A DNA stretch of 64,000 bases, from assembly GCF_963921235.1 (NCBI RefSeq), contig NC_086097.1:1860001-1924000 (forward strand). The letters are read 5' to 3'. The notes beneath the pieces are model-generated. The model was not told the origin of the DNA. It did no database searches and was given only the letters and a program-made list of their open reading frames with translations. Below, one piece after another: positions 1 to 64,000 of this stretch. Positions within the stretch are counted from its first letter, which is position 1. Each line of letters begins with the position of its first letter. The stretch is from Mobula hypostoma. Taxonomy: Eukaryota. Both the position numbers and the translations under genes were made by a program.

Positions 1-335
1 ACAGGTAGTCAGAACCGCCCAGCACATCACTGGCACCGGCACCAGCCTACTCACCATCAAGGACACACAAATGTATTGGAACAGGGCCAGTAACATCTTA
101 AAGGATCCCACCCACCCTGCTTGGACTGTTTGTCCCACTCCCATCAGGGAGGAAACTACATAGCATCCACACCAGGAACAACAGACTCAACAACAGCTAC
201 TTTCCCCAAGCAGTGAGGCTGATCAACACCTCCACCCAGTAACCCGCCATCACTACTTTATCAATTTCTGTCAGTCACCTTATGCACAGACACTCCTGTG
301 CTGTGTGTCACTTTATGGACATACAATCAATCTGT
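1..335 (+). mobile_element. Rex1/Babar-type LINE, degenerate 3' fragment
   Basis: Translates to 'KDPTHP...LFVPLPSGRKLHSIHTRNNRLNNSYFPQAVRLIN', matching the C-terminus of the Rex1-type ORF at 17957-19186. Confidence 0.75.
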
Positions 336-503
336 GTGTATTGGCAGTGTTGTTGGTTCTTCCACTTGTAGGTCCTCCCACTGCCAGTGGGCGGTGATAT
401 TGATCCAAACAGTTGAAAATCTGCAGATGCTGAAAATTCAAGCTTCACACATCAAAGTTGCTGGTGAATGCAGCAGGCCAGGCAGCATCTCTAGGAAGAG
501 GTA

Positions 504-541
504 CAGTCGACGTTTCAGGCCGAGACCCTTCGTCAGGACTA
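504..541 (-). ncRNA. Minimal type I hammerhead ribozyme motif (PLE 3' end)
   Basis: Minus strand reads UAGUC-CUGACGA-AGG(GUCUCGG)CCU-GAAAC-GUC-GACUG: intact core, stem II, palindromic ACGU stem III and 5-bp helix I. Confidence 0.85.
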
Positions 542-2421
542 ACTGAAGGAAGAGTGAGTAAGAGATTTGAAAGTTGGAGGGGGAGGGGGAGGGGGAGATC
601 CAAAATGATAGGAGAAGACAGGAGGGGGAGGGATAGAGCCGAGAGCTGGACAGGTGATTGGCAAAAGGGATATGAGAGGATCATGGGACAGGAGGCCCAG
701 GGACAAGGAAAAGGGGGAGGGGGAAAAACCCAGAGGATGGGCAAAGGTATAGTCAGAGGGACAGAGGGAGAAAAAGGAGAGAGAGAGAAAGAATGTGTGT
801 ATATAAATAAATAACGGATGGGGTATGAGGGGGAGGTGGGGCATTAGCGGAAGTTAGAGAAGTCAATGTTCATGCCATCAGGTTGGAGGCTACCCAGACG
901 GAATATAAGGTGTTGTTCCTCTAACCTCAGTGTGGCCTCATCTTTACATTAGAGGAGGACGTGGATAGACATATCAGAATGGGAATGGGATGTGGAATTA
1001 AAATGTGTGGCCACTGGGAGATCCTGCTTTCTCTGGCGGACAGAGCGTAGGTGTTCAGCGAAATCTCCCAGTCTGCGTCGGGTCTCGCCAATATATAGAA
1101 GGCCACATCGGGAGCACCAGATGCAGTATATCACCCCAGCCGACTCACAGGTGAAGTGTCGCCTCACCTGGAAGAACTGTCTGGGGCCCTGAATGGTGGT
1201 GAGGGAGGAAGTGTAAGGGCATGTGTAGCACTTGTTCCGCTTACAAGGATAAGTGCCAGGAGGGAGGTCAGTGGGGAGGGACGGAGGGGGGGGGGAACGA
1301 ATGGACAAGGGAGTCGCGTAGGGAGCGATCCCTGTGGAAAGCAGAGGGGGGGGGAAGGAAAGATATGCCTAGTGGTGGGATCCCGTTGGAGGTGGCGGAA
1401 GTTACTGAGAATTATATGTTGGACCCGGAGGCTGGTGGGGTGGTGGGTGAGGACCAGGGGAACCCTATTCCTCGTGGGGTGGCGGGAGGATGGAGTGAGA
1501 GCAGATGTGCGTGAAATGGGGGAGATGCGTTTGAGAGCAGAGTTGATGGTGGAGGAAGGGAAGCCCCTTTCTTTAAAAAAGGAGGACATCTCCCTCATCC
1601 TGGAATGAAAAGCCTCATCCTGAGAGCAGATGCGGTGGAGACGGAGGAATTGTGAGAAGGGGATGGTATTTTTGCAAGAGACAGGGTGAGAAGAGGAATA
1701 GTCCAGATAGCTGTGAGAGTCAGTAGGCTTATAGTAGACATCAGTGGATAAGCTGTCTCCAGAGATAGAGACAGAAAGATCTAGAAATGGGAGGGAGGTG
1801 TCGGAAATGGACCAGGTAAACTTGAGGGCAGGGTGAAAGTTGGAGGCAAAGTTAATAAAGTCAACGAGCTCAGCATGCGTGCAGGAAGCAGCGCCAATGC
1901 AGTCATCGATGTAGCGAAGGAAAAGTGGGGGACGGATACCAGAATAGGTACGGAACATAGATTGTTCCACAAAGCCAACAAAAAGGCAGGCATAGCTAGG
2001 ACCCATACGGGTGCCCATAGCTACACCTTTAGTTTGGAGGAAATGGGAGGAGCCAAAGGAGAAATTATTAAGTGTAAGGACAAATTCTGCTAGACGGAGC
2101 AGAGTGGTGGTAGAGGGGAACTGGTTCGGTCTGGAATCAAAAAAGAAGCAGAAAGCTTTGAGACCTTCCTGATGGGGGATGGGAGTATATAGGGACTGGA
2201 CATCCATGGTGAAAATAAAGCGGTGGGGGCCAGGGAACTTAAAATCATCGAAAAGTTTAAGAGCCTGAGAAGTGCCATGAACATAGGTAGGAAGATATTG
2301 AACAAGGGGGGATAAGACAGTGTCAAGGTATGCAGAAATGAGTTCGGTGGGGTAGGAGCAAGCTGAGACAATAGGTCTGCCAGGACAGGCAGGTTTGTGG
2401 AACTTGGGTAGGAGGTAGAAA

Positions 2422-2451
2422 CCTCGGGATCAATAAAGTATGACTATGACT
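2422..2451 (+). mobile_element. 30-bp Rex1-family 3' tail insertion inside the PLE
   Basis: GGGATCAATAAAGTATGACTATGACT is the reverse complement of the Rex1 tail at 29506-29531; PLE sequence resumes after it. Confidence 0.7.
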
Positions 2452-2519
2452 AAATGGGAAGTGCGGAGTGTGACCCTCCCATCACCAGTGGGCGGTGATA
2501 TTGGTCCAAACAGTTGAAA

Positions 2520-2700
2520 ACCAGCAGATGCTGGAAATTCAAGCTACACAGACAAAACGCTGGAGGAACTCAGCAGGGCAGGCTGATGTTTTAGGCCGAA
2601 ACCCTCCAGCAGGAAACACTTAGGTTGGAGGAACAACACCTTATATTCCATTTGGCCTCTTACCTGATGGCAAGAACATCAATTTCTCAAACTCCCGGTA
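2520..2700. mobile_element. Old Penelope-derived remnants (decayed pLTR on -, GIY-YIG tail on +)
   Basis: Diverged match to 421-540, plus 'RLEEQHLIF' peptide similarity to the PLE endonuclease C-terminus. Confidence 0.65.
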
Positions 2701-3350
2701 ATGCCAGGGGAGGTGATGTCGGTCCTCCCGCCAGCAGGGGCGGTGAAGTCGGTCCCCAACCAGCTGGGGCTGTATTCTTGGTCCTCCCAGCGGCTGGAGA
2801 CGGTCCTCCCAGCAGCAGGGGCGGTCAACACCTTCCAAGCCCCATTCTCGCCCTCCTCCCGAGAGGAGTCGTCCACCGGCATTCTATACGGACTCCTGGC
2901 CGCGGGGTCCTGAGTGAGCATTTCCGGGTTCAGCTCCACGTCTGCTGCCCCGCTCGGGCCGGGGCTTGTGACAGCTCGCTCCCCGTCCTGAGGTGTCCGT
3001 CTCTCCGGGGCCGGGCCGGTCCTGTCTTGTCTGCACCCGGTAAGTGTCATCCTCGGGCCGGGGCTTGTGACAGCTCGCTCCCCGTCCCCGTCCCCGTCCC
3101 GAGGTGTCCGTCTCTCCGGGACCGGGCCGGGCTGGGCCAGGCAGGTGCGATCGGAGGAGGGGGTCGTATCGGCCGGGCTCGGGTCTGATCCTCGGGCCGC
3201 TGAAGCTGCACCTCTCTCCCCCTCGACCGGCCGGACGCGGGCCTGCCGAAGCTGACCTCTCTCCCCGCTTGGTGAGGCCCTTTTCAGGGAATCGCTGCGC
3301 GTTTCGTGTTCGCTGGAAGTCAGGTCCAGATTCATGGGCTAACTAACAGC
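2700..3350 (+). promoter_or_regulatory. CpG island, probable GOLGA5 promoter
   Basis: Only non-repeat GC/CpG-dense block in the window; GC boxes (GGGGCGG) near 2737 and 2818; ETS-like TTCCGG near 2922 and GGAAGT near 3315. Confidence 0.7.
2900..3039 (+). other. GOLGA5: Candidate non-coding exon 1 of GOLGA5 (start uncertain)
   Basis: Consensus donor CCG|GTAAGT at 3039/3040 inside the CpG island; the ATG-bearing exon at 42244 starts with a splice acceptor, so an upstream exon is required. Confidence 0.5.
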
Positions 3351-3959
3351 TTTGGTTTCCTTTGAAAGTATCCTGAATTCTGCAGGTTTCGGGTTGAGGT
3401 GCAGGGATTCTTGCGAGCAGACAACGGCGATATGTTTTCATTAGGGTATTGGAACATTACCAAGGGCTGGTTTATTTAATGCAAATAAACCCGCTGGAAT
3501 GTGCAATGTGGCAGGATGTGTGGTGACTCGGTAAACATCTGTCAAACGCCTTCACTGGAGGAGATTACATGTAGTCACAGGAAAACAATTGGATCATCTC
3601 AAAGCTTTTCTCAGAAAGTGTGACATCTCCACCAGTTTATAGGAATCTCTGGCCCACAACTCAGAATGGATTTGAGAAAGCATTGAGTACCTTGCCTCTT
3701 CCAGGAGCACGCATGTCTAGCAGTTTTCCATCCCTTGTCTGCCTTAAGATGTGTTGGCATAGGAAAGGATCCTGAAGAGATTGATAAGAATGATTCCGGT
3801 AATAAAAGGATTAACGAATGAGGAGCGTTTAATGGCTCTGAGCTGTATGCACTGGAGTTATAGAGACTGAGGGGACGAGTAGAATCTCACTGAAATCTAT
3901 CGAATATTGAAAGTGTGCTTGGGGAGGGTTGTTTACTATAGTGGGTGATATGTATTTAT

Positions 3960-6750
3960 AAGACCATAAGATATAGGAGCAGAAGTAGGCCATTTGGCCC
4001 ATCAAGTCTGCTCCACCATTCAATCATGGGCTGATTCAATTTCTTCCAGTCATCCCCACTCCCCTGCCTTCTCCCCATACCCTTTGATGCTCTGGCTGAT
4101 CAAGAACCTATCTATCTCTGCCTTAAATACACCCAATGACTTGGCCTCCACAGCCGCCTGTGGCAACAAATTCCACAGATTTACCACACTCTAACTAAAG
4201 TAATTTCTCCACATCTCTGTTCTAAATGGACGTCCTTCAATCCTGAAGTCGTGCCCTCTTGTCCTGGACTCCCTTACCATGGGAAATAACTCTGCCATAT
4301 CTAATCTGTTCAGGCCTTTTAACATTCAGAATGTTTCTATGAGATCTCCCCTCATTCTCCTGAACTCCAGGGAATACAGCCCAAGAGCTGCCAGACATTC
4401 GTCATACAGTAACTCTTTCATTCCTGGAATCATTCTTGTGAATCTCCTCTGAACCCTCTCCAATGTCAGTATATCCTTTCTAAAATAAGGAGCCCAAAAC
4501 TGCACACAGTACTTCGTGTGGTCTCACGAGTGCCTTATAGAGCCTCAGCATCATATCCCTGCTCTTATATTCTATACCTCTAGAAATGAATGTCAACATT
4601 GCATTCACCTTCTTCAGAACCAACTCAATCTGGAGGTTAACCTTTAGGGTATCTTGCACAAGGACTCCCAAGCCCCTTTGCATCTCTGAATTTTGAATTC
4701 TCTCTCCACCTAAATAATAGTCTGCCCATTTATTTCTTCCACCAAAGTGCATGACCATACAGTTTCCAACATTGTATTTCATTTGCCACTTCTTTGCCTA
4801 TTCCCATGTCTCTCTGCAGGCTCTCTGTTTCCTCAACACTACCCGCTCCTCCACCTATCTTTGTATCATCAGCAAATTTAGCCACAAATCCCTTAATGCT
4901 GTAGTCCAAACATTGTAAAAAGTAATGGTTCCAACACTGACCCTTGTGGAACTCCACAGGTAACCAGCAGCCAGCCAGAATAGGGTCCCTTGATTCCCTC
5001 TCTGTGCTTTCTGCCGACCAGCCAATGCTCCACCCATGCTAGTAACTCCCCTGTAATTCCATGGGCTCTTATCTTGCTAAGCAGCTTCATGTGTGGCATC
5101 TTGTCAAAGGCCTTCTGAAAATCCAAGTACATCACATCTACTGCATCTCCTTTGTCTACCCTGCTTGTAATTTCCTCAAAAAAAATCAGTAGGTTAGTCA
5201 GGCAGGATTTTCCTTTCAGGAAACCATGCTGGCTTTGGCCTATCTTGTCATGTGCCTACAGATACTCCATAATCTCAGCCATTACAATCGATTCCAACAA
5301 CTTCCCAACCACTGATGTCAGGCTAACAGGTCTATAGTTTCATTTCTATTGCCTGCCACCCTTCTTAAATAGTGGAGTAACATTTGCAATTTTCCAGTCA
5401 TCCGGTACAATGCCGGAATCTATCGATTCTTGAAAGATCATTGTTCGTGACTCCGCAATCTCTCCAGCTACTTCCTTCGGAACCCGAGGGTGCATTCCAT
5501 CAGGTCGAGGAGATTTATCCACCCTCAGACCATTAAACTTCCTCAACACCTTCTCAGTCGTAATTTTCACTGTACAAACTTCACTTCCCTGACACTCTTG
5601 AATGTCTGGTATACTGCAGACGTCTTCCACTGTGAAGACTGATGAAAAATACACATTCAGTTCCTCTGCCATCTCTGCATCTCTCATTACAATATCTCCA
5701 GCATCATTTAGTATTGGTCCTATATCTACCCTCGACTCCTTTTTACCCTTTATATACTTAAAAAAAGCTTTTAGTATCTTCTTTGATATTAGTTACCAAC
5801 TTCCTTTCATAATTTATCTCTTCCTTCCTAATGACCTTCTTAGTTTCCTTCTGCAAGTTTTCAAAAGCTTCCCAATCCTCTATCTTCCCACTAGCTTTGG
5901 CTTCCTTGTATGCCCTCTCTTTTGCTTTTACTTTGGCTCTGACTTCACTTGTCAGCCATGGTAGTGTCTTTCTTCCCTTTGAAATTTCTTCTTCTTATTT
6001 GGAATATATCTGTCTTGCACTTCCCTCGTTTTTTGCAGAAACCCCAGTCCTTCTTGCAAATGTCTCTTTCCAGTCAACTTCGGCCAGTTCCCCTCTCATG
6101 CCAATGTAATTTCCTTTATTCCACTGAAATACCGACATACTGGATTTTATTTTTTCCCTCTCAAATTTCAAAGTGAACTCGATCATATTGTGATCACTGT
6201 TCCCTAAGTATTCCTTAACCTTAAGCTCTCTTATCACCTCCGGATCATTACACAACACCCAATCCAGCACAGCTGATCCCCCAGTGGGCTCAACAACAAG
6301 CTGTTCGAAAAAACCATCCCTTAGACATTCTACAAATTCTCTCTCTTGAGGTCCAGTACTGACCTGGTTTTCACAATCCACTTTCATGTTAAAATCCCCA
6401 ATGATTATCATGACACTGTCTTTCTGACATGCCTTTTCTATCTCCTGCTGTAATTTGTAATCCACATCCCGGCTGCTGTTTGGAGGCCTGTATACAACTG
6501 CCATTTGGGTCCTTTTACCCTTGTCATTTCTTAACTCAACCTATCGAGGCTCTATACCTTCCGATCCTATGTCATCTCTTTCTAATGATTTAATATTATT
6601 TCTTATACACAGAGCCACACCCCCTCTGCCTACAAAGCTATCTTTCCGGTACACTGTATATCCTTGGACGTTCAGCTCCCAATGGCAGCCATCCTTTAGC
6701 CAAGTTTCAGAGATGGCCACAACATTATACTTACCAATCTGTAGCTGAAT
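3960..6750 (-). mobile_element. CR1 LINE, degenerate ORF2 (APE endonuclease to 3' tail)
   Basis: ORF fragments 'VVYRPPNS...IIGDFN...SDHNMIEF', '[16 protein letters not shown]', '[10 protein letters not shown]...GVPQGSVL', 'KFADDTK'; CR1 3' tail near 3960. Confidence 0.93.
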
Positions 6751-7057
6751 TTCGCGATTATGTATGTGTGTATATACACTGACTTGTCCGAGTATTCAGC
6801 CCCCAGCCCTTTGTTCACATAAATAAGTATTACAACCAGGGATTTTATCAATTTAACTGAGAATTTTTATTTGTGAATCACATGCTCCTTTTTTCACAGT
6901 AGAGTTCAAAAAACAGGGAAGATTGTAAAGCATGAAAAACTAAAAATTCAAAGACTTCAATGTCAGCAGTTTAAAAGTTCATTCCCCTTTGATCAATACC
7001 TAGTTGAACCACCTCTCACAGCTAATACAGCCAGTGATATTTTTCATTAAATGGCTT

Positions 7058-8135
7058 TTTTTCTTCTTCTTCTTCATGTGCCTTGCGCGTTACATGCTTG
7101 GGTGATCATGGCTTTCCACATTGAACGATCCCACGCCGCGTCAGTGATATCTCGCACACCTAGATCTGTTAGTTCTTTCACAGTGTCCATATATTTTCTT
7201 CTTTGCCTTCCTCTTCCGCGTTTCACAGACATACGGCCTTGTAACGTAAGGCATTCTATTTCTCCCTTTCTGATGACGTGGCCCAGGAATTTAAGTTTCC
7301 TCTCATTTAATGTTCTCATTAAAGATCTTTTTGTATGGGCACGTTGGAGTACTGTCTCATTAGTTGCCCTGTCTCTATATGATATTTTCAGCATTCTTCT
7401 AAGAAACCACATTTCTGTTGCTTCTAAGTTTCTTTGGAGTTCTGGTGTTATAGTCCATGTTTCGGAAACATACAGTAAGATAGAGCAGATGTAACATTTT
7501 AGTAGCCTAAGCCTTGTTATGGAAATGTGTCTGTTGGTAAAAATGGGTTTCATTTTTTGGAAGTTGGTTTTGGCAATGGCAATTCTTCTTTTTATTTCTA
7601 CTTTACTTTTAGCATCTTGTGATTAAAAAGCTACCAAGGTAAATAAAGCTGGTCTTTTGTTCAATCTCTTGGTTACCGATGTACAATTGGCAGTTGGGAG
7701 TATCCTGCTGTTTTGATATTACCATACATTTGTTTTTTTTTACAGTTGGTTAGACCAGAATCTGCACTTGTTTGTACTACTTTGTCTAGGAGGATTTGTA
7801 GGTCTTCTGCAGCACTTGCAATTAGGGTAGTATCGTCTGCGTATCCTTTATTGTTAATGTTAACACCTCCAATTTTTATCCCATCTAGGTCTTTTTCTCT
7901 GAGAATCATTTCACTATAGATATTAAATAATTCTGGTGAGGCAACGCATCCCTGGCTAACTCCTCTTTGAATTTTAGTCCAACTGCTTATATTATCAATT
8001 TTTACCATTGTCGTTTGGTTCCAATATAAATTTTGAAGGAGTTGTTGGTCTCTTCCATCAATGTTTAGTTTAGCGAGAATTTGAAATAATTTTTCATGTT
8101 GCACTTTGTCGAATGCTTTAGTGAAATCAATAAAA
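7058..8135 (-). mobile_element. RTE-clade LINE 3' fragment
   Basis: 'CFIDFTKAFDKVQH...RGVSQGCVASPELFNIYSE...YADDT' and 'LLYVSETWT...LEATEMWFLRRMLKIS...LKFLGHVIRK'; (GAA)n tail. Confidence 0.9.
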
Positions 8136-8139
8136 CATA

Positions 8140-8441
8140 AAAAGACGTAGAAACATGGAAAATAGGTGCAGGAGTAGGCCATTCGGCCCTTTGAGCCTGC
8201 ACCACCATTCAGTACGATCATGGCTGATCATCCAACTCAGAACCCCACCCCAGCCTTCCCTCCATACCCCCTGACCCCCGTAGCCACAAGGGCCATATCT
8301 AACTCCCTCTTAAATATAGCCAATGAACTGGCCTCAACTGTTTCCTGTGGCAGAGAATTCCACAGATTCACCACTCTCTGTGTGAAGAAGTTTTTCCTCA
8401 TCTCAGTCCTAAAAGGCTTCCCCTTTATCCTCAAACTGTGA
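8140..8441 (-). mobile_element. CR1 3' end, young subfamily
   Basis: Near-identical to 15910-16200 and 29620-29910. Confidence 0.9.
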
Positions 8442-9065
8442 CCGCTCATTTTGAATATCAAAATATCATTTTGATATTCAAATGCCCTCTCTTTTTTTAT
8501 GATGGACTGCATTGAGGTTTGGGGTATGTTCAGTGCCTTTGAGTTGGTCTTGTACACTTACCCAGATCTGTGCTTCTCTCTCATTTTCTTGACTTGTCTT
8601 GAATACTTTTTTGTCTTCATTTTGGTTTGTTCTATTGACAATCTACCGTACTGTTGGACTTTATAGACAGAGGAGGTATTTATTCTTATGAATTCATTGA
8701 AAACAGGTGATCCTCTAATTTTCTACATCAACAAATTGGGTGAGTTGGTAAGGTGATATACAGTATGGTATCTGAGGAAAGTTAGTCTTGTAATTACAAA
8801 GAGGATGAATACTTTTTCAGCCTCATGACTTTGGTTTTTTAAATTTTAGTAAATTATTGACAGGTTTTGGAATTTTTCTTTTGATTTGACATGAGACACA
8901 ATGTTTTGTAGATTTGCTCAAAAATCCTACTTCAATTTTTTTAAGTTTAGAAAATGAGACAGTAAAATGTGGAAAGCTGTGGTGGTTGAATACTGTGTGC
9001 AAATACAAATTACATATTTGAGTTGAGACACATTGAGTTGGAGTTTATAACTAAGCAGGGAAGAG

Positions 9066-9288
9066 TGTTATGCATTTAATATTTGAGTAATATTGTAAAT
9101 GTTTTGTTTGAAGCATTTCTTGTTACAGAATTCATTACAGGTTATATGTAAAAGTATGGGAACGACATACGTCATTGTGGCACCGCGTCATATGTATGCG
9201 CCTCACTAAAGTAAAATGAAATGAACATGTTTTATCCCTGGCTCCCGTGTTTTTCTTTCAATTATGTTTTGTAACTCCAAAAGCTCAC
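9066..9288. mobile_element. Possible solo LTR inserted before a CR1 3' fragment (9289-9565)
   Basis: Block bounded by TGTTA...CACA; no clear TSD. Confidence 0.3.
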
Positions 9289-10464
9289 AGGAATCTAGGA
9301 CAACAGGGCACGACCTCAGAATAGAGGAACCTCTATTTAGAACAGAATTGAGGAAGAATTTCTTTAGCCAGAGGGTAGTGAATCTGTGGAATTCATTGCC
9401 ATAGGTGGCTATGGAGGCCAAGTCATTGGGTATATTTAAAGCAGAGGTTGATAGGTTGTTGATTAGTCAGGGCATCAAAGGTTATGGGGAGAAGGCAGGA
9501 GAATGGAGTTGAGAGGGAAAATAAATCAGCCATGATGGAATGGCGCAGCAAACTCAGTGGGCTGAAAGATCGATTGTTTATTCATTTCCATGGATGATGC
9601 TGCCTGACATGCTGAGTTCCTCTTGTATTTTGTGTGAGGAGCATCTATACACCTTGTTTTATTAGACTTTTGTATTGCTATTGTAACTCTCTCACCGTGG
9701 CTCGTAACAAATTAGGCTTGTTAGCTATCTCTGGCTGGCAGCCACATGACTCAGCAATACATGGGTAACAGTGAGGCAGCCATCTCCAATAAGCAACACA
9801 CATTATGATTCAGGTTCAACCAAGCAGGTAAGTTGGAACGTTCCCTTGAGGCAATGAAAATTATGGTGAATGTTGTGTAAATATTGTCTTATGCAAAGTT
9901 ATCATTCACCAGAAAATAACGGAACATACACCGGCATAAACTTAAAGTGGAAGTATATTTACAAATATTTCAACTTAACAAACAGTTAACAGAGAAAGGA
10001 CCCATTACAGTTAAACTAGTCTGTAATGTGCACATAAACATTGGAACTCATTGCCGGCTAGTCGGGTGCTTCGCTTTAATTACTCATGGCGCTGAACCTA
10101 CGTTCTGCTTGGATGACACCAGCCACAATTTAAACTTCCTTCGAAATTTGTATCTAACTAATTGGCACTTCCTCTGTGGAACCATTTGTCTGCACAAAAA
10201 GCTTCCTACAACTGTGCCTGTCCTTCAGGCAGTATTCCACAAGCGCCTTCCATTTGTGCTTGCCGCACTCAGTTCTCCACTAACTCCTGCAAAAAGACCC
10301 CAAAACCAACCCATGTTCTACAAATCTGATGCAGCCAATCTCTCTCGTATGTTCTACGGAATCCCACTGGACAGAATGTTATCAAGACAAACCCAACTGG
10401 CTGACACAACATTCCTAAGCAGATCAAATGTCTCCTTATTTTAACAAAAACCCAAATACTAGAG

Positions 10465-11260
10465 CCATAGAACACTACAGCACAGAAGGCAGGCTATTCG
10501 GCCCTTCTAGTCTGTGCTGAAACATTATTCCACTAGTCCCCTTGGCCTGCATCCAGTCCATAACCCTCCAGACCTCTCCCATCCATGTACCTATCCAATT
10601 TATTCTTAAAACTTAAGAGTGAGCCTGCATTTACCACGTCAGATGGCAGCTCGTTCCACACTCCCACCGCTCTCTGAGTGAAGAAGTTCCCTGTAAAACT
10701 TTCCCCTTTCACCCTAAAGCCATGTCGTCTCGTATTTATCTCTCCTAATCTAAGTGGAAAGAGCCTATTCACATTTACTCTGTCTATACCCCTCATAATT
10801 TTGTAAACCGCTATCAAATCTCCCCTCATTCTTCTACGCTCCAAGGAATAAGTCCTAACCTGTTCAATCTTTCCCTGTAACTCAACTCCTGAAGACCCGG
10901 CAACATCCTAATAAATCTTCTCTGCACTCTTACAATCTTACTAATATCCTTCCTATAGTTAGGTGACGAGAACTGTACACAATACTCCAAATTTGGCCTC
11001 ACTAATGTCTTATACAACCTCCCCATAACATCCTAACCCCTATACTGAATACTTTGATTTATGAATGCCAGGATGCCAAAAGCCTTCTTTACAACCCTGT
11101 CTACCTGTGACACCACTTTCAGGGAATTATGTATCTGAACTCCCAGATCCCTTTGTTCCTCCACACTCCTCAGTGCCCTAGCATTTACTGTGCATGTCCT
11201 ACCTTGATCTGTCCTTCCAAAATGCAACACCTCACACTTGTTCTGCATTAAATTCCATTT
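10465..11260 (-). mobile_element. CR1 3' fragment
   Basis: 'LYKTLVRPNLEYCVQF', 'RRMRGDLIAVYKIMRG...FFTQRAVGVWNELP'; same subfamily as 58810-63100. Confidence 0.9.
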
Positions 11261-11309
11261 GGAGTATTGTGTAAAGTTTGAACAGAACACTGCGTTTTAC
11301 AGAAAAGCT

Positions 11310-11631
11310 GTTTAAAATAAAATTAAAGGCATCCGTTAGTCTTGCGAGACCATGGATCTGTGCCTGGAAAGTCTTCACTTTCCAGGGCACAGGCCTGGGC
11401 AAGGTTGTATGGAAGACCAGCAGTTGCCCATGCTGCGAGTCTCCCCTCTCCACGACACCAATGTTGTCCAAGGGAAGGGCATTAGGACCCATACAGCTTG
11501 GCACCGGTGTCATCGCAGAGCACTGTGTGATTAAGTGCCTTGCTCAAGGACACAACACGTTGCCTTGGCTGGGGCTCGACCTTACAACCTTCAGGTCGCT
11601 AGTCCAATGCCTTAACCACTTGGCCACGTGC
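11310..11631 (-). mobile_element. tRNA-derived SINE
   Basis: Minus strand begins GGCACGTGGCCAAGTGGTTAAGGC (A box) ... GGTCGAGCCCC (B-box-like), then GTGTCCTTGAGCAAGGCACTTAA, body and T-rich tail. Confidence 0.75.
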
Positions 11632-11659
11632 CCACAAAGAAAATACTTGACAGCATAAT

Positions 11660-11945
11660 TATAGTAATTGGATAGCAGACCCCTCCAGTTCAGGTGCAAA
11701 CAATCTCTTCTGTAGAGGCCTTCCCTGGAAGAAATGATCCAAAAATCTGATGCCCTCCCTCCTACACCACATGTTAAACTTTATAATCTTCCTAGCACAT
11801 GGCATGGGTGGCAATCCTGTGATCACAACCCTGGAGGTCTTGTCTTGTAAATTAGCACCTAACTCCCTGAACTCCCTATGCAGAACCTCGTCATTCCTCC
11901 TACCCGTCACTGGTACTGACATGAACCACAACTTCTGGCTGTTTG
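11660..11945 (-). mobile_element. CR1 ORF1 (SGNH esterase) fragment
   Basis: 'EVLHREFRELGANLQDKTSRVVITGL' matches ORF1 at 61739-62173. Confidence 0.8.
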
Positions 11946-14125
11946 AACTGAGAGCCAGAATTTCCTTCCAGTGGGAAACAAAGGAATGTAACGTTTTGTG
12001 CTTCGTGGAGACCTGGCTGATGGAGGAGATGCCGGATCATGCCATCGAACCCTCTGGGTTCTCCCTGTTCCGGGTGGGCAGGTCGAATAACCTCTTTGGG
12101 AAGAGTAAAGGAGGAGGGGTATGCTTCATGGTCAATATGCTTGGTGCGACCCCCAGAACGCGCATGCCCTCAAATCCTTTCGTTCCCCGGATCTGGAGTG
12201 ACTGGTGCTGCTGTGTAGATCCTTCTGGCTGCCGAGGGAGTTCACGGCTGTTATCTCACTGCATACTTCGCTGCAGATTGCTACTGACCTGGCTCTCAAG
12301 GAACTGTAGGAGACCATCAGCACCCTGGAGGCTGCCTTCATCGTCACCAGAGACTTTAACAGAGCATCGCTGACTAAAGTCTCTCCAAAGTTTTGCCAAC
12401 ACATCCAGGTGAGCACTCGTGGAGATAGCATACTCGCCTACTGCTACTCTCCCTTCCGCAACGCTTACAAAGCATTCCTTCATGCCCCACCCCCCATTTG
12501 GAAAATCGGATCACTCCTCCATCTGCTGCTGCCAAAGTACAGACAGAAGCTGAAACAAGAGGCAGCCATAGTTAAAAACCGTCCACTGTTGGTCCGACCA
12601 ATCAGTCTCCATGCTACAGGACAGCTTTGATGACGTTGACTGGAATGCCTTCCATAATGAGGATGTCTCCAAGTTCACGGAAGGGGTCACGAGTTTCATC
12701 GGGAAGTGCATCGAGGATATTGTCCCTCAGGAATCGGTCAGGGTCTACCCAAACCAGAAACCTTGGAGGAACTGCTCCCAGTGATCAGCACTAACCATGC
12801 GAGACAGAGCTTATGTTGCCGGTGACCAACAGGAGCTCAAGAGATGCAGCTACGATCTACACAAAGTCATCAAGCCAGTGAAACAACAATCCAGGGACAA
12901 GATCCAGACTCAACTCTCCACCAACAACACAAGCAGCTTATGGCAGGGTCTGCGCACCATCGCAGACTTCAAAGCTAAACACAGTGGAGATTCCAACATC
13001 GCTGCCTCTCTCCCAGATGAGCTAAATCATTTTTACACTCAGTTTGATGTCGCCAACACTGAGCCCCCCAGGAGAGCTGCTGAAGTGATCTGCACCTTGG
13101 TCATCTCTGAGGCTGAGGTACGCAGCTGTTTCCAATGAGTCGCAAGGCTGCGGGGCCGGACCGCATCCCAGGGCGGGTACTCAGGATGTGCACGGCACAA
13201 CTGGCAGGTGTGTTTACAGACATTTTTAATCTCTCCCTCTCCCAGCGTAGAGTGCCCTCCTGCTTCAAAACGTCCACCATTGTTCCTGGACCCAACAAGA
13301 TCAAGGTAACATGCCTGAACAACTGGGGTCCTGTCGCACTCACCTCAATACTAAGCAAATGCTTAGAGAGGCTGGTCAACGACTACACCTGCAGCTTGCT
13401 ACCACCCACACTGGACCCCTACAATTCACCCACCGACACATCTGATGGACAGATGACGCAATAGCCACAGATCCACAGACTGTCCTTACACATCTGGAGA
13501 AGGATGCTGTTTTTGGACTACAGTTCTGTATTCAACACCATAATTCCTTCCATGCTTGACAAGAAGCTCAGAGACCTCGGCTTTGATCCTGCCTTGAGTT
13601 GCTGGATCCTGGATTTCCTGTCAGATCGCCGACAACTGCTAAGACTGGGCTCCTTCACCTCTGCCCCTCTGCCCCGGAACCCCTCAGGGCTGTGTACGAA
13701 GCCCCCTCCTTTACGCTCTGTATACCCATGACTGTGTCACCACCCACAGCTCCAATCTGCTAATGAAATTTGCTGACAACACTACATTGATTGGCCTTAT
13801 ATCAAATAATAATGAGGCAGCCTACAGGGAAGAAATCACCGCCCTGACACAGTGGTGTCAAGAAAACAACCTCTTCCTCAATGTCACAAAAACAAAGGAG
13901 CTGGTTGTGGACTACAGGAGGAATGGAGACAGGCTAGCCCCTATTGATATCGATGGATTTGGGGTTGAGAGGGTGAACAGCTTTAAGTTCCTTGTATACA
14001 TCTCGCGTGGTCTGTACGTACCGACTGTGTGCTGGAAATGGCACAACAGCGCCTCTTTCACCTCAGCCGGTTGAGGAAGTTTGGTATGGACCCCAAATCC
14101 TAAGAATTTTTGACAGGGGCACAAT
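11945..14125 (+). mobile_element. Rex1/Babar LINE, degenerate APE-RT
   Basis: 'LCFVETWL', '[14 protein letters not shown]...FTDIFNLSL', 'MLFLDYSSVFNTIIP', 'KFADNTTLIGLIS...TKTKELVVDYRR'. Confidence 0.88.
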
Positions 14126-14370
14126 TGAATCAGAATCAGATTTATTATCACCGGCATGTGACGTGAAATTTGTTAACTTAGCAGCAGCAGTTCAATGTAA
14201 TACATGATCTAGAAGAAAAAAAAATCTTATTCATTATACTTTATACAGTATATGTATATTGAATAGATGAAAAATCATGCAAAAACAGAAATACTATATA
14301 TTAAAAAAAAAGTGAGGTAGTCTCCAAGGGTTCAGTGTCCATTTAGGAATCAGTTGGCAGAGGGGAAGAA

Positions 14371-16658
14371 ACATGGAAAACCTATAGCATAATACAAGCC
14401 CTTCGGTCCATGATGCTGTGCCAAAGATATACTTACCTTAGAAATTACTAGGGTTACCCATAGCCCTCTATTTTTCTGAGCTCCATGTACCTGTCCAGGA
14501 GTCTCTTAAAAGACCATATCATATCCGCCTCCACCACCGTCGGCAGCCCATTCCACACACTCACCACTCTCTGTGTAAAAAAACTTACCCCGACATCTCC
14601 TCTGTACCTACTTCCAAGCATCTTAAAACTGTGCCTTCTCGTGATAGCCATTTCAGCCCTGGGAAAAAGCCTCTGACTATCCACACAATTAATGCCTCTC
14701 ATCATCTTGTACACCTCTATCAGGTCTCATCTCATCCTCCATTGCTGCAAGGAGAAAAGGCCAAGTTCACTCAACCTATTCTCACAAGGCATGCTCCCCA
14801 ATCCAGGCAACGTCCTTGTAAATCTTCTCTGCACCCTTTCTATAGTTTCCACATCCTTCAAAGATGTGATAACAGCACATTTGGAAAGCGGTGAAATCAT
14901 CGGACAAAGTCAGCATGGATTTGTGAAAGGAAAATCATGTCTGACGAATCTCATAGAATTTTTTGAGGATGTAACTAGTAGAGTGGATAGGGGAGAAGCA
15001 GTGGATGTGGTATATTTGGATTTTCAAAAGGCTTTTGACAAGGTCCCACACAGGAGATTAGTGTGCAAACTTAAAGCACACGGTATTGGGGGTAAGGTAT
15101 TGATGTGGATGGAGAATTGGTTAGCAGACAGGAAGCAAAGAGTGGGAATAAACGGGACCTTTTCAGAATGGCAGGCGGTGACTAGTGGGGTACCGCAAGG
15201 CTCAGTGCTGGGACCCCAGTTGTTTACAATATATATTAATGACTTGGATGAGGGAATTAAATGCAGCATCTCCAAGTTTGCGGATGACACGAAGCTGGGT
15301 GGCAGTGTTAGCAGTGAGGAGGATGCTAAGAGGATGCAGGGTGACTTGGATAGGTTGGGTGAGTGGGCAAATTCATGGCAGATGCAATTTAATGTGGATA
15401 AATGTGAAGTTATCCACTTTGGTGGCAAAAATAGGAAAACAGATTATTATCTGAATGGTGGCCGATTAGGAAAAGGGGAGGTGCAACGAGACCTGGGTGT
15501 CATTATACACCAGTCATTGAAAGTGGGCATGCAGGTACAGCAGGCGGTGAAAAAGGCGAATGGTATGCTGGCATTTATAGCGAGAGGATTCGAGTACAGG
15601 AGCAGGGAGGTACTACTGCAGTTGTACAAGGCCTTGGTGAGACCACACCTGGAGTATTGTGTGCAGTTTTGGTCCCCTAATCTGAGGAAAGACATCCTTG
15701 CCATAGAGGAAGTACAAAGAAGGTTCACCAGATTGATTCCTGGGATGGCAGGACTTTCATATGAAGAAAGACTGGATGAACTGGGCTTGTACTCATTGGA
15801 ATTTAGAAGATTGAGGGGGATCTGATTGAAACGTATAAAATCCTAAAGGGATTGGACAGGCTAGATGCAGGAAGATTGTTTCCGATGTTGGGGAAGTCCA
15901 GAACGAGGGGTCACAGTTTGAGGATAAAGGGGAAGCCTTTTAGGACCAAGATGAGGAAAAACTTCTTCACACAGAGAGTGGTGAATCTGTGGAATTCTCT
16001 GCCACAGGAAACAGTTGAGGCCAGTTCATTGGCTATATTTAAGAGGGAGTTAGATATGGCCCTTGTGGCTATGGGGATCAGGGGGTATGGAGGGAAGGCT
16101 GGGGCGGGGTTCTGAGTTGGATGATCAGCCATGATCATAATAAATGGCGGTGCAGGCTCGAAGGGCCGAATGGCCTACTCCTGCACCTATTTTCTATGTT
16201 TCTATGTTTCCTGTAGTGAGGTGACCAGAACTGAGCACAGTACTCCAAGTGGGGTCTGACCAGGGTCCTATATAGCTGGAACATTACCTCTCGATTCCTA
16301 AACTCAATCCCACAGTTGATGAAGGCCAATACACCGTATGCTTTCTTAACTACAGAGTCAACCTGCGCAGCTGCTTTGAGCGTCCTATGGACTCAGACCC
16401 CAAGATCCCTCTGATCCTCCACACTGCCAAGAGTCTTACCATTAATACTATATTCTGCCATCATATTTCACCTACCAAAATGAACCACCTCACACTTCTG
16501 GGTTGAACTCCATCTGCCACTTCTCAGCCCAGTTTTGCATCCTATCAATGTCCCACTGTAACTTCTGACAGCCCTCCACACTTTCCACAACACCCCCAAC
16601 ATTTGTGTCATCAGCAAATTTACTAACCCATCCCTCCACTTCCTCATCCAGGTCATTT
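14371..16658 (-). mobile_element. Older CR1 3' fragment, split by the young CR1 at 14860-16210
   Basis: CCACATCCTTC (ends ~14860) is continued by CTGTAGTGAGGTGACCAG (16211); CR1 peptides on both sides. Confidence 0.85.
14860..16210 (+). mobile_element. Young 5'-truncated CR1 LINE (RT domain intact, one frameshift near 15815)
   Basis: ORF 14692-15825 '[14 protein letters not shown]...[13 protein letters not shown]...[10 protein letters not shown]...KFADDTKL'; (TTTCTATG)n tail. Confidence 0.95.
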
Positions 16659-16741
16659 AGTCAAGTCAAGTCACTTTTTATTGTCATTTTGACCATAACT
16701 GCTGGTACAGAACATAGTAAAAATGAGACAATGTTTTTCAG

Positions 16742-17275
16742 GCAACATACATCAAAGTTGCTGGTGAACGCAGCAGGCCAAGCAGCATCTATAGGAGGGG
16801 GAGGGGGAGATGAGTCAAAATGTGGTCGAAAAGTTGAAGAGCCGAAGAAATTATAGATGGGGAGCAGTGAGAGATGGTTTCACTGAACTCCCGTCGAAGA
16901 GAGGATCTAAACTTCTTCGGTGTAGGCATCACCGGAAGAGGCTTCGCAGTAGTGAATTTAAACGCAAACAACAGGAATTCTGCAGATGCTGAAAATTCAA
17001 GCAACATACATCAAAGTTGCTGGTGAACGCAGCAGGCCAAGCAGCATCTATAGGAAGAGGCGCAGTCGACGTTTCAGGCTGAGACCCTTCGTCAGGACTA
17101 ACTGAAGGAAGAGTGAGTAAGGGATTTGAAAGCTGGAGGGGGAGGGGGAGATGAGTCAAAATGTGGTCGAAAAGTTGAAGAGCCGAAGAAATTACAGATG
17201 GGGAGCAGTGAGAGATGGTTTCACTGAACTCCCGTCGAAGAGAGGATCTAAACTTCTTCGGTGTAGGCATCACCG
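16742..17275 (-). mobile_element. Non-autonomous Penelope-derived mini-element, ~1.6 tandem copies of a 341-bp unit
   Basis: 16810-16935 is repeated at 17151-17276 and 16742-16795 at 17001-17054; contains PLE pLTR sequence and a hammerhead. Confidence 0.8.
17063..17100 (-). ncRNA. Minimal hammerhead ribozyme motif
   Basis: UAGUC-CUGACGA-AGG(GUCUCAG)CCU-GAAAC-GUC-GACUG. Confidence 0.85.
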
Positions 17276-17394
17276 GACCATGGTACTACATGAAACAATA
17301 CAAAAACTACACTGAACTACGTAAAATTACACTAGACTACAGACCTACCCAGGACTGCATAAAGTGCACAAAACAGTGCAGACATTACAATAAA

Positions 17395-17924
17395 TGTTGT
17401 TCGTCCATCGTTGACGTCGATGAGGACCTCGACACCATTATCATGGTGTCAAGACTAGCGCGTGATTTGGATTTAAGTGAGGGAGAGTTGCGCAGTGTCA
17501 GCCTCACTCTCTCTTCCCAATTCCCATCTGGATCCAGTGGCAAGACAGAGTCTAGACGGCTGGAGATGGGACTAGGCGCAGTGGATGACCAGGACGTCTT
17601 CTGTGTCTTGTCCTGCTCTACACGTTCCACGATGCTTGCAGAGACCGCCTTCTTGACCGTTGGACCTTCCATAGGTCTCGTCCGCTCAATCCACCGGAGT
17701 CTGTCTTCACATGCTGGGATAGACAACTCCCTATCTCACCGAGGGTTTAAGACCCGTCAGCTACCCTCACCTGGTTTAGCCGGCTTGTCGAAGCCGTTGC
17801 CCGGGGTGTGGCTGCTGTCGCATGCAAACAGCTACGGGGAGCCACAGGTGAGAGCTGAGTGCCAGGTGGGGACCAAAGGTGGACGAACCGCCCTGAAAAG
17901 GACGCGACATGTTCCCCTACCAGA
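17395..17924 (-). mobile_element. Non-autonomous RTE/BovB-type short element, copy 1
   Basis: Colinear with 54601-55150; AAC-type tail; 3' stem-loop; structured 5' region. Confidence 0.75.
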
Positions 17925-20900
17925 CAATAGGCACAGTAGAGGGCAGTAGGTTGGTGTCAGTCCAGGCTCTGGGTATTGAGGAGTCTGATGGCTTGGGGGA
18001 AGAAACTGTTGTACAGTCTGGTCGTGAGAGCCCGAATGCTTTGGTGCCTTTTGCCAGATGGCAGGAGAGAGAAGAGTTTGTATGAGGGGGGCGTGGGGTC
18101 TTTCACAATGCTGTTTGCTTTACGGATGCAGCGTGTGGTGTAAATGTCTGTAATGGCAGGAAGAGAGACCCTGATGATCTCAGCTGACCTCACTATCCGC
18201 TGCAGGGTCTTGCGATCCGAGATGGTGCAATTTCTGAACCAGGCAGTGATGCAGCTGCTCAGGATGCTCTCAATACAACCTCCGTTGAATGTGGTGAGGA
18301 TGGGGGGTGGGAGATGGACTTTTCTCAGCCTTCGCAGAAAGTAGAGACGCTGCTGGGCTTTCTTTGCTATGGAGCTGGTGTTGAGGGACCAGATGAGATT
18401 CTCCGCCAGGTGAACACCAAGAAATTCGGTGCTCTTAACGATCTCAACAGAGGAGATGTCTATGTTCAGCGGAGAGTGGTCACTCCGTGTCCTCCTGAGG
18501 TCAACAACCATCTCTTTTGTTTTGTTCACATTCAGAGACAGGTTGTTGACTCTGCACCAGTCCGTTAGCCGCTGCATCTCCTCTCTGTATGCTGACTCAT
18601 CGTTCTTGCAGATGAGACCCGCCATGGTTCTGTCATCAGCGAACTTGATGATGTGATTCGAGCTGTGTGTTGCAACACAGTCGTGGGTCAGCAGAGTGAA
18701 CAGCAGTGGACTGAGCACACAGCCCTGGGGGTCCCCGTGCTCAGTGTGATGGTGTTGGAGATGCTGCTCCCGATCTGGACTGACTGAGGTCTCCCAGTCA
18801 GGATGTCTAGGATCCCATTGCAGAGGGAGGTGTTCAGGCCCAGCAGGCTCAGCTTTCCAATCAGTTTCTGAGGAATGATTGTGTTGAATGCTGAACTGAA
18901 GTCTATGAACAGCATTTGAACGAACGTGTCTTTTTTGTCCAGGTGGGTTAAGGCCAGGTGGAGGGTGATGGCGACGGCGTTGTCTGTTGAACGGTTGGGA
19001 CGGTACGCGAACTGCAGGGGGTCCAGTGAGGGGGGCAGCAGGGTCTTGATGTGCCTCATGATGAGCCTCTCGAAACACTTCATGATGTTGGATGTGAGTG
19101 AACGGGACGGTAGTCGTTGAGGCAGGACACTGAAGACTTCTTCGGCACGGGGACGATGGTGGTAGCCTTGAAGCACGTTGGAACAACGGCGCTGCTCAGG
19201 GAGATGTTGAAGATGTCAGTGAGAATCTCAGCTAGCTGGTCTGCACATCCTCTGAGCACTCTGCCAGGAATATTGTCTGGTCCAGCAGCCTTCCGTGGGT
19301 TGACCCTGCACAGGGTTCCCCTCACATCGGCCACGGTAAGACACAGCACCTGGTCATTTGGAGGAGGGGTGGTCTTCCTCGCCGCCACGTCATTTTCCAC
19401 CTAAGAACGAGTGTAGAAGTTGTTCAACGCAACTGGGAGGGAGGCATCACCAGCACAGGCAGGTGTTGTCGTCTTGTAGTTGGTGATGTCCTGAATGCCC
19501 TTCCACATGCGCCGTGTGTCTCCACTGTCCTGGAAGTGGCTGTGGATTCGCTGGGCGTGTGCACGCTTTGCCTCTCTGATGGCCCGGGGCAATTTGGCCC
19601 TCGCTGTTGTTAGGGCTGTCTTGTCTCCTGCTCTGAAGGCGGAGTCACGGGTCCTCAGCAGCGCACGCACCTCCGCGGTCATCCAAGCGAAGCCCTGCTG
19701 TCTGCCATATCGCTTGATTTCACTTTGTAGGAGGTGCCCTGCCACTGTCAGGCATCCCTCGTTGATTCAGGCGTGGTCTGGAATCTCCACCTCGCCCATG
19801 AGGTGGCTTTCCGGGTAGCATGCCTGTACTTCTTGTAGCTTTCTTGGTCTCCAGAGTTGAATTCCTGGCATCTGGCTGTCAGCACCATTGGGAATGGTTA
19901 CTCCTTTCCTGTAGTTGATGGTGCTGCATTACAAATAGCTCGTAGAATGCAGAGCATCAGCTCTTTAACAGCGCCACTGAAACCGTGACTCCTGTCTGCT
20001 AATCATGACATTGATCGTATTGGTGAGGGAATTGAATCAACGCCAAGTCAAAGACCATTCTCATTTGGATGTGTTGCTTGGTCAGATTTCTAGGACTTAA
20101 AATGAGGTCATTGCAGGATATCGTAAGTTTCAGTGCTATGTGGCCATCTGTAAAATAAACTGCAGCAGTTTGTAAAGTAGAGTTCTGGCCATGTTATGTT
20201 TGGAGAATGAACTATTAAAGTCAACCTTCAATACACCTAAACCGTTAACATGTAGTTTTCACTGCCTCAGAGGACTGACCATGGGTTTGTATTCTAGCTG
20301 TCTGTTGATATGCTGTGCAATATGGAGAGCAAATTGCTAGCCACGTAGCTGATGAATCCAAAGGAACAGCAGAGAATCATACAGTCTGGCACCAGCAGTG
20401 TCGCAGGAGCTGCCAGTCAACATAGGACACCAGCTCTGGATTTTTCCCTTGCTTTACATCCAAAATCTTTTCTGTGAGTGGGTGTAGCGACAAGGCAGTG
20501 GAGGTTTAAGATCAGAGTTTCTTTCTCCCTTTCCAAGATTCAAAGTGCATATGCAGTAGACAACCCTGAGATTTATCTTTCTACAGACAGCCACGAAACA
20601 AAGAATATCGTGGATCCTGTTGAAAGAAGACGTATCAAACCCCCAATGTGCAAAAAAAACCACCAATAAAAACAGAAGCAAAACCCGCAGAATATAAAAT
20701 AGCAAACCACAAGTCATCAGAAGAGTTGAGGAATATTTATCTCAGTTCAGTCCAGCGCATTGTCGTCTCTGGAGTTCAGGCCGCAGAATCAGTCCAGCTA
20801 GACCAAAACCGCACAAAGCTGCAACGAAAAAGGGGTGAACAGAAATCAGAAACACATCATAACGCCAACTTACAGAGTACAATCCACCAACAGGGTCACT

Positions 20901-20954
20901 TAAACCTTACCTAAAGCCCAGGACTCCGCCACCACCTTCCAGCAGCAACAAGTG

Positions 20955-23900
20955 AGTGAGAGAGAGACCGGACACACGCAGGCACTTTCCTCCAGGAACA
21001 GCGAGAGTGAGAGGGACCGGACACACACAGGCACCTTCCTCCAGGAACAGCGAGAGGGAGAGAGACCGGACACACGCAGGGACTTTCCTCCAGGAACAGC
21101 GAGAGGGAGAGAGACAGGACACACGCGGGCACCTTCCTCCAGGAACAGCGAGAGGGAGAGAGACCGGACACACGCAGGCACCTTCCTCCAGGAACAGCGA
21201 GAGGGAGAGAGACCGGACACACGCAGGCACCTTCCTCCAGAACAGTGAGAGGGAGAGAGAGACCGGACACACACAGGCACCTTCCTCCAGAACAGCGAGA
21301 GGGAGAGAGAGACCGGACACACGCAGGCACCTTCCTCCAGAACAGTGAGAGGGAGAGAGAGACCGGACACACGTGGGCACCTTCCTCCAGAACAGCGAGA
21401 GGGAGAGAGACCGGACACACACAGGCACCTTCATCCAGGAACAGCGAGAGGGAGAGAGACCGGACACACGCAGGCACTTTCCTCCAGGAACAGCGAGAGG
21501 GAGACAGACCGGACACACGTGGGCACCTTCCTCCAGAACAGCGAGAGGGAGAGAGACCGGACACACGCAGGCACTTTCATCCAGGAACAGCGAGAGGGAG
21601 ACAGACCGGACACACGCAGGCACCTTCCTCCAGGAACAGCGAGAGGGAGAGAGACCGGACACACGCAGGCACCTTCCTCCAGGAACAGCGAGAGGGAGAC
21701 AGACCGGACACACGTGGGCACCTTCCTCCAGGAACAGCGAGAGGGAGAGAGACCGGACACACGCAGGCACCTTCCTCCAGGAACAGCGAGAGGGAGAGAG
21801 AGACCGGACACACGCAGGCACCTTCCTCCAGGAACAGCGAGAGGGAGAGAGAGACCGGACACACGCAGGCACTTTCCTCCAGAACAGTGAGAGGGAGAGA
21901 GACCGGACACACGCAGGCACCTTCCTCCAGAACAGCGAGAGGGAGAGAGACCGGACACACGCAGGCACCTTCCTCCAGAACAGCGAGAGGGAGACAGACC
22001 GGACACACGCAGGCACCTTCCTCCAGAACAGCGAGAGGGAGAGAGACCGGACACACACAGGCACTTTCCTCCAGAACAGCGAGGGGGAGAGAGACCGGAC
22101 ACACACAGGCACTTTTCTCCAGGAACAGCGAGAGGGAGAGAGACCGGACACACGCAGGCACTTTCCTCCAGAACAGCGAGAGGGAGAGAGACCGGACACA
22201 CGCAGGCACCTTCCTCCAGAACAGCGAGAGGGAGAGAGACCGGACACACGCAGGCACTTTCCTCCAGAACAGCGAGAGGGAGAGAGAGACCGGACACACA
22301 CAGGGACTTTCCTCCAGGAACAGCGAGAGGGAGAGAGACCGGACACACGCAGGCACTTTCCTCCAGGAACAGCGAGAGGGAGAGAGAGACCGGACACACG
22401 CAGGCACCTTCCTCCAGAACAGCGAGAGGGAGAGAGACCGGACACACGCAGGCACCTTCCTCCAGGAACAGCGAGAGGGAGAGAGACCGGACACACGCAG
22501 GCACTTTCCTCCAGAACAGCGAGAGGGAGAGAGACCGGACACACGCAGGCACTTTCCTCCAGAACAGCGAGAGGGAGAGAGACCAGACACACGCGGGCAC
22601 CTTCCTCCAGAACAGCGAGAGGGAGAGAGACCGGACACACGCAGGCACCTTCCTCCAGAACAGCGAGAGGGAGAGAGACCGGACACACGCAGGCACCTTC
22701 CTCCAGGAACAGCGAGAGGGAGAGAGAGACCGGACACACGCAGGCACCTTCCTCCAGAACAGCGAGAGGGAGAGAGAGACCGGACACACGCAGGCACCTT
22801 CCTCCAGAACAGCGAGAGGGAGAGAGACCGGACACACACAGGCACCTTCCTCCAGGAACAGTGAGAGGGAGAGAGACCGGACACACACAGGCACTTTCCT
22901 CCAGGAACAGCGAGAGGGAGAGAGACCAGACACACGCGGGCACCTTCCTCCAGGAACAGTGAGAGGGAGAGAGACCAGACACACGCAGGCACTTTCCTCC
23001 AGGAACAGCGAGAGGGAGAGAGACCAGACACACGCGGGCACCTTCCTCCAGGAACAGCGAGAGGGAGAGAGAGACCGGACACACGCAGGCACCTTCCTCC
23101 AGAACAGCGAGAGGGAGAGAGACCGGACACACGCAGGCACCTTCCTCCAGAACAGCGAGAGGGAGAGAGACCGGACACACGCAGGCACCTTCCTCCAGAA
23201 CAGCGAGAGGGAGAGAGACCGGACACACGCAGGCCCCTTCCTCCAGAACAGCGAGAGGGAGAGAGAGACCGGACACACACAGGCACTTTCCTCCAGGAAC
23301 AGTGAGAGGGAGAGAGACCGGACACACACAGGCACTTTCCTCCAGAACAGCGAGAGGGAGAGAGACCGGACACACGCAGGCACCTTCCTCCAGAACAGCG
23401 AGACGGAGAGAGACCGGACACACGCAGGCACCTTCCTCCAGAACAGCGAGAGGGAGAGAGACCGGACACACGCGGGCACCTTCCTCCAGGAACAGCGAGA
23501 GGGAGAGAGAGACCGGACACACGCAGGCACCTTCCTCCAGAACAGCGAGAGGGAGAGAGACCGGACACACGCAGGCACCTTCCTCCAGAACAGCGAGAGG
23601 GAGAGAGACCGGACACACGCAGGCACCTTCCTCCAGAACAGCGAGAGGGAGAGAGACCGGACACACGCAGGCACCTTCCTCCAGAACAGCGAGAGGGAGA
23701 GAGAGACCGGACACACACAGGCACTTTCCTCCAGGAACAGTGAGAGGGAGAGAGACCGGACACACACAGGCACTTTCCTCCAGAACAGCGAGAGGGAGAG
23801 AGACCGGACACATGCGGGCACTTTCCTCCAGAACAGCGAGAGGGAGAGAGACCGGACACACGCAGGCACCTTCCTCCAGGAACAGCGAGAGGGAGAGAGA

Positions 23901-26900
23901 GACCGGACACACACAGGCACTTTCCTCCAGGAACAGTGAGAGGGAGAGAGACCGGACACACGCGGGCACCTTCCTCCAGAACAGCGAGAGGGAGAGAGAG
24001 ACCGGACACACACAGGCACTTTCCTCCAGGAACAGTGAGAGGGAGAGAGACCGGACACACACAGGCACTTTCCTCCAGAACAGCGAGAGGGAGAGAGACC
24101 GGACACACGCAGGCACCTTCCTCCAGGAACAGCGAGAGGGAGAGAGAGACCGGACACACACAGGCACTTTCCTCCAGGAACAGTGAGAGGGAGAGAGACC
24201 GGACACACGCGGGCACCTTCCTCCAGGAACAGTGAGAGGCAGAGAGACCGGACACACGCAGGCACCTTCCTCCAGGAACAGCGAGAGGGAGAGAGACCGG
24301 ACACACGCAGGCACTTTCCTCCAGGAACAGTGAGAGGGAGAGAGACCGGACACACGCGGGCACCTTCCTCCAGGAACAGCGAGAGGGAGAGAGACCGGAC
24401 ACACGCGGGCACCTTCCTCCAGGAACAGTGAGAGGGAGAGAGACCGGACACACGTGGGCACTTTCCTCCAGGAACAGCGAGAGGGAGAGAGACCAGACAC
24501 ACACAGGCACTTTCCTCCAGGAACAGCGAGAGGGAGAGAGACCAGACACACGCAGGCACCTTCATCCAGGAACAGCGAGAGTGAGAGAGACCGGACACAC
24601 GCAGGCACTTTCCTCCAGGAACAGCGAGAGGGAGAGAGACCGGACACACGCAGGCACCTTCCTCCAGGAACAGCGAGAGGGAGAGAGACCGGACACACGC
24701 AGGCACCTTCCTCCAGGAACAGTGAGAGGGAGAGAGACCGGACACACGTGGGCACTTTTCTCCAGGAACAGCGAGAGGGAGAGAGACCGGACACACACAG
24801 GCACTTTCCTCCAGGAACAGCGAGAGGGAGAGAGACCAGACACACGCAGGCACCTTCATCCAGGAACAGCGAGAGTGAGAGAGACCGGACACACGCAGGC
24901 ACTTTCCTCCAGGAACAGCGAGAGGGAGAGAGACCGGACACACGCAGGCACCTTCCTCCAGGAACAGCGAGAGGGAGAGAGACCGGACACACGCAGGCAC
25001 TTTCCTCCAGGAACAGCGAGAGGGAGAGAGACCGGACACACGCGGGCACTTTCCTCCAGAACAGCGAGAGGGAGAGAGACCGGACACATGCAGGCACCTT
25101 CCTCCAGGAACAGCGAGAGGGAGAGAGACCGGACACACGTGGGCACTTTCCTCCAGGAACAGTGAGAGGGAGAGAGACCGGACACACGCAGGCACCTTCC
25201 TCCAGGAACAGCGAGAGGGAGAGAGACCGGACACATGCGGGCACTTTCCTCCAGGAACAGCGAGAGGGAGAGAGACCGGACACACGCAGGCACTTTCCTC
25301 CAGAACAGCGAGAGGGAGAGAGACCGGACACATGCGTGCACTTTCCTCCAGGAACAGCGAGAGGGAGAGAGACCGGACACATGCAGGCACCTTCCTCCAG
25401 GAACAGCGAGAGGGAGAGAGACCGGACACACGCAGGCACTTTCCTCCAGGAACAGTGAGAGGGAGACAGACCGGACACACGCAGGCACTTTCCTCTCGGG
25501 GTAGCGAGAGGGAGAGAGACCGGACACACGCGGGCACCTTCCTCCAGGAACAGCGAGAGGGAGAGAGACCGGACACATGCAGGCACTTTCCTCCAGGAAC
25601 AGCGAGAGGGAGAGAGACCGGACACACGCAGGCACTTTCCTCCAGGAACAGCGAGAGGGAGACAGACCGGACACACGCAGGCACCTTCCTCCAGGAACAG
25701 TGAGAGGCAGAGAGACCGGACACACGCAGGCACCTTCCTCCAGGAACAGTGAGAGGGAGAGAGACCGGACACACGCAGGCACCTTCCTCCAGGAACAGCG
25801 AGAGGGAGAGAGACCGGACACACGCAGGCACTTTCTTCCAGGAACAGCGAGAGGGAGAGAGACCGGACACACGCAGGCACTTTCCTCTGGGAGTAGCGAG
25901 AGGGAGAGAGACCGGACACACGCAGGCACCTTCCTCCAGGAACAGCGAGAGGGAGAGAGACCGGACACACGCAGGCACTTTCCTCCAGGAACAGCGAGAG
26001 GGAGAGAGAGACCGGACACACGCAGGCACTTTCCTCTGGGGGTAGCGAGAGGGAGAGAGACCGGACACACGCAGGCACTTTCCTCTGGGAGTAGCGAGAG
26101 GGAGAAGACCGGACACACGCAGGCACTTTCCTCCGGGGGTAGTGAGAGAGAGAGAGAGACCGGACACACGCAGGCACTTTCCTCCAGGAACAGCGAGAGG
26201 GAGAGAGACCGGACACACGCGGGCACTTTCCTCCAGGAACAGCGAGAGGGAGAGAGACAGGACACACGCGGGCACTTTCCTCCAGGAACAGCGAGAGGGA
26301 GAGAGACAGGACACACGCGGGCAGTTTCCTCCAGGAACAGCGAGAGGGAGAGAGACCGGACACACGCAGGCACTTTCCTCCAGGAACAGCGAGAGGAAGA
26401 GAGACCGGACACACGCAGGCACTTTCCTCTGGGAGTAGCGAGAGGGAGAGAGACCGGACATATGCGGGCACTTTCCTCTGTGGGTAGCGAGAGGGAGAGA
26501 GACCGGACACACGCAGGCACTTTCCTCCAGGAACAGCGAGAGTGAGAGGGACCGGACACACACAGGCACCTTCCTCCAGGAACAGCGAGAGGGAGAGAGA
26601 CCGGACACACGCAGGGACTTTCCTCCAGGAACAGCGAGAGGGAGAGAGACAGGACACACGCAGGCACTTTCCTCCAGGAACAGCGAGAGGGAGAGAGACC
26701 GGACACACGCAGGCACTTTCCTCTGGGAGTAGCGAGAGGGAGAGAGACCGGACACATGCGGGCACTTTCCTCTGTGGGTAGCGAGAGGGAGAGAGACCGG
26801 ACACACGCAGGCACCTTCCTCCAGAACAGCGAGAGGGAGAGAGACCGGACACACGCAGGCACCTTCCTCCAGGAACAGTGAGAGGGAGAGAGACCGGACA

Positions 26901-28120
26901 CACGCAGGCACCTTCCTCCAGGAACAGCGAGAGGGAGAGAGACCGGACACATGCAGGCACTTTCTTCCAGGAACAGCGAAAGGGAGAGAGACCGGACACA
27001 CGCAGGCACTTTCCTCTGGGAGTAGCGAGAGGGAGAGAGACCGGACACACGCAGGCACCTTCCTCCGGGAACAGCGAGAGGGAGAGAGACCGGACACCCG
27101 CATGCACTTTCCTCCAGGAACAGCGAGAGGGAGAGAGAGACCGGACACACGCAGGCACTTTCCTCTGGGGGTAGCGAGAGGGAGAGAGACCGGACACACG
27201 CAGGCACTTTCCTCTGGGAGTAGCGAGAGGGAGAAGACCGGACACACGCAGGCACTTTCCTCCGGGGGTAGTGAGAGAGAGAGAGAGACCGGACACACGC
27301 AGGCACTTTCCTCCAGGAACAGCGAGAGGGAGAGAGACCGGACACACGCGGGCACTTTCCTCCAGGAACAGCGAGAGGGAGAGAGACAGGACACACGCGG
27401 GCACTTTCCTCCAGGAACAGCGAGAGGGAGAGAGACAGGACACACGCGGGCACTTTCCTCCAGGAACAGCGAGAGGGAGAGAGACCGGACACACGCAGGC
27501 ACTTTCCTCCAGGAACAGCGAGAGGAAGAGAGACCGGACACACGCAGGCACTTTCCTCTGGGAGTAGCGAGAGGGAGAGAGACCGGACATATGCGGGCAC
27601 TTTCCTCTGTGGGTAGCGAGAGGGAGAGAGACCGGACACACGCAGGCACTTTCCTCCAGGAACAGCGAGAGTGAGAGGGACCGGACACACACAGGCACCT
27701 TCCTCCAGGAACAGCGAGAGGGAGAGAGACCGGACACACGCAGGGACTTTCCTCCAGGAACAGCGAGAGGGAGAGAGACAGGACACACGCGGGCACCTTC
27801 CTCCAGGAACAGCGAGAGGGAGAGAGACCGGACACACGCAGGCACTTTCCTCCAGGAACAGCGAGAGGGAGAGAGACCGGACACACGCAGGCACTTTCCT
27901 CTGGGAGTAGCGAGAGGGAGAGAGACCGGACACATGCGGGCACTTTCCTCTGTGGGTAGCGAGAGGGAGAGAGACCGGACACACGCAGGCACCTTCCTCC
28001 AGAACAGCGAGAGGGAGAGAGACCGGACACACGCAGGCACTTCCCTCCAGGAACAGCGAGAGTGAGAGAGATCGGACACACGCGGGCACCTTCCTCCAGA
28101 ACAGCGAGAGGGAGAGAGAC
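20955..28120. repeat. Minisatellite, ~7.2 kb, 48-51-bp unit (consensus GAGAGGGAGAGAGACCGGACACACGCAGGCACYTTCCTCCAGGAACAGC), about 145 copies
   Basis: Directly visible tandem array; copy number estimated as length divided by 49. Confidence 0.98.
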
Positions 28121-29507
28121 CCTTCTGGGCATCACTGAGTCGTGGCTGAAAGAAGGCCATAATTGGGAGCTGAACTTCAAAGGATATATTTTGTATCGAA
28201 AAGACGGGCAGGAAGGCGGAGACAGTGGTGTGACTCTGTTGGTACAGATGGAATTACATCTTTAGAAAGAGACGACATAAGACCAGAGAATGTTGAAACT
28301 TTGTGGGTGGAGTTTAGAAACTGCAAGGGTAAAAATACCTTTATGGGAATCATATATAGGCCTCTAAATAGTAGCCAAGATGTGGTGTTGAGATTGCAAA
28401 GGGAGCTGGAAAAGGCATTATGTTGGGGGACTTCAAAATGCAAGGGGATTGGGAAAATCACGTTGGTGTTGCATCACAAGAGAGGGAATTTGTTGAATGC
28501 TTATGAGATGGCTTTTGAGAGCAGTTTGTGCTTGAGCCTACTCTGGAAAATGCTATCTTAGATTGGGTGTTGTGTAATAACCCAGATCTTATTAGGGAGC
28601 TTAATGTAACGGAACCCTTAGGAGGCAGTGATCATAATATGATTGAATGCATACTGCAACTTAAGAGAGAGTAGCTTAAATCACATGTTTCTGTATTGTA
28701 ATGGAATAACGGGAATTATAGAGGCATGAGAGAGGAGCTTGTCCAGGTTGGTTGGAGGAGGATATTGTCAGGGATGATGGCCGAGCAGAGATGGCTGAAG
28801 TTTCTGGGAATAGTTCACAAGGCACAGGATAGATAGGTCCCACTGAAGAAAAAGTTCTCAGATGGCAGGGGTAGGCAACAATGGCTGACAAGGGAAGTTA
28901 AGGACTGCATAAAAGCCAAGGAAAGGGCACATAAGGTAGCAAAAGTGAGTGGGAAATTGGATGGTTGGGAACCTTTTAAAATCCAACTAAAGGCAATTAA
29001 AAAAAGCTATAAGAAGGGAAAAGATGAAATATGAGGGCAGATTAGCTGATAATATAAAGCAGGATACCAAAAGTTTTTTCAGTTTTATAAAGAGTAAAAG
29101 GGAGATGAGAGTTGATATTGGACCATTGGAAAATGATGCTGGTGAGGTAGTAATGGGGGACAAAGAAATGGCAGATGAACTTAATGGGTACTTTGCATCT
29201 GGCTTCACTGTGGAAGATACTCGCAGTGTGCCAGAGGTCTGAGAGTGTCAGGGAGCAGGAGTGAGTGCCTTTTCTATTACAAGGGAAAAAGTGCTCAAAT
29301 CTCTTAAGGTCAGTAAGTCACCTGGACAAGATGGACTACATCCCAGAGTCCTGAGAGAGGTTAGTGAAGAGATAATGGATTGATTGGTCATGATCTTTCA
29401 AGAATCACTTGACTCTGGCATGGTCCTGGAGGACTGGATGATTGCAAATGTCACTCCACTTTTTAAGAAGGGAGGAAGGCAAAAGAAAGGAACTTATAGG
29501 CCAGTTA

Positions 29508-32500
29508 GTCATAGTCATACTTTATTGATCCCAAGGAAAATTGGTTTTCGTTACAGTTGCACCATAAATAATAAATAGTAATAGAACCATAAATAGTTAA
29601 ATAGTAATATAGAAACATAGAAACATAGAAAATAGGTGCAAGAGTAGGCCATTCGGCCCTTCGAGCCTGCACTGCCATTTATTATGATCATGGCTGATCA
29701 TCCAACTCAGAACCCCGCCCCAGCCTTCCCTCCATACCCCCTGACCCCCGTAGCCACAAGGGCCATATCTAACTCCCTCTTAAATATAGCCAATGAATTG
29801 GCCTCAACTGTTTCCTGTGGCAGAGAATTCCACAGATTCACCACTCTCTGTGTGAAGAAGTTTTTCCTAATCTCGGTCCTAAAAGGCTTCCCCTCTATCC
29901 TCAAACTGTGTCCCCTCGTTCTGGACTTCCCCAACATCGGGAACAATCTTCCTGCATCTAGCCTGTCCAATCCCTTTAGGATCTTATACGTTTCAATCAG
30001 ATCCCCCCTCAATCTTCTAAATTCCAACAAGTACAAGCCCAGTTCATCCAGTCTTTCTTCATATGAAAGTCCTGCCATCCCAGGAATCAATCTGGTGAAC
30101 CTTCTTTGTACTCCCTCTATGGCAAAGATGTCTTTCCTCAGATTAGGGGACCAAAACTGCACACAATACTCCAGGTGTGGTCTCACCAAGGCCTTATACA
30201 ACTGCAGTAGTACCTCCCTGCTCCTGTACTCGAATCCTCTCGCTATAAATGCCAGCATACCATTCGCCTTTTTCACCGCCTGCTGTACCTGCATGCCCAC
30301 TTTCAATGACTGGTGTATAATGACACCCAGGTCTCGTTGCACCTCCCCTTTTCCTAATCGGCCACCATTCAGATAATAATCTGTTTTCCTATTTTTGCCA
30401 CCAAAGTGGATAACTTCACATTTATCCACATCAAATTGCATCTGCCATGAATTTGCCCACTCACCCAACCTATCCAAGTCACCCTGCATCCTCTTAGCAT
30501 CCTCCTCACTGCTAACACTGCCACCCAGCTTCGTGTCATCCGCAAACTTGGAGATGCTGCATTTAATTCACTCATCCAAGTCATTAATATATATTGTAAA
30601 CAACTGGGGTCCCAGCACTGAGCCTTGCGGTACCCCACTAGTCACCACCTGCCATTCTGAAAAGGTCCCGTTTATTCCCACTCTTTGCTTCCTGTCTGCT
30701 AACCAATTTTCCACCCGCACCAATACCTTACCCCCAATACCGTGTGCTTTAAGTTTGCACACTAATCTCCTGTGTGGGACCTTGTCAAAAGCCTTTTGAA
30801 AATCCAAATATACCACATCCACTGGTTCTCCCCTATCCACTCTACTAGTTACATCCTCAAAAAATTCTATGAGATTCGTCAGACATGATTTTCCTTTCGC
30901 AAATCCATGCTGACTTTGTCCGATCATTTCACCGCTTTCCAAATGTGCTGTTATCACATCCTTGATAACTGACTCCAGCAGTTTCCCCACCACCGATGTT
31001 AGGCTAACCGGTCTATAATTCCCCGGTTTCTCTCTCCCTCCTTTTTTAAAAAGTGGGGTTACATTAGCCACCCTCCAATCCTCAGGAACTAGCCCAGAAT
31101 CTAACGAGTTTTGAAAAATTATCACTAATGCATCCACTATTTCTTGGGCTACTTCCTTAAGCACTCTAGGATGCAGACCATCTGGCCCTGGGGATTTATC
31201 TGCCTTCAATCCCTTCAATTTACCTAACACCACTTCCCTACTAACATGTATTTCGCTCAGTTCCTCCATCTCACTGGACCCTCTGTCCCTTACTATTTCT
31301 GGGAGATTATTTATGTCCTCCTTAGTGAAGACAGAACCAAAGTAATTATTCAATTGGTCTGCCATGTCCTTGCTCCCCATAATCAATTCACCTGTTTCTG
31401 TCTGCAGGGGACCTACATTTGTCTTTACCAGTCTTTTCCTTTTTACATATCTATAAAAGCTTTTACAGTCTGTTTTTATGTTCCCTGCCAGTTTTCTCTC
31501 ATAATCTTTTTTCCCCTTCCTAACTAAGCCCTTTGTCCTCCTCTGCTGAACTTTGAATTTCTCCCAGTCCTCAGGTGAGCCACTTTCTCTGGCTAATTTG
31601 TATACTTCTTCTTTGGAATTGATACTATCCCTAATTTCTCTTGTCAGCCACGGGTGCACTGCCTTCCTTGATTTATTCTTTTGCCAAACTGGGATGAACA
31701 ATTGTTGTAGTTCATCCATGCAACCTTTAAATGCTTGCCATTGCATATCCACCGTCAATCCTTTAAGTGTCATTTGCCAGTCTATCTTAGCTAATTCACG
31801 TCTCATACCTTCAAAGTTACCCCTCTTTAAGTTTAGAACCTTTGTTTCTGAATTAACTATGTCACTCTCTATCTTAATGAAGAATTCCACCATATTATGG
31901 TCACTCTTACCCAAGGGGCCTCTCACGATAAGATCGCTAATTAACCCTTCCTCATTGCTCAAAACCCAGTCCAGAATAGCCTGCTCTCTAGTTGGTTCCT
32001 CAACATGTTGGTTCAAAAAACCATCCCGCATACATTCCAAGAAATCCTCTTCCTCAGCACCTTTACCAATTTGGTTCACTTATGTTGAAAAGTGGCCCTT
32101 TTTAATGCTTGCCCTGGATTTGTCAGCCTGCCACTTTTACTTTTCTCCTTTGTACCTTTTGCTTCTACCCTCACTTTACACCCCTCTGTCTCTCTGCACT
32201 GGTTCCCATCCCTCTGTTGTGAACTAACCTCCTCACGCCTAGCCTCTTTAATTTGATTCCCACCCCCCAACCGTTCCAGTTTAAAGTCACCTCAGTAGCC
32301 CCCGCTAATCTCCCTGCCAGGATATTGGTCCCCCTATGTAAATATGTAAATTATGCCAGTAAATTATGAAACAAGTCCAGGACCAGCCTATTGGCTCAGG
32401 ATGTCTGACCCTCCAAGGGAGGAGTTGTAAAGTTTGATGGCCACAGGCAGGAATGACTTCCTACGACGCTCTGTGCTGCATCTTGGTGGAATGAGTCTCT

Positions 32501-32834
32501 GGCTGAATGTACCCCTGTGCCCACCCAGTCCATTATGTAGTGGATGGGAGACATTGACCAAGATGGCATGCAACTTAGACAGCATCCTCTTTTCAGACAC
32601 CACCGTCAGAGAGTCCAGTTCCATCCCCACAACATCACTGGCCTTACGGATGAGTTTGTTGATTCTCTTGGTGTCTGTTACCCTCAGCCTGCTGCCCCAG
32701 CACACAACAGCAAACATGATAGCACTGGCCACCACAGACTCGTAGAACATCCTCAGCATCGTCCGGCAGATGTTAAAGGACCTCAGTCTCCTCAGGAAAT
32801 AGAGACGGCTCTGACCCTTCTTGTAGACAGCCTT
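29508..32834 (-). mobile_element. Rex1/Babar 3' fragment, split by a young CR1
   Basis: ORF 32388-32759 'MLRMFYESVVASAIMFAVVCWG...SFLPVAIKLYN'; (TATGAC)n tail near 29506. Confidence 0.85.
29611..32335 (-). mobile_element. Young CR1 LINE: near-intact ORF2 with one stop (30568-30570) and a deletion in the endonuclease
   Basis: ORFs 30568-32079 (503 aa) and 29707-30489 are in the same frame; (TTTCTATG)n tail; APE motifs (TE.WL, YRPP, GDFN) missing at the junction near 32078. Confidence 0.95.
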
Positions 32835-34199
32835 AGCGTAACCTCAATGGTTGGGAAAATGGTGGAGTCTATTATTAAGGATAAGGTTCTGGGGTGCTTG
32901 TGGACGGATGATAAAATAAGGCAAAGTCAGCATGGTTTCAGTAAAGGGAAATCTTGCCCAACAAATTTGTTAGGGTTCTTCGAGGAAGTAACAAGCAGGG
33001 TGGACAAAGGAGAGGCAGTGGATGTCATTTACTTGGATTTTCAGAAGGCATTTGATAAGGTGCCACACATGAGGCTGCTTAACAAGATAAAATCCTATGG
33101 GGTAACAGGAAAGATGCTGGATAGAGGAATGGATGACAGGCAGGAGGCAGTGAGTGAGAATAAAAGGGACCTTTTCTGGTTGGCAGCCAGTGACTCAGGG
33201 GTCGGTATTGGGACTGCTACTTTTCACATTGTTTGTCAATGATTTAGATAATGGAATTGATGGCTTTGTGGCAAAGTTTGCAGATGATATGAAGGCAGAT
33301 GGAGGGGTAGGTAGTACTGAGGAAGCAATGCAATTGCAGCAGGAATTGGACAAATTGGAGAAATGAACAAAAACTGGCAGATGGACTAGTGTTGGGTAAT
33401 GTACCATAATGCATTTTGCTAAAAGGAAAAATAGTGTGGTCTATTATCTAAAACGGGAGAAAATTCAAATATTCGAGGTATAGAAGAACTTGGGAATCCT
33501 TGTGCAGGACTCCCGAATGCTAATTTACAGGTTGAGTCTGGGGTAAAGAAGGCTAAAGCAATGTTGGCATTTATTTCAAGGGGAATAGAATATAAGAGAG
33601 ATGAGATAACGCTGAGCCTTTATAAGACACTAGTCTGGACACACTTGGAGTGTTGTCAACGGTTTTGGGCCCCATATCTCAGGATGTGTTGTCTTTGGAG
33701 AGAGTCCACAGGAGGTTCACGAGGATGATTCCGGGAATGAAGGGGTTAGCATGTGAGGAGCGTTTGGCAGCTTGGAGCCTGTACTCACTGGAATTTAGAA
33801 TATGGTGTGATCTCTTTGAAATCTACTGAATATAGAAAGAACTAGACAGGCTGGATATGGAGAGGATGTTTCCTATGGTGGGGGTATCCAGAACTAGAGG
33901 GGACAGCCTGAAAATTGAGGGGTGACCCTTTAGAACAGAGGTAAGGAGGAATTTTTTTTCAGCCAAAGAGTAGTAAATCTGTGGAATGCTCTGTCACAGA
34001 TTGCTGGAGGCCAAGTCCGTGGGTATATTTAAGATGGAAGTTGATCGTTTCCTGGTCAGTCAGGGCATCAAGGGATATGGCAAGAAGGCAGGAGTATGGG
34101 GTTGAGTGGGATCCAGGATCAGCCATGATGGAATGGTGGAACAGACTTGATGGGCTGAATGGCCTAATTCTGCTTTATGTCTTATGGTCTTATGAAGTG

Positions 34200-35205
34200 T
34201 TCTCAAAGTTCAAAAGTTCAAAGTAAAATTTAATATCAGAGTACATACATGTCACCACATGGAACTCTAATATTCGTTTTCCTGTGGGCATGCTCAGTAA
34301 ATCTATAGAACAGAAACTGTGAACAGGATTAATGAAAGAGCAAGACCATAGAAGACAACACACTGCAAATGCAAACATAAATAAATAGCAATAAATAACG
34401 AGAGAACGAAATAACAAGATAGAGTCCTTAAGGTGAGATCATTGGTTGTGGGAACATCTCAGTATATGAGTGTCATTATCCTCTTTTGTTTAAGAGCCTG
34501 CTGGTTGTGGGGTAGTAACTGTTCTTGAACCAGGTGGTGCGAATTTTGGGTCTCTTGTACCTTCTACCTGGCTGGCTGGTGGCGTAGTGGCATCAGCACC
34601 GGACTTTGGAGTGAAGGCTCCCGAGTTTGAACCCAGCCGGTTGCCCAGGCATGCTTTCCATTGGTGCTGCGTTGAGCATCGAGCTAGCAACTCGACCTCG
34701 TAAAAAAGAAATTGCCTGCTACAGAAACATCAACAGCAAAAAGCTAATGGCCTCTGCTCTCTGTGAGTTTAAAAGGCAATTTCCTTTTCCTTTCCTTGTA
34801 CCTTCTACCAGCAAGAAAAGAGCATGGCTTGGGTGCTGAGGATCTGTGATGCTGAATGTTTCTTTACTACATGGTGTTTCATGTAGATATGCTCAATGTT
34901 TGGAAAGGTTGTACTGGGCCGAATCCACCACCTTTTGTTGGATTTCCCTTTCAAAAGCATTGGTGTTCCCACACCAGGCTGTAATGCAGCCAGTCAGCAC
35001 ACTTTCCGCCACACATCTATAGGTTTACCAAGGTTTTTGATGTCATGCCAAATTTCCTTATGACTCCTAAGGAAACAGAGGTGCTGTCGTGCTTGCTTTG
35101 CAATTGCGTTTATATGATGGGTCCAGGACGGGTCCTCTGAGATAGTGACACCCAGGAATTTAAAGTTACTGACCCACTCCATCTCTGATCCTCCAATGAT
35201 TACTG
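34200..35205 (-). mobile_element. Old Rex1-type 3' fragment
   Basis: 'VSNFKFLGVTISEDPSWTHHINAIAKQARQHLCFLR'; (TTTGAAC)-like tail near 34205-34222. Confidence 0.7.
34569..34794 (+). mobile_element. tRNA-derived SINE with 15-bp TSD
   Basis: A box TGGCGTAGTGG, B-box-like GTTTGAACCC, (TTTCC)n tail; CTTGTACCTTCTACC at 34554-34568 and 34795-34809. Confidence 0.85.
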
Positions 35206-35532
35206 CCTTAAGACGAAGCTATTGTGTGTGTTGGAACTACTGGTCATTGTTTACTAATGTTATGTGATTTATTGCAACAGCACCTTTCTGCACCACTTTA
35301 GCGTGTTTTATTTCATTGTTTGCTGGTGATTTAAAAAATGGGAAGTTGGATATGGGTCAGTTGGTTAATCTTAGAAAGCTGCATCTGAAGTGTTCCACCT
35401 CTGCTGTGGGCACTGGCCTCCCCAGCATAAAGGATGCCTTCGAAAGGTGGTGCCTCAGAGGTGGCCCATCATCTAGCACATGCCCTGAAGGCACACACTC
35501 AACATTTCAGCAACAGCTTCTTCTCCTCCTCC

Positions 35533-35846
35533 ACCATTAGATTTCTGAATGGACAATGAACCCGTGTACACTACCTCAGTCCCCCCGCCATCAGATTTCT
35601 GAACGGACAGTGAACCCGTGTACCCTACCTCAGTCCTCCCGCCATCAGATTTCTGAACGGACAATGAACCCGTGTACCCTACCTCAGTCCTCCCGCCATC
35701 AGATTTCTGAACGGACAATGAACCCGTGTACACTACCTCAGTCCCCCCGCCATCAGATTTCTGAACGGACAGTGAACCCGTGTACCCTACCTCAGTCCTC
35801 CCGCCATCAGATTTCTGAACGGACAATGAACCCGTGTACATTTCCT
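35533..35846. repeat. 54-bp tandem repeat (~5.8 copies) at a Rex1-type 3' end
   Basis: Unit CCATCAGATTTCTGAACGGACARTGAACCCGTGTACMCTACCTCAGTCCYCCCG. Confidence 0.95.
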
Positions 35847-36361
35847 CAATATTTTTTCTTCTTTTGCTCTCTTTTTGCACAACTTATTTAATTTCTTGAA
35901 TGTACATTATATTTTTGTAATTTATCGTTGTTTATTGCAATGTACTGCGGAAAAACAAATTTCATGATATATGTGGTGACATTAAACCGAATCCTGATGT
36001 TTTTTTTCAGTAGAGGTGAGGGGCTAACGGAGAAAATTGCCGGGATTCTCTTTGTTTATTTGTAACACTATGTCACTTCATTGGGGCAGGAGACTGTTGC
36101 CAAGGAATTTCTAACAAACATCAGTCATGTGCACTTGCATGGTCATTAGCACTCAGTGCTTCAAGCAAACAGTTTTTAAATAGTGTATGTTTGTGCTCAA
36201 AAAGCAGTGAATTTTGTCACTGACAGTTGGCGGGAAATAAGCGGTAAGACAATTCAGATCTGTTCTGTGCAGTGTGGTTTCAAGCATTCAGGCTTGGAGA
36301 TGCCAGAAACGGCCGGGGGTGAATGAAAAATTTCTCTGCTTTTCAAGTTAGAAGCTACAAC

Positions 36362-37550
36362 ACCATAAGACATAGAAGGAGAATTAGGCCATTTGGCCCA
36401 TCATGGCTGCTCTGCATCCTTCTCAACCCCAGTCTCCTGCCTTCTCCTCGTAAACTTTCACACCCTGATTAATCAAGAACCTATGAACCTCTCCCTTAAA
36501 TACAGCCAATGACTTGGACTCCACAGCTGCCTATGGCAAGAAATTCCATCGGTTCATCAGCCTCCCGCTAAAGAAATCCTTTGTCATCTCCATTCTAAGT
36601 GGATGTCTCTCCATTCTGAGGCTGTGCCCTCTGGTCCGAGACTCCCCACTATAAGAAACATCCTCTCCATATCCACTCTGTCGAGGCCTTTCAACATTTG
36701 ATAGGTTTCAATGAGCTCCCCCTCACATTCTAAATTCCAGTGAGTACAGGTGCAGAGCCATCAAAAGCTCCTCATATGATAACCCTTTCATTCCTGTAAT
36801 CATTCTCATGAATCTCCTCTGAACTCCCTCCAATGTCAGCATATCGTTTCTCAGATAAGGAGCCCAGTACTCCATGTAGGCTGACCAAAGCTTTATATAT
36901 TCTAGTCCTTTCGAAATGAATGCTAACATTACATTTGCCTTCCTTTCTACCAATTCAACCTGCAAGTTAACCTTTGCACCTCAGATTTTTGAATATTTTC
37001 CCCGTTCGGGAAATATTCTATACTTTTATTCCTTCTACCAAAGTGCATGACCATACACTTCCTGCCATTCTCCTAATCTGTCAAAATCCTTCTGCAGCCC
37101 CCTTGCTTCCTCAACACTACCTGTCTCTCCACCTATCTTTGTATCATCTGCAAACTTGGCCATAAAGCCATCAATTTTGTCATCAATATCATTGACATAT
37201 AACATAAAAAGAAGCAGTCCCAACACAGACCCTCTGTGGAACATCACTGGTTACCGACAGTCAACCTGAAAAAGCTCCCTTTATTCCCAGTCTTTGTCTC
37301 CTGCCAATCAGCCAGTGTTTTATCCACGCTAGAATCTTCCCTGTAATACCATGGGCTGTTATCTTGTTAAGCAGCCTCATGTGTGGCACCTTGTCAAAGA
37401 CCTTCTAAAAATCAAGTACACAACTTCAACTGTTTCTTCTTTGTCTATCCTGCTTGTTATTTCAAAGAATTCCAACAGAATTGTTAGGCAATATTTTCCT
37501 TTAAGGAAACCATGCTGACTTTGGCATATTTTATCATCTGCCTCCAAGTG
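36362..37550 (-). mobile_element. Degenerate CR1 RT to 3' end
   Basis: 'QSQHGFLKGK', 'KFADDTKIGG', 'EGVQRRFMRMI'. Confidence 0.88.
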
Positions 37551-37822
37551 TAAACGTAACTTTGCTGGATCAAATAACAACAGCACAAAAAGATCATTAC
37601 TTATCTTTTCACCTGTTTATTTCTTCGAGCTCAGCTGGCGAGTGAACTTGGACCCGACATCCGGGAGAGACCCTTTCTCATCTCCCCGGCGGTTCTACAA
37701 GTTCACTGCCCAATGTCCGAATTGTCAGAAGTTATAAGGCCACCAATACAAAAGAACAATCAGTTTGATAACCATTCCGGTCAAGTCAGTGGACTATTGA
37801 TTCAGAGAACAATCAGTTTGAT

Positions 37823-38282
37823 CGCAAACAACAGGAATTCTGCAGATGCTGGAAATTCAATCAACACACATCAAAGTTGCTGGTGAACGCAGCAGGCCAA
37901 GCAGCATCTATAGGAAGAGGTGCAGTCGACGTTTCAGGCCGAGACCCTTCGTCAGGACTAACTGAAGGAAGAGTGAGTAAGGGATTTGAAAGTAGGAGGG
38001 GGAGGGGAATATCCAAAATGATAGGAGAAGACAGGAGGGGGAGGGATAGAGCCGAGAGCTGGACAGGTGATAGGCAAAAGGGGATACGAGAGGATCATGG
38101 GACAGGAGGTCTGGGAAGAAAGACGGGGGGGGTGACCCAGAGGATGGGCAAGAGGTATATTCAGAGGGACAGAGGGAGAAAAAGGAGAGTGAGAGAAAGA
38201 ATGTGTGCATAAAAATGAGTAACAGATGGGGTACGAGGGGGAGGTGGGGCCTTAGCGGAAGTTAGAGAAGTCAATGTTCATG
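37823..38282 (-). mobile_element. Penelope-like 3' fragment with 13-bp TSD
   Basis: Matches 421-875; CAATCAGTTTGAT at 37810-37822 and 38283-38295. Confidence 0.9.
37923..37960 (-). ncRNA. Minimal hammerhead ribozyme motif
   Basis: Identical to the motif at 504-541. Confidence 0.85.
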
Positions 38283-39179
38283 CAATCAGTTTGATAACCA
38301 TTCCGGCCAAGTCAATAGACTATTGATACAGAGAACAATCAGTTTGATAACCATTCCGGCCAAGTCAATGGACTATTGATACAAAAGTACAATCAATTTG
38401 TTGGACACTCCAGCCACCTTAATTAAAGAAAGAAATGTCCTACCTGGTTTGCTGGAGCCACAACTTAATTACAAAGATAAGAACATCCGTCAAATTTATG
38501 CTTTAATTAAGAAAGGAATGTTCTGTCTAATTTCCATTAGGTACTGCTTTTTGTCAAAATCAAAAGGTGTGAAAAGCCCAGAGACATCTATGTGGATCTG
38601 GGCGAACTTTAATCATCTTGCTCCAAAGAAGGCAGCTGTGAGACATTATTCAAACACACTGCAGTCACAGACATAGTCAGTTCCGAATCCATTGTTTACA
38701 GGAATCTTGAGAATCCCCCATTCCCTTAAACTTCATCACAAGTACCCCAAACCTTTATTCTTAATAATCAACTCCAATATCTTCCCAACCACTGAGGTCA
38801 GGCTAACTGGTCTATAATTTCCTTTCTTTTGCTTCCTCCCTTTTTGAAGAGTGGAGTGACATTTGCAATTTTCCAGTCCTCTGGAGCTATGCCAGAGTCA
38901 ATTGATTCTTGAAAGATCATTAATATGCCTCCACCGTCTCTTCGGTCACCAGTTTCAGGACTCTGGGGTGTAGACCATTTAGTCCAGGTCATTTATCTAT
39001 CTTCAGACCTTTCAGTTTCCCAAGAACCTTCTCTCCAGTAATGGCAATTTCATACACTTCTAACCCCTGACACTCTGGAGTTCCAGCAGGCTGCCACAGT
39101 CTTCCACAGTGAAAACTGATGCAAAATACTTATTCAGTTTATCTGCCAATCCTTATCTCCCATTACTACCTCTCCAGCA

Positions 39180-40440
39180 TCATTACTTCCTACAAAGCGA
39201 AACCCAACAGCATGAATGGCAGTGATGCTTCACTACCAGATGAACTCAATGTATTCTATGCACGCTTTGAAAGGGAGAATATAACTACAGCTGTGAAGAT
39301 CCCTGCTGCACCTGATGACCCTGTGATCTCTGTCTCAGAGGCCGATGTTAGGCTGTCTTTAAAGAGTGAACCTTCGCAAGGCGTAAAGTCCCGATGGAGT
39401 ACCTGGTAAGGCTCTGAAAACCAGTGCCAACCAACTAGCGGGAGTATTAAGAATAAGAATATCTTTATTGTCATTGTTGTGGAGCAATGAAACACAGTTT
39501 AGCAGCTCAACGTTTTGCAGTATGACAAAGAATATATACCTAAAATAAACTCTTCAGGACATTTTCAACTTCTCACTGCTACGGGCGGAAGTTCCCACTT
39601 GCTTTAAAAAGGCAACAATTATACCAGTGAGAAGAAGAATAATGTGGCTGCCATAGTATCTATCGCCCGGTAGACGAAAGAGCTAATTGTGGACTTCAGG
39701 AAGGGTAAGACGAAGGAACACATACCAATCCTCATAGAGGGATCAGAAGTGGAGAGAGTGAGCAGTTTCAAGTTCCTGGGTGTTAAGATCTCTGAGGACC
39801 TAACCTGGTCCCAACATATCGATGTAGTTATAAAGAAGGCAAGACAGTGGCTAGACTTTATTAGGAGGTTGAAGAGATTTGGCATGTCAGCAAATCTACT
39901 CAAAACCTCTACCGTGGAGAGCGTTCTGACAGGCTGCATCACTGTCTGGTATGGAGGGGCTACTGCACAGGACCGAAAGAAGCTGCAGAAGGTTGTAAAT
40001 CTAGTCAGCTCCATCTTGGGTACTAGTCTACAAATTACCCAGGACATCTTTAGGGAGTGGTGTCTCAGAAAGGCAGCGTCCATTATTAAGGACCTCCAGC
40101 ACTCAGAGCATGGCCTTTTCTCACTGTTACCACCAGGTAGGAGATACAGAAGCCTGAAGGCACACACTCAGCGATTCAGGAACAGCTTCTTCCCCTCTGC
40201 CATCCCGTTCCTAAATGGACATTGAATCTTTGGACACTCCCTCACTTTTTTTTAATATACAGTATTTCTGTTTTTGCATGTTTTAAAAAAATCTATTCAA
40301 TATACATAATTGATTTACTTAAAAAAAAATTATTTGTTTTTTTTTCTCTCTCTGTTAGATTATGTATTGCATTGAACTGCTGCTGCTAAGTTAACAAATT
40401 TTACGTCACATGCCGGTGATAATAAGCCTGATTCTGATTT
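39180..40440 (+). mobile_element. Rex1/Babar fragment nested in a minus-strand CR1 (38770-40600)
   Basis: 'ASLPDELNVFYARFE'; ORF 39689-40225 'VSSFKFLGVKISEDLTW...RNSFFPSAI'; (TGATTC) tail; CR1 continues at 40445. Confidence 0.85.
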
Positions 40441-41126
40441 ATTTTCCAGTGGTCCAATGTATACTCTCACCTCTTTTACTCTTGAAATATCTCAAAAAAT
40501 GTTTGGTATCCTTTTTGATATTGGCTATCTTGCCTTCATTTTTCATCTCCCCCCCCCCCCACCCCCATGGCTTTTTTAGTTGCCTTCTGTTGTTTTTAAG
40601 CTATGAAGAATTTAAAGGTATCGAAAATCATTTTGAATATTACAATGAAAATCAAGATTTGGAGGATGCAATTATCGCCTCTCATTGCTGCCATCAGGAA
40701 GGAGGTACAGGAGACTCAGGACTCACACCAGCAAGTTCAGGAACAGTTACTACCCCTCAACCAAAGGGGATAACTTCACTCACCCGGACACTGGTTTTTC
40801 CCGTAAACTCTGGACTCAGTTTCAAGGATTCGTCATCTCGTGTTCTCAATATTTATTGTTTCTTTCTTTGGTATTACTGTTTTTCTAATCTTTCTTCTTG
40901 TAAATGCACAGTTTGTTGTTTTTTTGCACACATTGTCCGCCCTGTTGGTGTGGTCTTTCATTGATTCTATTATGGTTATTGGATTTATTGAATACGCCTG
41001 CAAGAAGGGGGGGAGGAAGCGAAAGAGGCTTGCTGAAAGGTGCTACGTGAAGCCAGGTGGGTGGGAAAGGTAACGGGCTGGAGAAGAAAGAATCTGATAG
41101 AAGGGGAGCGAGGGAAGGACCCAGGA

Positions 41127-41710
41127 CAATAGACAATAGGTGCAGGAGTAGGCTATTCAGCCCTTCGAGCCAGCACTGCCATTCACTGTGATCATGGCTG
41201 ATCATCCACAATCAGTATCCAGTTCCTGCCTTATCCCCATAACATTTGATTCCGCTATCTTTAAGAGCTCTATCCATCTCTTTCAAGAAAGCATCCAGAG
41301 ACTTGGCCTCCACTGCCTTCTGGGGCAAAGCATTCCATACATCCACGACTCTCTGGGTGAAAAAGTTTTTCCTCAACTCCGTTCTAAATGGCCTACCCCT
41401 TATTCTTAAACTGTGGCCTCTGGTTCTGGACCCATCAGCAGGAACATGCTTCCTGCCTCCAGTGTGTCCAATCCCTTAATAATCTTATATGTTTCAATAA
41501 GATCCCCTCTCAGCCTTCTAAATTCCAGAGTATGCAAGCCCAGTCGCTCCAATCTTTCGACATATGATAGTCCCGCCATCCCGGGAATTAACCTTGTGAA
41601 CCTACTCTGCACTCCCTCAATAGCAAGAATGCCCTTCTTCAAATTTGGAGACCAAAACTGCGCACGGTACTCCAGGTGTGGTGTCACCAGGGCCCTGTAC
41701 AGCTGCAGGA
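41127..41710 (-). mobile_element. CR1 3' fragment
   Basis: 'LQLYRALVTPHLEY...RRLRGDLIETYKIIKG'. Confidence 0.9.
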
Positions 41711-42275
41711 CCCAGGGGGAAATGATAGGAAGGTGAGAAGAGCTAAAATATGAAATGGTCCTATTTGTCGATTTATTATACAGTGCATTCCCGTTAATTG
41801 GGACCAGTCGGGACCAGTATATTTTGGCCCAATTCAGTGGCTGCCTCAATTAGCAGAGGTTTCATGGAAGTAGTTAAAAAGGCATAAAAAAGGCAAACTA
41901 TCATTGAACTCAGTAACAAATAATGTATTAAATCTAAAATTTATTATCAGAGTGCTTACACATCTCCACATACTGCCCTGAGTGGGGAATATGGTGAGAG
42001 GGGTTGCATTTGTTTACTGGAAGAGTAGTCAGTAATCATGCCATCAAGTTGGAAGGTACCCAGATGGAATATAAGCTGTTGCTCCTCCACCCTGAGGGTG
42101 GCACGAGAGAAGGCTTTGGAAATGAGAATGGGAATCGGAATTAAAATGTTTGGCCACCAGCTTTGTTTCATATCAACTAATTAAGGTGTGTGTGGATTGT
42201 CAGTTTGTGGACTAAGATGTGCTTTTTGTTCTTTTGTTATCAGGTCATGTTATAAATCTTTGATCTCAGTTCAGA

Positions 42276-42861
42276 ATGTCATGGTTTGCTGATTTGGCAG
42301 GGAAGGCGGAAAACTTCCTGAACAAAGTGGACCAGGGGGCTGCGGCTGCACTGCAGAATGCACCCCATAATGCCGCCACAGCCACAGCCACACACCCGCA
42401 CAGCGGTAGCGACGGAGCTACTTCTCAGAGCCAGTATTCGGCCCTGAACCAGCTGAATCGTAAATCTGATCAGCAGATCCACACAAGCCCTGATTATGTC
42501 TCCTCCGCTGCCAGTAACATTAAGAGACAGAAGGCCACCCTTTTGGCTGGAGTTTCTAATGTATCATCACCATCGAATGTTGACACCTCGGCTGGTGTGC
42601 CTGCAAGCTCTTCTCAAAGCAGGCCCTCGGTGCAGTTCGTGCGACCAAAACGGAATGAGCCTAATGATGACCAACTTTTTGATTTCCTAAATAGTTCAGA
42701 AAAATTATTAAATGGAAAGGTGGACACTAAGCAAGAGGTAGCAAAGCCTACCACACCAAAGACTCATTCTCGGACTTCTAGTCACAGTTCAGTAAAATTG
42801 GGCACCAATAGTAAGACGGCTGAGGAGAGCTTTATCAAGGACAGTTCTGCTTCTGGATATG
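42276..42861 (+). CDS. GOLGA5: Golgin subfamily A member 5 (golgin-84), first coding exon (exon spans 42244-42861)
   Basis: 'MSWFADLAGKAENFLNKVDQGAAAAL...SSAASNIKRQKATLLAG...FVRPKRNEPNDDQLFDFLNSSEK' matches the golgin-84 N-terminus; acceptor TTTTGTTATCAG|G at 42243 and donor G|GTAAGA at 42861 (phase 1). Confidence 0.96.
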
Positions 42862-43081
42862 GTAAGAAAAAGTTTCAATGAAAACAAATTATTGTTTACT
42901 AATTTTCTATACACAATTTCAGTTATGCAGATAGAACGTTTTATGGATGTATTTTCTTTAGAGATACAGCAAAGAAGAGCTCCTTCGAGTCCACTGAATC
43001 GTACCGTGCAGCAACCCGCCTGTTTAAGCCTGGCCTAATCACAGGACAGTGATTAGGCCAGGCTTAAATAGTGTAGGTAGT

Positions 43082-43246
43082 GGGTAGTGGCTCCATATGT
43101 CACTATACAGGGCGTGACGACCCTGCCGTACACGAGTCCTGGGCTCAGCTGGCTCCAGCTGACAGTACCCGGTATGGGCCCCTATCCAGGGTTACGGATC
43201 CCACTGCCTTGTGGGTGTCTTCGGGAGAAGAGAAGGCTAAGGAGTA
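43082..43246 (+). ncRNA. Candidate HDV-like self-cleaving ribozyme
   Basis: P1 GGGUAGU/ACUGCCU, P3 GGG/CCC, L3 UUACGGAU, P1.1 UA/UG, P4 UCUUC-GGGA-GAAGA, J4/2 GCUAA, imperfect P2 UAUCCA/GGAGUA. Confidence 0.6.
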
Positions 43247-43370
43247 AACCCTACACAAATCCAGAGTGGAGCCCCTAAGGCGGTTGGATGACGTATCACG
43301 TCACCTCCCGGCAGCTCCTGCAGCCAAGCTGATGCCAAATGTACTGCTTCACATTCCTTTGGACCACATG
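43082..43370 (+). mobile_element. Probable RTE-clade LINE 5'-UTR fragment
   Basis: CpG-rich structured block with CTGCCTTG...GAAGGCTAAGGAGTAAACCC...AAATCCAGAGTGGAG, recalled as RTE 5'-UTR-like; HDV-like fold at its 5' end. Confidence 0.55.
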
Positions 43371-44191
43371 CTCACCACTGATTGCCAACTAGGGGTGGAG
43401 GTTTCACGCTGAAGGAAGGTGGGGTGGGAATTGACAGTGTGGGGGAGGGGGATGTTTGAAAGAGGAACTGAACTGCTGGTGATGTTGGGTGAATTTGGCC
43501 CCCGGGGGGGGGGGGGGGAGAAGAGGGCTTGGGTTTATGGGGGTGTGTTGGAGATGTTAGGTTTAGGGGTAGGGCTGAGGACTGGGGATGTGAGAGGGGA
43601 TGGTGGGGCCTGGTGTTACATAAGCCCTTTGTGAGGGTGTGGCTTGGTTTATTTGGGGTGCTGTCCGGTTTAGTTGGTCCATTGGAAGTTAGGATTAGGG
43701 TTGGGGATGTCTCTTGTGGGCTGCCGCGGGTAGTATTAAACTGGTGATGTGGGATGAACCTGGCTCCCTGGTGGGGAGAGGGCTCGGGTTTAAGGACGAA
43801 AGTGCATTCTAACAAGCCACATCTCTGATTAGTGTACAGGCTGCACTGCAGCCAATGGTTAAGACATCACCAGGCACCAGCCAAGCACTGAGGACAGTTA
43901 TAGAGAAAGATGCTGGAAAAGGGCCAGTCACATCATGGGCACCTCACCTACCCTGCTCGTGGACTGTTTGTGCCACTCTCATCAGGGAGGAGGCTGTGTG
44001 GTATCCACACCAGGGCCACCAGACTCAGGAACAGTTACTTTTCTAAGCTGTAGGGTTGTTCGGCAGAATCTGATTCTGTTCTTTACCTTTTGTGCTGCAT
44101 CGGATCTGGAGTAACAATTATTTTGTTATTGACATTTGTTTACTGGAAATGAGGTTAAACAATCTTGAATCTGGAAGTAGAATACAGTGTG

Positions 44192-44815
44192 ACCATAAGA
44201 TATAGGAGCAGAAGTAGGCCATTTGGCCCATCGAGTCTGCTCCGCTATTCAATCATGGGCTGATCCAATTCTTCCAGTCATCCCCACTCCCCTGCCTTCT
44301 CTCCATACCCTTTGATGCCCTGGCTAATCAGGAACCTATCTATCTCTACCTTAAATACACCCAATGACTTGGCCTCCACAGTCACTCATGGCAACAAGTT
44401 CCACAGATTTACCACACTCTGACTAAAGTAATTTCTCCGCACCTCTGTTCTAAATGAATGTCCTTCAATTCTGAAGTCGCGCCCTCTTGTCCTAGATTCC
44501 CCTACCATGGGAAATAACTTTGCCGTATCTAATCTGTTCAGGCCTTTTAACATTTGGAATGTTTCTATGAGATCCCCCCTCATTCTCCTGAACTCCAGGG
44601 AATACAACCCTTCTTTGATATTGGTTGCCAGCTTCATTTCATAATTCATCTAATGACCTTCTCAGTTTCTGTCTGCAAGTTTTTAAAAGCTTCCCAATCC
44701 TCTATCTTCCCACCAGCTCTGGCTTCCTTGTATACCCTCTCTTTTGCTTTTACTTTGGCTCTGACTTCACTTGTCAGCCATGGTAGTGTCCTTCTTTCAT
44801 TCGAAAATTTCTTCT
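44192..44815 (-). mobile_element. CR1 fragment with internal deletion (same subfamily as 3960-6750)
   Basis: 44192-44607 matches 3961-4380, then jumps to sequence matching 5778-5990. Confidence 0.85.
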
Positions 44816-45099
44816 CATTACTGTGTGGGGCACCATGGTAGCACCCCATGTTCCTGGGAGCGTGTGTGGGTTTCCTCCAGGGGCTCCAGTTTCCTCCCAC
44901 AGTCCAAAGTCAAACCTGTTAGTAGGTTAATTGGTCATTGTAAATTGTCCTGTGATTTGGTGAGGGTTAAATAGATGGGCAGTGTGGCTCATAGGGAGAG
45001 AAGGGCCTGTTGCCCACTGTATTCTGAAAGAAAGACAGAAAGAAAGGAAGTAAGTAGAATTTCAGAGATTAGGATATTGTTCAAAGTATCACCATCAAA

Positions 45100-46983
45100 A
45101 ACCTTTTAAATGTTGAAAGGCCTAGACAGAGTGGATGTGGAAAGAATGTTTCCCATGGTGGGAGAGTCTTGGACAAGAGGGCACAGCCTCAGGATAGAGG
45201 GGCGCCCATTGAAAAGGTGGTGAATTTGTGGAATTTGTTCTACATGCAGCTGTGCAGGACAGGTCATTGGGTGTACTTAAGGCAGAGATTAACCTTTGGA
45301 CATGGCATCAAAGGTTACAGGGAGAAGGCCAGGAACTGGGTTGAGGAGAGGAAAAAAAGGATCAGCCATGATTGAATGGCGGAGCAGACTGGATGGGCCA
45401 GATGGCCTAATTCTGCTCCTATGTCTTATGGTCTATAGATAAGTCACCCGGCCAGATGGTGTCTACACCAGAGTTCTGAAAGAGATGGCTGAAGAGATTG
45501 TGGAGGTGTTAGTAATGATCTTTCAAGAATCACTGGATTTTGGAATGGTTCTGGAAGACTGGAAAATTGCAAATGTCACTTCAGTCTTCGAGAGAGAGAG
45601 AGAGGCAGAAGAAAGGAAATTTTAGGCCTGTGAGTCTGACTTCATTGATCTGGGAAAATGTTGGAGTTGATTGTTAAGGATGTGGTTTCTGGTGCTTTGT
45701 GGCACATGACTAAATAGGCCATAGTCAGCATGCTTTCCTCAAGGGAAAATCTTGCCTGACAAATCTGTTGGAATTCTTTGAAGAAATAACAAGTAAGATA
45801 GAGAAGTAACAAAGGAGAATCAGTTGATGTGTACTTGGATTTTCAGAAGGCCTTTGACAAGGTACCACACATGAGGCTGCTTAATAAGCTACGAGGCCAT
45901 GGTATTACAGGAAAGATTCTAGCATGGATAAAGCAGCGGCTGATTGGCAGGAGACAAAGAGTGGGAATAAAGGGAGCCTTTTCTGGTTGGCTGCCAGTGA
46001 CTAGTGGTGTTCCACAGGGGTCTGTGTTGAGACCGATTCTTTTTACATTATATGTCAATGATTTGGATGATGGAATTGATTGCTTTTTTGCAAAGTTTAC
46101 AGACAATACAAAGAAAGGTGCAGGGGCAGGTAGTTTTGAGGAAGTAGAGAGGCTACGGAAGGATTAGACAGATTAGGAGAATGGGCAAAGAAGCGGCAGA
46201 TGGAATATAGTGTCAGGAAAGTGTATGATCATGCACTTTGTAGAAGAAATGAAAGGGTTGACTATTTTCTAAATGGAGAGAAAATACAAAACTGGGGTGC
46301 AAAGGGACTTGGGAGTTTGCAGGTTGAGTCAGTGGTGAAGAAGGTAAATGCAATGTTAACATTAATTTCAAGAGGACAAAAATATAAAGTTGAGACTTTA
46401 TAAAGCATTGATGAGGTCTCACATGGAGTATTGTGCACAATTTTGGGCCCCTCATCTTAGAAAGGATGTGCTGAAACTGGAGAGGGTTCAAAGGACGTTC
46501 ATGAAGATGATTCCAGGAGTGAATGGCTTGACATATGAAGAATGTTTGATGGCTCTGAGCCTGTATTCACTGGAATTCAGAAGGATGAGGAGTTTCAACC
46601 TAATTGAAACCTATCGAATGGTGAAGGGTCTTGATAGAGTGGTTGTGGAGAGGATATTCCCTGTGGTGGGAGAGTCTAAGACCAGAGGTCACCGCCTCAG
46701 AATAGAGGGGCGTCCTCTTAGGACAGGGATGAGGAGAAATTTCTTTAATCAATGAGTGGTGAATCTGGATTTTTTTTGCCACTGGCAGCTGTGGAGGCCA
46801 AGTTTTTATGTATATTTAAGGCAGAGGTTGATAAATTCTTGATTAGTCAGGGCATGAAGGGATACAGAATGAAGGCTAGAGATTGGGACTGAGAGGAAAA
46901 ATGGATCAGCCATGGTGAAATGGTGGAGCAGATATGATGGGCCAAATGGCCGAATTCTGCTCCTATATATTATGGTCTTATGG
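45100..46983 (+). mobile_element. Two tandem degenerate CR1 fragments (45100-45435 and 45435-46983)
   Basis: '[13 protein letters not shown]...GVPQGSVL', 'LYKALMRSHMEYCAQFW'; two CR1 3' tails. Confidence 0.88.
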
Positions 46984-47429
46984 AATGTAGTTAGGAAAAA
47001 CAACATGAAAATAGGAATCTCGAGCATTGTGAAGTTTGGCGAGGGAGTGGATAGAGAGTGGCAGAAGAACTGGTAATGCAAGAGTGAATCTTGCTTGAGC
47101 TTGGAGTAGGTTTTCAAATCAGATGGGAGGCTGCAGGAGAAGTTCTGATAATGGACAGAGAAATGTTTTCTCTTGAAATTGGTAGTAATACATTTAGAAT
47201 CTGTTGCCATAGAAATAAAGCAGAGTAGAAGAAATTATTGACTGTGCTGTTCCGGGTGACCGATATACAATCTACACACTACTTGATTTATGCCAGAAAT
47301 ATTCTTTTCTTTTGCTGGATCTTGACACTTCAAAAATAGATGGATTTGCATATTAGAGTGTGGATTTATTTTCTAGTTGTGCAGTGGAGGAAAATAATTT
47401 GAGATTTTTTCATTACAACCATAATGTAT

Positions 47430-48755
47430 TATTAATGGTAAAACTCTTGGCAGCGTGGAGGATCAGAGAGATCTTGGGGTCCGAGTCCATAGGACGCTCA
47501 AAACAGCTGCGCAGGTTGACTCTGGTTAAGAAGGCATATGGTGTATTGGCCTGCATCAGTCGTGGAATTGAACTTAGGAGTGGAAATGTAATGTTGCAGT
47601 TATATAGGACCCTGGTCAGACCCCACTTGGAGTACTGTGCTCAGTTCTGGTCACCTCACTACAGGAAGGATGTGGAAACCATAGAAAGGGTGCAGAGGAG
47701 ATTTACAAGGATGATGCCTGGATTGGGGAGCATGCCTTATGAAAACAGTTTGAGTGAACTTGGCCTTTTCTCCTTGGAGCGACAAAGGATGAGATGTGAC
47801 CTGATAGAGGTGTATAAGGTGATGAGAGGGATTGATCGTATGGATAGTCAGAAGCTTTTTCCCAGGGCTGAAATGGTTGCCATAAGAGGGCACAGGTTTA
47901 AGGTGCTGGGGAGCACGTACAGAGGAGATGTCAGGGGTAAGTTTTTTTACTCAGAGTGGTGAGTGCGTGGAATGGGCTGCCAGCAACGATGGTGGAGGCG
48001 GATACAATAGACCATTCGGCCCTTCGAGCCTGCACCGCCATTCTGAGATCATGGCTGATTATCTACTATCAATACCCGGTTCCTGCCTTGTCCCCTGCCT
48101 TGTCCCCATAACCCTTGATTCCCCTATCCATATGATACCTATCTAGCTCCTTCTTGAAAGCATCCAGAGAATTGGCCTCCACTGCCTTCTGAGGCAGCGC
48201 GTTCCACACCTCCACAACTCTCTGGGAGAAGAAGTTCCACCTCAACTCTGTCCTAAATGACCTACCCCTTATTCTTAAACTATGCCCTCTGGTACTGGAC
48301 TCTCCCAGCATCTGGAACATATTTCCTGCCTCTATCTTGTCCAATCCCTTAATAATCTTATATGTCTCAATCAGATCCCCCCTCAATCTCCTTGATTCCA
48401 GCATGTACAAGCCCAGTCTCTCTAACCTCTCTGCGTAAGACAGTCCGGACATCCCAGGAATGAACCTATGCTGCACCTCTTCCACAGCCAGGATGTCCTT
48501 CCTTAACCCTGGAGACCAAAACTGCACACAATACTCCAGGTGTGGTCTCACCAGGGGCCTGTACAAATGCAAAAGGATTTCCTTGCTCTTGTACTCAATT
48601 CCCTAGGGTCTTATAAGAGACTGTTGGATAGGTACGTGGAGCTTAGAAAAATAGAGTGCTATGGGTAACCCTAGTAATTTCTAAGGTAGGGACATGTTTG
48701 GCACAGCTTTGTGGACCGAAGAGCCTGTATTGTGCTGTAGGTTTTCTATGTTTCT
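47430..48755 (+). mobile_element. CR1 3' fragment with a nested minus-strand CR1 (48008-48603)
   Basis: ORFs 47360-47962 (+) and 48069-48572 (-) both encode CR1 C-termini; host GATACAATAG continues as TAGGGTCTT at 48604. Confidence 0.88.
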
Positions 48756-49389
48756 AACCAGTGGGCCTCCTTGAACTAGGCACCATGTTGGGCCAATGGG
48801 CACAAAGGTCAACTAACCCAAATTGGAGTTGCATACAATTTTTGATCGTTAAAATGAATTCTGTCAATACGATTATTTAGTCACGAAGGCTTCCGAAACT
48901 ACTGATCTGCAATCCTAATAAGGAATGCTGTACACGTAAAATCCTGAAGAATCTATCATAAATATTTTGTACTGGAACTTTAGTAAACTGATTCACTGAA
49001 ACAGATTTTGAAGTGGTAATAGCAAATAACGGTTAGTGCTATGCTATTACAGCTCAGGATGTTGTAGTTCAGAGTCAAATTCCAGCATTCCCTGTAGGGA
49101 GTCTCTGTACGTCCTTCCCATGATTTTTCCTGGATGTTCCGGTTTCCTCCCACAATCCAAAGATATGCTGGGTCATTGTAAATTGTCCGGTGATTAGATC
49201 TGGGTTGAAGCGGGGTTGTGGGGTGTTGCTGAGGTGACGGCCTGGAAGGGCCTGTTCCTCATCACAACAACTGCCGACAGGCAAATCATTGACTTACAAT
49301 TTATTTGTATAAATATTGGAAAACTTTGAATTGTAAACTGAATTTCCATGTATACTATTAGATTGATTTATTAATTGTTATTTTAAAAG

Positions 49390-49617
49390 ATTCAGAAAGG
49401 TCGGAAAGCTCCAGTGTGAATCAGAGTACCCAAATAGAGCCATCAAAGGAAGAAGCATTGGGGAATGCAGGAGGCACAACTTTCTTGAATAAGGATGAGA
49501 ATCAGTCACAAGAGCTATCGAACCTTCGGCTTGAAAACCAGTTGTTGCGGAATGAGGTGAACTCCTTAAACCAAGAAATGGCTTCAGTGATTCAGAAATC
49601 AGTGCAAACTCAAGAAG
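49390..49617 (+). CDS. GOLGA5: GOLGA5 second coding exon (start of coiled coil)
   Basis: 'SQELSNLRLENQLLRNEVNSLNQEMASVIQKSVQTQE' matches golgin-84; acceptor TTTTAAAAG|AT, donor AAG|GTAAGA; in frame with the previous exon (G+AT=Asp). Confidence 0.95.
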
Positions 49618-50215
49618 GTAAGAAGGGAATTTAAACTTTAGGTATGTGGCAAGTGCTGGTTCTCCTTTCCATGTATAGATAATTGTAAATACAAGAGATT
49701 CTGCAGATGACGGAAAACTAACGCAACACGCACAAGTTGATAAAGGAGTCAGCAGGACAGGCAGCATCCATGGAGAGGAATAAAGTGTTGATGTTTTGGG
49801 TCGTAACCTTCATCAGGTTTTGGTCCAAAATGGCAACCACTTATTCCACTGCATTAATGCTGCATGACCTGCTGAATTCCTCCAGCATTTTGTGCATGTT
49901 ACAATAGATAATTATTTCTGAGATATGGTTCCAGAGGTTCTGTTCAAAGACGGACGGAGAAATATCTTCACGAATTCTCCAATTGACCAAAATACCCACA
50001 GTCTGCCATCCTGGTTCGGTGTCAGTTGCCGCGGTCTGTTCTACCCATTCTCTCTCTTAAATCTTCCCTTTAACGGGAGTGCAGTGAACCCCTCTCTCAC
50101 TGCTCCCCCTCTGTGATCTCTGCAGCCCTCTGACATACCACTTCCCATTCTTATTCCAATATGTCAATCCATGGCCTGCTCTACTGACACGATCAGGCCA
50201 CACCTTATATTCTGG

Positions 50216-51439
50216 CAACACACATCAAAGTTGCTGGTGAACGCAGCAGGCCAGGCAGCATCTCTAGGAGGAGATACAATCGACGTTTCAGGCCGAGACC
50301 CTTCGTCAGGACTAACTGTAGGAAGAGCTAGTAAGAGATTTGAAAGTGGGAGGGGGAGGGGGAGATCCAAAATGATAGGAGAAGACAGGAGGGGGAGGGA
50401 TGGAGCCAAGAGCTGGACAGGTGATTGGTGAAAGGGATATGAGAGGATCATGGGACAGGAGGCCCAGGGAGAAGGAAAAGGGGGAGGGGGGGAACCCAGA
50501 GGATGGGCAAGGGGTATAGTGAGAGGGACAGAGGGAGAAAAAGGAGAGAGAGAGAGAAAAAGAATGTGTGTATATGAATAAATAATGGATGGGGTACGAA
50601 GGGGAGGTGGGGCATTAACACAAGTTAGAGAAGTCAATGTTCATGCCATCAGGTTGGAGGCTACCCAGACGGAATATAAGGTGTTGTTCCTCCAACCTGA
50701 GTGTGGCCCCATCTTTACAGTAGAGGAGGCCGTGGATAGACATATTAGAATGGGAATGGTATGTGGAATTAAAATGTGTGGCCACTGGAAGATCCTGCTT
50801 TCTCTGGCGAACAGAGCATAGGTGTTCAGCAAAATGATCTCCCAGTCTGCGTTGGGTCTCACCAATACATAGAAGGCCACATCGGGAGCACCGGATGCAG
50901 TTTATCACCCCAGCTGACTCACAGGTGAAGTGTCGCCTCACCTGGAAGGACTGTCTGGGGCCCTGAATGGTGGTAAGGGAGGAAGTGTAAGGGCATGTGT
51001 AGCACTTGTTCCGCTTACAAGGATAAGTGCCAGGAGGGAGATCAGTGGGGAGGGATGGGGGGTACGAATGGACAAGGGAGTCGCGTAGGGAGCGATCCCT
51101 GCGGAAGGCAGAGAGAGGGGGGAGGGAAATACGTGCTTAGTGGTGGGATCTCATTGGAGGTGGCAGAAGTTACGGAGAATAATACGTTGGACCCAGAGGC
51201 TGATGGGGTGGTGGGTGAGGACCAGGGGAACCCTATTCCTAGTGGGCTGGCGGGAGGATGGAGTGAGAGCAGATGTGCGTGAAATGGGGGAGATGCGTTT
51301 GAGAGCAGAGTTGATGGTGGAGGAAGGGAAGCCCCTTTCTTTTAAAAAGGAGGACATCTCCCTCATCCTGGAATGGAAAGCCTCAACCTGAGAGCAGATG
51401 CGGCGGAGACGAAGGAATTGCGAGAGATGGTGGAGGAAG
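50216..51439 (-). mobile_element. Penelope-like element 3' part (GIY-YIG + pLTR), inserted in an older plus-strand PLE remnant (50130-51840)
   Basis: Colinear with 445-1655; 'GVINCIRCSRCGLLCIGET'; TCTGG duplicated at 50211-50215 and 51440-51444. Confidence 0.9.
50277..50314 (-). ncRNA. Minimal hammerhead ribozyme motif
   Basis: Same core as 504-541; the 3' strand of helix I is GAUUG, changing a G-C pair to G-U. Confidence 0.8.
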
Positions 51440-52749
51440 TCTGGGTAGCCTCCAACCTGATGGCATGAATATCGATTTCCTGAACTTCTGGTTATGCCCC
51501 CCCCACTTCACCATTCCCCATCCCCTTTTCCCTCTCTCACCTTAAGTCCTTGCCTGCCCATCGCCTCCCCCTTTTGTTTCTTCCATGGCTGTCTGTTGCT
51601 GTCACCAAACAGCTTCCCAGCTCAGTACTTCATCCCTCCTCACATACCACCTTGTGTTTCTCTCTCCCCTCCCCCACCTTTTAAATCTACTCATCTGTTT
51701 TCCTCCAGTGCTGCCGAAGGTTCTCAGCCCAAAATATCAACTGTACACTTTTCCATAGATGCTGCCTGGCCTGCTGAATTCCTTCAGCATTTTGTTGTGT
51801 TGCTTGGATTTCTAGCATCTGCAGATTGTCTCTTGTTTGAATTTCTTGAACTGTCTGAAGGATGTTGCCCTTGGTCGCTTTCTTTGCAGGCACCATCTTC
51901 AATGAAAGACAGCTTCACTGTTTCATACTGACAACATTGACGTCTGTATTCCTGAGCTAAAGTAAGAGGGAAAAGCACTAATGGGGCTACTGATTTTGAC
52001 AGGAGTTCAGTACAGATTTGGACCTTGTGTGAGAGACTGAACTCCCCTGCAGTCTTTCTTTATACAGCACTTATTAACAGCTAATAAGCAGCTGAGGAAT
52101 ATCCGGCACAGGTGAGTCAGTGTCTCGGAGGGGAAGATGGAATCTATTTTTGGCAGCTGCAGTCTGAAAAGAGCATTGAATGACGCAGAATTCCAGAGTG
52201 TGTTGTCGGCTCAAACGTGTGAATGAGTGTCATTTGGATGTGGATATGCTCCACCAACACAAAGCCTGGCTGAAAACAAACGAAAAATAAAGAATTTATT
52301 ATCTGAAAGTATGGAAATTGACACCACAGTGACAAATTATAAGACCATAAAACATTAGACAGCATCATCTGTGGAAATGAATAAACAATCAGTGTTTCAG
52401 CCCACCGAGTTTGCTCCGCCATTCCATCATGCTGATTTATTATCCCTCTCAACCCTGTTCTCCTGCCTTCTACCCATAACCTTTGATATCCTTACTAATC
52501 AAGAACTTATCAACCTTTGCCTTAAGTATACAGTACCTACCTACTTGGTCTCCGCAGGTGTCTGTGGCAGTGCATTGCATTGCACATATTCACTACCCTC
52601 TGGCTAAAAAAATTCCTCCTCATCTCTGTTGTAAAGGGACATCCTTGCATTGTGATGCTGTGCTTTCTGGCCTTAGACTCCCCCCATAGGAAACATCTCC
52701 ATGGCCACTCTATCTAGGTGTTCACTAGAAAAGGCAAAAATAAGGCAGG

Positions 52750-55700
52750 GTAAGCGGAGAAGCCGTTGTGTGGCTGGACCGTTGTTGGAGTGGCTTTGGC
52801 TTATTAGGCTTGTGTGAGCTAAGTATCTGATAAGTTTCTTCATCCTCTTTATTTCTCATTCCTCATCTGTTAGTGCCTCCCAGATAGCCACATCTACACC
52901 AGGTGCAGCTCCTCAGAACATTTTAAAGAACTGGAGCTACAGCTCAAAGACCTTTGACTCATATGGGAGACTGAGGAAATGATAGACGGGAGCTACAGGA
53001 AGGTAGTCAGCCCAAGGTTGTGGGATGCAAGTAACTGGGTGAGTGTCAGGAGAGGAAAGGGAGACAGACAGCTAGTGCAGAGCACCCCTGTGGCCGTTCC
53101 CCTCAATAACAAGTAGACAGTTTTGGACACCTGAGCAGGACGACGTACCAGAGGGGAGCTGCAGCGACTGCTCTCTGGCACTGTGGCGGAGAAGAGGAGC
53201 TGAAGCAGACTGCAGTAGTGATAGGAGATTCTATAGTTTGAGGAACAGAGACAATTCTGTGGACACAATATAGAGACACCCAGGTGGTATGTTACCTTCC
53301 AGGTCCCAGGGTTCCAGGATCAGGACCACAGCATTCTCAAGGAGGAGGGTGAGCAGCCAGAAGTCTTGGTATATATTGGCACTAATGACAGAGATAGGAA
53401 AACTGAGGAAGTCCTGAAGAGAGATTTTAGGGAGCTAGGTAGCAAGTCAAATAGCAGGATCCCCAGAGTAGTAATCTCTGGATTGCTGACTGTGACACGC
53501 ATCTGTGAGGGCAAGAATAGGATGATTTGGTTGAGGAGCTGGTGCAGGGGGCAGGAGTTCAGATTTATGGATCTTTGGGATCTCTACTCCGGAAGGTACT
53601 ACCTGTGCAAAAGGGACAGGTTATACCTGAACCTGAGGGGACCAAAATCCCTTTGGGCAGGTTGGCTGGAGTTGTTTGGGTGGGTTTAAACTAATTTGGC
53701 AGAGGGGTGGGAACTGGAGAGAAGGGCTGACGATGAGGTAGTTAGTTCACAAACAGAGGCAGTATATTGTGAGGCTGCTAGCGAGGGAAGGCTGGTGATA
53801 GGGCAAAATTTTAGTCAATGGGATGAGTTGCAATGTAAAAGGGGGACAAAATAAGAAGGATGAATACAGGACTCCAAGGTGTTGCATTTGAATGTGCGCA
53901 GTATACAGAATAAGGTAGATGATCTTGTAGCACAGTTACAGATTGGCAAGTATGACATGGACATCACTGAATCGTGGCTGAAAGAAGATTATAGCTGGGA
54001 GCTTAATGTCCAAGGATACACATTGTATCGAAAGAACAGGCAGGTAGGCTGAGGGCATGGGGTGGCTATGTTGGGGAAAAAATGAAATCAAATCATTAGA
54101 AACAAGTGACGTAGGATCAGAAGATGCAGGATCGTTGTGGGTAGAGCTAAGGAACTGTAAGGGTAAAAAGACCCTGATTGGAGTTGTGTACAGGCCCCTC
54201 AAACAATAGTAAGGATGTGGCCTGCAAATTACAATGGGCAATGGAAAATGTGTGCCAAAAGAGCAATGTTACAATAGTCATGGGGGAATTCAATAGGTAC
54301 ATTTAATGTCAGAGAAATGTATATAATATACATCCTGGAACTTTTTCTTTGCAAACATCCACAAAAACAGGAGTACCCCAATATGCAGGTAGATTGGAAA
54401 ATCAGTTTAGTGCTGGATTGGCTTTTTAGAGCAGCTCGTGATTGAGCCCACCAGGGGATCAGCTATTCTGGATTGGTTGTTATGCATGAACCAGAATTGA
54501 TTAGAGAGCATGGGCTAAAGGAACCCTTAGGGACCAGTGTACATAATGTTAGAATTCACCCTGCAATTTGAGAAGGAGCTAAAGTCAGTATTAGAATGGA
54601 GTTGTTGTTGTTGTTGTTGTTCGTCCATCGTTGACGTCGATGAGGACCTCGACACCATTATGATGGTGTCGAGACTAGCGCGCGATTTGGATTTAAGTGA
54701 GGGAGAGTTGCGCAGCGTCAGCCTCACTCTGTCTTCCCAATTCCCTTCTGGATCCAGCGGCAAGACAAGAGTCGAGACGGCTGGAGATGGGACTAGGCGC
54801 AGTGGATGACCAGGACGTCTTCTGTGTCTTGTTCTGCTCTACACTTTCCACGACGCTGTCAGAGACCGCCTTCTTGACCGTTGGACCTTCCGTTAGTCTT
54901 GTCCGCTCAATCCGCTGGAGTCTGCCTTCATATGCTGGGATAGACAACTCCCTATCTCACCGAGGGTTTGAGACCCGTCAGCTACCCTCACCTGGTTTAG
55001 CCGGCTTGTTGAAGCCGTTGCCCGGGGTGTGGCCGCTGTCACATGCAAACAGCTACAGGGAGCCACAGGTGAGAGCTGAGTGCCAGGTGGGGACCAAAGG
55101 TGGACAAGCCACCCTGAAAAGGACGCGACATGTTCCCCCACCAGAGGTACTAAATTACAGAGGCATGAAAGCGGAGCTGGCCAAAATTGATTGGAAGGGA
55201 ACACCAGCTGGGATGACAGCAGAGCATCAATGGCTGTACTTTCTGGGAGCAAGTCAGGAGGCATAGGATAGATACTTCCCAAAAAAGTAATTGTGATTTA
55301 ATATCTTTATTCTCATTGTTATGGAGCAATGAAACACAGTTTAGCAGCTCAACGTTTTGCAGCATGACAAAGAATATATACATAAAATCAACTCTAAAAC
55401 CTCAGGAGTGCAGTCCAAAATTAATAATATGGATGGGGGGGGGGGGGTGGTAGGACTATTGCACACCTGCCATTCCTGGAAGTGTGATGCATTTAGCTGT
55501 CACCGTCTTAGGAGGGGGGCAGGAGAAGGGAAGGAGGTGTTATACATTTCACTGCTTGTGGGTAGAAGCTGTTAAGGAGTCTCTGTTTTCGACCTTAATG
55601 CTCTGTATCTCTTCCCAGAAGGCAGAGGGGAAAACAGGTGATGTCCAGGATGAGTGGGATCCTTTGAAATAAAAGTAGCCTTCTTTTGAAGTCTGCCAGT

Positions 55701-57650
55701 ATAAATGTCTCTGAGGGAGGGTAATGTTGTGCCAATATTTTAAAGGCAGGATGACACAACCATGGCTGACGAGGGAAGTCAAAGTTAACATAAAAGCCAA
55801 AGAGGGCAAAAATTAGTGGGAAGTGAGAGAATTGGGAAGCTTTTAAAAACTAATAGAAAGCAACTAAAAAAGTCATAAAGGAGGAAAACATGGACAATGA
55901 AGGTAAGCTAGCCAATAATATTAAAAAGAATACAAAAAAGTTTCTTCAGGTACAATCAGTGTGAAAGAAAGGAGAGAGTAGATATCAGACCACTGGAAAA
56001 TGATGCTGGAGAGGTTGTAATGGGGAACAAGGAAATGGTGGACAAACTGATTAATTATCTTGCATCAGTCTTCACTGTGGAAGACACTAGTAGAATGCCA
56101 GATGTTACTAGGATGAAGGTGTTTGGGAAATTGAATGGTCTGAAGGTAATTGGGTCATCTGGACTAGATGGTATACATCCCAAGGTTGTGAAAGAGGTGG
56201 CTGAAGAGATTGTGGAGGTAATAGATTCTGGAATGGTTCCGTAAGACCGGAAAATTGCAATTAAGGGAGGGAAGCAGAAGAAAGGAACTTATAGGCCAGG
56301 AGAAGGAGATACTGTAAGCATGTTGAGAGCTAAAGGATTACAAGGGACAAAATTGGTCCTATGGAAGACCAGAATGGAGCCAAAACAAATGAGGGAGATC
56401 TTAAATGAATTATTTGCCTCTTTACTCAGGAGATAATATACAGAGTCTATAGAAGTGAGGCAAAGAGGCACCAATTTCATGGAGTTTGTACAGATTACAG
56501 AAAAGGTGTTTGCTACCCTGAGGCAAATGAGGTTGGCTAAAGCCCCATGTCCTGACCATTTGTTCCCTCTGACCCAATGGGAGGCAGAAATTGCTGGGGT
56601 CCTAGCAGAGGTATTTAAAACATCCTTAGCAACAGGTGAGGTACCAGAGGTTTGGAGGATATCCGATGTTGTTCACTGTTTTAAAAAAAAAGCTCTAAAC
56701 AAACTAGGAAATTATAGGCCAGTGAGTCTGACAACAGTGTAGGAAAGTTATTGGAAAGTATTCTAATGAACTGGATATAAGTATTTGGATAGAAATGGAT
56801 GGATTAAGGATAGTGTGCGTGGCTTTGCGCGTGATAGGTCATGTCTAACCAATCATGCAGAGTTTTTCAATGAAGTTACTAGGAAAGTTGATGAAGACAA
56901 GGCAGTAGATGTTGTAAAGCATGTAGACTTTGGAAAGGCATTTGACAAAGTCCCACATGGGAAGATGGTCAAGACCAGTTCAGTCACTCAGCATTCAGGA
57001 TGAGGTAGTAAATTGGATTAGACATTGGCTTTCTGGGAGAACCCCGAGAGTGGTGATAAATGGTTGCCTCTCTGACTCGAGGCCTGTGACTAGTGGTGTG
57101 CCACAGGGACTGGTTCTGAGTCCTTTGTTACTTGTCATCTATATCAGTGATCTGGATGATAATGTGGTTAACTTGTTCAGCAGATTTGCGGATGACACCA
57201 AGTTTTGGAGGTGTAGTGGACACTGAGGAAAGCTATCATGGCTTGCAGTAGGATCTGTATCTGCAGAAAAATGGGCTGGAAAGTGTCGGATGGAGTTTAA
57301 TGCAGACACGTGCGATGGTTTGCACTTCAGTAGGACTAACCAGGGTAGGTCTTACACAGTGAATGGTCGGGCACTGAGGAGTGTGGTGGAACAAAGGGTT
57401 CTGGTAATACAGGTACATAATTCACTGAGAGTGACATCACAGGTAGACAGGGTTGTAAAGAAAACTTCTGGCACATTGGCCTTCATAAATCAATGTATCG
57501 GGTACAGAGAAAATTTACAAGGATGTTGCTGGGTCTGGAGGATCTGGGTTATAAGGAAAGATTAAATAGGTTAGGACTGTATTTTTTCTAATGTCAAAGG
57601 TTGAGAGGAGATTTGACCGAGCCATACAAAACTATAAGGGTATAGTTAGA
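52750..57650 (+). mobile_element. Degenerate long CR1 (ORF1 esterase + ORF2), composite of two subfamilies joined near 56300, with internal insertions
   Basis: 'VYIGTNDRDRKTEEVLKRDFRELG', APE and RT fragments ('GNYRPVSLT', 'GVPQGLVL...RFADDTK'). Confidence 0.85.
54601..55150 (-). mobile_element. Non-autonomous RTE/BovB-type short element, copy 2
   Basis: (AAC)7 tail at 54601-54621; 11-bp stem CTCGACACCAT-TATG-ATGGTGTCGAG at 54648-54673; colinear with 17395-17924. Confidence 0.78.
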
Positions 57651-58809
57651 TATGACCCAGGTTAATTAAACCGAAAGATGTAATGTTAGAAAGCTCCACC
57701 TGTGGACGGATGAAAACGAGGTATTACAGAATTAAAAAAAAAGATGGGGGTGGGGGGAAGCTATGTGAGAACAAGGTGTGGCTGACACAGCATGGGAAAG
57801 CGAGAGAAATGCAGCAAACTATTAGAAACTAAAGATAGCAACTGTTAAAAGTGGAATTAGTAGTGAGTATCTCTACCTCACTTGAAAACCGAAGGGTGAA
57901 ACTCCTGGAGGAGAGACGATAGCGATAAAAGATTTATTGAAGCTACAGCTATGACAAGTATCAGCTGTAATGAGACAGTATCAGCACAGATGAGTGTCTA
58001 AGATCTTTACTGTATAACCAGGAATTCGTTCTGTTAAACCACACCAAGGGAAATGGTCAAGTTTTTTTTTGTATTGTTTTATGAATTGACTTTCTGTGGA
58101 TGATCAACTATTTCATCCAACAAAACAATAAACAAGATGGTGAACCTACCAAGACTGAAGAACCTGCATGGGAATGAAATGTTTAATGATGTAGAAGATT
58201 TAGTACGGTTGGATGTTCAAGTTTATTTTCATTCGAAGGATCTGAATTTGATTTTCTGCAAGAACTGATTATTTTTGCAAAGACTTTAATAACTTACTGA
58301 AGGAGATTTACTTTGTTTAAAAGTTATGATGTTGGAGAATTGCTGTGAAAGGAGTTAAGTTGTTTATATATAATTTTTGAATTTGAAAATGTAGACATAC
58401 TGACTAGAACTAAAGCTAACCATTATACTCAGGAATAGGAATTCAATTAGTTTTCTAACTAGGGATAAATAAAAAGGAAAGGTTAGTCTGTAAACTTTTG
58501 AATAGGGAATAACACTAGATCTAATTAGAGAAATTGGAGTAATAAAGGTTATTCTAATGAATCTTACTGATTCTAACTGAAAAGGAATTTGGTAGATTTG
58601 GAACCTAACAGAATGTTGGAATTTTGATTTGTTCTTATTCATGTAAATATTTTGTATATTTTGTTTTTTTATAAAAAAAACTTACCTGCTGAAGTGTGTG
58701 TTCTCTATTCACTGCCTCCTTCCGCTATCTAGAACTTCTGATAACCTACTAGCACCTAGTGTAGTACTGTACTATGTAATTTGAATTTTCTGTTTATAGT
58801 TATTTATTG

Positions 58810-61800
58810 GAACCATAGAACACTACAGCACAGAAAACAGGCTGTTCGGCCCATCTAGTCTGTGCCGAAACTTTATTCTGCTAATCCCATTGACCAGCAC
58901 CCAGTCCATAACCCTCCAGATCTCTCCCGTCCATGTACCTATCCAATTTATTCTTAAAACTTGAGTGAGCCCGCATTTACCACGTCAGATGGCAGCTTGT
59001 TCCACACTCCCACCACTGAATGAAGATGTTCTCCCTAAACTTTTCCCCTTTCATCCTAAAGCCATGTCCTCTCATATCTCTCCTAATCTAAGTGGAAAGA
59101 GCCTACTTGCATTTACTCTGTCTATACCCCTCAGTTTTGTAAACCTTTATCAAATCCGCCCCCCCCCGCCCATTCTTCTACGCTCCAAGGAATGAAGTCC
59201 TAACCGGTTTAATCTTTCCCTGAAATTCAACTCCTGAAGACCCAGCAACCTAGTAAATCTTCATACTGATATCCTTTCTATAGTTAGGTGACCAGAACTG
59301 CACACAATACTCCAAATTTGGTCTCACCAATGTCTTATACAACCTCACCATAACATCCCAACTCCGATACCCAATACTTTGATTTATGAATGCCAGGATA
59401 CCAATAGCTTTCTTTACAACCCTGTCTATCTGTGACGCCACTTTCAGGGAATTATATATCTGAACTCCCAGATCCCTTTGTTCCTCCACACTCCTCAGTA
59501 CCATACCATTTACTGTGCATGTCCTACCTTGATCTGTCCTTCCAAAATGCAACACCTCACACTTGTCTGCATTAAATTCCATCTGCCATTTTCTGGCCCA
59601 GTTTTCCAGTTGGCCCAGATCCCTCTGCAAGCTTTGAAAGCCTTCCTCGCTGTCTCCAACACCTCCAATCTTAGTGTCATCAGCAAACTTGCTGATCCAA
59701 TTTACCACATTATCATCTAGATTATTGATATAGACAACAAACAACAATGGTCCCAGCACAGATCCCTGAGGCACACCACTAGTCACAGGCCTCCAGTCTG
59801 AGAAGCAATCATCCACTACCACTGTCTTCTCCGACACAGCCAATTTCGAATCCAGTTTACAACCTCTCCATGGATACCTAGTGTCTGAACCTTCTGAACT
59901 AACCTCCCATGTGGCACCTTGTCAAAGGCGTTACTAAAGTCCATGTAGGCAACGTCCACAGCCTTTCCTTCACCTACTTTCTTGGTAACCTCCTCGAAAA
60001 ACTCTACAAGATTCGTTAAACACGATCTACCACGCACAAAGTCATGCTAACTATCATTACTCAGCCCTTGGCTGTCTAAATACTTGTATATCTGATCTCT
60101 CCAATAATTTACCTACTACTGATGTCAGGCTCACTGGCCTGTAATTACCTGGTTTACTTTTGGAGCCTTGCTTTACAACGGAACAACATGAGCTACCCTC
60201 CAATCCTCTGGCACCGCACTCGTGGCTAAGGACATTTTAAATATTTCTGCCAGGGCCCCTGCAATTTCTACACTAGTCTCTCTCAAGATCGAGGAAATAC
60301 CATGTCACGCCCGGGGGATTTATCTACTTTTATTTGCTGTAAGGCAGCAAGCACCTCCTCCTCTTTAATCTCTATATGTTCTATGACACTGCTGCTTGTT
60401 TCCCTTCTTTCCATATACACATTGCCAGTTTCCTGAATAAATACTGATGCAAAAAAAAAACTGTTTAAGATTTCCCCATCTCATGAGGCTCCACACAGAC
60501 AACCACTCTGATCTTCTAGGGGACCAATTTTGTCCCTTACTATCCTTTTACTCTTAATATACTTGTAGAAACCCTTCGGGTTTACCTTCACATCATCTGC
60601 CTCATGTCTTTTTGCCTTCCTGATTTCCTTCTTTAGTATTTTCTTAAATCTTCTATACTCTTCAAGTACCTCATTTGTTCTTTGTTGCCTATACCTGCTA
60701 TACACCTGTCTCTTTTTCTTAACCAGATCACCAATATCCCTTGAAAACCAAGGTTCCCTATGCTTGTTAACTTTGCCTTTAATCCTGGCAGGAACATGCA
60801 AACTCTGCACTCTCAAAATTTTGCCTTTGAAGGCCTTCCACATACTGAACACATCCTTGCCAGAAAACAACTTCCCAATCCACTCGTCCTAGATCCTTTC
60901 TCATTTCCTCAAAATTGGCCCTTCTCCAATTTAGAACCTCAACTCAAGAACCAGACCTATCCTTATCCATAATTAACTTGAAACTAATGACATTACGGTC
61001 ACTGGATCCAAAATGTTCGCCTACACATACTTCTGTCACCTGACCTGTCTGGTTCCCTAATAGGAGATCAAGTATTTCATCCTCTCTCGTAGGTACCTCT
61101 ATATATTGATTTAGAAAACTTTCCTGAACACATTTGACAAACTCCAAGCCATCTAGCCCTTTCACAGTGTGGGAGTCCCAGTCAATATGTGGAAAGTTAA
61201 AATCCCCTACTATTACAACTTCCTGTTTCTTACATCGGTCTGCTATCTCTCCACAGATTTGCGCCTCCAATTCGCTCTGACTATTGGGAAATCTATAATA
61301 CAACCCTATTAGTGTGGTCACACCTTTCCTGTTCCTCTGCTCCACCCATATGACCTCTGTAGATGAGCCCTCTGGGCTGTCCTGTCTACGCACAGCTGTG
61401 ATAGTCTCCCTGACTAGTAATGCCACTCCTCCCCCTTTCATCCCTCCCCCTGTCACATCTGAAACAACTGAACCCCGGAACATTAAGCTGCCAGTCCTGC
61501 CCCTCCTGCAACCAAGTCTCACTAAAAGCAATAATGTCGTAATCCCATGTGTCAATCCATGCTCTAAATTCATCTGCCTTACCTACAATACTTCTTTCAT
61601 TGAAATAGATGCACCTGAGAACATTTCTATTTCGTACAAACCTTTGATTTCTGTCTATACATGCAGTCCTCTCATGACCTTTACCCTCCTCCACCTCACT
61701 ATCTGCTCTAACACTCTGGTTCCCCTCCCCCTGCAAATCTAGTTTAAACCCCCCGGGGCAGCACTAGCAGACTTACCTGGAGGGATGTTAGTCCCCCTCC

Positions 61801-63100
61801 AGTTCAGGTGCAACCCATCCCGTCGTAACAGGTTCCACCTTCCCTGGAACAAGGCCCAATTGTCCAGAAACATGAAGTCCTCCCTCCTGCACCAACTCCT
61901 GAGCCACATATTTAGCTTCATTATCTTCCTATTCCTAGCCTCACTAGCACGTGGCATGGGTTGCAATCCTGAGATTGCAACCCTGGAGGTCCTATCCTTC
62001 AACTTTGCACCAAACTCCCTAAACTCTCTTTGCAAGACCTCCTCCTTCTTCCTATCTACGTCATTGGTCCCTACATGGACCACGACATCTGGCTGCTCAC
62101 CCTCCCTCCTGAGAATACTGAGAACTCGATCCGAGATATCGCGGACCCTAGCACCAGGGAGGCAACAGACCATCCGGGATTCTCGATCTCTCCCATAGAA
62201 CCTCTCATCTGTCCCCTAACTATCGAATCCCCTGTCACTACTACTCTTCTTTTTTCCCTCCTTCCCTTCTGAGCTGAGGATCCCATCTCAGAGCCAGAGA
62301 CGCAACCACTGCAACTTGTCCCTGGTAGGTTGTCCCCACCAACAGAATCCAAAATGGTATACTTATTATTGATGGGAACGGCCACAGGGGTGCTCTGCTC
62401 ATTCTGTCTATTCCCCTTCCCTCTCCTGACAGTCACCCAGCTACCTGCCTCCTGACTTTTACGGGTGACTGTCTCCCTGCAACTCCTGTCTGCCTCTGCC
62501 TCCCGAATGATCCGAAGTTCATCCAGCTCCAGCTCCAGTACCCTAACTCAGTTTGTCAGGAGCTGCAGCTGGATGCACTTTTTACAGGTGTAGTCATCAG
62601 AGACAATTGTGCTCACCCTGACTTCCCACATACTGCAATCAGAGCACTCGACTGCCCTAACTGCTGCCTCCATTTCCTACTCCTAAGGTAATTAGAGTAA
62701 TTAAAGCAACTTACCCAGCCTTACCTCACTGGGAGCAGGTTCATCCTCAGCCTCTGCTCGCCAAAGCCTCAAAGCTCCACTCCTACCCTGAGCCACTCAC
62801 ACACTGGCCACTCCTCTTCAGTTACCCCTCCTTTTATTTGTCCCTGCCAATTATCTCCAGTACTCACTCCCTCTAATCAACTAATCAACACTCTGTTTAA
62901 CCCTTCAGTTGCCCTCCGCACTTCTTTTAAATCACACTCACCTCAGCTCCTCAGCTGTTTCCCAGCACTCAGCGCTCTCCCCAGCCCCTCGCTCCTCGTC
63001 CTGCTGTGACAGTCCCGCGATCACACTGTCCCGAACCCTTCGCTCCTCCCCCTGCCGCGACGGTCCTGTGATCACACTGTCCTGAGTCCCCACTCTGCGC
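58810..63100 (-). mobile_element. Near full-length degenerate CR1 (5' UTR, ORF1 SGNH esterase, APE, RT, 3' tail)
   Basis: ORFs 61739-62173 'CLPGARV...VVHVGTND...DGLHLN', 61386-61736 'SETWL', 60944-61573 'GGGVAL...VGDFN', 59250-59843 RT. Confidence 0.93.
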
Positions 63101-63484
63101 TCCTTTCATTATGTATTGCAATATACTGCTGCCACAAAACTACACATTTCTCGAATTAATGGAGTGGTGGTGCATTTTCAATAGCCTCATTCTGCTCTTA
63201 TGATGGCAGAATGTAGTATAATAAGACTCTTGGCAGTGTGGAGGATCAGAGGGATCTTGGGGTCCGAGTCCATAGGAGCTGCGCAGGTTGACTCTGTGGT
63301 TAAGAAGGCGTACGGTGCATTGACCTTCATCAACCATGGGACTGAATTTAGGAGTCGAGAGGTAGACGCAGGGAGTGGGGGCGTAGGGGGCGATGTAGGG
63401 TATAGGGGCGATTTTAGGGAAGACATGGGGAGTAGGGAAGTGGGGGTGATGCAAGGAGTAGGGGAGTGGGGGAAATGCAGGGAG

Positions 63485-64000
63485 TTATTAAAATACATTA
63501 GAATGGATAAGTCCCCGGGGCCTGACAGAATATTCCCCAGGCTGCTCCACGAGGCGAGAGAAGAGATTGCTGAGCCTCTGGCTAGGATCTTTACGTCCTC
63601 GTTGTCCACGGGAATGGTACCGGAGGATTGGAGGGAGGTGAATGTTGTCCCCTTGTTCAAAAAAGGTAGTAGGGATAGTCCAGGTAATTATAGACAAGTG
63701 AGCCTTACGTCTGTGGTGGGAAAGCTGTTGGAAAAGATTCTTAGAGATAGAATCTCTGGGCATTTAGAGAATCATGGTCTGATCAGGGACAGTCAGCGTG
63801 GCTTTGTGAAGGGCAGATCGTGTCTAACGAGCCTGATAGAGTTCTTTGAGGAGGTGACCAGGCATATAGATGAGGGTAGTGCAGTGGATGTGATCTACAT
63901 GGATTTTAGTAAGGCATTTGACAAGGTTCCACACGGTAGGCTTATTCAGAAAGTCAGGAGGCATGGGATCCAGGGAAATTTGGCCAGGTGGATTCAGAAT
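63485..64000 (+). mobile_element. CR1 ORF2 fragment running off the window
   Basis: 'DKSPGPD...EDWREVNVVPLFKKG...SCLTSLIEFFEEV...[13 protein letters not shown]'. Confidence 0.9.

What the first reader, a model, noticed from the sequence alone, without database searches (positions are those of the whole stretch)
16742..17275. Retrozyme-like 341-bp tandem mini-element derived from a Penelope-like element
Seen: the unit length is 341 bp (ATGAGTCAAAA at 16810 and 17151). On the minus strand each unit reads C-rich 3' tract, hammerhead, pLTR end, short leader, then 'MPTPKKFRSSLRREFSETISHC...', fused straight back to the C-rich tract. The insert starts and ends mid-unit (permuted), and the second hammerhead is removed by an ~82-bp deletion near 16795. 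Known: animal non-LTR retrozymes are 170-400-nt hammerhead-bearing tandem repeats that yield circular RNAs and are thought to be mobilised by PLEs. Inference: this is an internally deleted PLE copied from a circular or multimeric RNA, possibly a retrozyme at its origin.
Basis: partly seen in the sequence, partly recalled or inferred. Interest (0 to 1): 0.7.

Follow-up and report, generated by a model that had tools for sequence, protein, structure and literature searches.

The report
Gutted Penelope element copied in tandem
This 534-base insert is a Penelope-type jumping gene that lost almost all of its coding part and was then re-copied about 1.8 times head-to-tail into a new site; it looks like the raw material of a ribozyme-circle element (retrozyme), but it keeps only one ribozyme and no circle or family was shown.

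Summary
MPTPKK... is the N-terminus of a Neptune-type PLE ORF. The ORF-start/3'UTR deletion junction occurs twice, base-identical, so it was in the template before insertion: a gutted PLE (SIDE-like) was most likely mobilised in trans. The 'permuted' ends are not special: the 3' end is the family's ordinary tail-less end (shared with the copy at 50209), and partial tandems are the normal PLE insertion form. Circle versus linear multimer or strand transfer cannot be told from this locus. The locus fails the published retrozyme criterion (two consecutive hammerhead units). No genome was held, so copy number of the junction is untested; no listed contig piece spanned it (0 of 32 shown of about 149,500), which proves nothing. 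A second, older gutted PLE lies in the same window. New member of a known kind; modest interest.

The parts
16742..17275 (-). Whole insert, 534 bp: gutted PLE in partial tandem
   Evidence: empty-site joint 16740->17275 in 4 of 4 runs
17271..17277 (-). 5' truncation 5-7 nt upstream of the ATG; 3-nt microhomology (GGA, 17275-17277) with the host, no clear TSD (at most GG)
17152..17270 (-). First 119 nt of the PLE ORF (39 codons plus 2 nt), copy 1
   Evidence: register with PLE N-termini; X14 contig 16 matches 17152-17274 with 1 difference and runs on 124 letters
17151..17153 (-). ORF/3'UTR deletion junction, copy 1 (1-nt overlap at 17152; CATTTTG stands just upstream in both parents)
   Evidence: loose ends at 17152/17153 in X1, X9, X14; window copies
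17108..17152 (-). C-rich 3'UTR tract of the pLTR
   Evidence: 95% identical to the PLE copy at 37817-38007
17063..17100 (-). Minimal type I hammerhead: stem I 5 bp, CUGACGA, bulged A, 4-bp stem II, GAAA, palindromic CG, UC; predicted cut between 17068 and 17067
   Evidence: (-7.7 kcal/mol for the drawn fold; it is not the MFE); PMC4209133
17001..17020 (-). Short stem-loop whose 3' base is the tail-less end (site 1) of the family
   Evidence: fold; same end in unit 2 (16742) and in the copy at 50209
16963..17000 (-). Optional ~38-nt PLE tail (site 1 to site 2)
   Evidence: copy at 37817 ends at site 2, copy at 50209 at site 1; PMC8557442, PMC11167929
16930..16962 (-). 33-nt leader before the ATG
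16811..16929 (-). First 119 nt of the PLE ORF, copy 2 (1 substitution versus copy 1)
16794..16811 (-). Second ORF/3'UTR junction (16811) and C-rich stub up to the 82-bp deletion (GGA microhomology, 16794-16796) that removes the second hammerhead
16742..16796 (-). 3' end of the insert, ending at site 1; the host end TTCAGG can pair with the template over 6 nt (one G-U)
16659..16741 (-). Host: 3' end of a Rex1-like LINE, same orientation as the insert
   Evidence: LINE ORF 17957-19195 has RVT_1 and ALKBH8_N matches; the label Rex1 is recalled
17276..17395 (-). Host LINE 3' UTR upstream of the insert
   Evidence: joints; loose end at 17395 matches window ~17921

Best explanation
A Neptune-type PLE lost nearly its whole ORF (about 3 kb, inferred from relatives of 900 aa) by one deletion joining ORF nt 119 to the 3'UTR, leaving a 341-nt unit that keeps the pLTR, the hammerhead and the reverse-transcription start sites. 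An RNA bearing this unit was picked up in trans by the family's RT-endonuclease, primed on a nick in a LINE 3' UTR at the usual tail-less start site, and copied for 1.8 units, as PLEs normally copy themselves into partial tandems (linear multimeric donor, or in-register strand transfer through the pLTR; a circle is possible but not needed). The first-copied hammerhead was skipped or later deleted. The result is a dead-end, one-hammerhead copy of a SIDE-like non-autonomous PLE. Shown: anatomy, parent family, ends, double junction. Inferred: RNA intermediate, trans-mobilisation, a donor locus.
For: Double base-identical junction. Tail plus leader (16930-17000) lies only between the two units, so duplicating a linear one-unit insert in place cannot supply it. 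Both units share a T at 17007/16748 where all 3 close window copies and about 85% of X1 contig depth have C. 3' end equals that of the independent copy at 50209 and lies one ~38-nt tail from that of the copy at 37817, matching the optional tail and internal RT starts of PMC8557442 and PMC11167929. Target end pairs with the template over 6 nt; 5' microhomology without TSD as for Pen2 in PMC3846280. Units differ at 1 of about 198 compared bases: recent, one template. Non-autonomous PLEs with head-to-tail copies are described (MRC1, PMC8557442). A second gutted PLE with a different junction lies at 50057-50203 plus 51439-51842.
Against: No donor or sibling was found: no genome held; 0 of 32 listed contig pieces span the junction (table cut from about 149,500); 0 of 3 protein hits cross the fusion point; no look-alike in earlier notes. 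The mechanistic paper concerns a Poseidon element whose start sites lie inside the ORF, not a Neptune element. The 82-bp deletion is in one unit only and its timing is unknown.
Confidence: 0.58

Rival explanations
1. Nascent retrozyme: a donor of the form pLTR + gutted unit has two hammerheads 341 nt apart, which cleave as a dimer; the monomer is ligated into a 341-nt circle and PLE RT rolls round it 1.8 times.
For: 341 nt is in the 170-400 nt range and GC is 48% (PMC7229834). Core and palindromic stem III are intact. The unit runs on seamlessly through site 1 into a second turn. PMC4209133 proposes circles as the source of PLE tandems; Li et al. 2026 derive retrozymes from pLTRs. The circular fold is somewhat more stable than shuffles (-73.9 versus -65.3 +/- 4.5 kcal/mol, 3 of 100 reach it).
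Against: One hammerhead at this locus. Minimal hammerheads cleave weakly even as dimers (PMC4209133); 8 of 9 predicted retrozyme dimers did not cleave (Li et al. 2026); hammerhead mutants did not affect PLE insertion in vitro (PMC11167929). Only 53% of bases pair in the circular fold. A seamless second turn is also expected from a multimer or strand transfer. In run X14 the bin just inside the ORF (depth 98.6) is almost all one contig that continues as the intact ORF (96.3), so the junction is not the main form there (contigs drop rare forms).
Confidence: 0.2
2. One-off, no donor: both junctions arose in one event or locus, either by RT jumping twice at the same CATTTTG-guided hotspot while copying full-length RNA, or by deletion in a normal pLTR-ORF-pLTR insert followed by local duplication and trimming.
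For: CATTTTG stands next to the breakpoint in both parents; microhomology deletions are common in PLEs (PMC3846280); no sibling was seen (all weak); an earlier unverified note calls a 278-nt gutted copy a rare by-product (e1-7814458).
Against: The junction is 3 nt out of register with the shared heptamer, yet identical in both units; the local route needs a deletion, a duplication and a 5' trim that happens to restore the host site with no loss (one search shows the host rejoined exactly).
Confidence: 0.15
3. The host LINE's own RT switched onto the small PLE RNA 83 nt after starting and switched back, so insert and LINE arrived together.
For: Insert and LINE are co-oriented, the insert is near the LINE 3' end, and both junctions have microhomology.
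Against: The entry point is exactly the PLE's own start site; the return loses no host base; other copies of the LINE are empty here (8 of 15 listed joints are empty-site joints).
Confidence: 0.04
4. Assembly artefact.
For: No listed read or contig spans the stretch; the best run holds 0.70 of 56 sampled words.
Against: The units differ by a substitution and a microhomology-bounded deletion, ends match biological sites, and the host is cleanly split; short-word contigs cannot span high-copy repeats.
Confidence: 0.03

Closest known systems
Short internally deleted elements (SIDEs) of non-LTR retrotransposons, e.g. Persaeus/Zenon (PMC6740152, passages read) and R2 SIDEs (as cited in PMC6765202, passages read)
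   Same: 5' start fused to the 3' end of the parent with the ORF gone, about 300 bp, short repeats near the breakpoint, depends on the parent's RT
   Different: Parent is a PLE; insert is a partial tandem; copy number unknown, whereas Persaeus has hundreds to tens of thousands of copies
Non-autonomous PLEs with pLTRs and head-to-tail copies (MRC1 and other Chlamys derivatives; PMC8557442, passages read)
   Same: Non-coding PLE derivative, similar to the parent at the 3' end, head-to-tail insertion
   Different: Neptune-type animal parent with a hammerhead; keeps the ORF start; not shown to be a family
Animal non-LTR retrozymes (PMC7229834, passages read; Li et al. bioRxiv 10.64898/2026.07.22.740005, parts 1-3 of 5 read, supplements closed)
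   Same: Unit size, GC under 50%, type I hammerhead, tandem form, pLTR origin; mean chondrichthyan consensus 363 bp in Li et al.
   Different: One hammerhead only; minimal rather than canonical motif (Cervera ties retrozymes to canonical ones, Li et al. admit both); carries the ORF start; no circle shown; no long TSD
Ordinary EN+ PLE partial tandems with optional 30-40 bp tail (PMC8557442 passages; PMC11167929 parts 1-2 of 4 read; PMC3846280 passages)
   Same: Full unit preceded by a 5'-truncated unit, tail-less 3' end, microhomology 5' junction
   Different: The unit is 341 bp instead of about 3.3 kb and the same deletion is in both units

Membership tests
Neptune-type EN+ PLE (parent) | One ORF with RT then C-terminal GIY-YIG endonuclease, followed by the pLTR | tested here: met
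   Window copies 406-2460 and 50209-51430 align to full-length RT+GIY-YIG proteins P0004/P0005/P0025 and carry the same 3'UTR at 89-91%. No complete parent is in the window.
Neptune-type EN+ PLE (parent) | CX2-5CxxC linker between RT and EN (absent in Penelope/Poseidon) | tested here: met
   CKRNKCYTC in ORF 50615-51136; criterion from PMC8557442. No tree was built.
Neptune-type EN+ PLE (parent) | MPTPKK segment is the ORF N-terminus | tested here: met
   Ungapped score against 31 of 120 relatives that had the anchor motif: -0.2 versus shuffles -31.0 +/- 6.8, 0 of 2000, best of 30 registers (register chosen after seeing P0005/P0012); phmmer alone only E=0.027; contigs leave the stretch at the junction and run on.
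PLE minimal hammerhead (PMC4209133) | CUGANGA, bulged base, stem II, GAAA, palindromic 15.2-16.2, UH, short stem I | tested here: met
   10.1-11.1 is G-U rather than the usual G-C
PLE minimal hammerhead (PMC4209133) | Self-cleavage as a dimer | not testable with these tools
   needs in vitro transcription
Animal non-LTR retrozyme | At least two consecutive units each with a complete hammerhead | tested here: not met
   1 core in the insert; criterion from Li et al. 2026
Animal non-LTR retrozyme | Unit 150-450 bp, GC under 50%, non-coding | tested here: met
   341 bp, 48% GC; only a fused 113-codon frame with no Pfam match
Animal non-LTR retrozyme | Dispersed multi-copy family | tested here: inconclusive
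   no genome; contig tables cut
Animal non-LTR retrozyme | Expressed as linear and circular monomer RNA | not testable with these tools
   only contigs, no raw RNA reads
Animal non-LTR retrozyme | Highly self-paired circle | tested here: inconclusive
   53% paired, 3 of 100 shuffles as stable
SIDE (short internally deleted element) | 5' and 3' ends of an autonomous parent joined by an internal deletion | tested here: met
SIDE (short internally deleted element) | Retrotransposed after the deletion (more than one locus) | tested here: inconclusive
   inferred from the doubled junction and PLE-type ends; no second locus seen

The most novel reading that the evidence does not exclude
The insert is the footprint of a retrozyme being born in a cartilaginous fish: one deletion brought two PLE hammerheads within 341 nt, the monomer was cut out and circularised, and PLE RT copied the circle by rolling. 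It would give a route to retrozymes (ORF deletion, with the parent's start codon still aboard) distinct from local amplification of a solo pLTR, and, if circles are proven, direct support for circles as the template of PLE tandems. The first-copied hammerhead is deleted 12 nt short of its cut site, which could record RT meeting a cleaved template.
Probability: 0.2. Interest if true: 0.62.

Novelty: new member of a known kind. Interest (0 to 1): 0.33.

Why it matters
How PLEs make their partial tandems (circle, multimer or strand transfer) and how retrozymes arise from PLEs are open questions. A very short, young, gutted unit with a unique junction is a convenient marker: its siblings can be counted, its donor found and its RNA tested for circularity without the background of the huge parent family. 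As a single dead insertion it changes nothing; gutted PLEs with other junctions appear to recur in this genome.

Tried and rejected
Genome-wide junction count: no genome held. Rfam: no match at gathering score in the window; the 8 weak matches in 16600-17500, including UnaL2 and CRISPR-DR32, are below threshold and rejected. Unconstrained folds do not give the hammerhead shape, as expected without stem III. Search of the 41-residue N-terminus among proteins of 73-2000 aa: 1 candidate, none scored. The fused 113-aa frame against 1.84 billion representatives: 3 hits, two to the 3'UTR frame (both leave it right at site 1), one a low-complexity repeat, none across the fusion. JGI metagenomes: 0 matches for an ORF-start pattern and for a hammerhead pattern. 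Sequencing runs: no RNA holder on record; this says nothing on expression. Word shares (0.70 in X1) cannot resolve the junction: junction words are 110 of 514 distinct 31-mers, ORF/UTR-only words 29 of 514, about 3 of 56 sampled. Depth sums are not copy numbers. Splicing as origin of the junction rejected: no GT/AG at the known 3' edge on either strand. Hammerhead cleavage as origin of the junction rejected: the cut site is 85 nt away. Earlier notes by sequence or words: nothing. Literature: no paper holds Penelope + elasmobranch + hammerhead ribozyme (one search of the held library); Li et al. did include one chondrichthyan and their supplements, which could list this family, were closed.

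Full report
Observation. The window is repeat-rich animal DNA; earlier notes call the genome a ray or cartilaginous fish, which I did not test. No whole genome was held. The insert is as described. ATGAGTCAAAA stands at 16810 and 17151 only. The sequence repeats at lag 341 over 16794-16936 with one mismatch and at lag 259 over 16742-16796, so the left unit lacks exactly 82 bp, bounded by GGA microhomology. The junction 20-mer occurs twice, against 0.01 expected. Contigs from 4 of 4 public runs join 16740 to 17275, i.e. other copies of the host repeat are empty at this site and the insert is 534 bp (8 of the 15 joints listed, of 103, are of this type). The host is the 3' UTR of a co-oriented LINE whose ORF at 17957-19195 has RVT_1 and ALKBH8_N matches ('Rex1-like' is my recalled label).

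Parent. The 3' part matches PLE ends elsewhere in the window: 37817-38007 (95%), 406-591 (91%), 50209-50366 (89%), 51646-51839 (74%). The copies at 406-2460 and 50209-51430 align to full-length RT + GIY-YIG proteins, and the linker CKRNKCYTC fits the CX2-5CxxC finger that Penelope/Poseidon lack (PMC8557442, passages), so Neptune-type; no tree was built. MPTPKK... is the ORF start. It is in register with relatives that begin MPTLRT (P0005, P0012); an ungapped score over 31 of 120 relatives gave -0.2 against -31.0 +/- 6.8 for shuffles, 0 of 2000 as high, best of 30 registers (I chose the register after seeing those two proteins, and phmmer alone reached only E=0.027). Independently, a contig of run X14 matches 17152-17274 with one difference and runs on for 124 other letters, and similar pieces leave at 16811 (X5) and 16814 (X9), while loose ends at 17152/17153 in X1, X9 and X14 give the normal 3'UTR. 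So ORF nt 119 is fused to the C-rich 3'UTR with 1 nt of overlap; CATTTTG lies just upstream of the break in both parents, 3 nt out of register.

Hammerhead. 17063-17100 holds a complete minimal type I motif with the palindromic CG of the dimer type; the drawn fold scores -7.7 kcal/mol and is the same in 3 other window copies. It is not the minimum-energy fold and Rfam does not see it. Such motifs are described in metazoan PLEs and cleave only weakly, as dimers (PMC4209133, parts 1-2 of 4 read). The insert has one core.

Ends. The 3' end (16742) is the same base at which the independent copy at 50209 ends, at the foot of a small stem-loop; the copy at 37817 ends about 38 nt further on. That is the optional 30-40 bp tail of PLEs (PMC8557442), explained in vitro by two internal RT start sites (PMC11167929, parts 1-2 of 4 read; a Poseidon element, so an analogy). 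Two database proteins that contain this 3'UTR frame also leave it there. The host end can pair with the template over 6 nt with one G-U. The 5' end is a truncation 5-7 nt before the ATG with 3 nt of microhomology and no clear TSD, as reported for Pen2 (PMC3846280, passages). Read in the direction of cDNA synthesis, the insert starts at the usual site, makes one full turn of the 341-nt unit (less the 82-bp skip) and 275 nt of a second.

Mechanism. Two base-identical junctions cannot be independent. Tail and leader occur only between the units, so duplicating a one-unit insert in place cannot produce the structure. Both units share a T at 17007/16748 where the 3 close window copies and about 85% of X1 contig depth have C, and they differ at 1 of about 198 bases. 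The simplest reading is that the deletion was already in the RNA and that the family's enzyme copied it in the ordinary PLE manner, a full unit preceded by a 5'-truncated unit (PMC8557442). This implies a gutted donor mobilised in trans (0.58). Whether the RNA was a circle, a linear multimer, or two molecules bridged through the pLTR is not recorded in the locus, since all three give a seamless second turn. A donor of the form pLTR + gutted unit would hold two hammerheads 341 nt apart and could in principle release a circle (0.2); the circular fold is mildly stable (3 of 100 shuffles; 53% paired). Against this, hammerhead mutants did not affect insertion in vitro and 8 of 9 predicted retrozyme dimers failed to cleave. 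A one-off origin through a jump hotspot or several local events remains possible (0.15). The 82-bp deletion begins 12 nt short of the predicted cut (17055 versus 17067/8); it may be an RT skip over the ribozyme fold or over a cleaved template, or later DNA loss. This is speculation from one case.

Family or single copy. Not settled. Of 32 contig pieces listed (about 149,500 laid) none spans the junction, but the list keeps the longest pieces and junction contigs would be short. In X14 the bin just inside the ORF has summed depth 98.6, of which 96.3 is the contig that continues as intact ORF, and the matching bin of the other unit has 13.6, so the junction is at most a minor form in that organism; contigs drop rare forms and these sums are not copy numbers. 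Word shares cannot resolve it. Protein, metagenome and earlier-note searches were blank.

Comparison and verdict. It works like a SIDE (PMC6740152, passages; PMC6765202, passages) made from a PLE, and resembles non-autonomous head-to-tail Chlamys elements. It is not a retrozyme by the criterion of two consecutive hammerhead units (Li et al. 2026, parts 1-3 of 5 read), and the circular RNA that defines retrozymes (PMC7229834, passages) was not testable. That retrozymes derive from PLE pLTRs is already in print, including a count in one chondrichthyan; the supplements of that preprint were closed and may list this family. One search found no paper with Penelope, elasmobranch and hammerhead ribozyme together. 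The finding is real and well read, a new member of a known kind, with value mainly as a clean test case. Interest 0.33.

Noticed in passing
window 50057-50203 and 51439-51842 (+): A second, older internally deleted PLE: ORF start fused to the end of the endonuclease region, then 3'UTR with a decayed hammerhead; split by a younger, opposite-strand 5'-truncated PLE at 50209-51430.
   Followed up: partly
window 406-2460 (-), 37817-38293 (-), 49680-49817 (-), 2501-2705, 42022-42157: Further PLE copies or scraps; 3 of them plus the insert keep an intact hammerhead core. The copy at 37817 sits in a short ~53-bp tandem repeat.
   Followed up: partly
window 17395-17920: A second insertion in the same LINE 3' UTR, beginning with (GTT)n, with a 96% copy at 54615 onwards; empty-site loose ends in X5 and X9. 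Family not identified.
   Followed up: no
window 20960-28121: A 7-kb array of a 49-bp unit, 146 copies, with higher-order variants and long open frames on both strands.
   Followed up: no
window 42264-42881 (+): Open frame starting MSWFADLAG that looks like the first coding exon of golgin A5 (label recalled; the Atlas search gave no name). The insert would lie about 25 kb upstream on the other strand.
   Followed up: partly
P0121 and P0122: Two database gene models contain this PLE's hammerhead region in frame and leave it at the tail-less end: exonised or mis-predicted PLE ends.
   Followed up: no
window 14858-16210 and 29612-30965: A 97-98% identical LINE fragment pair in inverted orientation 13-14 kb apart, flanking the insert and the 49-bp array.
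   Followed up: no

What the first reader, a model, noticed from the sequence alone, without database searches (positions are those of the whole stretch)
54987..55073. HDV-like core with an extra helix inside L3 in a non-autonomous RTE element (second copy at 17766-17852)
Seen on the minus strand in both copies: P2 CUCACCUGU, P3 GGC, L3 starting UCCCYG, then an inserted stem GCUGU...ACAGC, P3' GCC, P1' ACACCCC (7 nt), GGGCAAC (same as HDV genomic G38-C44), P4 CGGCUU-CRAC-AAGCCG, GCUAA, and P2' ACCAGGUGAG. Known HDV-like ribozymes usually have a short 7-8 nt L3, so an L3 helix would be an atypical architecture. The 5' strand of P1 is missing in both copies, so neither should cleave as it stands. 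Inference: both are 5'-truncated, and full-length copies should begin with GGGGUGU.
Basis: partly seen in the sequence, partly recalled or inferred. Interest (0 to 1): 0.72.

Follow-up and report, generated by a model that had tools for sequence, protein, structure and literature searches.

The report
HDV-like ribozyme with L3 hairpin
Two slightly cut-off copies of a short, very abundant jumping element carry the core of a self-cutting RNA of the hepatitis-delta type that has an extra hairpin in its catalytic loop, and complete copies elsewhere in the genome start exactly where that RNA should cut itself.

Summary
Both window copies (minus strand, 55152-54601 and about 17924-17396) hold every stated motif. 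They belong to a roughly 575-nt non-coding retroelement with an (AAC)n tail and target-site duplications. 2038 genomic copies keep both P2 strands at the standard spacing.

The window copies lack the first 26 and about 33 nt. Other genomic copies run further 5' and begin GGGGTGT, the exact complement of the P1 3' strand ACACCCC. A second, older family (76-80% identity between copies) and one metagenome relative keep P1, P2, P3, the L3 U-CC-NN-G motif, P1.1, the J4/2 cytosine and the L3 hairpin. They show compensating changes in P4, P2 and the roughly 90-nt J1/2 domain.

My best reading (0.68) is a large HDV-like self-cleaving ribozyme that frees the element's 5' end from host co-transcripts. 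Its J1/2 domain and long P2 are known types. The 19-nt hairpin in the 3' half of L3 and the G-C pair at the cleavage site are unusual.

Cleavage is not shown, the L3 stem has no covariation, and the RTE label is untested. I rate it a new variant of a known kind.

The parts
54601..55152 (-). Copy 1 of the non-autonomous retroelement (element positions 27 to about 578). It lacks the first 26 nt, including the P1 5' strand, and ends GACGAAC(AAC)6.
55078..55152 (-). Copy 1: the surviving part of the J1/2 peripheral domain (positions 27-101). The 5' strand of its basal helix (positions 11-20) is missing.
55066..55076 (-). Copy 1: P2 5' strand (positions 103-113: 8 Watson-Crick pairs plus a 3-pair extension with wobbles).
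55062..55064 (-). Copy 1: P3 5' strand, GGC.
55034..55061 (-). Copy 1: L3, 28 nt (positions 118-145). It opens with U, CC (the P1.1 5' strand, 55060-55059), two variable bases and G (55056), the same spacing as HDV U20-G25 (HDV numbering recalled).
55035..55053 (-). Copy 1: the extra hairpin in the 3' half of L3 (positions 126-144). Stem GCUGU(U)/(G)ACAGC. The loop holds GCAUGC in the family majority and reads GCAUGU in this copy.
55031..55033 (-). Copy 1: P3 3' strand, GCC.
55024..55030 (-). Copy 1: P1 3' strand, ACACCCC. It has no partner in this truncated copy.
55022..55023 (-). Copy 1: GG, the P1.1 3' strand.
55002..55017 (-). Copy 1: P4 hairpin, CGGCUU-CAAC-AAGCCG.
54995..55001 (-). Copy 1: J4/2, GCUAAAC. 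The candidate catalytic cytosine is at 55000.
54984..54994 (-). Copy 1: P2 3' strand (positions 185-195).
17396..17924 (-). Copy 2 of the element (from about position 34 to the 3' end). It lacks P1 and the start of the J1/2 domain and ends GACGAAC(AAC)1.
17763..17855 (-). Copy 2: ribozyme core from P2 to P2' (positions 103-195). L3 hairpin 17832-17814, P1 3' strand 17809-17803, P4 17796-17781, candidate catalytic C at 17779.

Best explanation
The 87-nt stretch is the 3' four-fifths of a roughly 195-nt HDV-like self-cleaving ribozyme. This ribozyme forms the 5' end of a roughly 575-nt non-coding, non-LTR retroelement present in thousands of copies.

In a full-length RNA, G1-U7 (GGGGUGU) pairs with ACACCCC (positions 149-155) to form P1. 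A 3-nt linker leads into a roughly 90-nt irregular hairpin (positions 11-101), a J1/2 peripheral domain of the P1.2 type. Then come an 11-pair P2, a 3-pair P3, and an L3 that opens with the canonical U-CC-NN-G but carries a 19-nt hairpin in its 3' half. After that come P3', P1', the two-pair P1.1, a 6-pair P4, and J4/2 (GCUAAA) with the catalytic cytosine.

The element has no recognisable promoter of its own. My inference is that it is transcribed as part of host or neighbouring transcripts. The ribozyme then cuts immediately 5' of G1, which releases an RNA whose first base is the element's first base. That RNA is copied back into DNA by a partner LINE's enzyme, which recognises the 3' stem-loop and (AAC)n tail.

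What is shown: the sequence anatomy, the 5' terminus of the DNA copies, conservation across two families and one outside relative, and compensating changes in P4, P2 and the J1/2 domain. What is inferred: cleavage itself, co-transcription, tolerance of the L3 hairpin, and the partner LINE.

The two window copies lost P1 when they inserted and are dead as ribozymes.
For: 1. Blind prediction met. Full-length copies begin GGGGTGT, the exact complement of ACACCCC. A given 7-mer at a given place has a chance of about 6 in 100,000.

2. The 5' boundary is at G1. Target-site duplications place it there, within 1 nt, in 9 of 15 copies. In contigs of another run, depth rises at that base and flanks diverge at locus positions 1461-1463, in 69, 83 and 63 contigs with flank agreement 0.36-0.38.

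3. An older family has the same 5' start (3338 first-look candidates, 40 scored, 39 of them at 76-80% identity to the query copy). In the majority of its 30 fetched copies, P1, P2, P3, U-CC-NN-G, the L3 hairpin, P1', P1.1 GG and GGCUAAAC are unchanged, while J1/2, J1.1/4 and the sequence after P2' differ.

4. Compensating changes:
- P4 pair 163:176 is G-C in 18 young rows and C-G (8), U-G (7) or U-A (2) in old rows. P4 pair 166:173 is U-A versus U-G.
- In the J1/2 basal helix, U-G (18 rows) alternates with U-A (17 rows).
- In inner J1/2 pairs, A-U (23) alternates with G-C (18), and G-C (20) with A-U (16).
- The metagenome relative L091 (75.9% identity over 485 nt) changes P2 from C-G to A-U, G.U to A-U and U.G to C-G, and keeps P1 and P3 intact.

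5. Over 41 rows, 90.2% of cells are paired, against 36-47% when the partners are slid by 1-3 columns.

6. The J1.1/4-P4-J4/2 stretch resembles the Rfam HDV-F-prausnitzii consensus (GGCAACGG...CCGGCUAA), though below threshold.

7. There is precedent in print. Large natural HDV-like ribozymes have structured J1/2 domains and a 12-pair P2 (PMC4908430, part 1 of the text read). R2 J1/2 loops reach 216-498 nt and one R2 has a 4-nt P1 (PMC3774820, passages). HDV-like ribozymes occur in promoter-less RTE and baggins elements and in non-autonomous elements (PMC6765202, passages).

8. No tRNA, 5S or 7SL-like head was found that could give a Pol III start.
Against: 1. No Rfam family reaches its threshold: 0 hits at gathering score in the window. 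The only HDV-type hit scored 14.1 bits against a gathering score of 44, E = 7.1, and it did not appear at all on the full-length copy.

2. L3 is 28 nt, where the known ribozymes have 7-8. L3 builds the active site, so the insert might abolish activity.

3. The first P1 pair is G-C, not the G.U wobble of HDV.

4. P1, P3, P1.1 and the L3 stem never covary. The only changes in the L3 stem are one-sided (C-G to U.G in 36% of the depth of one run; U.G to U-A at a CpG site).

5. The nested minimum-energy fold prefers the rival hairpin UGUGGC/GCCACA (-81.8 kcal/mol, against -77.2 for the forced P2+P3+L3 stem+P4 set without P1). It is also no better than shuffled sequence (z = 0.07; 105 of 200 shuffles fold at least as well).

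6. RNAalifold on the 41 rows did not recover the HDV helices and put the L3 stem in another register.

7. A young subfamily has A at position 6 (8 of 29 copies, linked to A at position 73 in 7 of those 8, against 6 of 20 other copies). This gives an A.C mismatch in P1, yet these copies still start at position 1.

8. There is no RNA evidence. All runs served were assembled contigs, which cannot show RNA ends.

9. Most of the covariation is between just two families, that is, few independent events. L091 is a single copy that also has a 9-nt deletion in the J1/2 base.
Confidence: 0.68

Rival explanations
1. A ribozyme relic. The structure descends from an HDV-like ribozyme, but the L3 hairpin, alone or together with the G-C cleavage-site pair, has abolished cleavage. 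The element's exact 5' end is then set by transcription starting at G1 from an internal promoter. The conserved RNA fold serves another role, such as protein binding, translation or RNA stability.
For: L3 is 28 nt and no Rfam model reaches threshold. A subfamily with a P1 mismatch still spreads with the same 5' end. The L3 hairpin, including its loop, is unchanged in three lineages, which suggests a sequence-specific role. HDV-like ribozymes of retrotransposons have been proposed to help translation and to bind the element's protein (PMC6765202, passages).
Against: The first 7 nt are exactly complementary to the P1 3' strand in the young family, in the old family's majority and in L091. U-CC-NN-G, P1.1 and GCUAA are all kept across lineages, which is hard to explain without catalysis. 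No Pol III-type head was found. No promoter evidence was sought or found.
Confidence: 0.2
2. P1 is formed by the second GGGGUGU (positions 10-16), so the RNA is cut 5' of G10. The first nine bases are then a leader that is normally lost.
For: The heptamer occurs twice. The second copy is better kept (exact in 21 of 29 copies, against 8 of 29 for the first). It is preceded by U, which PMC1874588 reports as the best base at position -1 (abstract in the listing). One copy starts at G10/11 (L015) and one at about position 12 (L024).
Against: Most copies in both families, and L091, include positions 1-9, so the RNA that was copied still had them. Positions 11-20 pair with 92-101 in every minimum-energy fold of young copies and of the less decayed old copies, with one-sided and insertion-linked changes that keep the pairing. 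L091 lacks the second heptamer but keeps the first.
Confidence: 0.07
3. Chance resemblance. The element's 5' region merely happens to be foldable into an HDV-like scheme.
For: G+C-rich sequence folds easily and the nested energy is not special (z = 0.07). No covariance model reaches threshold.
Against: The a priori prediction of the terminal heptamer was met. All core motifs are in the right order and spacing. There are compensating changes in P2, P4 and J1/2. 90.2% of cells are paired against 36-47% in slid controls.
Confidence: 0.03

Closest known systems
HDV-like ribozymes at the 5' end of non-LTR retrotransposons (R2, RTE, baggins, L1Tc)
   Same: The ribozyme sits at the very 5' end of the element and the cleavage site equals the element's first base. 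The presumed role is release from a co-transcript for elements without their own promoter (PMC6765202, passages; PMC3774820, passages).
   Different: The host is a vertebrate (earlier notes call it a cartilaginous fish; not tested here). The carrier is a roughly 575-nt non-coding element. L3 is 28 nt with a hairpin. The first P1 pair is G-C. No Rfam model reaches threshold.
Large HDV-like ribozymes with a J1/2 peripheral domain (drz-Agam-2-1; P1.2 plus an extended P2)
   Same: A structured domain lies between P1 and P2 with short linkers (3 nt and about 1 nt here) and a long P2 (11 pairs here, 12 in Agam-2). [quoted passage not shown]
   Different: The domain here is about 90 nt with its own sequence. 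Its base contains a second copy of the P1 heptamer. There is also the extra L3 hairpin.
Non-autonomous derivatives that keep the parent's 5' ribozyme (R2 SIDEs; NARTc of L1Tc)
   Same: A short element with a 5' HDV-like ribozyme and a 3' end for the partner's reverse transcriptase (PMC3414825 and PMC3383444, abstracts in the listing).
   Different: The partner is unknown here. Insertion is not site-specific: flanks are diverse and target duplications of 7-13 nt were found. Copy number is in the thousands.
Genomic HDV ribozyme
   Same: The order P1-P2-P3-L3-P3'-P1'-P1.1-P4-J4/2-P2'. L3 starts U-CC-NN-G. The young family has GGGCAAC after P1'. J4/2 carries the cytosine followed by purines. (HDV sequence and numbering are recalled, not from a call.)
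   Different: An L3 of 8 nt in HDV against 28 nt here; G.U against G-C at the cleavage site; a J1/2 of a few nt against about 95 nt; a different P4. The older family has GGUACAC in place of GGGCAAC.

Membership tests
HDV-like self-cleaving ribozymes | Nested double pseudoknot with strands in the order P1, P2, P3, L3, P3', P1', P1.1, P4, J4/2, P2' | tested here: met
   All helices can form in a natural full-length copy: P1 7 pairs, P2 8+3, P3 3, P1.1 2, P4 6. 90.2% of cells are paired over 41 rows, against 36-47% in slid controls. L091 keeps all of them apart from scattered mispairs in P1.1 and P4.
HDV-like self-cleaving ribozymes | The cleavage site lies immediately 5' of the first base of P1, so the product RNA begins with P1 | tested here: met
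   This is indirect evidence, from DNA copies. Full-length copies begin with the P1 5' strand. Target-site duplications end at G1, within 1 nt, in 9 of 15 copies. Flanks diverge there in contigs of another run. The cut itself was not observed.
HDV-like self-cleaving ribozymes | Catalytic cytosine in J4/2 | tested here: met
   GGCUAAAC is kept in the young family, the old family and L091, and is nearly invariant over the 41 rows. The cytosine is at window 55000 and 17779. Its chemical role cannot be tested with these tools.
HDV-like self-cleaving ribozymes | Short L3 (7-8 nt) with a conserved U, two P1.1 bases and a G | tested here: not met
   The 5' part is canonical: U-CC-NN-G, with the two middle bases CY in the young family and AA in the old family and L091. 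But L3 is 28 nt because of a 19-nt hairpin. No relatives with a short L3 exist at the same P2 and J4/2 anchors. The 86 hits at 20-50 nt spacing, read by eye, lack scattered, different segments, against 2038 hits at the standard spacing.
HDV-like self-cleaving ribozymes | P1.1: two pairs between L3 and the bases after P1' | tested here: met
   C119-G157 and C120-G156 can pair. 86.6% of cells are paired; the losses are at the CpG site.
HDV-like self-cleaving ribozymes | G.U wobble as the first pair of P1 (typical of HDV; how strict this is across the family is recalled, not checked) | tested here: not met
   G1 pairs with C155: G-C in 26 of 41 rows, G-U in 3 decayed copies.
HDV-like self-cleaving ribozymes | Match to a curated covariance model (Rfam) | tested here: not met
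   0 hits at gathering score in the window. HDV-F-prausnitzii scored 14.1 bits against 44, E = 7.1, over J1.1/4-P4-J4/2 only. Nothing was found on the full-length copy.
HDV-like self-cleaving ribozymes | Self-cleavage giving a 5'-hydroxyl product | not testable with these tools
   Only assembled contigs were served for the sequencing runs.
Non-autonomous non-LTR retroelement | Short, with no reverse-transcriptase gene, dispersed copies with target-site duplications and a simple-repeat 3' tail | tested here: met
   About 575 nt. The longest sense frame is 122 aa, with no relatives among longer proteins. Duplications of 7-13 nt were found in 15 of 29 copies. The tail is GACGAAC(AAC)n. 2038 copies have intact P2 strands.
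RTE clade (as partner or parent) | Shares its 3' end, and perhaps its 5' ribozyme, with an autonomous RTE element in the same genome | not tested
   No partner was found. The reverse-transcriptase search was swamped by one LINE family with 1264-aa frames. There were no 3'-end-only matches in the 354 kb held and no protein relatives.
Pol III SINE (tRNA, 5S or 7SL head) | A 5' head derived from a Pol III gene, with internal promoter boxes | tested here: not met
   ARAGORN found 0 genes and no Rfam tRNA, 5S or 7SL match appeared up to E = 10 on the full-length copy.

The most novel reading that the evidence does not exclude
The hairpin inside L3 is a functional add-on to the active-site loop rather than a tolerated insert. 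Its loop carries the 6-nt palindrome GCAUGC, unchanged in three lineages that differ by 20-25% elsewhere. It could act as a kissing-loop dimerisation site or as a handle for the partner's reverse transcriptase. That would couple self-cleavage to RNA pairing or particle assembly. It would be the first natural HDV-like ribozyme whose catalytic loop holds a regulatory or docking helix.
Probability: 0.12. Interest if true: 0.85.

Novelty: new variant of a known kind. Interest (0 to 1): 0.62.

Why it matters
L3 forms the active site of HDV-type ribozymes, together with J4/2 and the base of the P2-P3 stack (PMC4908430). Known members keep L3 short and nearly invariant. If a natural, evolutionarily successful member carries a 19-nt helix in L3 and a G-C pair at the cleavage site, the rules used to search for these ribozymes would need widening. 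Descriptor and covariance-model searches miss this one.

It would also show where the active-site loop can be extended, which is useful for engineering switches. And it would add a very abundant vertebrate retroelement to the list of elements that use self-cleavage to define their 5' end.

It is directly testable with one in vitro transcription assay.

Tried and rejected
- **Rfam.** Nothing at gathering threshold in the window, and only chance-level hits at E up to 10.
- **tRNA scan.** No genes found.
- **Search for an autonomous partner.**
  - The Pfam RVT_1 search of the genome gave 150 scored hits, all from one LINE family (open frames up to 1317 aa, many of exactly 1264 aa), and no loci could be cut.
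  - The 3' part of the element matched nothing except its own copies in the window plus 90 loci.
  - The 122-aa sense frame had no relatives among longer proteins.
- **Search for relatives with a short L3.** The 86 hits at 20-50 nt spacing, read by eye, are young or old copies with scattered, different deletions.
- **Search for a P2 A-U subfamily in this genome.** 1 copy only.
- **RNA evidence.**
  - All 24 runs listed were assembled contigs, and only one of them is on record as RNA.
  - Two contigs of run X1 (RNA status is a guess) end exactly at G1. That is one run only, while contigs of X2 carry unlike sequence upstream of position 1462. I count this as no evidence.
- **Public collections.**
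  - Viral contigs: 0 matches.
  - Genome contigs: 8 matches that share only the motif itself, which is chance.
- **Automatic folding.** RNAalifold on the 41 rows gave a weak consensus (-20.4 kcal/mol) that misses the pseudoknotted helices. The nested energy z-score was 0.07.
- **Old copy beside L025.** The single decayed old copy was uninformative on its own.
- **Papers.**
  - Four were not held: Ruminski 2011, Webb 2009 and Cerrone-Szakal 2008 by PMC id, and Ruminski 2011 also by DOI. What they say about RTE ribozymes, L3 length limits and G-C at the cleavage site is recalled or taken from reference lists only.
  - A six-term search for ribozymes in sharks was badly designed and uninformative.
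- **Earlier findings.** Nothing by words or by sequence.
Full report
**What is in the window**

The two stretches belong to two copies of one repeat that are 94.2% identical over 531 nt: window 54615-55145 and 17395-17924. Copy 1 runs from 55152 to 54601 and ends GACGAAC(AAC)6. Copy 2 runs from about 17924 to 17396. Rfam finds nothing at its thresholds. In permissive mode, only the stretch GGGCAAC-P4-GGCUAA aligns weakly to the HDV-F-prausnitzii model (14.1 bits against a gathering score of 44, E = 7.1).

**The family and its true 5' end**

The window lies in a 3.47-Gb assembly. A 241-nt query from copy 1 gave 3487 first-look candidates, and all 40 that were scored are 96-100% identical. I fetched 30 loci, one of which is the window copy itself.

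All 29 others align to the window copy from its very first base and then continue 5' for up to 26 more bases.

| Feature, over the 29 copies | Exact | 1 mismatch | 2 mismatches | Shorter or unclear |
|---|---|---|---|---|
| Positions 1-7 (GGGGTGT) | 8 | 10 | 4 | 7 |
| Second heptamer, positions 10-16 | 21 | not counted | not counted | not counted |
| ACACCCC | 26 | not counted | not counted | not counted |

A script found target-site duplications of 7-13 nt in 15 of the 29 copies. They place the element's first base as follows:
- at G1, within 1 nt, in 9 copies;
- at position 3-4 in 2 copies;
- at position 10-12 in 2 copies;
- 7 bases upstream in 1 copy;
- one call lies in a GT-rich flank and is unreliable.

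The contigs of another sequencing run, laid on a full-length locus, show depth rising at G1. Flanks diverge at locus positions 1461, 1462 and 1463 in 69, 83 and 63 contigs, with flank agreement 0.36-0.38. So the window copies are truncated by 26 and about 33 nt, and the family has a sharp 5' end at the G that would be the ribozyme's first base.

**Anatomy of the full ribozyme**

Numbering follows a natural copy, L026, where position = locus coordinate minus 1462. For window copy 1, window coordinate = 55179 minus position. Helices were checked by script.

| Part | Positions | Notes |
|---|---|---|
| P1 | 1-7 with 149-155 | 7 Watson-Crick pairs; the first pair is G-C |
| Linker | 8-10 | |
| J1/2 domain | 11-101 | long irregular hairpin; its basal helix is 11-20 with 92-101, so the second GGGGUGU is structural |
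| P2 | 106-113 with 185-192 | 8 pairs, extendable by 103-105 with 193-195 |
| P3 | 115-117 with 146-148 | |
| L3 | 118-145 | U118, C119 C120 (P1.1 with G157 G156), two variable bases, G123, then U124 A125 |
| L3 hairpin | 126-131 with 139-144 | 7-nt loop; followed by G145 |
| J1.1/4 | 158-161 | |
| P4 | 162-167 with 172-177 | |
| J4/2 | 178-184 | GCUAAAC, with C179 = window 55000 |

Young copies and the less decayed old copies fold the J1/2 stretch into the same architecture on their own.

**Evolutionary support**

A diverged copy found by chance beside L025 led to an older family. That search gave 3338 first-look candidates; 40 were scored, and 39 of them are 76-80% identical to the query copy. 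This family has the same 5' start.

I compared the majority of its 30 fetched copies with a young copy:
- **Unchanged:** P1, P2, P3, the L3 hairpin (stem and loop), P3', P1', the P1.1 GG and GGCUAAAC.
- **Changed:** the two middle L3 bases (CY to AA), J1.1/4 (GCAA to UACA), three P4 positions, much of the J1/2 domain, and the sequence after P2'.

I then counted pairs on an alignment of 41 rows. These were 18 of the 29 young and 23 of the 30 old copies, chosen by me because their 5' ends could be aligned. The rows left out were young L004, L008, L009, L010, L015, L018, L019, L020, L022, L024 and L028, and old L031, L037, L038, L043, L052, L054 and L058. Results:
- 90.2% of cells are paired, against 36-47% when partners are slid by 1-3 columns.
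- P4 pair 163:176 is G-C in 18 rows and C-G (8), U-G (7) or U-A (2) in the old rows.
- P4 pair 166:173 is U-A versus U-G.
- The basal J1/2 helix has U-G (18 rows) versus U-A (17 rows).

In the old family an inserted C takes over from A18 as the partner of position 94, which is G there (U in the young family). I read this by eye.

RNAalifold found two further inner J1/2 pairs that change on both sides: A-U in 23 rows against G-C in 18, and G-C in 20 against A-U in 16.

One scan of public metagenome contigs found a single relative, L091, at 75.9% identity over 485 nt. In L091, P2 changes C-G to A-U, G.U to A-U and U.G to C-G. P1, P3 and the L3 stem stay paired. Its second heptamer is deleted. 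This A-U form occurs only once in the window's genome.

These are few independent events: two families plus one single copy. Post-insertion decay of copies is neutral, so the percentage of paired cells mostly reflects descent. P1, P3, P1.1 and the L3 stem never covary.

**Is the L3 hairpin a constant feature?**

Yes. With exact P2 and J4/2 anchors, 2038 copies have the standard spacing of 56-58 nt. Only 86 copies have 20-50 nt. Read by eye, these lack different, scattered segments, and the 30 I fetched are young or old copies with deletions. No lineage with a canonical short L3 was seen.

The hairpin with its GCAUGC loop is identical in the young majority, the old majority and L091, apart from CpG changes. 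In one other organism's run, 36% of depth has C127 changed to U, which keeps a wobble pair.

**Points against, or neutral**

- Forcing P2, P3, the L3 stem and P4 costs 4.6 kcal/mol before P1 (-9 kcal/mol taken alone) and P1.1 are counted, and a nested model cannot count them.
- A young subfamily has A at position 6 (8 of 29 copies), linked to A at position 73 (7 of those 8, against 6 of 20 other copies). It therefore carries an A.C mismatch in P1, yet it still starts at position 1.
- The first seven bases vary more among copies than the rest, as expected for 5' junctions, so many copies are probably born without a working P1.
- The first P1 pair is G-C, not G.U.
- No RNA data could be used, because only assembled contigs were served.

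**What kind of element is it?**

It is about 575 nt long and has no tRNA, 5S or 7SL-like head. Its longest sense frame is 122 aa, with no relatives among longer proteins. It has target-site duplications, and a 3' inverted repeat (read by eye) followed by (AAC)n. It is therefore a non-autonomous non-LTR retroelement.

Whether its partner is an RTE could not be tested.

**Comparison with what is in print**

- HDV-like ribozymes at the 5' ends of R2, L1Tc, baggins and RTE elements, and in non-autonomous derivatives, are established. Promoter-less elements are thought to rely on co-transcription followed by self-cleavage (PMC6765202, passages; abstracts of PMC3414825 and PMC3383444 in the listing).
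- Large J1/2 inserts are known: 216-498 nt in silkmoth R2 (PMC3774820, passages).
- Structured J1/2 domains with a long P2 activate cleavage (PMC4908430, part 1 of the text).
- In R2, P1.1, P3 and L3 together make only fifteen highly conserved nucleotides, and the L3 G is needed for activity.
- G25 of L3 matters in a newly solved member (PMC13635239, passages).
- I found no paper describing a helix inside L3. A phrase search returned 5 papers with at least two of the terms (4 listed), none of them on HDV-like L3.
- I found no paper containing three signature strings of this element.
- The only 2 papers holding 'HDV-like', 'ribozyme' and 'shark' together are on other topics, to judge from their titles and abstracts in the listing.
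- Ruminski 2011, Webb 2009 and Cerrone-Szakal 2008 were not held. Those papers and their supplements could contain similar cases that I could not see.

**Verdict**

It is most likely (0.68) a working or recently working HDV-like ribozyme of the large, J1/2-domain type that defines the 5' end of an abundant non-autonomous retroelement. It has two unusual traits: a hairpin in the 3' half of L3 and a G-C pair at the cleavage site. I rate it a new variant of a known kind, with interest 0.62.

Noticed in passing
window 20960-28121: A 49-bp satellite array with 146 copies and 92% matches. It fills 7 kb between the two element copies.
   Followed up: partly
window about 17925-18080, minus strand: Directly 5' of copy 2 lies the end of another retroelement. 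Read by eye, its frame ends with an ...NSFFPQAIRLLN-like tail. Copy 2 is truncated against it.
   Followed up: no
L011:1778-1810 and L015:1768-1810 (minus strand of each locus): Two young copies on different contigs sit at the same point of the same other repeat. They share the flank and the same 13-nt target duplication, but one starts at position 1-2 and the other at position 10-11. This is either an insertion hot spot or a composite that was copied.
   Followed up: no
L026:1228-2064, minus strand: A 278-aa stop-free frame runs antisense through the whole element and into both flanks. It could be chance or exonisation; I did not examine it.
   Followed up: no
window 55042-55047 and 17821-17826 (L3 hairpin loop): The loop holds the palindrome GCATGC in the family majority, the older family and the metagenome relative. 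Copy 1 has GCATGT through CpG decay.
   Followed up: partly
genome-wide (G000): The 150 best reverse-transcriptase matches belong to one LINE family, many with intact 1264-aa frames. There were 332,530 first-look candidates.
   Followed up: no
L091:1-831 (metagenome contig): A relative of the element sits in a public metagenome contig, presumably animal DNA in that sample. Its 5' end shows a 20-nt tandem duplication that includes the P1 heptamer.
   Followed up: partly
window 35527-35848: A 54-bp tandem repeat with 6 copies and 93% matches.
   Followed up: no
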